DNA from: Narcine bancroftii
Lineage: Eukaryota
Direction: 5' to 3'
Assembly (NCBI RefSeq): GCF_036971445.1
Contig: NC_091480.1
Span: 5,828,001-5,892,000, forward strand
DNA: 64,000 nucleotides
Below the pieces are notes generated by a model. That model was not told the origin of the DNA. It ran no database searches and worked only from the letters and a program-made list of their open reading frames with translations. A program made the position numbers and the translations under genes. This document shows positions 1-64,000 of the stretch, piece by piece (the stretch's first letter is position 1; each line of letters starts with the position of its first letter).

Positions 1-277
1 CCATACCAGGTGGTGATGCAACCACCGTCATAGGACACCTGTAGAAGTTACGAGAGTCTTCGGTGACGTACAGAATCTCCTCAAACGCCTCATGAGGTAT
101 AGCTGCTGGCGAGCCTTCTTCGTGATTGCATTGACATGGAGGCCCCCATGAATTTGACGTTCTTGACCCTTTCCACTGCTGACCCCTTGATGAGGACTGA
201 TTTGTGTTCCCTGGTTTCCCCTTCCTGAAGTTCATGATCAGTTCCTGAGTTTTGCTCACGTTGAGTGCGAGGTTGTT
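1..277 (-). mobile_element. Rex1/Babar-type LINE fragment
   Basis: Similar to the copies at 22560-23550 and 49120-50200 (GAGCCTTCTT.GTGATTGCA, GATGAGGACTG). Confidence 0.7.
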
Positions 278-667
278 AAAGAATAATAACGTAATGATTT
301 AACTGGTCACTTTGGACCCTGCCTGATTATTGTAAAGCAAGTTGTATGGTTTCAGTAATGTCCTACAGGGATGTTGCTCTGGGCTGTTGTGTGCATCCGA
401 GCGGTCAGTATGAGGGAGCCTTCCCTGTTCCCTTGTTCAGGGAATTGGGGAAGGAAAGTTGATTGCCTACAATGTTCGCTTCCTTTGAATAAGGAACATT
501 GCGATGTTATTCGCAGCTTGTAACTGGTGCTCAAGCAATCGATCTGCCTCAAGATCGAGAATTATGAGCGGTTTATTGTCTCACACGTGGAACAATGTCA
601 GTGCAGCAGGTTTTTACTGCAGCTGCAGTTCTTTTATTGAAAAGAACCACAATGAAACTACAATAAT

Positions 668-886
668 TGGGGCAGTACAGTTGGCGTAGTGGTCAAGGGC
701 TGTTATAGCGCCTGCGACCGAGACAGGGGTTTGTACCCGTGTCTGCCTGGGTTTTCCCCAGGAGGTCTGGTTTCCTCCCACCATTCAAAACGTACCCAGT
801 GGTGTGTAGGTTAATTAGATGTAATTGGTGGTACGAACCCGTGGGGTGGAAGGACCTGTTATGTAAAAATGTAACTAAATTTAAAA
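668..886 (+). mobile_element. tRNA-derived SINE (V-SINE-like)
   Basis: A-box-like GGCGTAGTGGT head and GGGTTTTCCCC...GGTTTCCTCCCAC core. The same family recurs at about 1125, 3100(-), 16170(-), 36620, 38115(-), 50900, 53575, 59865(-) and 63425. Confidence 0.7.
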
Positions 887-1246
887 AGCTCCGATGCGTA
901 ATGAATAGACAGATAATGGTTGATGAGCTCATTGCCTTGGTCATATGAGGTAGCATGAACCTTGAGTAACCTTTAGATAACCCCCATCCCACAATCAACT
1001 CCCTCCAACCTCCCTCTCCACCGTGTTCTCTCTTCCACCTCTCCCACCTTCATTTGTCTAGTACCCTGCCCACACCCTGGCTCCTGCTGCCCCTTTTCCT
1101 GTCTGATATCTCCCTTCCCCACTTCACGGTTAGTGCAGCGCATTGCTTGGGTTCTAATCCTCTGCTGTCTGTAAGGAGTTTGCAAAAACAACTGTGTCCC
1201 TGGGTTTCCTCCGGGTGCTCCACCTTCTACGCACCAAAGACATACG

Positions 1247-1540
1247 GGGTTGTTGGTCATTGGGCAGCGTGGGTGAGAAGGGGTTGGTTGGTCATTGGGC
1301 GGCGTGGGCTGGAAGGGGTTGGTCAGTTATTGGGAGGCGTGGGCTGGAAGGGGTTGTTGGTTGGTCGTTGGGCAGCGTGGCTGGAAGGGGTTGGTTTGTT
1401 ATTGGGTGGCATGGGCTGGAAGGCTTTGGTCGGTCATTGGGTGACGTGGGCTGGAAGGGGTTGGTTTGTCATTGGGTGGCGTAGGCTGGATGGGTTGGTT
1501 GGTCATTGGGCGGTGTGGGCTGGAAGGGGTTGGTTGGTTA
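1247..1540. repeat. ~35-bp minisatellite (~8 copies) amplified from the 3' part of a SINE
   Basis: Unit GGTCATTGGGCGGCGTGGGCTGGAAGGGGTTGGTT, directly continuing the SINE at 1125-1250. Confidence 0.85.
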
Positions 1541-1933
1541 TGAGGCTGTGTGGGGTGGAAAGGGTGAAAGTCTGCAGACGCTGTGAAACGCAGAAGTGCG
1601 GGAGGAACTCAGCCAGTCTCGCACTGTCCGTAGGAGGTAAAGATGTACGTTGAGGAGGGGCTCAAGCCCGAAAACATGGGTAATATACATTTACCTCCTA
1701 TGGACACCGCGACACCGGATGAGTTCCTCCAGCATTTCTGTGTTTTGAATTATGGGCCGAAGGGCCTGTTACCACGATGTATCTCATACTTAACGGTTCC
1801 CACCCAGAAACGTTGACCGCCTCTCTCTGTGGGATGCTACCTGACTGCCAAGTCCGTACCTTGCTGGAGATTCCAGCGACTGCAGTCTGTGTTTTACCTT
1901 TGGTGGGGAATAAACCTTGGTCACTTTGCACAG

Positions 1934-4900
1934 GTTCGACACTCTACCTGGCTGGAGGGGAGTATTCCAACGGGTCTGCAAGCAAGGTGATGTGGCGCTA
2001 CGATGTCTGCCATGACGTTTGGCATGAGATGGCCCCCATGAACGTGACACGGTCTGAACTGGGTAATCGTCTCGCCCAGACCCCGTCCTCCCTCCCGTGA
2101 TGTTCACTGAAGTTGTTCTAGTTATTCGATGCAGAAAACAACAACCCCATTGTGCGTGCCAGTCTGCCCGTGCGCCTGCGGTCTACCCACGTACTTTTGA
2201 TTCTTTTCATAATCTGGGGAGTGATGAAAGGTGGGGAATTTCCTGCCAAGTTGCTGGGGCTAGTTTTAATTACGACATGGCCCTTCTGGCTCACGAACCT
2301 GTGCTGCCCTAAAACTCTTGTGTTTAAATGATGGTGGCCCAGCTGCTATCCCAGTACTTTGTTCTGTTGGTGAGTGGGGAAGGGGTGCTGGTCCTAGGCT
2401 GTAGGAAGTGGCACATCCCGCCCAGTCCATCACCAGCTCTGAGGCCCCCACCCCCGTCACCCTCGGTCGCAAGCTCTGCTCACTGCTCCCTTCAGGCAGA
2501 AGGTCCAGACATCTGAAGACCACCACCTCCTTGAGGTTCAAGAACAATTTTCTCACTCCCCCCTCCCCAAATGTCCTCCAAACACTCTTGATCCTTGCTG
2601 GGCTACATTGACCCAAATGACAAACTACTCCAGGGCCACCAGAACGTCTGTCCACACTATAAAAACCCAGCTCATTTCTCACACCAGCTACAACTCGGAA
2701 TCTGATTTTTTCTATTATTTAATAATATGTTTCTGTCTTGGCAAATTGTAATCTAGTTTGTCCTATTGTAATTGATGTATTTTAATGTGGCTGGGCAGGT
2801 ACGAATTTCTTTGCCCCTGTGCATTGTACTTGTGTATATGACAATAAATTCGTTCTGGTGCCAGCAAAAGGCAGTGGGTTAATCGTTGAAATCCACCTCC
2901 ACAGTGACCTTGGTGGGTCCTGGTGACCCAGTACCGAGCCGTTACAGAGAATGGCCACAACATCCCTGGGTGGGATGCCATTGGCAGCCAGAGTTTGGTT
3001 ACTGTGTAAAATCCAGCTGTAAAATGAACCATCTGGTAATTTTACATTTTAATTTTATTTACAGCTCAGTAGAAGCTGATTCTGGCCATTGAAACCACTG
3101 CTGTCCCATGACACCCAAATTAACGTCCAATCCCGTATGGTTTGAAGGGTGGGAGGAAACTGGAGCATCCAGGGAAAATCCATGAGGACAAGGGGAGAAT
3201 GTACGAACTCCTACAGTCAGCGCCAGATTCGAATAGAGTTGGCTGGGCTGTAATAGCATCATTCCCACCGTGCATGGAAATTCTTGCCTGTTGCAACCAT
3301 GCAAATGGAGAGAGAGTGGAGTGCGGGAGGTCAGAGATTGGGGCTGCGTCCTGAAGTTGACCCGCGCTATAATTAAAACAAACAGGAGCAGAGCCAAAGA
3401 GTGAACAATCACTTCTTTACTGTCTTACACTGGCGGGAATGAGGGGTGTGTGTGTGTGGGGGTTGGGGGGTGGGGCTGTTGGAGCCCCAGGGCTGTGGGG
3501 TGACTGTGAGAGATACTGTACTGACCCTGGGTGCTCTCTCCATCAGGGTTGGCCATGTTGGACGGCTACGTGTTTGCAGTGGGAGGATGGGAGGGGAAAT
3601 CCCGACTGGACTCCGTGGAGATTTACAATCCGCGGACCAACACCTGGCGCTTCCTGGAGTCCATGAAGATAGCGGTGACCAGTCCGGCTGTGGTGACTCT
3701 GTACGGTCTCTTGTACGTGGCAGGTAAAGTGGGAGCAAAGCTCAACCTCCTGTTCTGAGGGGTGGGGGTGGGGTTGCTGTAAGTAAAGAGGCTTCTCTTG
3801 CCCTCTCAGGGCTCCCAAGATTTTGCAGGCAGCAACGTCGTCCCAAATGGTTCCCAATTGGAAAGGTAACCTCCAGAAGGATCAAGGCTGGATAGGGTCT
3901 GTTAATGGGCGTGGAAATCTTCATGGCTCGAACCAATATCACGGGCTGGATGTTGCCCAGTTTTGCTCATCATCCGTGAGAGACTTGCAGCACAGAACAG
4001 GCCCCTTTGCCCAACTCGTTGATGACCCTGTTGGCATTCTGGGCCAGTTCCATTTGCTCCACGTCTGTTATCTGGTGTCCAGCATCCAGCCTGATTGACG
4101 TTGGGCTCCCAGCTTGTGGGCAAGACTGATTTTTTTTTCAACCTGGCAATTTATTCTGAGCAGGAATTTCCCCTGGATTTGTGGGGGAAACTGCCCTGGT
4201 CTGGTTACGTTTTGGGGGGAAGTGATTGTCTCCCACCCACTCCCCACAACAGTGTGTGCCCCAGATACTGACCCTTCCAAACCGGGTGGAGGCCAGGAGA
4301 TGGAAGCAGTCCAACTTGCGGGAGCTACCTCCACGGTGAGGGAAACCGGTTAACTCTCTGGGTCCTGGGGAAGAGGCCCTGACCTGGAACGTGGGCTGGT
4401 TCCTCTCTCCACAGACGCTGCTTGACTGGCGTCTATTGAGTTCTGTTGGAGATGGTTTGAGGTGGACGTGGGAGGGGATCATTGTAGTTCCGTAGCACAG
4501 GAACAGGCCCAGCTTGTGCCCCTGCCGAATTTCTCCCCCCCCCAACCCAGCTTTCTTCCATTTACTCACATGAGGCCCATACTATTCCAATCTCTGCCCA
4601 TCATTGTCGATATTAATGTTTCCTCAACAAAGCTAACGTTCCTGCCTCCACCGCGTTATCTGGCAGCTTACTCCAAACATGCACCACCCACTGTCCCCTC
4701 CTGTCCCTTCTAAATCAAACCTACTCACCTGGTAGTTACGCCCTCTCACCTGGGGTTCTGCCACTCCTGGAAACACTGACACAATTCGCGTCGTCTCTAC
4801 TCCTCATGACCATCTTGACCACAATTCAACTCCCACTCAACCACCTACACTCTGGAAAACAGGCCCAGTTCTCCCCGTTGATTTGTTTTGTGAATTAAAA

Positions 4901-7900
4901 TGTGAGCTGGGGGGTGGGGGAAGAGGGATGTCTCTCATGGATTTGGTACATTGCAGGAAGCTTTGGGACCTTCGCGAATCCCAGTGCTTTGTGTTCCCGA
5001 AGGCGTCTGCTCTGCCCGTTCGAGGCGTTTCGATAGGGAACAAGGTTGGAAGAGGTACATCGGCCATGATTTGAATGCTGGAGCTGGATCGATGGGCCCG
5101 AACAGCTGGGTTCGCCTTGTGGAGCACAGATACTGAGGTAGAATCTGACTGGTTTGATTTCCCCCCACCCCCCACCCCAGGTGGAGCAGTGCTGGAAGAT
5201 GGAGATGGCATGAACCTGGTCCAGGTGTACAACCCGAAGACCAACACGTGGTCTGAGGTGGCTCCCATGCAGATCCCCCGCTCTGGCTCCGTGGCCTGTG
5301 TCCTGCAGGGGAAGATTTACGTCATCGGTAAGAAAGAGACTTGCATTTCTGTAGTGCCCGTCGCGACCTTTGCATGTACCTGGCTGGCATCGTTCAGGAG
5401 TTCCAACATCCCCATATTAAAATTCCCAATACTGGTTGTGCTTCTAAAATCCTGTCGCTTCCAACCCCCATCTCCCAACTCGGAGACGCCGCGCAGTCCC
5501 TTCCGGTCCATGAGCCTGGAACCCCCAATTACATCCCCATGTGACCCATTAACCTACTAACCCTGTCCTTGGAACGTGAGATGACAGAATGTGCAAACTC
5601 CTTGCAGACAATCGTGGATTGTCCTCTGAGACTTTTCTGCTAACGGTCTTTATGCTTCTCCTTGGGGTCGTTACTGGTTCATCCCCAGTGACATCAGTTG
5701 TGGGTTTACACATGGGGGTAGTCTGTTTCCTGGGTGCATCAGGTAGACATCTCATATATTGTACATCCAAGGCACAGAACAGATGGGTAGAGTTACACAG
5801 AGATGAGCTGGTTCAGAGCAGAGGCAACGTAATCTTACTTGTGAAAACACAACGCTGGAGAAACTCAGTAGGTCACCTGGTTTACTTCATACAGCAAGAT
5901 GATTAGAACCAACATTTAGGGCTCAAGCCCTTCATCAAGGTTTGGGGAGGAGGGGGGTTAGAGGAGCACAGTCCCTCAGGCAGGAGGTAATAGGTTGGTA
6001 AGAGAGGGTGGGCACAGCAGCAAACAGTGAAGGGGGGAGGTTTGGTTTTGGGAAGGGGGTGGAGAGCTGGAGGAAAGGCGATGGAGGGACGGGGAAGAGA
6101 GGGAGAACAGGAAGTGGGCTGGTAGAAACTGGAAAAGTTGATGTTAATGCCGTCAGGCTGGAGAGTCCCTTCCAGACCATAATCAGTGAGGATTGGTAAG
6201 AACTTCTCCACAATCTCCATCACTACCTGAGTACCACAGGACTGCATTCTTAGCCCCTGTTCTACTCACTTTACACCTACGACTGTGGGGCTCGGTACGA
6301 CATTAACACCATCGACAAATTTGCCGATGATACCTCGGTAGTGGGTTGTATCAAGGAAGGGGATGAGTCAACAAACAGGAGGGAGAGTGAAAACTTGGCT
6401 GAAAGGTGCACCAACAACAATCTCACACTCAATGTCTCCAAAACTAAGGAGTTAATTGTTCAGGAAGGTATAATCCAGTGATCATTGTGATCAGAGTTGG
6501 AGAGGGTGAGCAAATTTAAGTTCTTGGGAGTCACTATCTTGGAGGATCGTTCCTGGAGCCAACACACTAATGTCATTGTGAAGAAAGCTCATCAGTGCCT
6601 CTACTTCCTCGGGAGTTTGCAGTGATTTGTTATGACATTGCAAACCCTGGCAAATTTCTACAGAGGTGTGGAGGAAAGGGTGCTGGCCGACTGCATCACG
6701 GTCTGGTTTCGGGACACCAATACCCCTGAGTGTAAAGCCCTGCAAAAGGTAGTGGACACAGCCCAGGACATCACAGGCAAAACCCTCCCCACTGTCGAGA
6801 ACATTTACAGGGAATGCTGCTGTTGGAGAGCAGCAGCAATCATCAAGGATCCAACCACCCAGCACACGCTCTGTTCTCACTGCTGCCATCAGGAAAGAGG
6901 TATTGATGCCACAGACTCACACCCCCAGGTTCAGGAACAGGTGCTCCCGCTCCACCATCAGACTTCTCAACAACAAACTCCATCAGTAAGGGCTCTTACT
7001 TGTGCTCTTGCGGAGAAAGAATCAACTACTGACACCAGGGTAACACTTCGGAAGAGTTTTATTAGCAAGATATCTTGGAGAGCATGCCCAGCACCCAGCC
7101 TGAGCTTGCTCTGCCCACAGCCAGTTTTAACAGAGTTTCTATACAATAAATGGCAGTGCATTCCTGCATGTGGGCTTCCTGTTGTGGTCAGCCTGTCAAT
7201 AGTTTATCATTCTCAACATTTGGCAATAATTGAATCATTGTTTCACAGAATTCCAAAGCTTATCATGTCTGCAGAGATAAATCGCACCTTGAGGTTTCCT
7301 GCCTCCACTTAAGCAATTTGCAACTGGGTCTTGTATGTAACTTATCGGTGAACCCTTTGTGTTCAGATTTTCCTCTACAGTCCACTTATTAAAACACCCA
7401 TTAAAATATCCGAGATCTCAAATGGGGTCTCCTCCTTCACTATTAGTAGATTCTTTCAGATCTGCTATCAGCTTTAAATTAAAACTTCCCCCGTACGGCT
7501 ATTCATTCGTGAACCACCCATATAGATCATTACTGAATGGGACGGCACAATTCCAGTTTCCCGTTTCTCTCATCACAATGTCAGCTGGAGAGCCCAGAGG
7601 CTGCAACGGATCTCCTACCAGTTGGCGACGTCTCCGTTGTTCCTTTCCTTGGGTCTTTAGTGGCTTTCTTCATCGGGGGTCGTTGTTGTGGCCCGGGAAC
7701 AGACTTGTGTGCTCGACTGGGAATAATTGCCTTGCTGAGCTGATTTCCCAAGTTGGTCTTTTGTTAAATTTTAACAACAGTGGTACAATATATACACACT
7801 TGTCAGTTCCCTTACTTTACAGCGCGTGCACCGGTGCCTCGAGAAACTCCTACTCTCTGTACATCACCTCACCCTTTCAAGCGGAGATTTTGGTGTGTGA

Positions 7901-10900
7901 GCCTGCCTCACCCCCTTTCAGCTAGGTTCTTGGCTAGGGCCGTCGCCCACTCACTCCTACGGGACCCTCAGTCCCAGGTTCGTGATCCTGTCAAATAGGA
8001 CCCTGCTCGCAGCGCCAAATTTGTTGCAGAGAAAGAATGAACTACCGACACCAGGGTAACTCTTCGGAAGAGTTTTATTAGCAAGATATCTTGGAGAGCA
8101 TGGCCAGCACCCAGCCTGAGCTTGCTCTGCCCACAGCCAGTTTTAACAAGAGTTTATTTACAATAAATGGCAGTCCATTCCTGCATGTGGGCTTCCTGTT
8201 GCGGTCAACCTGACAATAGTTTATGTTTATCATTCTCAACATTTGGCAATAATTTAATCATTGTTTTTCATGTGAAAAATGGTTGGAAGTGACTAATCGC
8301 ACCATTCTGTGAAAAGTGATGGAATGCAAAGTATGTAGATTAGAGCTTGAGAGTAGACGGTACTCGCTAGTGGGCCCCTTCCTATCAGGATCCCCAAGGA
8401 TGCAAGGATCTGGTTCAGGCTGGTACAGTGACCTAAGGTAGTCTATAGCTAGTACTGGACTTGCTTAATAGAGACATAAATATTAACTTAGACGCCCCGA
8501 AGGGAGGGAATGAACTAATTAACATAACATACGATGTATGAAGAGGGAGGAACTGAGTGATACCTGGATTGATGGAAGGGAGAAGGAGAATGTTGTAATG
8601 TATTGGGATTCTGATTGGAAGAAGGTGAATGAAGGTGGGGTGATGTTGAACGCGGGACTGCACAAAAGAGTGATGATTCTGAACCTCCGGTGTGTCTCCA
8701 GACCAGGGACACCTGACTCTGCAGACTCGAAATAAAGCTGAACCTGTTCTCCAAGACTTTGTCTCCAGAGTAGTGATTGTGAACACTTTATATTTCACAC
8801 ACAGAATTCCAAAGCTTATCATGTCTGCAGATAAGCGTGTCTGCTAAATCGCACCTTGAGGTTTCCTGCCTCCACTTAAGCAGTATGCAACTGACTCCTG
8901 TATGTTCTTGTAAACAACTTATAGGTGAACCCTTAACCCTTTGTGTTCATATTTTCCTCCACATGTGCACTTTATTGATTTTCTTTTTGTTCTCTCTGTA
9001 TTGCAGTTTGTTTACATTCGTTATCTGTTTACATGTTAATGTTGTGTACAGTTTTGCACTACCAATTAGTGGTAATTCTGCTGCGCCCATACAAAAGGAA
9101 TCTCAGAGATGTACGTGATGTTGTGTCGTGTATGTACTATGACAATACAATAAATCTGAAATCTGAGGGCCCAGACGGAATGCCATCTGGTTGGAGAGAT
9201 TTGGCAAACTAGAAAGTGTCCTTGAACCTCACACAGGAGGTGGGCGGGGGGGGGGTGGGTGGGTGGTTTGAAGAGGATGGTGGCCAGGGTGGGATGAGTC
9301 TTTTAATATGTTGGCTGCTTTTCCAAGACATTGGGAGGTGTGAAGAAGGAGGTGATGATCAGGGCCATGTTCCCAAATCTCTACAGGTTCTTGTGGACTG
9401 GGGCAGAGCAGTTCCTGTTCTACGCAGTGATGCACCCTGACAGGAGGCTTTCAGAGGGGCACCTGTAGAGGTTGTTGAGGGACACGGGGGCGGGGGTGAA
9501 ACGACTGTTTGTGACGTTGACGTTGAGATGTGTGACTCTCCTCCAGGTGGCTGGCACGCCTCCACAGAAAACACTGATAAGGTGGAGCAGTATGACCCCA
9601 AGACCAACACCTGGAAGATGTGTGCCCCGATGAAGGAGCGCCGCTACCGGCCAGGGGTGGCTGCGATCAACGACAAGATCTATGTGATGGGAGGAGAGGA
9701 AGGATGGGATCGGTACGTGCCACTGCTCGCAGAATGGGTTTTAAACACAGCTGGTGGCATCAGGACGAAGGCCTTCAGACCAGCTAAAAAAATGTCCGAT
9801 ATCCAATCCGATTCCATCACCTTCCTAATAACCAATCACAGAGGTGTTGAAACTGACCCAAACACAATAATAAACTGCAGATGCCAGAAAGTGGAGGTAA
9901 AAACAAGAGGTTGGTTAAAAACCAGGTCAGGCAGCATCTGAGGAAAGAGAATGTTTGTGCTTCTAGATAAGGGCCTTTGACAGTGCCGTACAGTATCCGG
10001 CACCTGTGGAGATTGGTAGACTCCAGATAAGTGTATTTACCGGTTGCTTGAGATTACGTGTTGCATGGATTGGCGAACTGACAACTCAGGGGCACCAGTT
10101 TAAACAATCGTATTTTTTGCCTATTTATTTTCTTATTTTCCACAATTTTTTTTAACCAGTTGCTTGAATTGCAGATAACAAGGATTTTACTGTATTTTGT
10201 TTTCTCTCATCCACATTGTCTTGTGGTGGAGATTTTCACGTTTCGTACCATCTCTGGCTTGAGTGTCTGTGCTGGATCCAATGCCAAATGAAACTGGACC
10301 CCTCTGCCACCACTTCCACTGTAGCCCTGTTCCGTGTCTGTCTGTCCCAGAGAGGACATCACCGATGTCAGCCATTATCTTTCTGTCTCTTTCATTGGCA
10401 CTTCTGCCTATCACCGAATACTACCCCAACCACGGACACTCAATGACTGAAGGGATTGTTTTGCTTCTTTTTCTCTTGAACTGCAAGGGCTGACGGGCAA
10501 AACAATGGAGACTCTTTGTGCCTTGTGGTAGGCAGAAGGCAATTCTGTGTAATATTACATGTTATGAACTATTACATGACAATAAGGAATCTTGAATAAC
10601 CACACAGGAGGCTGCAAGAACACACTCTGCTGGGGGAGCTCAGCAGACCAACCAATATTGCTGAGAGGAACCCATCATCAGTTCTGCTCACTTCATTACA
10701 GGAAGGATGTGGAGACTATGAGAGGGGGCAGAGGAGATTTTTACCACTGTTTCCTGGATTGGAAAATAAGTCTATGAGGCAAGGTTAGCAGAGCTGGGAC
10801 TTTTCTCTCTGGAGCGCAGAAGGATAAGAGGAGACTTGATAGAGGTCTACAAGATTCTGAGAGGCATAGATAGGGTGGGCAGCCAGGCCAGTTTCCAAGG

Positions 10901-11536
10901 GCAGGATCAGCAAACACCAGAGGACGTGTGTTCAAAGTGAAGGGAGGGAAATTTAGGGGAGACGTCAGGGGTAAGTTTTTTTTTTTACAGTTGTGGGGGC
11001 CTGGAATGCCTTGCCAGGATTGGTGGTGGAGGCTGGAACATTAGGGGCATTTAAGACACATGGATAGAAGAAAAATAGAGGATTACCGACCGGGTCTGGA
11101 GGATTTAGTATTTTTGGTTGGGACAACATTGAAGGCTGAAGGGTCAGCACTATGCTGTACTGTTCAGTGGAGACCTTGTGAAGGGTTCTGTCCGAAAATC
11201 TTGACTATCTTCTCCAACCGTTGCTGCTTGACCACGGAGATCCTCCAGCAGATTGAGTTGTGCTGCAGACAGAGGTGGCTCTGAATCCAGCATCAGGTGT
11301 GAATGAATTTGGGATTGTGTATGCATGAAGAATCGTTGAAGTCAGGATAATCTCTGCCTCTGGATCCTTCCATCTCCAGGTACCACGACACCATCGAGCA
11401 GTACAGTGAGGAGAACGGGAAGTGGGAGATATTCGGAGAGATGCTCACATGTCGCAGCTGGTTGAGTTGCGTTACAGTCCTGGTGCACAGCGAGACGTGG
11501 CCTGGCTTCTCAGCACAAGGCGTTAGCGTAGACTGA
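1934..11536 (+). CDS. Kelch-repeat (KLHL-like) protein, 3' part; the 5' exons lie upstream of the window
   Basis: Exons 1934-2062, 3547-3723, 5181-5327, 9547-9712 and 11380-11536 (TGA), all with AG/GT junctions and matching phases (1,1,1,2). The translation gives successive kelch blades with the GG..Y..W signature ([53 protein letters not shown]). The specific orthologue was not recognised. Confidence 0.9.
7006..8963 (-). mobile_element. Short non-autonomous LTR retroelement / ERV remnant with a tRNA-Ser-like primer binding site (PBS)
   Basis: Direct repeats at 7006-7379 and 8022-8963 (the latter interrupted). 5-bp target site duplication (TSD) TGTGC at 7001-7005 and 8964-8968. PBS TGGCGCTGCGAGCAGGGT on - (8017-8000), 4 nt from the LTR end. 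The internal region is only ~640 bp. Confidence 0.85.
8271..8799 (+). mobile_element. Solo LTR nested in the 5' LTR of the element above
   Basis: Termini TGTGAAA...TTTCACA and AATAAA near 8730. The host LTR sequence resumes on both sides, as shown by comparison with 7006-7379. Confidence 0.75.
10680..11165 (+). mobile_element. CR1-type LINE 3' fragment
   Basis: AGGAAGGATGTGGAG...GAGGAGACTTGATAGAGGTCTACAAGATT. The same family occurs at 13760-14220, 17690-17920 and 41710-42330(-). Confidence 0.75.
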
Positions 11537-12077
11537 TGGGTGCATCTTCCATCGCCTCTGGTCCAGAGCCATCAGCTACAGTTGGCCGAATTCTCCCAAG
11601 GACACTCCGCTCCTCTCCCAAGTACGTTTATCCAAGCACTTTTGGGTTCTATGTCAGCACATGCAGCCTGGGAACAAGCAGAGTGGGACATGACCCCATA
11701 CAAAACTCCATGGGTTTGACGAGGAATGTGGGAGGGGTCTCCTGGAGGGTGCATTCCTCCTCACTGCCCGATCAAAGGTGAAAACCTCATTTCACCGGCG
11801 GTCGGGTTCTGAACGCACTGGATGCATCTCCAAATTAATACTTCAGGGTTCCAAAAACGCCATAAAACGAGGTCATTTCCTTCCTCCTGGGGACATCTTG
11901 GTGTCCACATTCCGACACTCTGCCAGGGATGACCAGCTTCAGGGGGAGATGTTTTGAACAGAGCCCTTCATCAAAATGTGAAAGGTTCATCTATTCCTGC
12001 TTCTCCCACTGAAGCGGCTCGATCTGCTGAGCAGTTTCTTTTTTTGCTCTAGATTCCAGCATCTGCAGTCTCTAGAG

Positions 12078-12218
12078 CAGGGCTTCTCCACATACCACCT
12101 TAGGTAATCCCTTCCTGACCTCAGAGCACTTGTGGTGTAGGTTGCCACAGGTGCTCTGGTTAGTAAGGCATTACTTACAGTGGTACATGAGGGGAAAGAG
12201 AAAGGTCGAGAAGCCCTG
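12078..12218. mobile_element. hAT-like MITE in the kelch 3'UTR
   Basis: Terminal inverted repeats CAGGGCTTCTC/GAGAAGCCCTG, palindromic interior, imperfect 8-bp TSD CTCTAGAG/CTCTAGTA. Relatives at 56604-58319 and 58733-58841. Confidence 0.7.
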
Positions 12219-13329
12219 CTCTAGTAGGTCACTTAAACTGCAAAATCTGAAGTATTTACGGTAGTGTCCAGATGCCCTCATCTGCACAGATCTAGCCAAA
12301 CTTCTCATCAGTTGGAAAGCATCAATTTAACAAAAAAATATTATTTTTCGCTTTTCAGCTGTTTTGCGATAGTATAAACATTGACACTTCACTGTACCTG
12401 AAGATGAATCGAGAATTATTTTTGTACCAATCATTTGAGATGTATACGTCCATCTACCTGCAATAATGTTTGTTCCCAAGTTTGCAGTCTTGGGTAGGAG
12501 TAAACTTGCACAGTTCAAGGGGATATAAATTTACAGCTTGGTTTAAAAGTTCTTTACCCTGAACATCCACCTTTATTAATTTGAGTAAGGATACAGGTTC
12601 AAACTCAACTTTTTTCATTGCACATTTTAAAATGGGTTACAGTACTGCAGCCAGCGACAGGGTAGTAAACTAATGTTGGCAGATGGCGATGCCTGACCCT
12701 CGAGCCACTCCCAGGAAAGGGTTCCTCTCGCCTTGCCTTGAAGGAAGGATTGTGCGACGAGATGATCAACAGCGCTGGCCAGGCGCCAGCTTCGGTTGAC
12801 CATGAGCCTAAATATCACGCACAGTGAACTGTCAGTGGAGGGGTTAACTGTTGCTGAAGAGCAACTCCCCAAAGGAAGCTGGCATCTTTGCACGAGAATT
12901 GTGGTTAAGGCTTAGTTGTAAGAATTGTTGCTGTGAATTTCTCTGTCTAATTTGAGGTGCTGTTTCTCCTCCCCCAGTGTCTTGGCTAACGAAATAAAAC
13001 TACCTTTTATTCTTAGATCTTTTAAATATTGGCGATTTGAGAGCTGACACGTTTTTTGTTCGATTTTGTTGCACAAATAATAGCTTAAATTCACGACTAT
13101 ACTTTTGCACGAGCAGTGTAAATTTTTAATGGCAGCAGTGATGTATAAACCCTATGGGTTTTAGGTAAATCACTGTTCAAATGTTTAACTGTTTTTATAC
13201 TTCAGTATTTCAAATTATTAAAGTTGTTAAAACTATTTCGTATAAATTCTGTGGCTGTTAGAAATTAGTATGAAATATTTTTGTTTGCCACTGTGGCCTG
13301 TAAAAGCCAAACTGGAGCCTCATGTTCTC

Positions 13330-13335
13330 AATAAA
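13330..13335 (+). terminator. Probable polyadenylation signal of the kelch gene (implies a ~1.8-kb 3'UTR)
   Basis: AATAAA at the end of an AU-rich, non-repetitive tract (about 12900-13330). Another AATAAA lies near 12993. Confidence 0.45.
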
Positions 13336-13759
13336 ACACTGACCTTTTGCTCCTGGAATCTTTCAGTTTATTGTCATATATTCAGCGTTTACCTTAAAAG
13401 ATAAAAGAGGAACTCACCGGTCTCGCAGTGTCCATAGGAGGTAGAGATACATGACAGACGTTTCGGGCCCCAGCCCCAAGGTAAGAGCTCACTTCACCAG
13501 TGTTTTCTTTTGCCCTGCTATGATACACCACTAGTCCAGGGCTTCTGTCTGGACAAAAGATTCCTTCAGATAGTGTCTGTAGATATTGGCATTTTGGTCT
13601 CTCTTTTATTTGATACCTAGCCTAGGTCAGGACATTGTGGTACAACTGGAACACTAAATGTGCCTCAGTGGACTGTTGTGGCTGATGGGATGCCGCAAGG
13701 AGTGGATTATCCTTCTCCTTGGGACACTAGATCAAATGCATTTAATGGAAGGTATGGAG

Positions 13760-14220
13760 CTATGAAGAGAAGATGGCCTGGATTGGAGAACGTGCCTTAC
13801 GAGGCAAGGTTACAAAACTGGGGCCTTTTTGGGGCCAAGAAGGATGAGAAGAGACTTGAGCAGGTTGACAAGATTCTGAGAGGCATAGACAGGGTGAATG
13901 GCCAGCACCTGTCTCCCAGGGCAGGATCAGCAAACACCAGAGGACATGCGTACAAAGTGAAGGGAAGGACTGTTCAGGGGAGATCACAGGCTGGTGTTTT
14001 TTTTTTACCCCTCATACAGAGAGAGTAGTGGGTGCCTGGAATGCATTGACAGGGTGGCAGTGGAGGCTGGTATAATAGGAACTTTTAAGAGATGCTTAGG
14101 CACGTGGATGAAAGAAAAATAGAAGCCTCTGAGTGTGAGGTAGGGAAGGATTAGATTGTTGAGTAGGTTTCTTTTGTCAGCACATTGTGGGCCAAAGGGT
14201 CTGAGCTGTAATGTTCTATG
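13760..14220 (+). mobile_element. CR1-type LINE 3' fragment
   Basis: PGLENVPYEARL...[14 protein letters not shown] peptide remnant. Confidence 0.75.
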
Positions 14221-15067
14221 TATGTAATATTTACAATATCCTTGACAATCACAAGAAGTGGATTTGTTAATTGCTAAAGGTTGACTGAGAGTTTATGTTT
14301 ATATTCATGGGATCTGAAATTCCCTCCCGCAAGGGTGACAGAATTCAACTCCAAGACAGAGCAGACCATTCGGCCCATCTTGTCTGTGCTGACCAAGTTA
14401 GCCTTCTAAGCTGCTGTTTGGCCAGAAATCTATCCAAATATCAGAATTGTGCCCACTTATACAACTTCCTCTGGCAGTTCATTTCGGATATGGTCCACCC
14501 TTTGAGTGAAAAACATGTCCCTCAGAAATCTCTCTTCTTAAACTAAAACCCTCGAGTTCTAGAACCATCTACTCTGGAAAGACTGAGCATTCAGTTTATC
14601 CACACACTGGTGTTTATAAACATCTACAAGATAACCCCTCCAGGGAGTAAGACCTAGCCTATCTAACCTCTCCCTATAACTGGTCCCCACAACTTCCTGC
14701 ATGAATGCGAGAGATGACCTGTTAAGACTGTTCATTGTAGTTGGCACAAATGAATGAAAAATGGAATGAGATTCTTGGGAAGCACATGGGCAGAAAAGAA
14801 TGTGAAATTGGGGAAAACGACCCCCCCCCCCCAACACCTTGCTGAACGATTGAACAAAGCTGTGGGGGTGACTAGCCCTCCTGCTTCCCATAATTTAGCT
14901 TGTGGCAGGATTTGAAAGGAGGGGACAAAAGTCCTCACGATGACCATTTTATTTAAGAAAACCAAGGAACACAAGTAATCCAAGCACTACTTTCTAAAGC
15001 AGTTTAAAGAGTCCAGCAGAAAGACGCACATCCAGTTTTGCCTCGAGTACCCTACTCTCGCTGCATT

Positions 15068-17405
15068 TCACACCAGGAGACGCTCCACTGCCTGTTGAAC
15101 GGACTGTATCTGAGGCTTCAGCTGTGAGCCTTCCTTTATGGTGACAGACGATGCAATGACAGGCCTGCACACGCCGCATGCTCGACCCAGAGCCTGCTTG
15201 GACCTTACAAAGACGTACGGCACATTCTTGTCTTCACACAGAAGCGGTAAATGAAGAATGATCTCTAGGGGTTCAGCATCTGCTGCCATCACGATGAACT
15301 CGGCGATACCTCTGTTCAGTGTCTTGGTTGCTGCAAAGAAAGAGGAGAGGTCAGATCCAGGCAAGGGCAGCTCACCACCCCAGGTAGTGTATCATCTTCC
15401 ATCTCCCCTTGTCACCACCCAGTCTGGGAGGAAAGAACAATTACACCCTGTCACCAACCCCCCCCCCCCCCACAAAAGCTCAAGGCCATGATTACAACTC
15501 CCTCCACAGATTCAGCACCAATCCTCAGGTAACAGATGTCCCCTCCCACCTATCATGCACCTACTCCCCTTCCTCAGAAGGGACACAATGCCACTATTAC
15601 CCATTCTACTAATTGCAATTCCCCAATTTGTTGTGCTGTCCGGCTTGGTGCTAATTGATCGTCTCACTGCAATCTGAAACAACCATGCTCAGTGTTTTTT
15701 TTTTAAATAATTTTTTTATTTTTCACACTATGAACCATATTAATCAAAATACCATGCTCAGTGTTGATGGTCAGTTGTGGTCACCTCACTACAGGATGTG
15801 GACACCACATAAAAAGTGCAGATAGGGCAAGGAAGCTGCCTGGATTGGAAGGCATGGCTGGTGACCAGAGGTTGAGCGGTTGGTCTTTTCTCTTTGCGAT
15901 GGAGGATGAGAATGTACAAGGTAATGAGGGGCATTGATTGTGTGGGTGGCCAGAGGCTTTCTCCTTGGGCTGAAATGGCTAACACATGGGTCAGAGATTT
16001 GTGTTTGGGAGTAAGTGCAGAGGGCTGTAAGAAGTTTTTCAGAGTGGTGGGGGCACATCAGCGATGGAGGCACATCAGCGATGGAGGCAGGTACAATTGG
16101 ATCTTTTAAGAGACTATTAGATAGGTGGGGTTTTTTTTAATTTAATTTTTTAAAAATTTTGACACATAACAGTGTCAGGTCATTTTGACCCACAAGCCTG
16201 TGCTGCTCAATTAACCTACAATCCCTATTATGCTTTGAACAGTGGGAGGAACCCACGCAAACACAGGGAGAATGTACAAACTCCCTACAGACAGCGTGGG
16301 ATTCAAGCCCCAGTCCTGATAAATGGTGCTATAATGGGGCCGAACCAACAGTGTTGCCATCCAACCATGGTGTAGGAAATTCTAGGCAGTTGTTAGAGTA
16401 GGTTATTAAGTCAGTACAACACTGTGAGCCAAAGAGATTTCTATGTTGTAAATTATAAAAACAATGCTGGAGAAACTCGGCAGGTCAGTGCACTTTGTGT
16501 AACAAAGTTTCAATCAGGTTTGAGTCCTTCATCAAGATATAGTCAGGTTCTTTTATCTTTGCTGCATAAAGGACAGTCTTTGACTTGCTGAGTTTCTCCA
16601 GCATTGTCTTTTAACCACGTTGTACTATTTGACAGATAAACTTCCAACCTAATGCAAATGCTAAGAGATTACTTTGTCCTTGTTAAAACCCGTTTCTCCT
16701 CCCAACTGCAGCACAGTTCGACATCAGGAAGCAGATCAGCAATAGCTTAATGGTGCGTCGAATGAACTGGCCAGATTCCCCTCCAACATTACCTTCATTG
16801 GCCCCCTTCCGGAGTTGCTTGTAGTTGCCCGCTTGTTGAACCAGATCCAGTATGGTCCTGGTCAGCTGCGCATCTGCGAGCGGGTAGGCCTTTGGATTCA
16901 CCTCTTGGTCTGTCTGTGATAGAGAAGGACACGGGTTTAGGAGTCAGATCATCACCAAGCCCATTACTTAACTGACCCAGCGCTGGACGAACTCAGCAGG
17001 TACCAGAGATAGAGAAGCAGGCGGAGCCCTTCATCAGGCTCTGTAGGCAGGCGCCCGAGATTCCCCCTCCGCGGGACCTCCCTCCCTTCCCGGGACCTTC
17101 CTCCCCGAGACCCCTCCCCAGGACCCCCCCCTCCCTTCCCGGGAACCTCCCTCCCCGAGACCCCCCCCTCCCCAGGACCCCCCCCCTCCCTTCCCGGGAA
17201 CCTCCCTCCCTGAGACCCCTCCCCAGGACCCCCCCCCTCCCTTCCCGGGAACCTCCCTCCCTGAGATTCCCCTCCTCCCTGGGACTCTCCCTCCCTCCCC
17301 GGGACGACCCCCCTCCCTTCCAGGCGCCGCCTGGCCTCGAGGCCCCTCGGGCCCGCTCCGCCTCTCCATGTGGGCCCGGTCCCGCCGCCGCCGCCCGCTC
17401 ACCAT
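15068..17405 (-). CDS. SNU13: SNU13/NHP2L1 (15.5K), L7Ae-family kink-turn-binding protein of the U4 snRNP and box C/D snoRNPs, 128 aa
   Basis: Exon 1 is the ATG only, 17405-17403, followed by GTGAG. Exon 2 is 16913-16793 ([40 protein letters not shown]) and exon 3 is 15330-15068 ([54 protein letters not shown]...ERLLV*). 3+121+263 = 387 nt. Confidence 0.98.
15697..15750 (-). mobile_element. Extremely 5'-truncated L1-like insertion
   Basis: Poly-T tail plus the family 3' end, flanked by a perfect 15-bp TSD ACCATGCTCAGTGTT (15682-15696 and 15751-15765). Confidence 0.75.
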
Positions 17406-17580
17406 CCTCTCCGCGCCGTGACCCGACTCCCCACCGCCGCTCTCCGCGCCCTCGGTCGCCTCTTCACGGAGGACAGGTCCCGATACGCTGCTCGCCCACC
17501 GCACGGTCCCGCACGCCTGCGACAAGCGCCGACTTCCGCCTCATACTGGGGGTGAGCGCCACCTCCGTCCGGGATGACCC
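17040..17580 (-). promoter_or_regulatory. CpG island / promoter and exon 1 of SNU13
   Basis: High GC and CpG content around the ATG exon, with an ETS-type ACTTCCG motif near 17532-17538. Confidence 0.7.
17070..17320. repeat. C-rich (G-rich on the SNU13 sense strand) ~50-bp tandem repeat, 4-5 copies, in SNU13 intron 1
   Basis: Recurrent unit CCCTTCCCGGGAACCTCCCTCCCCGAGACCCCTCCCCAGGACCCCCCC. Confidence 0.85.
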
Positions 17581-18137
17581 AATGACCGCAGATGCCTTTG
17601 TATAGGACGACCCAACAAAAAAATTATCCTATACACCGGGTCTAGAAATTCTCACCGAAATCTCGACCTTGCCCATGCTCCGTTGTTTATTTGAGGTCTC
17701 AGCGCTCCTCCTTTTCACTTTGGAGCAAAGAAAGATGAGAGGAGACTTGATAGAGGTCGACAAGATTCTGAGAGGCATAGACATGCTGGACAGTCAGCAC
17801 CTGTTTCCCAGAGCAGGATCAGTAAACACCAGAGAACGTGTATAAAGTGAAGGAGGGGAAGTTATTTTATATAGAGAGCTGTGGGTTCCTGGAATGTGTT
17901 GCTGGGATGGTGGTGGAAGCTGCACTTGTTTTGGTCTCACGTACGGGATTTCTTTAGGGGAAGAGAGGAGAACTTCAGTGAAAACAGAACTTCTTCAGGG
18001 TCTTTCAAGTCATTCAAGGTCTTCCTGAAGTCCACGATCATCTCCTTCATTGTGTCTTTCATGTTATAACCATCTTATGACTACTATAAAATAAAATGTT
18101 AGCAATAATGGTGCACGAAAGGTAAGGCAGTTTCTTT

Positions 18138-18421
18138 TTTTAATTAGAATTTTTTTATTTTTCACACTGTGAACCATGTCAACCAAAATACATACCAACA
18201 TTTCCCTCTTAAATATACACAGTGGCATTTTCTCCCCTTTTTTCCCCCCTCCCTTCCCTCCCCCCCTTCCCACCCCCCCCCCCCCAAAACCAATAAACAT
18301 TCAACATATACAACACAATAAAACCATTAAACAATGTCATCACACAATGGAAAATAAACAAGAAAAATGTGTCATCTACTTTTACACACTGGATCAAGTC
18401 ATTTTGTCTTATCATTTTAGG
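18138..18421 (-). mobile_element. 5'-truncated L1-like 3' end inserted into a Rex1 3' end
   Basis: Same 3' end as the 15697 and 59449 copies; 12-bp TSD GGCAGTTTCTTT. Confidence 0.75.
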
Positions 18422-19249
18422 GGCAGTTTCTTTGGTTCATTGATTATTCAGGAATCTGACAGCATTGGGGAAGAAGATGTCCTTGAGCTTCTGAGTGGTC
18501 GCCTTCAGGTTCCTGAACCTTTTCCCTGATGGTAGCGGGGTGAAGAGGCCTTGGTGTCATTACACTATTTAATGGCTGATCTATCTCCCTCCTGTATGCT
18601 TCCTTGTTGCCATTTGTGATTCTGCCATTAGGGCACTGACCCCACCTCCCTTCAGTTCTGTGACCACATCGCCCTGACACACCCCTCTCCGTCTGACCAA
18701 CGGTGACCCTGTCTGTAGACAGCCGGCTGGTGGAACATCAGACTACTCCCAATCCTGCTCCCTGTAGGTCCTGTAGACAGAGGAGGTCACTGGTGACACT
18801 AAACCTTTAGTCTTGGCAGTTTTTTTACTGTTCCAGATCTAAGGGAGGAGTTGGGGGGGGGGGGGGGGGTCCTGTTCTAAAAGGAGGGGTGAATGTGGTG
18901 ATGTTTCCTCCATTGTATCTAGTTAACATTGTCGGTTGTATATTGCCCACAGATGACTCCTACCCGATGACTCCTGCACCATGGTCCTGGGGCCATTCCT
19001 ATCCTGGTTCTTCTGTGTATTAGAGCCTATCGTTCCCTCAGCTTGTCTCTGCGATTACTGGTAGTTCCATACAAGCACATACATCATATGCAACCCTGAG
19101 ATTATTATTCCTGGCGGCACAGCACTTACTGGTCGTGCAAAAATAAACTGTAAACTGATAAAGAATGTAAACAAGCCATGCAATACAGAGACCATCAAAA
19201 AGATCATCAATAAAGAACACCATCATATTGTGCGTGGCATGGAGAAGCT

Positions 19250-21975
19250 GACCGCCATGTTGTGCGTGGCACGGGGACGCGAAGCCGCCATGTAGGGTAT
19301 GGCACGGCGGGGGTGAGCCCGGCCGCCATGTTGTGCGTGACACGGGTACGCGAAGCCGCCATGTTGTTTGTGGCGCGGGGGGGGGAGAGAGCCCGGCCGC
19401 CATGTTGTGCGTGGCACGGGGACGCGAAGCCGCCATGTTGGGTATGGCACGGGGGGGAGGGAGGGGGCGGGGGAGACCCGGCCGCCATGTTGTGCGTAAC
19501 ACGGGTACGCGAAGTCGCCATGTTGTGTGTGGCGCGGGGGGGAGAGAGCCCGGCCGCCATGTTGTGTGTGGCGCGGGGGGGAGCCCGGCCGCCATCTTGT
19601 GCGACACGGGTACGCGAAGCCGCCATGTTGTGTGTGGCGCGGGGGGGAGAGAGCCGGCCGCCATGTTGTGTGTGGCACGGTGGGGGGCGGGGGGGAGCCC
19701 GGCCGCCATGTTGTGCGTGACAAGGGTACGCGAAGCCGCCATCTTGTGTGTGGGGCGGGGGGAGAGAGACCGGCCGCCATGTTGTGTGTGGCGCGGGGGG
19801 GAGCCCGGCCGCCATGTTTTGAGTGACACGGGTACGCGAAGCCGCCATGTTGTGTGTGGCGCGGGGGAGAGAGCCCGGCCGCCATGTTGTGTGTGGCACG
19901 GTGGGGGGCGGGGGGGAGCCCGGCCGCCATGTTGTGCGTGACACGGGTACGCGAAGCCGCCATGTTGTGTGTGGCACGGTGGGGGGCGGGGGGAGCCCGG
20001 CCGCCATGTTGTGCGTGACACGGGTACGCGAAGCCGCCATGTTGTGTGTGGCGCGGGGGGGGGAGCCCGGCCGCCATGTTTTGAGTGACACGGGTACGCG
20101 AAGCCGCCATGTTGTGTGTGGCGCGGGGGGGAGAGAGCCTGGCCGCCATGTTGTGTGTGGCGCGGGGGGGGGGGAGCCCGGCCGCCATGTTTTGAGTGAC
20201 ACGGGTACGCGAAGCCGCCATGTTGTGTGTGGCGCGAGGGGGAGAGAGCCCGGCCGCCATGTTGTGTGTGTCGCGGGGGGGGCCGGCCGCCATGTTGTGC
20301 GTGACACGGGTACGCGAAGCCGCCATGTTGTGTGTGGCGCGGGGGAGAGAGCCCGGCCGCCATGTTGTGCGTGACACGGGTACGCGAAGCCGCCATGTTG
20401 TTTGTGGCGCGGGGGGGGGAGAGAGCCCGGCCGCCATGTTGTGCGTGGCACGGGGACGCGAAGCCGCCATGTTGGGTATGGCACGGGGGGGAGGGAGGGG
20501 GCGGGGGAGACCCGGCCGCCATGTTGTGCGTAACACGGGTACGCGAAGTCGCCATGTTGTGTGTGGCGCGGGGGGGAGAGAGCCCGGCCGCCATGTTGTG
20601 TGTGGCGCGGGGGGGAGCCCGGCCGCCATCTTGTGCGACACGGGTACGCGAAGCCGCCATGTTGTGTGTGGCGCGGGGGGGAGAGAGCCGGCCGCCATGT
20701 TGTGTGTGGCACGGTGGGGGGCGGGGGGGAGCCCGGCCGCCATGTTGTGCGTGACAAGGGTACGCGAAGCCGCCATCTTGTGTGTGGGGCGGGGGGAGAG
20801 AGACCGGCCGCCATGTTGTGTGTGGCGCGGGGGGGAGCCCGGCCGCCATGTTTTGAGTGACACGGGTACGCGAAGCCGCCATGTTGTGTGTGGCGCGGGG
20901 GAGAGAGCCCGGCCGCCATGTTGTGTGTGGCACGGTGGGGGGCGGGGGGGAGCCCGGCCGCCATGTTGTGCGTGACACGGGTACGCGAAGCCGCCATGTT
21001 GTGTGTGGCACGGTGGGGGGCGGGGGGAGCCCGGCCGCCATGTTGTGCGTGACACGGGTACGCGAAGCCGCCATGTTGTGTGTGGCGCGGGGGGGGGGGA
21101 GCCCGGCCGCCATGTTTTGAGTGACACGGGTACGCGAAGCCGCCATGTTGTGTGTGGCGCGGGGGGGAGAGAGCCTGGCCGCCATGTTGTGTGTGGCGCG
21201 GGGGGGGGGGAGCCCGGCCGCCATGTTTTGAGTGACACGGGTACGCGAAGCCGCCATGTTGTGTGTGGCGCGAGGGGGAGAGAGCCCGGCCGCCATGTTG
21301 TGTGTGTCACGGTGGGGGGCGGGGGGGGCCGGCCGCCATGTTGTGCGTGACACGGGTACGCGAAGCCGCCATGTTGTGTGTGGCGCGGGGGAGAGAGCCC
21401 GGCCGCCATGTTGTGCGTGACACGGGTACGCGAAGCCGCCATGTTGTGTGTGGCGCGGGGGGGGGAGCCCGGCCGCCATGTTTTGAGTGACACGGGTACG
21501 CGAAGCCGCCATGTTGTGTGTGGCACGATGGGGGGCGGGGGGAGCCCGGCCGCCATGTTGTGCGTGACACGGGTACGCGAAGCCGCCATGTTGTGCGTGG
21601 CGCGGGGGGGGGGGGGAGCCCGGCCGCCATGTTTTGAGTGACACGGGTACGCGAAGCCGCCATGTTGTGTGTGGCGCGGGGGGGAGAGAGCCTGGCCGCC
21701 ATGTTGTGTGTGGCGCGGGGGGGGGGAGCCCGGCCGCCATGTTTTGAGTGACACGGGTACGCGAAGCCGCCATGTTGTGTGTGGCACGGTGGGGGGCGGG
21801 GGGGAGCCCGGCCGCCATGTTGTGCGTGACACGGGTACGCGAAGCCGCCATGTTGTGTGTGGCGCGGGGGGGGAGCCCGGCCGCCATGTTTTGAGTGACA
21901 CGGGTACGCGAAGCCGCCATGTTGTGTGTGGCACGGTGGGGGGCGGCGGGGGGAGCCCGGCCGCCATGTTGTGCG
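19250..21975. repeat. Compound minisatellite of ~74 YY1-type motifs immediately upstream of UQCRC2
   Basis: Two interspersed unit types share the core GCCGCCATGTT. Type A (33 bp) is GCCGCCATGTTGTGCGTGACACGGGTACGCGAA; type B (~35-48 bp) is GCCGCCATGTTGTGTGTGGCGC(G)nAGAGAGCCCG. A hand count gives 74 cores, with an internal 1034-bp duplication. Confidence 0.97.
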
Positions 21976-22450
21976 TCCCATCGCGACCGGAGACACGGGA
22001 GGATGCGGTCGGTGAGGAGGGTGAACTCAGCGCTCGCAAACTTCACCGTAAGCGGCCTTTGTCTGTGGCTCAGCCCGGTGACCGAGTCACCGTGAGATTA
22101 CTACCGCGCGGCCCCCCCCCCCCCCCACCCGCCACAAACCGAGGAAAGCCCGGTGAGGCCGGCCCCGAGGCCTAGTCCGGTTCCCGAGTTCTCGGCCACA
22201 AGCGTCTGGGTCCTAGAGCCGTCTTCACCCCGCAGAACCGGCTGTTAAACACGGCGGAAACGGGCGGCCGGGCTTGGAGTGCGGATGGTCCCGGGCCGGT
22301 GCCTGAAGGTCATTGATCTGCCGGGCCCGGGGAGGGAGCGCGGGCCCGGGGAGGGAGCGCGGGCCCGGGGAGGGAGCGCGGGCCCGGGGAGGGAGCGCGG
22401 GCCCGGGGAGGGGAGGGGGACGTGATCGCCGTGGGCCCCAAGCCTGTGCT
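21960..22450 (+). promoter_or_regulatory. UQCRC2 CpG-island promoter / exon 1 region
   Basis: CpG-rich. The last YY1-type core is at 21960-21971, the ATG at 22003 and the GTAAGC donor at 22048. Confidence 0.7.
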
Positions 22451-25400
22451 GAAGGTCACATCGTATAGACTGATGCCTGAATGCGGACTCCCTTCCTCCC
22501 TCCCTCCCTCCCCACCGTCCTGGTCCAACACAGGTCAATGTCACCTCTATGCACTGCATGAAGCTGCACGTCCAAATCCCAATTTATTCTCATGAACGGG
22601 TCACCAAATCCGTTGTTTTGCAGCAGTCACAGTGCAAACATTTCGATGAACCACTTTCCAAACACGAAAAGTTGAAGTGAGCAGTGTCTTTGGTTCATTG
22701 ATTATTCAGGAATCTGATGGCAGAGGGGAAAAAGCTGCCCTTGAGCCGCTGAGTGCTTGTCTTTGGGCTCCTGTACCTTTTCCCCGATGGTAGCAAAGTG
22801 AAGAGGGCGTGGCCTGGGTGGTGGGGGTCCTTGAGGAGCGAGGCTGCTGGTGTCTGTAATGTCACAGGCCTAGTTGTCGCCAAGTGATACAACCAGCCAG
22901 AATGCTCTCTACAGGACACCTGTAGAAGTTTACAAAAATCTTTGACTCTCCTCAAACTCCTCACAAAGTATATCTGCTGGCGAGCCTTCTTTGTGATTGC
23001 ATTGACGTAGAGGCTCCAGGACAGATCTTTGAAGTTCTCGACCCTCTCCACTATTGAGCCCTCGATGAGGACTGGGTCATGTTCCCCTGAAGTCCACAAT
23101 CATTTCCTTAGTTTTGTTAAAATTGAATGCAAGGTTGTTGTCATGACACCACTCAACCAGCTGATCTATTTCCCTCCTGTACACTTCTTCATTGCCATCT
23201 GTGATTCTGCCGTCAACTGGTGTCATCGGCAAACTTGTAGAAAGCATTGGAATTGTGCCTGGCTACACAGTCGTGGGTGTATAATGAGAAGAGCAGTGGT
23301 ATAAGCACACATCCTTGGGGTGCGCCTGTGTTGATGATCAGTGAGGAGATGTTATTGTTTCCAATTTGTTGTCTTCTGATAAGGAAGTCAAGGATCCAGT
23401 TGCAGAGGCCCAGGGTTTGGAACATTGACCAGAACTGGGGGAATAATGGTGTTGAAGGCTGAGCTGTATTCAATGAAGAGTAGCTGTATGTATGAATTGC
23501 TGTTTACCAGATGATCCAGAGTTGAGTGGAGAGCCAGTGACATTGCGCCTGATGATTAATAGTTTATTTCTAGCAATTTAAAATGTGTACATGGAGACAC
23601 AAGAGTCCCCAGATGGTGGAATCTGAGCAAAAAGCAGGAAACCAAACTTATCCTTTTCCCTAATAATAGAAACACAGAAATGCTGGAGGAACTCAGCAGG
23701 TCTCATAACCTCCATAGGACTGAACCCTTCTTCAAGGTATAAATAAGAAAGCAGGCAGATGCCGGAATTAAAGGCCGGAGAGAGAAAGGGGAAGACTGGT
23801 AGGGGGAGGAGTCCAGACCAACAGACAAAGGGTGTTAATTGGATTTGATGAGGAAAGGTGAGAACTGATTTTGCTTCTAGGAAAGGAGACAGGGTGAAGA
23901 AGATGGGGGGTGGGGTGGGGTATACCCAGATAGAAGATGAGGTGTTGCTCCAATTTGCGGGTGATCTCAGTCTGGCAGTGCATGAGACCATGGGCAGACA
24001 TGTCAGCGAGGGAAAGGATCGGTGAATTGGAAGGGGTGGCCACTGACTATGGCGGCAGATGCAGCCCATGTAGAAGCAATCCAATACATCAGAGAGACTG
24101 GGTGATCGCTTTTTTAAGCACCTCAGCTCTGTCCACCATAATAGCAATCAAGGTATTGGAACCAGGATTTGAGTGGGTGCTGAGGGCAAGAAGGGCACAC
24201 ATAGGGTCTGAAGGCTTCCTGCTCAATTTGGAAGTTTGGATCTGGGATCTGGAGCCCGGGTTGCTAATGGTTTGGACGAGCCTGTGCCACTGCAGAGGCT
24301 GCAGGAGTGCTGGAGGCAAATCCACGGACACTCACTGTCACAGAAAGGACTCTCTTTTGTTTCTCTTTCTCCTATTGTTAGGCAGTGCTCATGGAAACTC
24401 TCTTTGTCTGCATTATGACAGCCCATAGTTGTAGGATATCAAGCATATTATATTTGTAATGCCTTATTACATGACACAAAAAGGAACCTTTGAATCTTTA
24501 ACCAACAGGGCAGACTTGATGGGCTGATTGGCCTCCCGTTCATCTGTTTCTCTACTTCAAACCTTCATTTTTGTAATTCCTCTTCATTTTATCTCTGTGC
24601 TTTCTCTAAACCAGCAATTTTTTAAAAAGCTTTGATCATTCAGGATTAATGACCTGCCTTCCAGGAGCATTCAATCCTGTTTTTATTGCAGGCAACAAGG
24701 TTTTATTCGTCCAAACTCGCACCCAAGAATGAGTTTGCAGCGGCTGCAGAGAAGCTCCCACCTCAGGAGCCGGAGGTCAGTGAAATTCAGAACAGTTTGT
24801 TTTATAGAAGCATGATTTCACCTCTGTCGTTTTGAGGGACTTTCTTGAAGGTGAAGAATTATTGCCCACTTTGAGTAGATACTTGCAGAGATGGATGTGT
24901 TGGGGTATGGGAGCATGGTGGCAAGGTGGCTGCTGTAACCTGGAATAAAACACGACAGTCTACAGGCACCGTGAATGAAGTAAAAACACATTGCTGGGGA
25001 AACTCGGTAGGTCAAACGGTGTCCTTTATGTAGTAAAGATAAAGGTATGTAACCAACATTTTGGGCTTGACCCCTTCATCAAACTACGAGCAATATGTAG
25101 ACACGCCATATTTCTTCAGGCTTCTGAGGACGTGTAGTTGTTGGTGTACCATAGCATCAATGTGGTTAGTCTGGGGCTGTTGGTGATTTGTACGCCTAAA
25201 AGCTCAAAGGTCTCCGCTCCTCAGCCCATTGAAACAGACAGGGCCATGCGCTACTCCCCACTTCCTGAAGTCGATGATGACCTCTTCCTCTCTTGCTACT
25301 CTCTGAATCCATCATTCAACACGACACTTAGTCAGATTTATGGATAGGAAGAGCTTAAAGGGATATGGACCAAATGCAGGCAGATGGTACCAGCCTGGAA

Positions 25401-28400
25401 TTCCAAGTGGTTGACATGGATGAAATGGGCTTAAGGGCTTCTTCTGTGCCCTGTGACAAGATTGGATGGTTTGTGCTTTGCTGCATGTCAGTTCACTAAG
25501 CTGGTCAGTAGCTGAGACCTGTTGAGCAGAAGGTTTAAAAAGCAGGAGCATCACTCGGGCTGTTTAGTTCCCCCTCCTTTTAGATTTGAATGTTAAGATC
25601 GAGCAGGGGTGAGGGTGCAGTGGAAGTATGGAACTGTGGAGTAGGAGAGGTCTGCAAATCACTGAGAAATCAGTATAGCATTACAGGAGTTGGTCATCCG
25701 GCCCGTCAAGCCTGCTCTGCCATTCAATGTGATCATGGCAGATCTGATGATTGGCTCATCTCCATCTATCTGGCTTTTCCCCATCCAGTTTCCTTAATTC
25801 CCTTACGATGTAAAAATCTATCCAACCTTGTCTTAAATACATGTTCTGAGGTCACCTCCACTGCTTCAATGGGCAGCGAATTCCACAGATTCACCCCCCT
25901 CTGGGAAAAGCAGTTCCTGCTCATCTACTACCCTGAATCTTGAGGCTATGATCCCTCATTCTAGGCTCTCCCACCAATGGAAATAACTTGCTTACCTATA
26001 TCTTATCTATGCCTGTCATAATTTTTTATATTTCCATAAGATTCCGCTCATTCTTCTGAATTCCAGGAAGTACAGTCCTAGCTGACTCAATATCTACTCA
26101 GGCTAGCTCCCTCATCCCTGGAATCAACCTGGTGAACAGCCTCCGCACTGCCTCCAAAGCCAGGACATCTTTCCCAGAACTGCATGCAGTATTCCCAATG
26201 TGGTCTCACCAGTGCCTTATACAATTGCAACACGACCTCCCTGCTCTTAAGTTCATTTTCTCCAGCAATGAAGGCCAATGTTCCATTTGCCTTTTTGAAA
26301 CCCTGCTGCACCTGCAAACCAACCTTTTGCAATTCATGCTCAAGCCCTCCCAAGTCCTTCTGCACGGCAACACGCTGCAATCAGTTGCCATTTAAATAAT
26401 ATTCTGATCTTAATTTTTTTCATCCAAAGTGGATAACCTCACATTTACCAACATTATACTCCATCTGCCAGATCCTTGCCCACTCACTTAACCTATCGAT
26501 ATCTCTCTGCAGACTCTCCTTATCCTCTGCACAATTTGCTTTTCCACTCTATTTGGTGTCATCAGCAAACTTAAATACACGACACTAACCCTAACCCTCT
26601 TCCAGATCATTTATGTATATTGTAAAAGATGTTCCCTGCACTGAATGAAACTCCACTCAGCTGACCTGATGATTTCAAGTTCATGAAGACCTTCAAAATG
26701 GGTTGGGTGGTGAAGTCCCTGTTGTGACGAGAAGGAATGTTTTAACAAAGTATTTCCCCATGAACATCAGTGATCATTCCATATTGGTTGGGCATTGAGA
26801 AAAGTTCCCTCTCCGTATATTGGCAGACGAGAGCAGTGCAACTTGAAAACTAAGACCATTGGCAACACAGCACTGGGCCAGTACTGCTCTGTGGAGCTCA
26901 GATCCCTGGAGAAGGAATAGTTCCAAACAGACCACGAGTGTAGGTTAATGGGATGTAAATTGGGTGGCATGGGCTGAAAGGACTTGTTACCGTGCTGTAT
27001 ATCAAAATTAAAATTTATGTACTTCACCATTAGCAGATGTGGTTTTTTGGATTCTCTGGACAGGTGTTGAGGTGAAATACCTTTCAAAGGCCACTGGCAC
27101 CTTTCACTCTATCAGATATTAACAAAGATACTTCAAAGTGTCACAAAATATCACAACAAGAGGAAATGGAGTTGTTTTTCTGGGAACGTGTTTAGTCAGG
27201 ATTTAGTGTTTGGTGTTTGTAGTAATTTGGCTTTTCTCCAACAGGTGTCGAAATTGCCAAATGGATTGGTGATCGCCTCCCTGGAAAATTACTCTCCAAC
27301 CTCAAAGATTGGAGTCTTCATAAAGGCGGGCAGCAGATACGAGACTACCAGTAACCTGGGAATCACCCACGCCCTGCGTTTGGCAGCAAACCTTGTGAGT
27401 AAAGATCAACAGAAAATGTCTTGATGAGGCTTCTTCAAAATTACACGGCTCTGTGGACTATAATTAATTGGGAATTAACAAGGCTTGGAAAAGTTAGGTC
27501 ATGTTTTAAACTGTCCAGTTAAAGTATCTTGTTCGTGTTAAGCTTGTGAGCTGCCGATCTCACTAGTCTTGCCTTACTTGTTCTTTCCCACGAATATTTG
27601 TGCACCGCATGGACTAATTAGCTGGGTAATTGCAGTCACCAGTCAACCTTGGATCTGGAGCCACATACAGACCAGATCAGAAAGGCAGATATCACAATGG
27701 GCATTTGTGAAAAGTAAAAAGCTAGAGATGACAGAAATCTGCACCAAGTGATGGACATAACTCAGCATGTCAAGCAGTAGTCACAGTTGGAGAAACTGTT
27801 TAAAACAGCTATTCTTGACGTTTTCTTTTAGGCTGTGGTCTCCTGAAAGTTTATGGGCCTCCTTCGCTGCGAAGCAGTATGATTCAGTTGGCTTCTTCTG
27901 TACTTCTGTCCTCCAAACCACATTAAAAAAAACATGATTTCAGGTTCAGGAGCCCCCTTAAATGTGCTGTGGACTCCCAAGGGTACTGTATGGCCCCTGT
28001 TGAGAATGGCTGGTTTAAATTTCTGTTTTTATTTTAGAATTCCATCATCTACAGAATTTTTTCCTCTTGAGTCAACTGGATGGGGGGATGGGTTAGTGAC
28101 AACAGTCCAGCTGTTTCGTGGATGCTAGTTCTTCTCCCTCCAAGTTTAACACTTGGTTTCATTGTTGATATTTTATCCTTATGCAAAGGCTGATATTTTT
28201 ACAACTTGTGTGTGGTTGAAATAACTGATTACTGGAATAACTCTTTCAGTCATAGTTATGTTTTCAGTGCACTGTTTTATCATAAAGCCTCATCATTTTA
28301 GTGGAGATTCAGTTTGTAACATTTTGGAGAAAAACAAAGCTCTCTGCATCATTCTTGGAGAGTTCAGAACTGCCCATGAAGTTAATTGCAATCACTCACC

Positions 28401-31400
28401 AAACCCTCTTTGATTTGCAGACAACAAAGGGAGTTTCATCATTCAGAATAACCCGTGGCATCGAAGCTGTTGGGGGCAGTTTGAGGTGAGTCTCTTTAAC
28501 TTGTGCTCTATTCCTGTCCTTGCCAACTCCTAATAGTGGGAGTGCATCAGCGGGGAGTGTGTCAGTGGGGAGCAGATTCCTGGAAACATGGATTTGCACA
28601 AGGCAGTCGATTCCGAGCCAGAAGTGGTTCATTCATCTGCTGCAGAAACACTGATGTGCCAGACTCAGTACTGCCATCTTCCAGGTGCATTGCTGAACCA
28701 GGGTTCTGCCTCCGTGTGGGCTTAAAAAAAGTCTTTGTTCTATAGAAGGACAAGTAGTACGATACCCAAACAATTCCCATTGCCAAAAATCACAGAATCG
28801 AGCATCTTATCAATATCACATCATTGCTGCACCTCCTGGAATGCAATGGTCATTGCCTGTCAGAAATATCTTGTGGACATTGAGGTTTTGTGTGAGATTG
28901 AGGGAAAATAAAACTGTATAAAGTCAGTAAAAACACAATGCTGGAGAAACTGAGCAGGTCAAACGGTGTCATTTTTTCTGTAAAGATAAAGGTACAGAAT
29001 ATGGAGTACATCACAAAAGTCTGCAGATTTTCTCTATACTGTTTGACCTGTTGAGTTTTTGCAGCATCATGTTTTTATTACTTGTCTTTTAAAATATTTT
29101 TATTGGTATTCAATATAGAAACAATTGAACGATACAATTATACAAGGTGCAAAAAATATGGGGAAAAAATTTCAAATATGAACTTAATTCAAAGGACCAA
29201 CGCACAAGTAGTAAAATATGACATCAAACAAAAAGAAAAAACCCAACCCAAAAGAAAGAGAAATAAAGGAAAGAAAGGAAGAATAAAGTTAGTTCTTTTC
29301 AAATGAATAATAAAAGGTATATGATTATCTTTCCTTCTCTTCTCATACTGTAAGAATGATCAAAAGTTGCATTGTTCATGGTTGAGCAAAGCCATTACCT
29401 GTTATTTAGTTTAAAATATGAATTTTTTAGATTAGATATTTACAAATTTGACATTTTGATCAATCATAGATCCCTGATTTTCTGCAAATTCCCGAGGCCA
29501 ACGCTCTTGATTTACAACTTTCTCATAAAGGTTCACTATCTATTATTTGTAATAACTTGCTGGATTTCAGAATAGCTTCGTTAGTTAAGACCAAGAACGA
29601 CTGAGAACAGGATTTGAATATATAATTTTTGGATGAAGTTTGGGACCAACCTTTGTGCATGACACTGTTGCAATTTAAAATTAAATTGTCTTATTTTTAT
29701 TCTGATATAAATCCTCTGTAATAAATGCAGATTTGCTGAGGCTTCCTTAAATCCACATTGAAAGATATTTTTCAGATATTATTAGTGGACACATTAGAAC
29801 CTTGGCCTTCAATTGCTATTTTCAGAAGATGAAATCTTACTAACTCCAGCTCAAATTCGAATTTTATCTTTTACTATGGATAGCCAGACGTGCAATTCTG
29901 ATTAAATGGAAGACATTACTCCAACTTCACACCCACAATGGCTAAATGATATCGTGTCTTATTATCTAAGTTTGGCAGGCGGGTAATGAACAGACAGGGG
30001 TGGAACTTACTCCTGTGAGTCTGTAACACGTCATCAGTTGCGGGTGGGACTCCCCCTACATTTCTGGGGAGGGCAAATTCCCAGGAGTTTGGACCACAGT
30101 GTGAAAGGCCCAGGAGGTCCTGAATTCCTGGGAATTTCTCTGGGACAAATTAGAGTCACTGATTGCCTGCGGTGTGAAAATGCCTATTTCCTAACCTTGC
30201 TTCATAGTCAGGGTTTTGTCCCATAATGGGGGGTGGGTTAGGTTTCCTTTTATTTCAATCACTGTGAGTGTAGACTTTTGTATTTTACTCTTGTATAAAC
30301 CTGACAGTGTACAGGCCAGATGTGTATGACAAAAACTGCAAGAGTGCCTTGTGTTTTCAGTTGTTCAATACTCTTGCAGCCTAATGGAAATTTCAAGTTT
30401 AGTGGCAAAGATCAAGTCTCACTGACAACTGGTTGAGATGGAGATCCCACTCATGGTAAGTTTATGAGGGTTGCCCTTGTCAGTCAGTTTAAGTGAATGA
30501 CTGCTGTACTGAAATTCTCATGTTCAGGAAAATCTTGCCCACTTCATTGCCAGTTGTATTTTTCCCTACCTCTATGTGTTGAGTTGCTTTGAGATATGGG
30601 GTAAGTTGATTAACGATTTAAGATGTATTTTCAAGTACACAAGATATTGTGGAAAAATGTTCTTTGTCTTGCCCTATAAAGCAATAAGCCAGCAATAATT
30701 CAATGAGAAAACGGGAAGCAGAAGAGAGTATTTCAAAGGCATTGTAGTTGTTGATCTTGTCCTCTGATGTCGCCTCCTCTGGCAGTCCATCACCTCTATG
30801 GCTGGCTCATGTTATTCAGTAGTGAACCTAAGCTTGAAGCCCCATATCCGTAGTCAAGAAGCCAGCTCACTATCTCACCTACATCAGTCCAAGACCCAGT
30901 TGCATCAGCCTGTGGCCTGGCCCTGAGTCTTTGAATGTGGAGCCCGCCAGAGCAGCTGCATTTAGCTGCTTGCCCTCAATACAACAACATGGTGAGACTC
31001 CCTGATCTCAGCATTCCCATGGTTCGGCCTCAGCGGACATGGGCTGCTGCTGTGCTTCGGTACAGAGCCCCTCTGAGTCGCTCCCTTATGCTGGGAACAT
31101 GAGGCTTGTGTATGTGTGGAAGCTCCACAGTTTAGAAGTGATCAACCCTTTCTGCTTTTGCAGCGTGACCTCAACAAGGGAGAACATGACCTACACAGTG
31201 GAATGTATGCGAGACTATGTGTGAGTATTGGGCCACTGCATATTGCATCATGTCAATCCTCCTGAAGGTTGGGAAATTACTCCAACTCTTATGGACCCAT
31301 CTATGGAATGGGAAGGGAAACCAGTTCGATGGGTTCAAAGAGCAATGAGTCTGGACACAGGCTGAACATAAGAATACGTCAGGGATTGTAACGGGGAATA

Positions 31401-34400
31401 CATGCACGAGTACTCTCAATCACAAAATAGGACAGGAAGTCCTTAAAAAATTAATGATCTCAGGTTTTGATCCATAAATTGGGCTGGGGTTTCATTTGAT
31501 TTTGCTGTACCAGTTTTAACAAATCCTGTTTGTGGCTGGACTAAGGTTATTTGGGTGCACTGTTTGGTGATAATTGGGGGAATGGATATTTTGGGAGGGA
31601 TCAGGCAATGGTTTGAGAATACCACACACTGTAATCTGGCAGACCAAGCCTTTATAGAAACTATCTTTGAATTTGCTGTGTTTCTAGTTTAACACAATTT
31701 AATCTCACCATGATTAGGAATTGCTGCTGCTTCTAATCACTGACTCCCGTTCCCCCATTCCACCCCAGTGACACGGTAATGGAATATCTGATCAACGTTA
31801 CTGCTGCCCAGGAGTTCAGGCCATGGGAACTGGCGCAACTTCCTCCAAAGCTTGAAGTGGACAAGGCCGTCGCCTCTCAGAACCCACAGATAGGTGAGAT
31901 TTGGAAGGTCCAGTTCAGTCAGGCTGACATACATTTGAGGTCATCATGCATTAAGATTGTTGCTTCAGTCGGGGAGGTGTGTGTGGGGATCATTCTGGGA
32001 GTGTGGGTGGATGGCATTGGGTAGAGTTGGCACTTAATGCCTGTTGTGCACTCTTGCATCCATGGGTTGCCATTCGGGCCATCATCTATTCCAACTCCTG
32101 GTGTGTTCCTATTGGTCCCCTTGTTTCTCTGACCCACCTTCCCCACTGATCTTCCTGCAGTACAAAAGTGTCATTTGCAGAAACCTGCCGATTCCCATGT
32201 CTTTGAAATATGGGAGGAATCCCAAAGGGTTTCCAGATGGAACTGCACACCCTGCACAGACAATACTTGACATCCTTGAATTAGTCATTGTCCCAGAGAT
32301 TTACAGCATGGAAATAAGCCATTCAGCCCATGCTGACCAAGATGGTCTCATCTGCCTGCATTTGTCCCATATTCCTCTGAACTTTTCCTAGACATGTAGC
32401 TGTCTAAATATCTTTTGAATATTGCAATTGAGCCTTCGCTCTCATTTCCTCATGCCCACCACTCCCTGTGTGAAGGAGGTAACCCTAGGGTCCGCTTTAA
32501 ATCATTCTCCTCTCACCTTAAATTCATAAGTGATCAAACTACTGGTTGCAAACTACTGATCCCAGATCATCTCTGTTCAGCAGCTGTAGAAAGCCTGCAC
32601 TATGAACAGCTTGGAACAGGATCTTTGTAGACTGATGCAATAACATGGAGGTAGCAAACCAATGAGTATCACGGCAACTTGCTTTCTCTTTTAAGGTGTC
32701 TCTGAAATTTCATGTTTGAGTAATTTCTTGCAAATCCACCAGAGGTCGCTGTATGTTGGAAACTGCAGAGCTCACAAAACTGACAGGATCAAAAGAAGCT
32801 GTTGTATCATGGAAAGGCCTTGGTGATTGTGTTGAATCCCTGGCTGTGGAGGTTTTAAGCTTGCCGAACTTGCTTTGCCTTCTAAGAAAGCAGAAATGTT
32901 GGTGCTATTGCTTGGCCGTCGTGTCATGCTTGTCCCAGGACAGGTCACTGGAGATGTTTTACTCCTGAGGACAGAAACTATCTCCACTTTACACTTCAGT
33001 GCCATTAATGTGGGCAGGTCTATGAACTCTACCCCCTCTTCTGGTCAACAATTTTCCTTTGTCTTATTGAAATTGAGAAGGGGGTTTAGATAAACTGATG
33101 ACTTTTTGCTATCAATTGTTAGCCTGTTTCCAGGTGACTGTAGCCGGCTTGTAATAAAATACAAAGGAACAACATCTGAAATATGAAGGGTTCTGCTTGG
33201 GTTGTCAGTGTTCAAGCAAGGTGTTGCCAGAGCTCCAGTGCAGATGGACTCGTGTTGCAGAATGTGGATCAGTCACCTTTGATACTTCATTCCATGGCTC
33301 AGCAGGCTTGTGCCTGGTTAGGGATCAGAATCAATTGCTGCCAGGTTTAACCCTTACTGAGTTAGTTGCTCTCACTGGAATCTGTGTTAGCATCTCTAAT
33401 AAGGATCCTGGTTTAAGAAGAGATCTTTTGATTAATGTGGTCATCTCTGTTTAGAAGGAGCCCATTGGGTCCATGATAGCTCTCAAGAAAGTAATCCTAT
33501 CCCAACAAACTCCAACTGCCCATAGATAATCCATCCGAACAGTAAACCTGGCCACAGCCTGTCACTGATGCTACTTTATCCATCTCTTACACCCCACCTA
33601 CACCCAAGGGCTTGGGTTTAAGGTGAGGAGTAGAGCTCCAGAGAATCTGAGGAAGATTTTTTCCCTCACTCAGAGTCTGGAACACACTACCTGAGAAGGT
33701 GGTGGAGGCAGTAATTCTCACGACGTTTAAGGAGCACTTGAGTGAGCAAGCAAATCATAAAATCTTAAGAAGTAGAAGCAGAGTCGGCCTCCTGCCCCGT
33801 CGAGCCTCCTCTGCTGTTCAATGACATCAAGGCTGATCTGGCTGTGGACTCAGCTCCATTTACTTGCCTCTTCCCCATAACCCTTAATTGCCATACAATG
33901 CAAAAATCTATCTGTGCCTTAAGTATATTTAATAAGGCAACCTCTGCTGCTTCCTTGGGCAGAGAATTCCACAGATTCACTGCTCTTTGCCTTCTCCAGT
34001 ACCTGCTCTTAATCAATTAACAGCCCGCGTTTTACTATGGAAAGCGACAGATCTTTTTGTGTTGTTCAGGCGTCCTGGAGAACCTGCACTCAGCTGCTTA
34101 TCGTAATGCCCTGAGCAACTCCCTCTACTGTCCAAAGTTTATGATTGGGCAGCACACATCAGAGCAGGTAAGAAAAAAAACACCACTCTCCACCAGGGAA
34201 ATCTTTGAAAGGGTTAAATATTGACGATTGTCCCTGATGTGCCAGTGTGTGTTTGTCTCCACAGCTGCACCATTTTGTGCAAAGTAATTTCACAACTGGA
34301 AAGATGGCTCTTGTAGGACTGGGTAAGTGTCATATCTGCAGAATATTGTTCATTGCCATGCGTATGGAGAGACTGAAATACTTTGTCTTTAACCATTTTT

Positions 34401-37400
34401 GTTTAAAATTGGTGTGCAATCTTGCACTTGATTAAGTTAAAGCTCATCATTCCAGTATGGAATTACTATATTCATACGCTGTCGTGTTGGTAAGAGTATC
34501 CGATTCGGTGGGTTTGCAGAGGGACCAAGTCTGGACACACAAGAAACAAATGGGACGATCATTATTTCGCTTAAGTGATGATGCAGACATTCACCTTGGA
34601 CTTCAGTTGGATTCTGACACTGGGAAACCTATACTCAATCTGCTCACACAGTACAAACAGGGACTCTTTTACACACTCACACCCACTTCCCTGACCAATG
34701 GGGTTGCAGCGCTCTGAGTAACGACTTATCCAGTACTAATGGGTCAGCTTCAGTGTAGTGCACACCTTACCTGTTACACTTCCAGCAATGTCCATGGTAG
34801 TGACCTGGCATAGAGCGATGACCGGAGCTTGGACCACAAGGCAGAGAGCGAGAGTGTGCTGTGCAATGGTGTTAGATACAGTGCTAATCTGTTTCTAGCC
34901 AATAATGGTCCTAGATTATTTAAATGAGTCAATGACAAGTTGTGCACTGATGGATGGCTGGAGTCCAACCTTGATTGACAGGCGATGTGACTTCCTAATA
35001 AGTTTCAGTCAGGGAGGACACGTGACCACCCACAATACACACATTCCAGACAGGCAGGGAGACCACGTTTCCTCCACACACAACACATGTGAACAGTTGA
35101 ACATGGTAGGGGTGCTGCAGGGTCCGATTCCCCTTGGATTTGTGTTCAATTCACGGTGTTGCTGGTCTTCACCCACAGGTGTGAGCCATACAGTCCTGAA
35201 ACAGTTGGGCGAGCACTACTTCAACATGAGGAGTGGTTATGGTGAAGCTGGTGCTGCAGCCAAGTATCGTGGAGGTGAGATTGGTGGTGCATGGGTCCAG
35301 GTAACTGGCTAGGGGCCACTTTGTACTCGTACCCATTGACAGTTTAACTAAAGCGCAGGCGAACTTTGGGACCTTGGGCATGTCCTTTCCCAGTCAATAT
35401 CAGACTCCAGAATGAACCCCCACATAGTAAAATCATGGGGCCGTACTATTTAATCTCTCTCTGCAACTCTCCACTTTCATACTGTGTCAGACTTGTTGCA
35501 TGAGGTGTCGACTGATCAGCTTGCAAAACAACCTCTCTCACTGCATCCTTTGATACATGTGACAATAAATGTGAACCTGAATTTGATTAGCTCTCCTCAC
35601 TGATGTAGCTCAGGTAATTCCATCTGGTACAAGAACATGAAGAACAGAAGCAAGAAGAATCAGAACATTAGGGGGTTCCTGGGCAGATCTTTGCCTCAAC
35701 TCTGTTTTTGGCTTGTTGAGAAACACAAGAATTCTGCTTGAACTCTATTTCTGTTCTGTTTCAATTGTATAATCCCTACATTGGAGGGATAATTACAACT
35801 CTTCATCTTGAAAACTTCTACAGGTTTACTGTAGAGAGCATTCTGGCTGGTCCATCACTGTCTGGTGTGGAGTTGCCAACACACTCAGGACAGGGGAAAA
35901 AACTCCAGAGAGTGGTTAACTCAGCTGTGACATCACGGGCACCAGACTTTACTCCTTTACTCCATCAAGGATGTCTACGAGAGGCGGTGTCTTAAAAAAA
36001 GCAGCCTTTATCCTCAGGGACCCCCCCCCCCCCCAAAAAACCCAGGCCATGCCCTCTTCACTCTGCTTCCATCGGGAAAAAGGTCCAGGAGCCTGAAGAT
36101 GAGCACCCAGTGGCACAAGGACAGCTTCTTCCCCTCTGCCATCACATTCCTGAATAATGAACCACAGATATTACCTCACTTTGACTTTTTGTGCACTATT
36201 TTTTATTTATTGTTGTAAGGTGGTTTTATATCAATGTTTGCACTGTGATTCTGCCACAACAATGAAGTTTGTGACTTGTTCATGACAATAGATTCTGATT
36301 CTAGAGTCAGAGAGTACAGAACAGGCCCTTGGGCCCAATTCATCCATACTGACCAAGTTGGCATTCTGGACTAATCCCATTGGTGTGCATTTGGCCCACT
36401 TCCTTCCAAACACATCTGTCCAAATATCGTTCCTACATCATAATTGCTCCTGCTTCTATAGCTTCATCTGGCAGCTTGTCCCAGATCCAGCCTATCCTCC
36501 AGAAGAAAAAGATTCCCCTCAGGTCACTCTTGAGGGAAACAAAGCCCTTTCCCACTCCTAAAAAAAGTGCAGCCACTGCCTAAATAATTCCCAGGCTTCA
36601 GGTTCTGGAATATTGGGGTGGTGCTGTTAGTGCCAGCAATCAGGACCAGGGTTCAAATCCCACGCTCTCTGTAAGCTTGTATATTCTCCCCTTATGTAAG
36701 TGAGTTTCCTGCCGGTGATCAGGTTTCCTCCCACTGTTCAAAATGTACCGGGCGATTGTAGGTCAATTGTGCAGCACAGGCTCATGAGCCAAAAGGACCT
36801 GTTACTGTGCTGTACGTCCACTTTAAAATGTAATACCCTCCCCAAACCTCTCGCCAACACTTCTGACACCTGATTCTCCGAGCAAGAGTTTAAAATCTCA
36901 ACCATGATCCCAAGGCTCCTGTCAAATTTTATCAGACTTGATATCCTTTCGCTCTTAATATACTTGAAGAAACCCTTGGGATTTTCGTTAATATTTTCTG
37001 CCAAAGCACATCTCCTTCAAACCTTACCCCTCCCCCCTCCGTTACTGCTTCCTTGGACAGAGAATTCCGCAGAATCACCACTCTCTGGGAGAAATAGTTC
37101 CTCCTCATCTCTGTCCTAAATCTACTCGCACAAAATCTTGATGTTCTGTCCCCAACAGTGGAAACAACTTCCCTGTTTTGATCTTATCTATTCCTTACAT
37201 TATTTTATATGTTTCTAAACCCCAGGCTACCCAATCACTCCTCATAACCCTTATTTCCAAAATATTCATTCTAACTATGCCCCATGTATTGACTTATAAA
37301 GCTGGGTAAGGTGGGTGGTGGTAAGGATCAAGCTCATCTTTCTTAGCTTCGATTTCTTTGAATTTGTGCGTCTGCAGGTGAAATCCGCGATCAGAACAAT

Positions 37401-40400
37401 GATCCTCTGGTTCACGCCGCTGTGGTTGCTGAGGGTGTCTCTACCAGTTCACCCGAGGCCCTCGCTTTTGGTGTCTTGCAGCAGCTTCTTGCTGCTGGGC
37501 CTTATGTTAAAAGGGGCAGTAATGTGTCCAGCAAGTTGGATCGGGCCATCCTGAAGAAAAACACTGGGCCGTTTGATGTGAGTTTTCCTTCTCGACAAAA
37601 AGTGTTCATTTTGACATTTTTAAAATCTGCATTGAATCTGATTTTCTCTTACAACATTTTCCTGTGCCCAGGTTTCAGTTTTCAGTGCTGGCTACTCTGA
37701 CTCCGGGCTGTTTGGGATCTACACCATCTCACAATCTGCTTCTGCAAGTGATGTACGTATAAACCTTGCCATACGTCCTAGCTGCATTGAAATCTCAGTC
37801 CATCTGCTGCCATGAGGTTCACGCTTGCTGCAGAACCTCAGTGATGCCAGAATGATTTGTTGCTTCACTATTATTGAACAAGGAGAGGAGCTTTACAGCT
37901 AATTTGCATATCAATAGATCTCTCCATCAGGAGAGACGGGATTTTCTTTGCAGGATAGCTGGATCGTGGTCAAATAAAGGTCTTTAAAATTCTGAAAGAT
38001 TCAGCGAGAAGATCTTTCAACTTCCAGGGAAGAGAATCCAATACTGTAATGTAGGAAGTGTTAGAGAATTTAGCAGAAATGCTATCACACTGAAAGGCAA
38101 GCAATAATAAGTTTAGATTTAGACGTATGGCACAGTAACAGGCCCTCCTGGCCCACGAGCCCGTGTTGCCCAAATACCCCAATTAACATACAACCCCTGT
38201 ATGTTTTGAAGGGTGGGCGGAAATCGGAGCACCCGGAGGAAACCCACACAGACGTGGGGAGAACGTACAAACACCTTGCAGACAGCTCTGGATTGGAACC
38301 TGGGTCTCTGGTGTGTAATAGTGTCACACTAACCGCTCTGCTAACTGATGCCCCATGAGGGAGAAAATAATAGAATCAAAAGGGAGAAAGGAAGAGAATT
38401 CAATACTGTACACTTAACATCTTTTAAGGGACTATTAGATAGGTACATGGAACAGAGACAAATGGAGGGTTATGTCATGGAAAAATTCATGGCAGATGTT
38501 GGAGTAGGTTATTAGGTTGGCACAACATGGTGGGGCAAAGGGCCTGTACTCTGGCTTTCTACGTTCTATATTAATATCCAAAATGGAATTTAGCAGAAAC
38601 TTCTTCACTCAAAAGGAATGTGACATTGATGCTGACCGAGGCAAGCATGAGGGAGAAAGGAATAGAGGTACCGAAAGGATTAAAACAAAATGTGATGAGA
38701 GGTGGTGGGAACATCAAATGGACCAACTGGGCCTGCTTTATGGGAAAACCAGCAGCACTTTTTGTGTGCCAGTTTAGCACAACTAGACATTTCAGTTTTA
38801 CAGGTGAGTTATGAATCAGTTTGTGGTTTGACTGATGTTTGTAGATGGAGGGTGTGTTGGAAGGTGGTGATGATTGGACCAAGGTGGGGATATCATCTGT
38901 CCCTTTCCTTCAGATCATCCTGCCCTTAATTTGTGCAACTAATTACGCTTGAACATTAATGTGGCTGTTAAATTGGAAACTAAGGCATTTTAGCACAACC
39001 ACTGGTCGGGAGGTGAAATGGGCAGGCTTCCAGAGGTCGGGAGGTGAAATGGGCAGGCTTACAGAGGTCGGGAGGTGAAATGGGCAGGCTTCCAGAGGTC
39101 GGGAGGTGAAATGGGCAGGCTTCCAGAGGTCGGGAGGTGAAATGGGCAGGCTTACAGAGGTCGGGAGGTGAAATGGGCAGGCTTACAGAGGTCGGGAGGT
39201 GAAATGGGCAGGCTTACAGAGGTCGGGAGGTGAAATGGGCAGGCTTACAGAGGTCGGGAGGTGAAATGGGCAGGCTTACAGAGGTCGGGAGGTGATATGG
39301 GCAGGCTTACAGAGGTCGGGAGGTGAAATGGGCAGGCTTACAGAGGTCGGGAGGTGAAATGGGCAGGCTTACAGAGGTCGGGAGGTGAAATGGGCAGGCT
39401 TACAGAGGTCGGGAGGTGAAATGGGCAGGCTTACAGAGGTCGGGAGGTGAAATGGGCAGGCTTACAGAGGCAGTTTCCACTGAAGATGTGGAAATGAGAC
39501 TTTATAATGGAAAAGGCTGACAAGAAGGGTGGAAGGATTAATGTGCAGCATGGGATAAGGTTAAAGTAAAAATATAACATCAGTTGATGCAGCCTGTGTT
39601 CCAACCAGATTGATCCTCGAATATTCTCTTTCCTTCATAGAGTATTTTGATTGATATTTTCAAAGGGTATAATAGATGAGTAGACACCAGGATTACAGGG
39701 CTTGAGTTGTAGAGGCGAGATAGGATGGGTCTTGTAGAAATCTGAGGGTGACCTCATAGAGCTTTATAAAATCAGGCAGGGTATGGATAAAGTGAATGTG
39801 CTCAGTTTTTTTTCCCCAGGGTAGATGATCTAAAAACTAGGGGGCACAAGTATAAGAGGAGAGGTCTGTATCTGGAACAAGCTACCAAAAGAAACAACAG
39901 AACCAGGTATGACTTTGAAGTGTTAGGAAGGATATGGACCGTATGCAGGCAAATGGGACTAGCCCAGAATGCCAACAGCAAGTTGGGCCGAAGGGCCTGT
40001 TCCATGCTGTCTGACTCTGACATTCTGGTTTAGTGTGCTCATCAGAAATTGACGAAAACAAGGACTACATTTTATTCTAGAATTGCCATCACAGTTTTTT
40101 TTTTGCTCTTGTCCATTTTTGTTGAAATGTGTTAATTTTGATTTCCAGGTGATCAAGACTGCATTGGCTGAAATCAAGAGTGTTGCTCAAGGCAGGGTCA
40201 CTGAGGATGAGGTTCAACAGGCCAAGTAAGCTGAGTACCTTCCACCCCCTACTTGCTGCCCTGCAGACCGCGATGGTTTCTGTGAGACAGAACCTTTGAG
40301 AAAGGGAAGAACAAATGCTCATCCCTGGCAGTAGCTGGGTGTGAGTGTACAGAATGGCTTGCTAAAGTTACGTTAGACACCATTGGGAATAAAGCCCCTG

Positions 40401-43400
40401 TTGGGAGCTGGGAATAAAAAAAACAGGAAATGCTGGAAATATTCAGTACAAGTCAGGATTTCAGATCGAAGAGTGTTAATTCTGGAGAGCAATTAGCAAC
40501 TGCTGCAGAACCTTTAGGAGCACAGAAAAAAATTAAGACAGCAAGGAAGGAAGACACAACATACAAGAAGTTCAGGTGATTGATTCTCAGGTGAGAGGTG
40601 GAGGCCATTCAGCCCTTCATTCTTTTCTGTGCAGCTTTGGAATTTTTTTCCCCTTTGCAATTGTTTGAGCTTGTCGACATTTGGCACAGAGGCAGGGCCA
40701 AGAATGTTGATCCAGATCTACAATCTCACCCCAGGAACTGGGGAATTTAAACACAAACACATTAATGCACTGGGAAAGAAATCAGTTATTGGCTGTCATT
40801 TCTGTCTTGAGATTCACATGAGTTCTCCAGATCAGGAAATCTCTGGTCCTCGACCAGTCTGGTGTAGTTCACTCTGCCTGCTCACCTGATGGACGATTGT
40901 AAAGGACCATCAGAGCTGGCAAAGCAACAGTCCATGTCACGTGAATAAATAAACAAAAAAACCCATTGCTTATTTGCTGCTGTATTTAGCTGCCCAGAAC
41001 CTTTAGGGAGTGTGTTCCATATTTCTTATTTTTGGGAGGGGAGAGGGTGAGAGGAGGAATCTTATTTTCTCCAAATCTCTCGTCTTCCATACATTTCCCT
41101 TCCACTGGGTTACTGGACCTCTGGTTGGGAAGAGGTGCTGCATTTGAATTCCTGCCACCAGGAACAGCTCAGAGAAGCAAAGTTTTTGATGCAATGGGGA
41201 AATTCTAGGCAACAAAATTCACATTTAAGCTGCTTCGTTTGAATGATGCTGGTTTTGCTTTGCAGAAACCAACTCAAGGTCAAGTGCTTGATGGCTGTGG
41301 AAACATCCGACGGGTTGCTGGATGAGCTTGCTTCCCAGGCTCTGTTGACGGGTATTTTCATGCCCACCCCTGATCTGGTTCAGCGGGTCGACTCTGTGTC
41401 CCTTGTGGATGTGGTGAATGTGAGTAGTGCTCTGTAACATTCGCATGGCATCACCATCACCCTCTCTGCTCCCTTCTCTGCTGTGAGGTTAGCTACTCAT
41501 TCCTACCTACTACCTTGCTTAAGGATGTACATGTGTGGGAGACAGTGCTTTAAGATGCATCAGGGGTAGGCAGGACCCAGCCACCAGCTTTTACCTTTGT
41601 CCTGATGCAGCTACCTAAAAATTTGGTTAGGTTGCACTCAGAATTTACATTTCTGGCCGTCCCATTGCAGGAAGAACATGGCAGCTTTGGAAAGGAAGCA
41701 GAAGAAATTTACCAGAACATAGAGCACTACAGCACATTATAGGCCCTTGATGTTGTGCCGACCCATATATTCCTTCAAAAAAAGTACTAAACCCTCCCTA
41801 CCCTGTAACCCTCTAGATTTTTCTTCTATCCATGTGCCTAAGAGTTCCTTAAATGCCCCTAATGTCTCAGCCTCCACCACCATCCCTGGAAAAACATTCT
41901 AGGGACCCACAACTTTCTGTTTAAAAAAAACGCTTACCCTCGATGTCTCCCCTAAACTTCCCTCCCTTAAATTTGTACACACGTCCTGTGGTGTTTGCTG
42001 ATCCTGCCCTGGGAAACAGATACTGGCTGTCCACCCTATCTATGTCTCTCATAATTTTGTAGACCTCTATTGCCTCCTCTCTTCTTTCTATGGTCCAAAG
42101 AGAAAAGTCCCAGCTCTGCTAACCGCACCTCATAAGACTTATTTTCCATTTCAGGTGACATCCTGATCAATTTCCTCTGCACCCTCTCCACAGCTTCCAC
42201 ATCCTTCCTATAATGAGGTGACCAGAACAGAGATTTGTAGAATTGTGACATGACCTCTCAACTCCTGAACTCAATCCCCCTATTAATGAATCCCAGCATC
42301 CCATAGGCCTTCTTAATTATCCTATCAACCTGTGGGTAGGGCAGTAAATGTGGTCTACATGGAGTTTAGTAACACATTTGATAAGGTCACCAATGAGAGA
42401 CTCATCCAGAAAGTCATGAGGCATGGGATCCATGGAACCTTGGCTGTGTGGATAAAAAAACTGGCTTGCAGAGAGTAGTAGTGGAAGGAAAGTATTTTGG
42501 CTGGAGATCTTTTGTTACCTCCTCATTTAGGTTTGTGAGACACGACCTTCCCTTCATAAAACCATGTAGACTATCCTTGATTGACTGGACTCCTCCTAAT
42601 GCTCATAGATCCTATCCTTAAGAATCCTCTCCAATAGTTTGTTGGTTTAAAGCGATAAGGAGAGGTTGGGTTGTTTTCTGAGGAGCAGCAGAGGCTGAGG
42701 GGAGTCTTGATAGAATTATGAGATGTCTTATAGGATAGGGGATAGACAAATATTTTGCCATGGTAAAATAAATGCCACAAACTCGAAGAACTGCATCTGA
42801 GGTGAAAGGTAAGTGGCGGGGAGAGGGGGGTAAAGTTTGAAGGAGATGTGGTTTGGCAGAAAATAAGAAGGAAAATCCCAAGGGTTTCTTCAGTATATTA
42901 AGAGCAAAAGGATAGTAAGGGACAAAACTGGTCTCCTTGAAGATTTGAGTGATCAACTTTGTATGGAGTCAAAAGAGATGGGGCAGATCTTAAATTTTTT
43001 TTCATCAGTATTCAGGAAACAGGGACGGAATCATGGGAAGTAAGGAAAATAAGCAGTGAGGTCATGAAATTTCTACAGATTGAAGAGGAGAAGGTTCTTG
43101 TTGCCTTAAAGCAAATAAGGGTGGTTAAATCCCCAGGGCCTGACAAGATATTCCCTCAGACCTTGAGGGAGGGTAGTGTAGAATTTGCAGGGGCCCTGGC
43201 AGAAATATTTGAAATGTCCTTAGCCATGGGCGTGGTGCCAGAGAATTGGAGGGTAGCTCACGAAGTTCCGTTGTTTAAAAAAGGCTCCAAAAGTAACCCT
43301 GGAACTTACAGGCTGGTGAGCCTGATGTCAGTAGTAGGTAAATTGTTGAAAGGTGTTCTAAGAGATCTTGAAAACAATTTTTTTGAGTAGCCAGAAACTG

Positions 43401-45093
43401 ATTAGGGATGGTCAACATGGCTTTGAGTGTGGTAGGTTATGTTTATCAAATTTCAGAGTTTTTTGAGGAGGTCACCAGGAAAGTTGTCTGCATGGATTTT
43501 GTTAAGGCCTTTGACAATGTCCCACATGGGATGTTAGTCAGGAAGGTTAAGATGCTCAGTATTCATGTTGAAGTAGTGAACTGGATTTGACAATGGCTGG
43601 ATGGGAAAGCCAGAGAATAGTGGTGGATGATTGCTTCTCAGATTGGAGGTTTGTGGCTTGTGGTGTGGCACTTTCAGATAGGACATCCTTCCCTTAATTT
43701 GTGCAACTAATTTGGAGTGTGCAGTTTTGATTTGCTAACACTGGAGCCACATCAATAAGATAGAAGAGGGCAGAGAAGATTTACTAGGATGTTGCCCAGA
43801 CTTCAGGAACTGAGTTACAGGGAAAGGTAAAACAGGTTAGGACTTTATTCCCTAGAGCATAGAAGAATGAGGGGAGATTTGACAGCGGGATTTAAAATTA
43901 TGAGGGAAATAGACAGAGTAAATGTTGGTTGGCTTTTTCCACTGAGGGTAGGTGGGATACCAATCAGAGGACATGGGTTAAGGATGAAAGGGGAAAAGTT
44001 TAGGGGAACATGAGGGGGAACTTCTTCACACAGAGAGTGGTGGGAGTGTGGAATGAGCTCCCACCTAAAGTGGTGAATGTGGGCTCAATTTTAACATTTA
44101 CGTAGAATTTTGATACACACATAGGTATGGAGGGCTATGAAGTAGATGCAGGTTAGTGGGACTGGGCAGAAAAATAGTTTGGCAAAGACTAGAAGGGTAG
44201 ATGCGGCCTGTATCTGTGCTGTCATGTTATTTGTGAGAGGCAAGTTTTTTTAAACTCAGACTGGTGGGTGCCTTGAATGGACTGCCAGGGGTAGTGGTGA
44301 AAGAAGAGATTACAGTAGCGTGTTTTTCTCGATTGACAAGTAAATGTGGAGGAAATAGAGGGATATGGATTTAGTTATGGAGTCCAGTGCAGATACCATG
44401 GGCATATTCCTCTGCTGTTCTGTTCAATATCCTGACTCCCTACACACTCTTTCCTAGAGAAGTGAGCACAGGAACTCTGTCTAGCCTCAGCCAAAACACT
44501 TCACAATCTATGGGATGTTCAGAATACAGGGATTTATTGCCTCTAAGATAGAAAGTATTGATGTTTGTACAAATATAGCTAGGGGAGAAACAGAAGCCCT
44601 GGCTGGAACAGCGTCAAGGATCTAAATGTCGTTCCTCTTTGATGACATGATGTTGGGCTTGTTGACCTGGTGATGCAGCAACAATGTTGTACACAGAGCT
44701 GTGACCCACTTCTATCCATCCATCTCCCAGCGGAACCGTTGGGGTCAGACTTTATTGGGCCTCAACCTGTGCCAGGGAGGATGGGGGAAGAGGCTGTAGT
44801 TGTCGGCAGTCAGGAGATGAGAGTTCGCTGGCTGAAGTGGGGCCAGTGCTGCCGTCTGTAGGGTTTTGGCACACATCACTCTCGGCAGATGGTGGGGAGG
44901 AGTGAAGAAATGAACCTTTGTAATAACAACTTGCATTTGAGGAGCTTGCTTGGGTAGAGGGGAGTAATGCAGTGTCCACTCTCTAATGCAACCTCTCTCT
45001 TACCTGCAGGCTGCAAAATCGTTTGTTTCTGGGAAGAAGTCAATGGCAGCCAGTGGGAATCTGGCCCATACCCCCTTTGTCGATGAGTTGTAA
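22003..45093 (+). CDS. UQCRC2: Cytochrome b-c1 complex subunit 2 (core protein 2), mitochondrial, 457 aa
   Basis: 14 GT-AG exons: 22003-22047, 24692-24775, 27245-27394, 28421-28485, 31164-31220, 31769-31893, 34070-34167, 34265-34322, 35179-35274, 37378-37577, 37672-37752, 40149-40225, 41266-41419, 45010-45093 (TAA). Total 1374 nt, in frame. Diagnostic peptides: [77 protein letters not shown]. The N-terminus is Arg-rich and presequence-like. Confidence 0.98.
22322..22410. repeat. 19-bp GC-rich tandem repeat, ~4.5 copies, in UQCRC2 intron 1
   Basis: Unit CGGGCCCGGGGAGGGAGCG. Confidence 0.9.
22560..23550 (-). mobile_element. Rex1/Babar-type LINE fragment
   Basis: [24 protein letters not shown]...YKFADD and [22 protein letters not shown] remnants. 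Confidence 0.85.
23665..24090 (-). mobile_element. Penelope-like element fragment (GIY-YIG C-terminus and UTR)
   Basis: [27 protein letters not shown] remnant and GAAATGCTGGAGGAACTCAGCAGG end. Short palindromic derivatives occur at about 1570-1750, 16460-16612 and 28930-29080. Confidence 0.65.
25680..26620 (-). mobile_element. CR1-type LINE fragment
   Basis: [11 protein letters not shown]...[25 protein letters not shown]. Confidence 0.85.
29090..29970. mobile_element. Degenerate L1/Tx1-like LINE 3' fragments
   Basis: A-rich tail-like segment, plus sequence resembling the C-terminal ARRAILIKW motif near 29880-29910. Confidence 0.4.
35800..36305 (+). mobile_element. Rex1/Babar-type LINE 3' fragment
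   Basis: [11 protein letters not shown]...[10 protein letters not shown] peptide and GATTCT tail. Confidence 0.75.
39004..39470. repeat. 31-bp minisatellite, 15 copies, in UQCRC2 intron 11
   Basis: Unit GGTCGGGAGGTGAAATGGGCAGGCTT(A/C)CAGA, nearly invariant. Confidence 0.95.
41710..44230. mobile_element. Cluster of CR1-type LINE fragments (41710-42330 on -, 42335-44230 mostly on +)
   Basis: [39 protein letters not shown] and [13 protein letters not shown]-region motifs. Confidence 0.85.
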
Positions 45094-45148
45094 ACTTGTT
45101 CTGCGATCAATTCAATCTGGCTAAGTTGTGTTGGCTCTATTGCAGCCT

Positions 45149-45154
45149 AATAAA
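45149..45154 (+). terminator. UQCRC2 polyadenylation signal
   Basis: AATAAA 55 nt after the stop codon, followed by GT-rich sequence. Confidence 0.7.
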
Positions 45155-45190
45155 ATATGTATCATTGTCCCAGAGGTGGTGTCTGCATTG

Positions 45191-45196
45191 TTTATT
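45191..45196 (-). terminator. Candidate PDZD9 polyadenylation signal
   Basis: TTTATT on + (AATAAA on -), ~700 nt downstream of the PDZD9 stop codon. Confidence 0.5.
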
Positions 45197-45902
45197 CATG
45201 CAAAAGTCTAAATTTGAAGAATCACTGTTATATCACCATCTTTACTCTATTGTTGGCCAATTTTATATTGGCAAAGCATGATGTGCTTTCTTTGGCTGCG
45301 TGAGGTTCTTTTGTTGAAGAATACTTCACCTCATCGATGTAAGCACGGTTTCCACATGTGAAAAGGACTTTGACTGTTAGGTCCTGCATGGTGTGAATGT
45401 GTGCAAATTCTATAGTTACATAGCCAGTCTCCAAAGTTACTGGGAGATTCCTTTGGTTGTGGGAATCCAGTGAATGCAACAAGACCATAAAATTTCAAAT
45501 ACTGCACTGGGGTTAATTTCTCGCGGAAGAGAGTTCTAAAGAGAAGTTTTTTTTCTCCTGAGTGTGGACATTTCCTAATGCGGAAAAGGGAAAATGCAAA
45601 GAATCCACAAAAGTCACATTGTAACTGTCCGGTGGGGGCAGGGGTAGGGAGGGAAAGATGAGGAGTAATGAGTAAAGTCTAAAATTGTGAATGCAGCTGA
45701 GAATGTAAACTTATGGTTTTAGTCTCTCGAGAATTCTGTAGGAAATTTGGGAGGCTCTGCTTTCATCATACAAAATGCTCTCATGGTGAGTGGTTCAGAT
45801 GAAGTTTGTGTGAGAGCTGGTTGGGCATGTGGAGAAGGTAAGAACAGGATCTGCTGGTGTTTATGAGGAGTCGAGAGGAGTTCTGTGCTGGGAATCTGAA
45901 GC

Positions 45903-48900
45903 TTAGGTTGTGACATCAACAGCAGACCCATGGTGGCTGAAGTGATGCTCTTCGAGAGTTGTGTCCAAATTGGAAGAATCTGTCTCAGGATCCCCTGAGG
46001 TGACGACTGAAGAATGTGTGTCTGTGGATTGTGCGTAAGTGCCTGAGGAAACACTGTGGAAATGCTGCAGGAAGAACTCTATGCTGGGCAAGGTGGCACT
46101 CTCAGGGTCGAGGGTGGAGATGCTGCTCTGCTCCCCCATCTCCATTGCCAATGGCTGCAGCTGAGATTGGCCAGGGACCACGTGGGCTGACTTGCCTGTG
46201 GTCCTCTCGTGCTGGGTGTCACCTTGGGGAAGGTTGAAGTCCGAAGACTGGAGCTCCCTGATCCACTGCAAGTCAGAGGAGGAGGAGGAGGAAGAGGAGG
46301 AGCTGACAGTGTCTGGCTGCTCAAGCCAAGGAGCATATAGTGGAGCAGCCTCAACTTCACCTTCATCCACCACCTGGTCATCTTCAAACTTGCGGTGGAG
46401 CACGATGTCGCAGTCGACGTGGGAACCAACGATCAGCACATTCCTGTTCTTCCGGGAAGCATGCCATGTTCTGGAAACGGGTGGGATGGAGATGCTACGG
46501 TCATGCCAGAATAAAGAGAGGGGCCGAAAGTTCTTGAACCGGGCCCTAGGGGTTTGATCATCGTCATCAGTGCTGCTGCTGGAAAGGCTGAACTCCCCTT
46601 CCTCACTGCTGAGCTGGACACTAGACAGAAGGAGAGACTTGTCTTTATACCAAACCTTCCTCAACTGAGGCAGCAGCCACGTCTATCAAGAATGGAGGCA
46701 TTCCCCTAGCTCAGCCTTCCTCCTCTTTTTGAAATTTTGATTTTTGATTTTACAGATTCGTGCTTTATGAACAATATAGATCAATCATCTCCTTTTACAG
46801 AGCACTTTGCGTCTAGTTTTTTTTAACCCCCTTCCCTCCTCCCACCCCCATCCTCCGTCCCGCCCCAAATTAACAAAAACAGACATTCAAATATATTAAA
46901 ACAACAAAACAAAAAAGGGACAGAAAAAAAGATTTTGGAGGGTGTTGACGACTGGGCCTCAACATTGTTTCCTCAATCTTGGCATTCTGGGACTGGTGTG
47001 AGCTAATTATCCATTGTTCCCTTTAAAGAAAGGCAAGGGAAGGTTAATTACACCTGCGTGCCAATGAACTGCAGTTATGGTCGCGACACCTCAACAAACG
47101 TGTCATACTTCCTCCTCATGTTATTGGTGATTTTCTCCAGGGGAAATACAGCTCTGCATCTCTATGTTCCATCGTTTGGCGCTCAGTTGGGAGTCAGATT
47201 TCCAGTTAAACGCTATACATTTGCTGACCACTGCCAAGGCAACATTAACAAATTGAATTTGATGTTTGGACAGTCTTAGACTCACGTCCATAATATCCCC
47301 CAACAGGAACAACGCTGGGTCATGACGATATTCCAGCCCTGTAATTTTCTCCAGAATGTCCCTTCGTTCTACCCAAAAGGGTCTCACCTTGGTGCATCGC
47401 CAGGTTGAATGTACAAAGACTTCTGTCTCCAAGTCAGATCTAAAGCACAATTCTGAAATCTCTGACATTAACTTTTGCAATGTACGATGGGAATTCCTCC
47501 ATTTTCTCAAAGTTATCCATTAACTCGGATTTATACAATTGGATGTAAAACTGCTTAAATGCTTCATTTATTTCTTTTTGGTTTTTAAGAGATTCTGTCT
47601 GCCTCTTTTTGGATTACATTAATTGTCCTTGCGGTTCCCTCTGAACTGCAAGACAATTCATTATTAGCTCTTTTCCCCCAGCTCGTGATACCTTTGCTTA
47701 GTTCTTAGTATTGATTTTTCCATCTTATACGTTTGCATAGTGTTATAGTTGAGCTTTTTAATTTGTTAACACTCTATTTTTCCTCAGAGCCTGATTTTTG
47801 ATCATCCTTTTCCAACTGAGTTATCTCATTAACCTCCCTCATATATTCTTTCTTAATGCCTTTAGTATATCCAATTTTCTGACCTCTGAAGTAGGCTTTA
47901 AATATATCCCATATCATAAATTTGTCAACAGTGGAGGTACAGTTTGTCTTGCAAAATATTTCTATTTGAGTTCTAATGTAACTACAAAATTTTAGTTTTC
48001 TCAATACAAACAGGTTAAGGTGCCACCTGAATGCCATAGGTTATTTGTCTGGCATGGCAATAGTTAAAGGTGAATGATCTGATAATAGCCTTGCCTTGTA
48101 CTCAGTTTCCATAATCTTATCTCTAGCTGGGCCAAGGCCAGAAACAAATCAATTCTGGTGTAAGAATCATGTTATCTCGAGTTAAAGGAATAATCCCTCT
48201 CCCTCGCGTGCCACTGTTTCCAGATGTCCAGCAAGTTTAGCTCCTTCATGAGGGCCAGAGTTGTTTTTGCTGCCCTCATCACTTTCTTCTGACTTGTTCA
48301 ATACTGGATCCAGGCAAAAGTTAAAATTCCCTCCAATGAAGACATTTTCCTGCCTTCTGCCAAGTGTAAAACGACACTTTGTATACATTTTTCATCATCA
48401 AAATTGTAGGCGTATATATTCATTAGTGTCCAGGATTCTGAATATATTTGACAGTGCACTGTTACAATTCTTCCCACTGGGTCTTGGAATGTGTTTTCCA
48501 CCCTTAATAGAACATTTTTCTCTCTTAAAATAGCTACTCCCCTAGCCTTGGAAGTAAAGGAGAACACTGTCACATGCCCTTTCCAATCCCATTTTAATTT
48601 TTGATGCTCGCTACTTGTAAGATGGGTCTCTTGTAAAAAAGCCACATCCACTTGTATTTTTAAAACGTGCCAAGTCTCTCCTTATCTCCTTGGTTTTGCT
48701 GACATTAAGTGTGAGATTGTTGGTGCACCTTTCAGCCATAGTATATGACAATAACATTATTAGCATTAAATCTACCATTATTTAGCAATGAAATTTCCAA
48801 ACTTTACCTTTGAGTTGACAATGCTCTTGCTGCAGCTCTCCAGTGATCGGAGATTTCCTTGTAATTTCGGTACACAATAATCTGCAGTTGAGTTCCTGTT

Positions 48901-51900
48901 GGAATTTTTCTCACCAGTTGCCGCAGTTCCCGCAAATTGTAGCCCAGGACATTTGTTTTACCGATTTTAACCAAGATGTCCCCTGTGAATGAAAAGAAAC
49001 AGGAATTAGGCATCTGATAACCACCAGGAAATTGAGTCGGTGATGTTGAGTGAGGACTAAATATCGGGTCAAAAACTGGGTGACTTCCTTACCCTCCGCT
49101 GACCAAGGCGTTGCGTCTTTCAGAATCAGAATTTATTGTGAATAAGTCATGAAATTTAGTGTTTACAGCAGCATCGTGGAGCAAACATTCATATTATGAA
49201 CCATCTGACAATAATATAACAATAGTGCATGGAAAGTAAGGCAGTGTCTGGTTCATTGCTGGCAGAGGGGAAGAAGCTGTCCTTGTGCTTCTGGGTGCTC
49301 ATCTTCAGGGTTCTGTCCCCGATGATAGCGGAGTGATGAGGGCATGGCCTGGTTGGTGGGGTCTTTGAGGACAGAGGCTGCTTTTTTAGACACCGCCTCA
49401 TGTAGATGTCCTTGATGGAGTGAAGTCTGGAGCCTGTGATGTCGCAGGCCGAGTTCACAACCCACTGGAGTTTTTTCTTGTTCTGCGATTTGGCGCCTCC
49501 TTACCAGGCAGTGACGCAACCAGTCAGAATGCTCTCCATGGTTCATCTGTAGAAGTTTAGAAGAGTCTTCAGTGACATACTGAATCTTCTCAGACACCTC
49601 ACCAAGTACTGCCGCTGGCGAGCCTTCTTTGTGATTGCATCAACATGGAGGCTCCAGGACAGATCTTGGAGATGTTCATACCCAGGAATTTGACCTTCTC
49701 CACTATGGAGCCCTTGATGAGGACTGGATCATGTTCCCCTGACTGCCTCCTGAAGTCCACAATCATCTCCTTGGTTTTACTGATGTTAAGCGCAAGGTTG
49801 TTGGTGTGACACTACTCAACGAACTGATCTATCTCCTTCCTGTACACTTCCTCATTGCCGTTGGTATTTCTGCCGACAACCGTGGAGTCATCGGCAAATT
49901 TGTAGATGGCATTGGACTTGTGCCTGGCTACACAGTCATGGGTATTTAATGAGTAGAGCAGCCCACTAAGCACACATCCTTGGGATGCACCTGTGTTGAT
50001 AATCAGTGAGGAGGTGACGTTTCCAATTCGTACTGACTGTGGTCTTCCAATGAGAAAGTTAAGGTTCCAGTTGTAAAGTGGAGTACAGTGGCCCAGAGTT
50101 TGTAGCTTCTTGACCAACACTGAGGGATGAAGGCTGAGCTGTAGTTGATGAAGAGCAGCCATATAAATGAATTGCTGTTTTCAAGGTGATCCAGAACTGA
50201 GTATCTATTTACAAAGACAGTGCCCCGATTAATGTGTTGTCCTATGGATGCACCTCCTCAGCTGCAACTGAGGGTCAAGTGAGTTTAGTATTCTTTTCAG
50301 TTCACTCCAACTCTCAACTCTTCCAATTTGGTGAGCATTCCCAGCCCAGCAACTGATCAGAAGGAAGCAAGGGGACATTGGAGGTCAAGCATTCCATCAC
50401 ACGAGTTTTGATGCAAGTTCCTCAGGGTAGTGCCCTGGGCCCTTTTATTTTCAACTGCTTCATTAATGAACTTCCATCATGCATCAAAAGTTGGGTTGTT
50501 TCCTGACAAAGCAGAGAGAGGCAGGTACAATGTTTAAAAGTCATTAGGACAGGGTCTGAAAGATATGGGCAAGTGTGACTAGCTCAGATGGTCAGCATGG
50601 GCGAGTTGGGCCAAAGGACCTGTTCCTGTGTCATGCAACTCTCTGATTGCATAAATGTTCAATTCTGAAGCTCCTCAGCAAAGGAAGCAAGACCCAGATG
50701 TCAGGGAAAGGGTAGAGATAGATAGGAGCTTATCCAGTTGGCAGTTTGTGACCAGTGTTGCTCTGCAGGGATCAATGCTGGAACCATTGGTGTATGTTAA
50801 TCAATGATTTGGATGTGAACATAAGAAATTAGTAAATTTTCTTGTGATGTGAGTATTAGTGTTGTCGATAGTGAGTAAGGTTAACCAAGACTGTGACAGG
50901 TTATTGCAACACTGTTATTACACCAGCGACCTGGGTTTGAATCTGGTGCTGTCTGTCTGTATTTTCACCCCATGACCTGTGTGGGTTTCCTCCGGGTGCT
51001 CTGGATTTCTCCCACCCTTCAAAACGTACGGGGGTTGTAGGTTATTTAGGGTATTTGGAAGGCACAGGCTTGTGGGCCAGAAGGGCCTGTTACAGTGCTA
51101 TATGTCTAAATTTAAAATGTAGATGAGGTGGAAAGTTGGCAGATGGAATTTGTAAAATTCCCCTTTGAAAAGTAATGTCTGCAATTCTCTATTTTTTTAT
51201 TTTAACCAATATTTATATGCAAAGATGGCATTTCCTAACACAATTATCAACATACATTATAGATATTAGCATACAAATTATGTTATTGGAACTGGAAGAT
51301 TAATTTTGCCTGCAAGTGTTAAGGATAGATCTTGGAACATTAAATAACAGGTTATATAGAGCAAGAAAGTAATTTCAATTTGTACTAACCCAGTTTGAAA
51401 GATGTTGCATGTCCTTTTGATTCTTGTGCAGATTGGGTCAATCCTAATCTAAATTCACTCACTCCAGCTGTCCACCAGTCAAACAGCAGAAACATAGGAA
51501 GTAGGAACCCCTGTTTAAGCATAATATATTAGTTTTAGATCTAACTCTTTCCCCTTCCATCTGAATGAGAAATTCAATCATACTATGATCGCTATTTCCC
51601 AGATGGTCTCTGACTATTACATAATTTACTCTACCTATCTCATTACACAACACTAGATCCAGGAGAGCATTTTCTCTTGTGGGTTCCTTCACATGCTGCT
51701 CAAGAAAGCTATCGTGGATGCATTCTATGAAGTCCTCTTCCAGACTCCCACGACCAACTTGATTTTCCCAATCTATGTGGAAGTTAAAGTCCCCCATGAC
51801 TACTGCTGTATCATTACTACATGCCTCACTTATCTCTCTATTTATTTCCTGTGCCACTAAACTATTGTTATTTGGTGGGCGATAGATAACACCCACCAAT

Positions 51901-54900
51901 AATTTTTTCCCTGTGTTATTCTTTATCTCTACCCAAATGGACTCAACATTATGCTCTTTAGATCTTATATCATCCCTCACGACTGCCTGGAGCTCATCTT
52001 TGATTAAGAGTGCAACTCCACCTCCTTACCATCCTGTCTATCTCTTTGTACCACCTGATACCCTTGAAAGTTTAATTCCCATTTAGGGTCACCTTGTAGC
52101 CATGTTTCCGTGATGGCTACCCAATCATAGGCATGGGTACCGATTTGCGCCTCAAGTTCACTAACCTTATTTCTAATACTGCGGGCATTCAGATAAAGTA
52201 ACCTTATGCTCTTTGTCCTTTTAATATCTAGTGACTTCTGTAACCTTTTCTCTTGATTTTTCTGCCCATTATTTTTCTTTGTAATTTTCTTAACACTATC
52301 ATTGACCTGAAAACTCACTGCTCCATCTGATTTTTCTCCTCCCAACATTACTTTTCCTATTTTACTTTTCCTGGCCATTTCTTTATCTTCCCTTTTCCCT
52401 ATCACTCTGGTTCCCATACCCCTGCCAAATTAGTTTAAACCTTGCCCACTGCTGTACCAAACATACCTGTTGACACCTTTTGGATTTAGGTGCAACCCGT
52501 CCTTCTTGTAAAGATCATGCCTTCCCCAAAAGAGATCCCAATGATCCAAGAAGCCAAATCCTTGCTCCTCAAAGCCAAAACATACCCCTTAGCCAACATG
52601 GGCCACAGTGACATCAAGCATCAAGTAACACTAATCTCATTTTATTATCATTCTAAACCTTTCCTATCCATGTACCTGTCTAAACATCTTCTATTTGTCA
52701 TAAATGTGCCCACCATGTCCTCTGGCATTCTACGTACCCAGTGTGCAAAATCCAGAATGTATTAAAAGACAAAGTGTTGCCTATTTAAGACAAAGTTGCA
52801 ATAACTTTTTTTTCTCTCTGAGGAATTCTAACTTTTTGGAACTTTTCTTCTTTAAAAGACAGAATCCTTGAATGATTTAGGGCAGAGATGGATACTTGAT
52901 AAACAAGTGATTACCGTGGAAGGTGGAAATGCAGAGTTGCAGTTACAATCAGATCAACTAACATCTAATTGAATGGTGGAGCAGCTTGAAGGTTCAAGTG
53001 ACGACTCCAGTTCCTCATAAGTGCAATTAAATCTTTACTCTTCAGTCTCCATCTCTTGGACCATTTGTTTGAAAGATCAACAGTGTAATTTAATCAAAAT
53101 GTCATTAATGGGTAATTTGCAAAGATAAATACCTGGCTTCAGCTTTGATTCTGTCTCTCCAAACCTGCTCTCAACAATTTTCACAATCTGCAGAAAGGAT
53201 CCGTTTTTGATCAGCACCAAACCCAGGCCTTTGTCTCCTCTCTTGATGAATGTTTTGTAGCTGCTCCCAAGGTTATGGTCCAGATTCTCTTTCACGTCTG
53301 CACCTGGCTCTGCAAAACACAACAGTCTCATCCAAACCTCGTGCTTGGGGCAGAAATAAGAGGTGCAATGTGGTGTGTTACTTACATCGCACTTAAGAAT
53401 GAGGCATCAAGACCCAGCCCAGTCTCTCTTTTCCCCCTTTCTATTGGGCAGAGGATACACGAGCTTGAAAACATGAACCTCTAGATTCAAGGACAGTTCA
53501 TTTCCTGCGGTTATCAAGCTCTTAAATAGTTCTGTTATTGATAACGATTCCCTAAGACCACTCTGATCTAAAGGGGTGGTAGGGTTGCAGTTAGCGCAAT
53601 GCTGTTACAGCGCCAGAGATCGGGACTGGGGTTTGAATCCAGTGCTGTCTGTAAGGAGTTTGTACGTTCTCCCCGTGTCTACAAAAGTTTCCTTCACGTG
53701 TTCCAGTTTCCTCTCACTGTTCAAAACGTCAGAATCAGAATTTATTGTTCATTTCCCACTCAACCCCGCTGCCCAACCTTTGATGCTCTGGCTAATAAAG
53801 AACCTATCAATCTCTGTTTTAAATACATCCAATGACCCAATCTCCACAACCGCCTGTGGCCACAGATTTACCACTCACTGGTTGAATAAATTCCTCTGCA
53901 TCTCTGTTCTAAGTGGCTGCCCTTCAATCCTGTTGTGCCTTCTTGTCCTAGACTCTCCCACCATAAGAAAAAACTTTTTTCCATCTACTCTGTCCATGCC
54001 TTTCAACATTTGAAATGTTTCAATGAGGACCCCTCCCCCCTCATTATCCTGAAATCCAAGGAGTACATTCCAAGAGCCGTCTTCACGTGATAACCCTTTC
54101 ATTCCCACAATTATCCTTGTGAACCTCCTTGGAACCCTCTAATGTCAGCACATCCTTTCTTATATGAGGAACCCAAACCTCCTCACAATGAGATCTCACC
54201 AGTGCCTTAAAACTTCAATGTCACATCCCTGCTCTTATATTCTATTCCTCTTGAAATCAATGCCAGCGTTGCATTTGCCTTCTTCACCACCGACTCAACC
54301 TGCAAGTTTACCTTCAGGCTGTCCTGCACAAGGACTACCAGGTCCCTTTGCATCTGGGAATTTTCAATTTTCTCCCCATTTAGAAAATAATCTGCCCATT
54401 TATTTTTTCCACCAAAGTGCACGATCGTACACTTTCCAACATCGTATTTCATTCGCCACTTCTCTGCCCCTTCTTTTGCCAGGGAATGTGGAATTGCTCC
54501 CATAGGGAGAGTCTGAAGGGAAGAACAGAGAGACATTTCAGGACAAGACGCATAAATGGACAAGAGAGAGTAGGAAGGAAATGCTGAGCTGGTGAAATTA
54601 GGTGCAGTAGAACAGTGCACGTGTGAAGCAAAAATACCCACAGACCCATGGAAGGTTTCCTGTGCTATAGATGCCTTGTAATTCCATACAAGGCAAAGTA
54701 CTGACAAGTCCCCAAGAAAACCATTTGTTACAGGGCTCAGTGACACTGTAGTCAGTTTCAGGGAGATCAGGTGACCAAAAACTTAGAGCGAGATTTTGAA
54801 GTGTTTCAAAGAAGGGGGAATGGTGTTAAGTTTCAGGGAGGGAATTCCACAGTTCAGAAATGCCTCTTGATAGTGAAGAAAATTGGGCAGGGGCCCAGAA

Positions 54901-55987
54901 CCAGTCATGTGCCTTGGATCGCTGCATTCAAAGGCCAGGTGAGGGGAGGGCAGGGGTCCCAGATTTGGAGGACATGGAGGGATCTGACGAGGTTGAGAAT
55001 TTGAGGTGTTCCCCAGCAGCATGATGTGAGGCCTTTGTCTGCGGAACCTTGCGCTGGTCTGCTGCTGTACTCCTCCTCAGCAGGGGGAGAAGGGCTGTTC
55101 TCCCACTCTGATATTCCTGCATCGGTCCACTGCTACCTTGGAACCCACACTGCTACCTTGGGCACCAGTCTCCAGGGATCTTTGATGTCGAACCCGCTGT
55201 CGGCCTCATTCCAAGGGCAATGTAAACCAGTCTTGTGCTAGTGGAGAAACACTGTGGCCCTGCTTCCCACTATTTAGAGCTGCTGCATCTAGGCTGTCAG
55301 ACTCTCGGTCTCCACCTCCCCCTCAGGCAGTGTGCTTCAGATTCAAACCTCCCTCTGGGAGGAAATATATCCCCTTTAAATTCCTCAACCTTATTTTTTC
55401 ATACCAGAGCCCAGCAGCAGAGTGGAGCAATGGATGGAGTTGCTGCCTTACAGTTCCAGAGACCTGTGTTTGATCCTGAGCTCCGGCCCTGGTGTGTGCT
55501 CTTAGCATGTTTCCCCTGTGACTGGGTGAGTTTCAGCCGGGGTACTCAAAGTTGACGCTAGGCAGGGGCCTGGAGGTGAGGCTGTGGCCTGGATCCCAGT
55601 GGTGGTGAGGCTGGCGCAGAAGCTAGAGGATGTGAGGCCAGGCCAGGGCCTGGAGGAGGTGAGGATGGGGCAGGATCTGGGGGAGTTGGTGGCTGGGGCC
55701 TGGAGGAAGAGGAATACAGAGCTGGAACCTCACCTCCAGGTTAGTGCCCTCAGAGTTACACAGCCCTTCGGCCCAACTTGTCTATACCAACCATGTTGGC
55801 ATTCTGGGTATCTGTCCAAGTATCTCCTGTTGAACCCTGTCCCACATTTTGGCCTACACTTCTGCGATGCTTTCCCATGCTTGTAACTGCTCAACGGGTG
55901 CAGGGGACAGTAATGGGATTCCCAACCTCTGCCTCCATCCTTTCACACACCTCTCACTGGCCGTGTGTTCCAGTCAGCGTCCTCCAT
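45903..55987 (-). CDS. PDZD9: PDZ domain-containing protein 9, ~368 aa
   Basis: Solid exons: 53309-53133 (GDKGLGLVLIKNGSFLQIVKIV...KLKPG, PDZ GLGL loop), 48982-48808 (DILVKIGKTNVLGYNLRELRQLV...QIIVYRNY) and 46620-45903 (SRTWHASRKNRNVLIVGSHVDCDIVLHR...SSSSSSSD.W). These match motifs I recall from mammalian PDZD9, which is also tail-to-tail with UQCRC2. Candidate exon 1 at 55987-55951 (CCACCATGG, MEDADWNTRPVR, phase 1) keeps the frame (1107 nt total) but is less certain. Confidence 0.85.
46730..48665 (-). mobile_element. Internally deleted L1/Tx1-clade LINE
   Basis: APE remnants DVAFLQETHL, SKARGVAIL and GGNFNFCLDP; IWDIFKAYFRG; C-terminal FWVE...LFLLGD...CIAFNWKS; T-rich 3' end at ~46730. The RT core is not seen. 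Confidence 0.8.
49120..50200 (-). mobile_element. Rex1/Babar-type LINE fragment
   Basis: [38 protein letters not shown]. Confidence 0.85.
51490..52480 (-). mobile_element. CR1-type LINE, AP-endonuclease region
   Basis: LYLNARSIRNK, VAITETWL, GVIYRPPN, VMGDFN, LLDLVL and SDH motifs. Confidence 0.85.
53750..54475 (-). mobile_element. CR1-type LINE 3' fragment
   Basis: EKWRMKYDVGKCTIVHFGGKN...VKKANATLALISRGIEYKSRDV. Confidence 0.85.
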
Positions 55988-56085
55988 GGTGGGCCAGGGA
56001 TCCCATCAGGATGTGGACCAAGTGAATGTGCAGGGAGCCAGCCGGCTCTCTGTCCACTGCAGCCCACTCAAAGTACAATTCCCTG

Positions 56086-56100
56086 ATCTCCCGTGGCAAC
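56086..56100 (-). promoter_or_regulatory. Possible RFX X-box upstream of the candidate PDZD9 exon 1
   Basis: ATCTCCCGTGGCAAC has one perfect GGCAAC half-site and lies ~100 bp upstream of the candidate ATG. Confidence 0.35.
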
Positions 56101-56647
56101 GGAGAGCAAGCAGATGAAGATTCTAGAATGCTGCTGGTGCAGGAGGGGGGATAGTTGAGGGCAACATCTTATTCTGCTAAATCCAAAAGAACGTAAAAAA
56201 TAGGACAGGAGTGGGTCATTTGGTCTGTTAAACCCGTTCGCCCATTCAATAAGATCATGGCTGTTGACTCAATTCCACCTACCTGCCTTTTCCCCATAAC
56301 CTGTAATTCCCATAATTCTCCTCCTAGGCAAAAATCTATCACCCTCTGTCAAAAATACATTTATTGAGGCAGCGTCTATTGTTTCCTTGGACAGTGAATT
56401 CCAAAGATTCACCACTCTCTGGGAGTAAGCATTTCCTCCTCTGTGATTAGTAAGGGATTGCTTAAGGTGGTATGGGGGTGGAAAGAAAAAGGTTGAAAAC
56501 CACTGTTTTGACTTGTTATGTGCACGGTTTCATAGCTCCAAAGGAAATGGGCCAATGACAATGTTTCTCAAGCCAAATATTTCAGTAACAATTGGGTTGA
56601 GAGCAGTGATTCTCAACCTTCCCTTCCCACTCACATCTCACCTTAAG

Positions 56648-58260
56648 TCTTCTTCGCGGTCGAAGATTTATGGAGGGGTAATGTCCACTTCAGCTGCAGG
56701 CTCGTTTGTGGCTGACAAGTCCGATGTGGGACAGGCAAACACGGTTGCAAAGGAAAATTGATTGGTTGGGGTTGGGTGTTGGGTTTTTCCTCCTTTGTCT
56801 TCTGTCAGTGAGGTGGGCTCTGGGGTTTTCTTCAAAGGAGGTTGCTGCCCGCCAAACTGTGAGGCGCCAAGATGCACGGTTTGAGGCGAGATCAGCCCAC
56901 TGGCGGTGGTCAATGTGGCAGGCACCAAGAGCTTTCTTTAGGCAGTCCTTGTACCTCTTCTTGGTGCACCTCTGTCTCGGTGGCCAGTGGAGAGCTCGCC
57001 ATATAACACGATCTTGGGAAGGCGATGGTCCTCCATTCTGGAGACGTGACCTACCCAGCGCAGTTGGATCTTCAGCAGTGTGGATTCGATGCTGTCGGCC
57101 TCTGCCATCTCGAGTACTTTGATGTTGGAGATGAAGTCGCTCCAATGAATGTTGCGGATGGAGCGGAGACAACGCTGGTGGAAGCGTTCTAGGAGCCGTA
57201 GGTGATGCTGGTAGAGGACCCATGATTCGGAGCCGAACAGGAGTGTGGGTATGACAACGGCTCTGTATACGCTAATCTTTGTGAGGTTTTTCAGTTGGTT
57301 GTTTTTCCAGACTCTTTTGTGTAGTCTTCCAAAGGCGCTATTTGCCTTGGCGAGTCTGTTGTCTATCTCGTTGTCCATCCTTACATCCGATGAAATGGTG
57401 CAGCCGAGATAGGTAAACTGGTTGACCGTTTTGAGTTTTGTGTGCCCGATGGAGATGTGGGGGGGGGGGGGCTGGTAGTCATGGTGGGGAGCTGGCTGAT
57501 GGAGGACCTCAGTTTTCTTCAGGCTGATTTCCAGGCCAAACATTTTGGCAGTTTCCGCAAAACAGGACATCAAGCGCTGAAGAGCTGGCTCTGAATGGGG
57601 AACTAAAGCGGCATCGTCTGCAAAGAGTAGTTCATGGACAAGTTGCTCTTGTGTCTTGGTGAGAGCTTGCAGGCGCCTCAGATTGAAGAGACTGCCATCC
57701 GTGCGGTACCGGATGTAAACAGCGTCTTCATTGTTGAGGTTTTTCATGGCTTGTTTCCGCATCATGCTGAAGATTGAAAAGAGGGTTGGTGCGAGATCGC
57801 AGCCTTGCTTCACGCCATTGTTAATGGAGAAGGGTTCAGAGAGCTCATTGCTGTATCTGACCCGACCTTGTTGGTTTTTGTGCAGTTGAATAACCACGTT
57901 GAGGAACTTTGGGGGGCATCCGAGGCGCTCTAGTATTTGCCAAAGCCCTTTCCTGCTCACGGCGTCGAAGGCTTTGGTGAGGTCAACAAAGGTGATGTAG
58001 AGTCCTTTGTTTTGTTCTCTGCACTTTTCTTGGAGCTGTCTGAGGGCAAAGACCATGTCAGTAGTTCCTCTGTTTGCGCGAAAGCCGCACTGTGATTCTG
58101 GGAGAACATTCTCGGCGACACTAGGTATTATTCTATTTAGGAGAATCCTCGCAAAGATTTTGCCTGCAATGTGATTCAGCGTGATTCACCTGTAGTTTGA
58201 GCAGTCTGATTTCTCACCTTTGTTTTTGTACAGGGTGATGATGATGGCATCACGAAGGTC
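56648..58260 (-). mobile_element. RTE-clade LINE, 5'-truncated, with a largely intact RT, inserted in a hAT-like MITE (56604-56647 and 58261-58319)
   Basis: 372-aa ORF with FVDLTKAFD, GVKQGC.LAPTLF, LLFADD, FTYLG and QLRWVGHV.RM; short GAAGAA-type tail. Confidence 0.92.
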
Positions 58261-58366
58261 ATCACAGATCACTGATGGCATAGGGATGTGAGTGGAAAGA
58301 AAAAGGTGGAGAACCACTGGGTTATCCAGAGGTCCAGTAATGCGGGTTCCTGACTGAGCTCCAGTG

Positions 58367-58369
<3 letters not shown>

Positions 58370-58432
<63 letters not shown>
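58370..58432. repeat. (GT)n microsatellite
   Basis: About 31 GT units. Confidence 0.97.
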
Positions 58433-58434
<2 letters not shown>

Positions 58435-58896
58435 AGTTCACACTCTCTCCCTATGACCATGTTCTTGATCCATCTACCTTGGGGTGCCATTTTACAGCAT
58501 CAGTCCCATTGATGAGATGAGAGTTTCCTGCCAGACAAGTGCACTGCAAGTCTTGCTTTGTCAGAGCTTCACAGGCATGTAAAATAAAATTACCGTAATG
58601 AGCAGACCAGTAGCTATTCTCACACATAGTACAAGTAAGACACAGTTTAGAAAATGATGAGAGGCGCAGAGAGAAGTCCGAATTTTTATCCCAGGGTGGA
58701 AATGCCAAGTATGAGAAGGCATTGGTATTAAGGCAGTGGTTCTAAACTTTCCCTTCCCACCCACATCCCACCTTCAGCAACCCTTACTAATCACAGAGAA
58801 TCGATGGGAGGAGGTGGAAAGAAAAAGGCGGGGAACCATTGGGCTGTCTTTTAGATTTATTTTAAATGACATCCATCACATATAACCCTGAGATCA

Positions 58897-59096
58897 NNNN
58901 NNNNNNNNNNNNNNNNNNNNNNNNNNNNNNNNNNNNNNNNNNNNNNNNNNNNNNNNNNNNNNNNNNNNNNNNNNNNNNNNNNNNNNNNNNNNNNNNNNNN
59001 NNNNNNNNNNNNNNNNNNNNNNNNNNNNNNNNNNNNNNNNNNNNNNNNNNNNNNNNNNNNNNNNNNNNNNNNNNNNNNNNNNNNNNNNNNNNNNNN
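58897..59096. other. Assembly gap (200 N)
   Basis: Run of N. The round length suggests a scaffolding placeholder, so the true distance is unknown. Confidence 0.99.
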
Positions 59097-59448
59097 TCTG
59101 TTGGCCATCTGTTCCAAGTGTCTTCCTTTGCTCAGTCTTCAGAATAATTAGGGGCTCTTGAGAGAGTTGAAATTCTCGTGTGTTAATGTTCTGAGCTGAT
59201 GTTTGATCAATTAAACATTAATTCAGTTTTCTGTTTCTATTAACCAGAGCAATTTGTCAAATTTTAGTTGGAGAAACTTTAATGTAGCTGATGAACTTGC
59301 ATGGTTAATACTGTACTCTAGCATTCCACAGTTTGTGGTCCATGGATCACTGACAGTCCATGGTCTTGTTATAGGTTTGCAGCGATGCAGCAAAGGCAAA
59401 TATCACTGATCTAATAAACAAATAGCATGTAAAGCAAAGTTATAAATT

Positions 59449-59616
59449 TTTTTGTAACTTTTTATTTATCGCACTATGAATCAGATCAACAAAAATATGT
59501 ACAAATGTTTCTCATTAAATATACACAGTGATATTTTCCCTCTTCTCCCCTACCCTCCCTCTCCCCTTCCCACCCCCCTCCAAAACCAATAAATATTAAA
59601 CATATAAAATACAAAA
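59449..59616 (-). mobile_element. 5'-truncated L1-like 3' end
   Basis: Same family as 18138-18421; 14-bp TSD CAAAGTTATAAATT. Confidence 0.75.
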
Positions 59617-60369
59617 CAAAGTTATAAATTCCACGACAAATAAAAACATGCAAAGAATTTTTGCAACAAAAGTCCTGTCAATGGTCTGAGAAGGGGATTG
59701 AGCTCACCAGCCAGCCCCCTCAGCCCCCCACACTGATGGCCTGTGGTTTGTTCTTGGTGGTCTGCAATAAGTAAAAGAACCACTTGTGCAGTAGATTCAA
59801 GTTCCTTTTAATTGAACTATACAGATTACTGCTAAATTCTGGATGCTGTTAACAACCTTTGTAGATTTAAATTTTTTTAAACAATACAGCATGACCCACG
59901 GAACCTGTGCCACCCAATTAACCTGCCAACCCTGTTTGTGTATGGACTGTGAGGAAACCGGAAGACCTGGGGAAAAACTTTCACAGGGAGAATACAAACT
60001 TCTTACAGACAGTGCTGGATTTGAACCTGGGTCACTGGCTCTGCGATAGCATTATGCTAATTGCTATTTGTTATTTGATGCTTTTGTAATGTAAATTTCA
60101 TTGTTTTATATGTAAATAGTTACAAAAACATCTTAAAAAGAAATCCATTGGATTTAAATTCATAAATGTTTCATGAAAATAATGACCGGTGGCTTTGATA
60201 TCCACCATCTTGAATTTCTTTGAGAAACTGGTTGTGTCTCACATTAGCTTTAGCCTACCAGGTAGCATGGGGAGGGGGAGGGAGGGGGGAGGGGGAGGGA
60301 GGAGGGTAGCCCTAGGATGTGCAAGAACTGTAGATAGGGTGGTCAAGGGGCTGCACAGTAATGCTCCGG

Positions 60370-60780
60370 TTCATTGGGTGGGGTATTCACTATAAATGTA
60401 TGCAGTAATGTAAAACTTTGGCCAGGCTACCCTTGGAATACTGTGTGCAATTTGGTTGTCCCATTACAGTAAGGATAGGAAGGCTTTGAAAAGGGTACAG
60501 TAAAGATGGACCAAGATGTTGCCTCGATTAGAAGGTATGAGTTGAAGGAAATGATTGGACAAACATGGGTGAATTTTGTTTGGAACAGAAAAGGCTGAGG
60601 AGAAACCTGCTAGAAGTTTAAAAATCATGAGGAGGCATTGATAGGGTGGACAGTCTGAAAGAATTCCCCAGGATTAAAGAGTCACACACGAGAGGACATG
60701 TTTAAGGTAAGAGGGAAGGAAGTTTAAGGTAGAGTGTGCGGCAAATGTTTCACATAGAGTGGTGGGAGCCTGGAATGGTT
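60370..60780 (+). mobile_element. Degenerate CR1-type LINE fragment
   Basis: TTGGAATACTGTGTGCAATT...CCATTACAG.AAGGAT and TRGH-like sequence. Confidence 0.65.
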
Positions 60781-61477
60781 CAAAAATGTTCAAAGCTTCC
60801 TTTTATTGTCACATAATAATACATTAAAAATATAATGCATATGATATACTTCAACTCTTGATTGTTTTAAGGCAGACGGAGTCTCCATGAGCATTGCCTG
60901 GTGCCCCCAACTATAGGAGAAAGAAGCCTTCAGCATCTGAGGTCCCTCCTTGCCCTTGGCTCCCTTTCAAATCCTGGTTCCAATACCAGTTTCCAGCAGC
61001 CCACAGCCTGTGAGTCCTTCGACCTCTAGTCACAACAACGTGCAGCCAGTCGGGGTCCTTCTGCTCCTGTGCCCCTCACTGGTCTGCTGCTGTGGTCACT
61101 GTCCTGTAGGGTCTTGAATGGACTGTTAGGAGTAGTGGTGGAAGCTATTACAATTGTAGTGAAACATGAAAGTCTGTAGAAGCTGTGATTGTACTAAACA
61201 CACCAAAATGTTTGAATGACCCCTTCTTCAAGGAATAAGCCAGAAGTGTAAATCTCAAAGTCTTAGAATTCAAAAATGAATGAGGAAACCAGACCAAAAA
61301 AATGGTGTTAATTGCATGTGTTAAGGGGCGAGGTAAAAATTTGTCATGCTTGTGCGAAAGGAAATGGAATGGAGACATGTTTGTGCATACCTGTATTGTA
61401 CTATGTTCTTGGACTTCTGTTAGACTCATGAGCCCCTTTCACACTGGCAGTTTGTCCTAGTAATTGATAGCCAATCT

Positions 61478-62475
61478 AGTGGTTACGCAGTAGTCGAGTG
61501 GTTACGCAGTAGTCGAGTGGTTACGCAGTAGTCGAGTGGTTACGCAGTAGTCGAGTGGTTACGCAGTAGTCGAGTGGTTACGCAGTAGTCGAGTGGTTAC
61601 GCAGTAGTCGAGTGGTTACGCAGTAGTCGAGTGGTTACGCAGTAGTCGAGTGGTTACGCAGTAGTCGAGTGGTTACGCAGTAGTCGAGTGGTTACGCAGT
61701 AGTCGAGTGGTTACGCAGTAGTCGAGTGGTTACGCAGTAGTCGAGTGGTTACGCAGTAGTCGAGTGGTTACGCAGTAGTCGAGGGTGGTTACGCAGTAGT
61801 CGAGTGGTTACGCAGTAGTCGAGTGGTTACGCAGTAGTCGAGTGGTTACGCAGTAGTCGAGTGGTTACGCAGTAGTCGAGTGGTTACGCAGTAGTCGAGT
61901 GGTTACGCAGTAGTCGAGTGGTTACGCAGTAGTCGAGTGGTTACGCAGTAGTCGAGTGGTTACGCAGTAGTCGAGTGGTTACGCAGTAGTCGAGTGGTTA
62001 CGCAGTAGTCGAGTGGTTACGCAGTAGTCGAGTGGTTACGCAGTAGTCGAGTGGTTACGCAGTAGTCGAGTGGTTACGCAGTAGTCGAGTGGTTACGCAG
62101 TAGTCGAGTGGTTACGCAGTAGTCGAGTGGTTACGCAGTAGTCGAGTGGTTACGCAGTAGTCGAGTGGTTACGCAGTAGTCGAGTGGTTACGCAGTAGTC
62201 GAGTGGTTACGCAGTAGTCGAGTGGTTACGCAGTAGTCGAGTGGTTACGCAGTAGTCGAGTGGTTACGCAGTAGTCGAGTGGTTACGCAGTAGTCGAGTG
62301 GTTACGCAGTAGTCGAGTGGTTACGCAGTAGTCGAGTGGTTACGCAGTAGTCGAGTGGTTACGCAGTAGTCGAGTGGTTACGCAGTAGTCGAGTGGTTAC
62401 GCAGTAGTCGAGTGGTTACGCAGTAGTCGAGTGGTTACGCAGTAGTCGAGTGGTTACGCAGTAGTCGAGTGGTTA
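61478..62475. repeat. 19-bp minisatellite, ~52 near-perfect copies
   Basis: Unit AGTGGTTACGCAGTAGTCG, with a single 2-bp GG insertion near 61783. Confidence 0.97.
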
Positions 62476-63419
62476 TTAATAATATAACATTTCTTACTTA
62501 ACTCAAAACTTAAACTCACAACTTAAACTCGCAATGTGTGTGGCAGATTCCAAACCATTACAGTTCAGGGACAATTCTGAAAAGTCAGTTTCAAAGTTCA
62601 GTCTTAAATCTTTTGTGTTGAAACTCAGAATCTTTAAACTGTTCAAAAGTAATTATGGAGTTGGTGAGGCACCAAGTCATCATACTTCTCAAAACTCACG
62701 AATTCTTGTATAGTTGCTTTCAGAGAAATGTTTCTTCATATGAATAATTTTTCCACAATTCCTGTCTCATGTGTGGAGGTTATGGAACTTGTGATTTCAC
62801 AAACTTAGGCAAGGGTTCTAGATGAAATGACCATTAGAATGGCCACAGTACCGCTGCTCTCTCTTAACAAAGACAGACAGTGGCCATCTTTTCCAAAGCC
62901 ATTTTGATCCTGTGTTCCTCCCTTGATGAGGAGAGCACAATAGCAATCCTTTCTCACAGAATGTTACTGCATTTCTTTCAGATGAAATTGGTTCCTTAAA
63001 GATGCTTGCTGAATCAGATGACATTACTACTGGCTCTTTTTGAAGCTTCATTTCTCCAGAAATCACTTCATGAAGCAAATGGTTTTCTGTTTGGCCAGAA
63101 GTCTTTGAGTAAACATTTATTGTCTTCATTATTTCTATAGAACAATCAACTCTAGTTATATTGCTCTTTTTACAGCTGAACGTAACAGACTCAGCATCTC
63201 TTCAAAATAGTGTGTGTGAATTTGTTTCCCTGTTCCAACCCACAATATATTATAGCATAAAGATTGATAATGACATAATTCTGTAAAAGTGTGTTTCAAA
63301 AAAAATTCCATTAATTGAATTGTTCCCTGGGCAGCCATCTGCACTAATCTTAGATGTGACTGATTCTTTTCCCTGCATTTTATCATTCTTCAAATAGTGG
63401 TTGGGAAAAGAGAAGGTAA

Positions 63420-63685
63420 GAGCAGCGAGGTTGGCGTAGCGGTTAGCGCAATGTCTTTACAGTGCCACCGATCGGGACCAGGTTTCAAATACCGCACTGT
63501 CTGTAAGGAGTTTGTATGTTCTTCCTGTGACTGTATAGGTTTTCCCTGGGGGCTCCAGTTTCCTCCCACTGTTTGAAACGTACTGGGGGTTGTAGATTAA
63601 TTGGGTGTAAATTGGACAGTAAGGACATGAGGGCCAAAATGGCCTGTTACTGTGCTGTATATCTGTACGTCTAAATTTAAATTTA
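63420..63685 (+). mobile_element. tRNA-derived SINE (V-SINE-like), near full length
   Basis: TGGCGTAGCGGTTAG A-box, GGTTTCAAATACC B-box-like motif, core, and AAATTT tail. Confidence 0.75.
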
Positions 63686-64000
63686 ACAATGTTTCAAGCT
63701 AAAGATGAATGAAAAAACTTGAGTGTAACCTTGGTTTCTATTCCTTGGAGTCCACGTGGTTGAATAGTGACCTAATCCGAGTAGGTTATTACAATTTGAT
63801 CGGTTACTTCCTCTCATGATGAAACCCCAAAGCAAAGGGAGCTTGAACATTTGAGGTGAAATCATAAAATGCTTCATTTTTCCATAAGGATGGTGGGAAT
63901 TTGGAATAAAACTAGAAAATGTTGAAACTACACAGGTCAGACAAATTGCAGAGAGAGAAAAACCGTTTCATGTCTTGGTTAACCTATCTTTAATCAGAGT

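Follow-up and report, generated by a model that had tools for sequence, protein, structure and literature searches.

A tandem array of YY1-type sites at the start region of UQCRC2 in Narcine bancroftii raises the question of where it came from and what, if anything, it does for the gene. The array seems to account for nearly all of the promoter upstream of an essential gene of the respiratory chain, and it holds 74 sites, whereas the YY1 clusters described in the available parts of the literature have about 3–10. We analysed a 64-kb stretch of DNA containing it (the window). Our preferred reading, to which we assign a probability of roughly 0.58, is that the array is a GC-rich minisatellite that arose on the spot from the core promoter of UQCRC2 and that it works like the monomers of mouse L1 Tf elements.

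Architecture of the array and its locus

The gene identities UQCRC2 and SNU13 given in the original prediction were upheld, and the UQCRC2 exons matched Narcine bancroftii RefSeq proteins. The two genes are arranged head to head, and the array makes up nearly all of the non-repeat promoter DNA 5' of the UQCRC2 ATG. The features of the locus are as follows.

15068..17403, minus strand: SNU13 coding exons (ATG 17403; 16913-16793; 15330-15068)
17711..19215, no strand: CpG-poor spacer with interspersed-repeat fragments, from the SNU13 promoter to the array
19218..19250, plus strand: decayed "unit 0" at the distal edge, with its core lost and several C>T/G>A changes
19251..21976, plus strand: array of 30 type A units (31–33 bp), 43 type B units (33–52 bp, with G-runs) and 1 terminal unit
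19322..21401, plus strand: recent higher-order duplication, from block comparison
21960..22002, plus strand: terminal unit 74 and unique leader
22003..22047, plus strand: coding part of canonical UQCRC2 exon 1 (MRSVRR...), with a start conserved in other cartilaginous fishes
24692..45090, plus strand: UQCRC2 exons 2–14 (13 tblastn blocks)

The tandem array spans ~2.7 kb, and its 74 CGCCAT cores lie between 19253 and 21970, on the plus strand throughout, which reproduced the predicted count, orientation and position of the sites at the UQCRC2 promoter. The motif CGCCATNTT was matched by 73 of the 74 cores, the exception being unit 2 with one T altered. The whole window contained 74 matches, these 73 and a single one at 25104 in the 61.2 kb outside the array, while dinucleotide shuffles of the window gave a mean of 1.09 matches and a maximum of 4. 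With unit lengths of 31–52 bp, the core is therefore present in every unit. Between the end of the last 9-mer (21970) and the UQCRC2 ATG (22003) lie 32 bp, in agreement with the predicted distance of ~30 bp.

The finer description needed revision. The two spacer types, said to alternate, do so only loosely: no two type A units are neighbours, but 13 pairs of type B units are. CCATCTT, given as the main core variant, does occur in four copies, but these are two variants doubled by duplication, and the commonest variant of the 12-mer core is a G>T change at its last base (10 copies). The GC-box GGGGCGGGG, ascribed to many type-B spacers, occurs 13 times among the 43 B units. When G-runs were collapsed, the 73 non-terminal units reduced to 23 distinct alleles. 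Block comparison revealed that 19322-20355 (units 3–30, 1034 bp) is repeated as 20356-21401 (units 31–58, 1046 bp) with 0 substitutions and two indels, one of 2 bp and one of 10 bp, so that 28 units trace to one recent 1-kb duplication. Head-to-tail units of 10–100 bp, interspersed variants and a higher-order duplication together give the array, in the one haplotype analysed, the structure of a minisatellite or VNTR. GC-rich tandem units beside the start site, as in the array, are also found in the promoter or 5'UTR VNTRs of INS, TYMS, CSTB and HRAS1.

The proposal that a promoter element was amplified here was borne out at the proximal edge, where the last unit leads without a break into the unique leader and can be aligned over its whole length with a unit of type A; terminal unit 74 with its leader is likely the ancestral single site. 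At the distal edge, an interspersed-repeat fragment reaches to 19215, next to unit 0. The window contained no further copy of the unit, the best outside matches being 9–20 bp, and an Rfam scan of 14-26 kb returned no family. A protein search with plus-strand translations of the repeat gave none of 676 candidates at E<=0.01, a search that also missed the N. bancroftii isoforms themselves and is therefore uninformative about dispersal.

A role of the array for SNU13, also proposed, was weakened, as the SNU13 ATG (17403) has its own CpG island (~17000-17800), 1.8 kb from the array. A promoter common to both genes was not supported, given this separate island and the ~1.6 kb of CpG-poor, repeat-bearing DNA between it and the array.

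Substitution pattern and CpG history

The array core fits the YY1 consensus of published work, as predicted; in the available literature we found no YY1 binding assay on the N=G form of the site. A comparison of substitutions in cores and spacers, called for by the original prediction, gave a divided answer. At the eight YY1-critical positions of the A and B units (B-unit G-runs, B-unit tails and unit 74 excluded), 1 of 17 independent substitution types was found against 5.1 expected (p=0.019), which hints at constraint. This placement of the mask was the lowest of 12, with p=0.15 when any placement is allowed, and dropping edge units 1–2, a post hoc choice, gave 0/15 (p=0.005). The 12-mer core as a whole gave no such hint (6/17 types versus 7.7 expected, p=0.28). 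The claim that spacers vary while the core is invariant held for the type-B G-runs only, as type-A spacers are as uniform as the core (per-copy mismatch of 3.8% versus 3.6% for the 12-bp core). Conservation counted per copy was discarded as pseudo-replicated; it showed no difference either. Judged from these substitutions, the pattern weakly suggests that selection keeps the YY1 bases of the units.

The array has a CpG observed/expected ratio of 1.01 with 309 CpGs, compared with 0.1–0.7 in 1-kb bins outside the two large arrays. CpG transitions were seen at 2 of 18 CpG columns; the description of dense, barely decayed CpGs stood. The control, a single small intronic array of 35-mers (9 units, more diverged than the YY1-site array), had them at all 4 of its CpG columns (Fisher p=0.002). 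As a share of all substitutions, CpG transitions did not differ (2/26 versus 4/22, p=0.39). Because CpG transitions are rare in the array, its mutation spectrum suggests an unmethylated germline history. CpG methylation lowers YY1 binding, and the methylation-dependent role envisaged for the array is weakened by this unmethylated-looking spectrum. CpG density as proof of function was dismissed because an intronic 19-mer array at 61.5 kb (52 copies) retains all of its 104 CpGs.

First exons within the array

Three of the four RefSeq isoforms of UQCRC2 (X1, X2 and X4) start at ATGs within array cores, which the original prediction had overlooked. In RefSeq, X isoforms are generated computationally from a mixture of alignments and ab initio prediction. 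The relevant features are listed below.

19346..21909, plus strand: 5' splice donor, 27 copies in type-A units (first GT 19346, last GT 21904)
21772..21834, plus strand: first coding exon of isoform X2 (B+A unit pair), most proximal of 5 possible places
21817-21834, plus strand: first exon of isoform X4 (18 nt), most proximal of 15 possible places
21919..22047, plus strand: first coding exon of isoform X1, from the ATG of unit 73 (exact 43-residue match)
22285..22308, plus strand: alternative first coding exon of isoform X3, within the intron-1 CpG island

An ATG in GCCGCC-ATG context lies on the sense strand in the core of 70 of the 74 units. In the RefSeq models of X2 and X4, the donor of a type-A unit is spliced to exon 2, whose acceptor is at 24692 (phase 0); the unit used is ambiguous, with 5 and 15 identical coding places in the array, respectively. 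X1 reads from the unit 73 ATG through unit 74 and the canonical start, while the unit 74 ATG (21966) is in a frame different from that of UQCRC2. Read towards exon 2, the ATGs of 29 of the 74 units are in frame with it, those of 28 run into a stop beforehand and those of 13 are in another frame, while 4 cores lack an ATG; the type-A variant with an in-frame stop accounts for 10 of the 27 donor-bearing units. The donor is missing from type-A units 1, 5 and 33, and is therefore probably a derived gain. It matches the donor consensus at 6 of 9 positions, the same score as that of the canonical exon-1 donor.

Because annotated isoforms begin in cores and the models splice type-A donors to exon 2, the array is probably a multi-start promoter combined with a stack of tiny first exons. 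Taken at face value, the RefSeq models X2 and X4 would make this a variable-first-exon array, in which several alternative first exons, each with its own start, are joined to common downstream exons; the sequence holds 27 donors. In protocadherins and UGT1A, which have such variable first exons, these are coding exons of large size that have diverged from one another, whereas those of the array would be near-identical minisatellite units of 18–144 nt. Among the named UQCRC2 proteins of 22 other species of cartilaginous fish, 27 in all, there was no repeat-derived N-terminus, and the UniRef entry of isoform X2 comprises two records. RNA folding of four candidate first exons gave z-scores of -1.2 to +1.0, indicating no special structure.

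If the annotated isoforms are real, a minisatellite has created dozens of interchangeable first exons and offers, outside mammals, a natural series on how YY1 site number, orientation and methylation affect start-site choice and output. Even under a neutral reading, the repeat-derived RefSeq N-termini of UQCRC2 are a warning.

Known YY1 arrays and competing explanations

In the available parts of a report on mouse L1 Tf elements (PMC11602158), head-to-tail monomers lie 5' of the ORF with one YY1 motif each and GTCGCCATCTTG on the sense strand; the motif is required, the monomers are synergistic and their activity is methylation-sensitive. The array shares this arrangement of tandem monomers, each with one same-orientation YY1 motif, 5' of an ORF. 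L1 Tf has ~3.5 monomers per element, its units are much longer and its motif is at nt 77-88 (PMC11602158, available parts). It is a retrotransposon, whereas here a single-copy host gene is preceded by 74 units of 31–52 bp; the array also differs in having N=G and in the ATGs and splice donor of its units. UQCRC2 exon 1 follows the array, not ORF1/ORF2 as after a LINE-1 5'UTR. At most, the array works like the L1 Tf family and is not a member of it.

Under our preferred reading, a 33–45 bp module with a YY1 site just 5' of the start codon would have been tandemly copied, and the copies would have diverged into A and B forms, with slippage and unequal exchange as the putative route of growth and the 1-kb block duplication, whose structure is observed, as its apparent latest step. 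The array would have persisted as an unmethylated CpG island, a state to which its spectrum points. By analogy with mouse L1 Tf monomers, YY1 may bind the cores and support dispersed initiation at or near many units; transcripts starting within the array would encounter strong-context ATGs, and the type-A donor would link them to exon 2, as in the RefSeq models. In-frame products would retain N-termini that lack acidic residues, contain Arg and close with the conserved RFYS motif, and mitochondrial import may therefore persist. The expansion would be mostly tolerated, with YY1 bases kept by weak selection, and most output would probably come from a few proximal units.

The zinc fingers of YY1 hardly vary among vertebrates, YY1 motifs can have initiator activity on either strand, and human UQCRC2 is among the respiratory-chain genes bound by YY1. 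YY1 represses UQCRC2 in HeLa cells, so the sign of its effect could be either way. In its common activating mode the site lies downstream of the start and is strand-biased, and this orientation would aim the array sites at minus-strand initiation.

Tandem-repeat-derived cgCCATntt clusters are described for the Peg3-DMR, Xist/XIST P2, Nespas and 30 further mammalian loci, and resemble the array in their location near (bidirectional) promoters (PMC4196374, PMC4363909 and PMC2665242, available parts). The same partial literature describes an XIST cluster that overlaps an internal promoter with several starts, and clustered sites at non-imprinted housekeeping genes, e.g. Psmb5. In number and placement of sites, the array agrees with the ECMFinder definition of clustered YY1 sites in the available text of PMC2665242 (three or more cgCCATntt motifs per 500 bp, no farther than 5 kb from a start site): its 73 exact matches lie within 2.7 kb and stop 32 bp short of the ATG. 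Mammalian clusters have ~5–10 sites in these excerpts, conserved in position across mammals and allele-methylated when imprinted, whereas the array has 74 sites and a spectrum that looks unmethylated. Uqcrc2 and Nhp2l1 had no match in the seven searchable supplementary files of PMC2665242. The insulator role suggested for the array is weakened by a Peg3 review, the available part of which states that YY1 sites show no enhancer-blocking activity, and the suggested role as a YY1 sink is hypothetical.

The statement that such arrays were not known from non-mammalian vertebrates needs qualification. YY1-motif expansion is known from the Poecilia picta X, with repeat-driven multiplication in a fish and a sex linkage group as likenesses; those motifs are, however, dispersed, transposon-borne and chromosome-wide, with sex-biased methylation (PMC10760456, available parts). 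The Narcine array, unlike these, is a single local one, probably outside the X/Y-diverged region, and such dispersal was not seen in this window, with its one CGCCATNTT match outside the array.

The array may instead be a neutral passenger, which we consider possible but unlikely: the last one to three units would be an ordinary YY1 promoter, the rest a drifting minisatellite, and the isoforms leak or annotation noise. The surroundings fit this, as the window holds six or more further tandem arrays, ~90 bp to 1 kb long, of which two lie within the SNU13 and UQCRC2 CpG islands, and GC-rich parts of shark genomes abound in simple tandem repeats. So do the single duplication behind 28 units, the core-like uniformity of type-A spacers, and the in-frame-stop variant, which selection on the short ORFs would not favour. 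It accords less well with the YY1-critical positions being the least mutated mask placement, with distal units retaining CpGs while edge unit 0 is decayed, and with three of four annotated isoforms starting in the array. If neutral, the locus still illustrates the extent of promoter amplification that a housekeeping gene can bear.

Two selective readings are weaker. One would make every one of the 74 units a working micro-promoter and first exon, equipped with YY1 site, start codon and splice donor; the number of units, their type (in-frame, stop or out-of-frame) and their methylation would jointly set UQCRC2 amount and targeting peptide under selection in electric rays, possibly in a sex-linked way given the XY linkage group. 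We regard it as decidedly doubtful. Also improbable is a selected dosage device, a rheostat or a Peg3-, Xist- or P. picta-like element, in which copy number or allele- or sex-specific methylation would set YY1 occupancy and UQCRC2 output, perhaps linked to the XY linkage group or to the energy demand of the electric organ. The weakening of YY1 binding by methylation would suit it, as would the length of the UQCRC2 RefSeq record (103,180,129 bp, as given for chr12, the XY linkage group) and the dosage compensation that accompanies the P. picta expansion (PMC10760456, available parts). A germline-methylated element should, however, show CpG decay, of which there is little, and one YY1 match in 61.2 kb is unlike a chromosome-wide wave. 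In the available part of the source, moreover, the X/Y-diverged signal is limited to one central chr12 region, and chr12 includes fused former autosomes. UQCRC2 lies on records of 39–55 Mb in skates, zebra shark and sevengill shark, which suggests that the locus is probably in an ex-autosomal segment of chr12.

A false expansion joining two alleles, of the array or at least of the 1-kb duplication, is highly improbable, and an artefact limited to the 1-kb block is doubtful. G-rich repeats are difficult to assemble and the two blocks show no substitutions; yet a 10-bp indel separates them, and G-run lengths agree in 26 of 28 unit pairs, unlike random read error. The 23 distinct alleles and the decayed edge unit speak for a real history, and 46 units remain after removing the block. 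That a dispersed satellite or transposon-derived repeat landed at the promoter by chance is barely credible, since, for all that a repeat fragment adjoins the distal edge and YY1 motifs do travel in transposons (PMC11602158 and PMC10760456, available parts), the window held no other unit copy, no Rfam family was found and the terminal unit runs on into the unique leader of a conserved start. Minus-strand stop-free frames over the array (699–1019 codons) were taken as a by-product of unit composition.

Array structure and neighbouring genes

A script count located 74 CGCCAT cores at 19253–21970, all on the + strand, and 73 of them matched CGCCATNTT; the only other match in the window lay at 25104 (74 in total), whereas shuffles gave a mean of 1.09 and a maximum of 4. 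The original prediction of about 74 YY1-type sites in one orientation was thus confirmed. Unit lengths ranged from 31 to 52 bp, so no unit lacks a core. The array comprised 30 units of type A, 43 of type B (which carries G-runs of variable length), and one terminal unit. Two type-A units were never adjacent, and B followed B 13 times; the two spacer types and variable G-runs first described therefore stood, and their alternation was loose. Types A and B were homologous across at least the first 23 bases. Units 31–58, numbered from the distal end, were a second copy of units 3–30, differing from it by two indels and no substitutions. With this duplication and just 23 alleles among the 73 non-terminal units, the independent information is far below that of 74 sites. 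The terminal unit and a type-A unit aligned over their full lengths, and the terminal unit then ran into the UQCRC2 leader; this continuity fits an origin in place and, to that extent, the proposed amplification of a promoter element.

The downstream + strand gene proved to be UQCRC2, as predicted: exon 3 matched structures of core protein 2 from the cytochrome bc1 complex at 1e-20 (core 1 and MPP at 1e-7 or worse), exons 2–14 mapped to 24692–45090, and internal exon blocks were identical to N. bancroftii UQCRC2 (best of 399 hits) save for boundary overhangs. Together with the exact match of the isoform X1 N-terminus, this identity points to that electric ray, or to a form that cannot be told from it at these exons, as the source. 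SNU13 lies on the minus strand, with its ATG at 17403 and its own CpG island. Approximately 1.6 kb of CpG-poor sequence containing pieces of interspersed repeats separates it from the array; the final piece ends at 19215, adjoining unit 0, a decayed distal edge copy. Because of this stretch, the array plus 32 bp is the sole CpG-island DNA upstream of the UQCRC2 ATG. The separate island of SNU13 weakens the suggested action on that gene. The two genes are on different chromosomes in human.

Other features of the window
15068–45090, both strands: SNU13 and UQCRC2, head to head, 4.6 kb apart
17063–17318: GC-rich tandem repeat, 51 bp × 3.8, SNU13 intron 1
22322–22412: GC-rich tandem repeat, 19 bp × 4.8, UQCRC2 intron 1
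39004–39470: 31-bp × 15 array, UQCRC2 intron
45903–46682 and 62818–63201, minus strand: a pair of open frames resembling exons, neither matching Pfam; they probably belong to a gene in tail-to-tail arrangement with UQCRC2
56938–58185, minus strand: LINE reverse-transcriptase frame, 415 codons (Pfam RVT_1)
58897–59096: scaffold gap of 200 N

CpG retention and possible constraint on YY1 bases

The substitution test scored each distinct change a single time and covered 53 unambiguous columns, namely the whole of type A and the first 20 of type B; B tails, G-runs, and unit 74 were excluded. The eight specified cgCCATntt positions in A and B received 1 of 17 events against 5.1 expected (p = 0.019). 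This mask placement was the lowest of 12, and an equally low minimum arose somewhere in 15% of permutations; type-A positions 27–33 were likewise invariant. The 12-mer core showed no depletion in the same test (6/17 events, p = 0.28), and mismatch per copy was equal for core and spacer. The claim that cores are more conserved than spacers thus drew support from the eight positions and none from the per-copy count or the 12-mer, a hint of selection on the YY1 core rather than proof. The spared positions were the TT bases and CpG of the cores; in EMSA of the motif from mouse LINE-1 Tf, both are reported to matter for YY1 binding (PMC11602158).

The array had a CpG observed/expected ratio of 1.01, in line with the dense, little-decayed CpGs first noted. 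Density alone is uninformative, since an intronic 19-bp minisatellite at 61478–62475 (52 near-perfect copies, far from any CpG island) retained 104 of 104 CpGs. Of the array's 18 CpG columns, 2 were affected by transitions, versus 4 of 4 in a small control (p = 0.002), the 35-bp × 9 array at 1246–1565 within a kelch-repeat gene and near its exons, where every CpG column was hit; as a share of all substitutions (2/26 versus 4/22), the difference was not significant. Unit 0 was decayed by C>T/G>A changes. We read the array as a CpG island that is putatively free of methylation in the germline, a reading that leans against an imprint-like element.

Repeat-encoded starts and splice donors

Cores with N=G hold a sense-strand ATG in the context GCCGCC-ATG, a strong start context. 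Four N. bancroftii RefSeq isoforms fell in the UQCRC2 protein cluster (XP_069761586/587/589/590), and none of the four models begins at the conserved ATG (22003).

RefSeq UQCRC2 isoforms (+ strand)
X1: initiates at the unit 73 ATG and stays in frame across the canonical start; its unusual N-terminus is an exact match to the window
X2: begins within a B unit and continues across the A unit that follows, spliced to exon 2 (RefSeq model)
X3: first exon inside intron 1 (RefSeq model)
X4: begins within one A unit, spliced from there to exon 2 (RefSeq model)

A splice donor was present in 27 of 30 type-A units; given its absence from units 1, 5, and 33, it appears to have been gained and then multiplied as the array grew. 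This donor and the canonical exon-1 donor each matched the donor consensus at 6 of 9 positions. When every core ATG was followed to the first donor downstream of it, 29 of 74 units were in frame with exon 2, 28 met a stop, 13 were out of frame, and four had no ATG. Read-through from farther upstream could also reach the first type-A donor. Up to the conserved RFYS, the X2 and X4 N-termini contain no acidic and two to three basic residues, so they could be usable as targeting peptides.

RefSeq alternative variants normally require read support. The X isoforms are computed models combining alignments with ab initio prediction (PMC12605758), and the use of units as first exons in X1, X2, and X4, being annotation-based, carries a large caveat. 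The reference N-terminus has probably been mis-set by upstream repeat ATGs. Across 22 further species of cartilaginous fish, none of the 27 named UQCRC2 proteins had a repeat-type N-terminus, a comparison of proteins that does not imply absence of the array. Two elephant shark (Callorhinchus milii) predictions, P0012 and P0142, place an 8-residue extension, beginning ML, ahead of the conserved start; an ATG-bearing core upstream in the ancestor could account for it. On the minus strand, array cores also read ATG followed by Ala codons, and stop-free frames of 699–1019 codons (19038–22097) are probably compositional.

Proposed mechanism, precedents, and chromosomal context

We favor, with a probability of about 0.58, a minisatellite born from the UQCRC2 promoter, whose units would bind YY1, give dispersed transcription starts, and serve as alternative first exons, the expansion being largely tolerated. 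As a working model, the mouse L1 Tf promoter comes closest, with tandem monomers each carrying one YY1 motif in the same orientation; these are synergistic and methylation-sensitive, and the role of YY1 in setting the start site is left open there (PMC11602158). In human promoters, YY1 activates mostly from just downstream of the start with strand bias (PMC11269187, PMC11160661, PMC13017510), and YY1 sub-motifs work as initiators regardless of strand. Human UQCRC2 is reported as bound and repressed by YY1 (PMC10786316), whose zinc fingers are nearly unchanged among vertebrates (PMC1904287).

Tandem-repeat-derived YY1 clusters are already known in mammals: about 10 sites at Peg3 (PMC4196374), five at XIST P2 (PMC4363909), and clusters at 31 conserved loci, housekeeping genes included (PMC2665242). 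Among the matches listed from open-licence PMC and bioRxiv, no paper described a YY1 array in cartilaginous fish or minisatellite units as repeated first exons. To that extent the supposition that such arrays were undescribed stands for cartilaginous fish. A YY1-motif expansion outside mammals is known from the X chromosome of Poecilia picta, where it is dispersed by a transposon and is reported to accompany dosage compensation (PMC10760456). New features here are the size of the array, its setting at a host gene, and the annotation of its units as first exons.

Ranked second, and unlikely, is a neutral passenger. Tandem Repeats Finder identified at least six further arrays (approximately 90 bp to 1 kb) in the window, some of them in both neighbouring CpG islands; simple tandem repeats are commoner in GC-rich, small shark chromosomes (bioRxiv 2022.10.17.512540); and a stop-codon variant was present in 10 of 27 donor-bearing A units. 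These three observations caution against over-reading the array, and the depletion at the eight core positions stands on the other side. A selected dosage device is improbable. An artefact is very improbable, and a dispersed repeat is the least credible. Local repeats were spawned at both promoters in the window (SNU13 and UQCRC2).

The RefSeq record carrying UQCRC2 is 103,180,129 bp, the figure given for chr12, which is described as carrying the ancestral X block together with former autosomes that have fused to it (bioRxiv 2025.02.26.637739) and supported as the XY group with diverged signal within one central region (PMC12265721). This location is of interest because of the P. picta expansion; the window likelier lies in an ex-autosomal, recombining segment.
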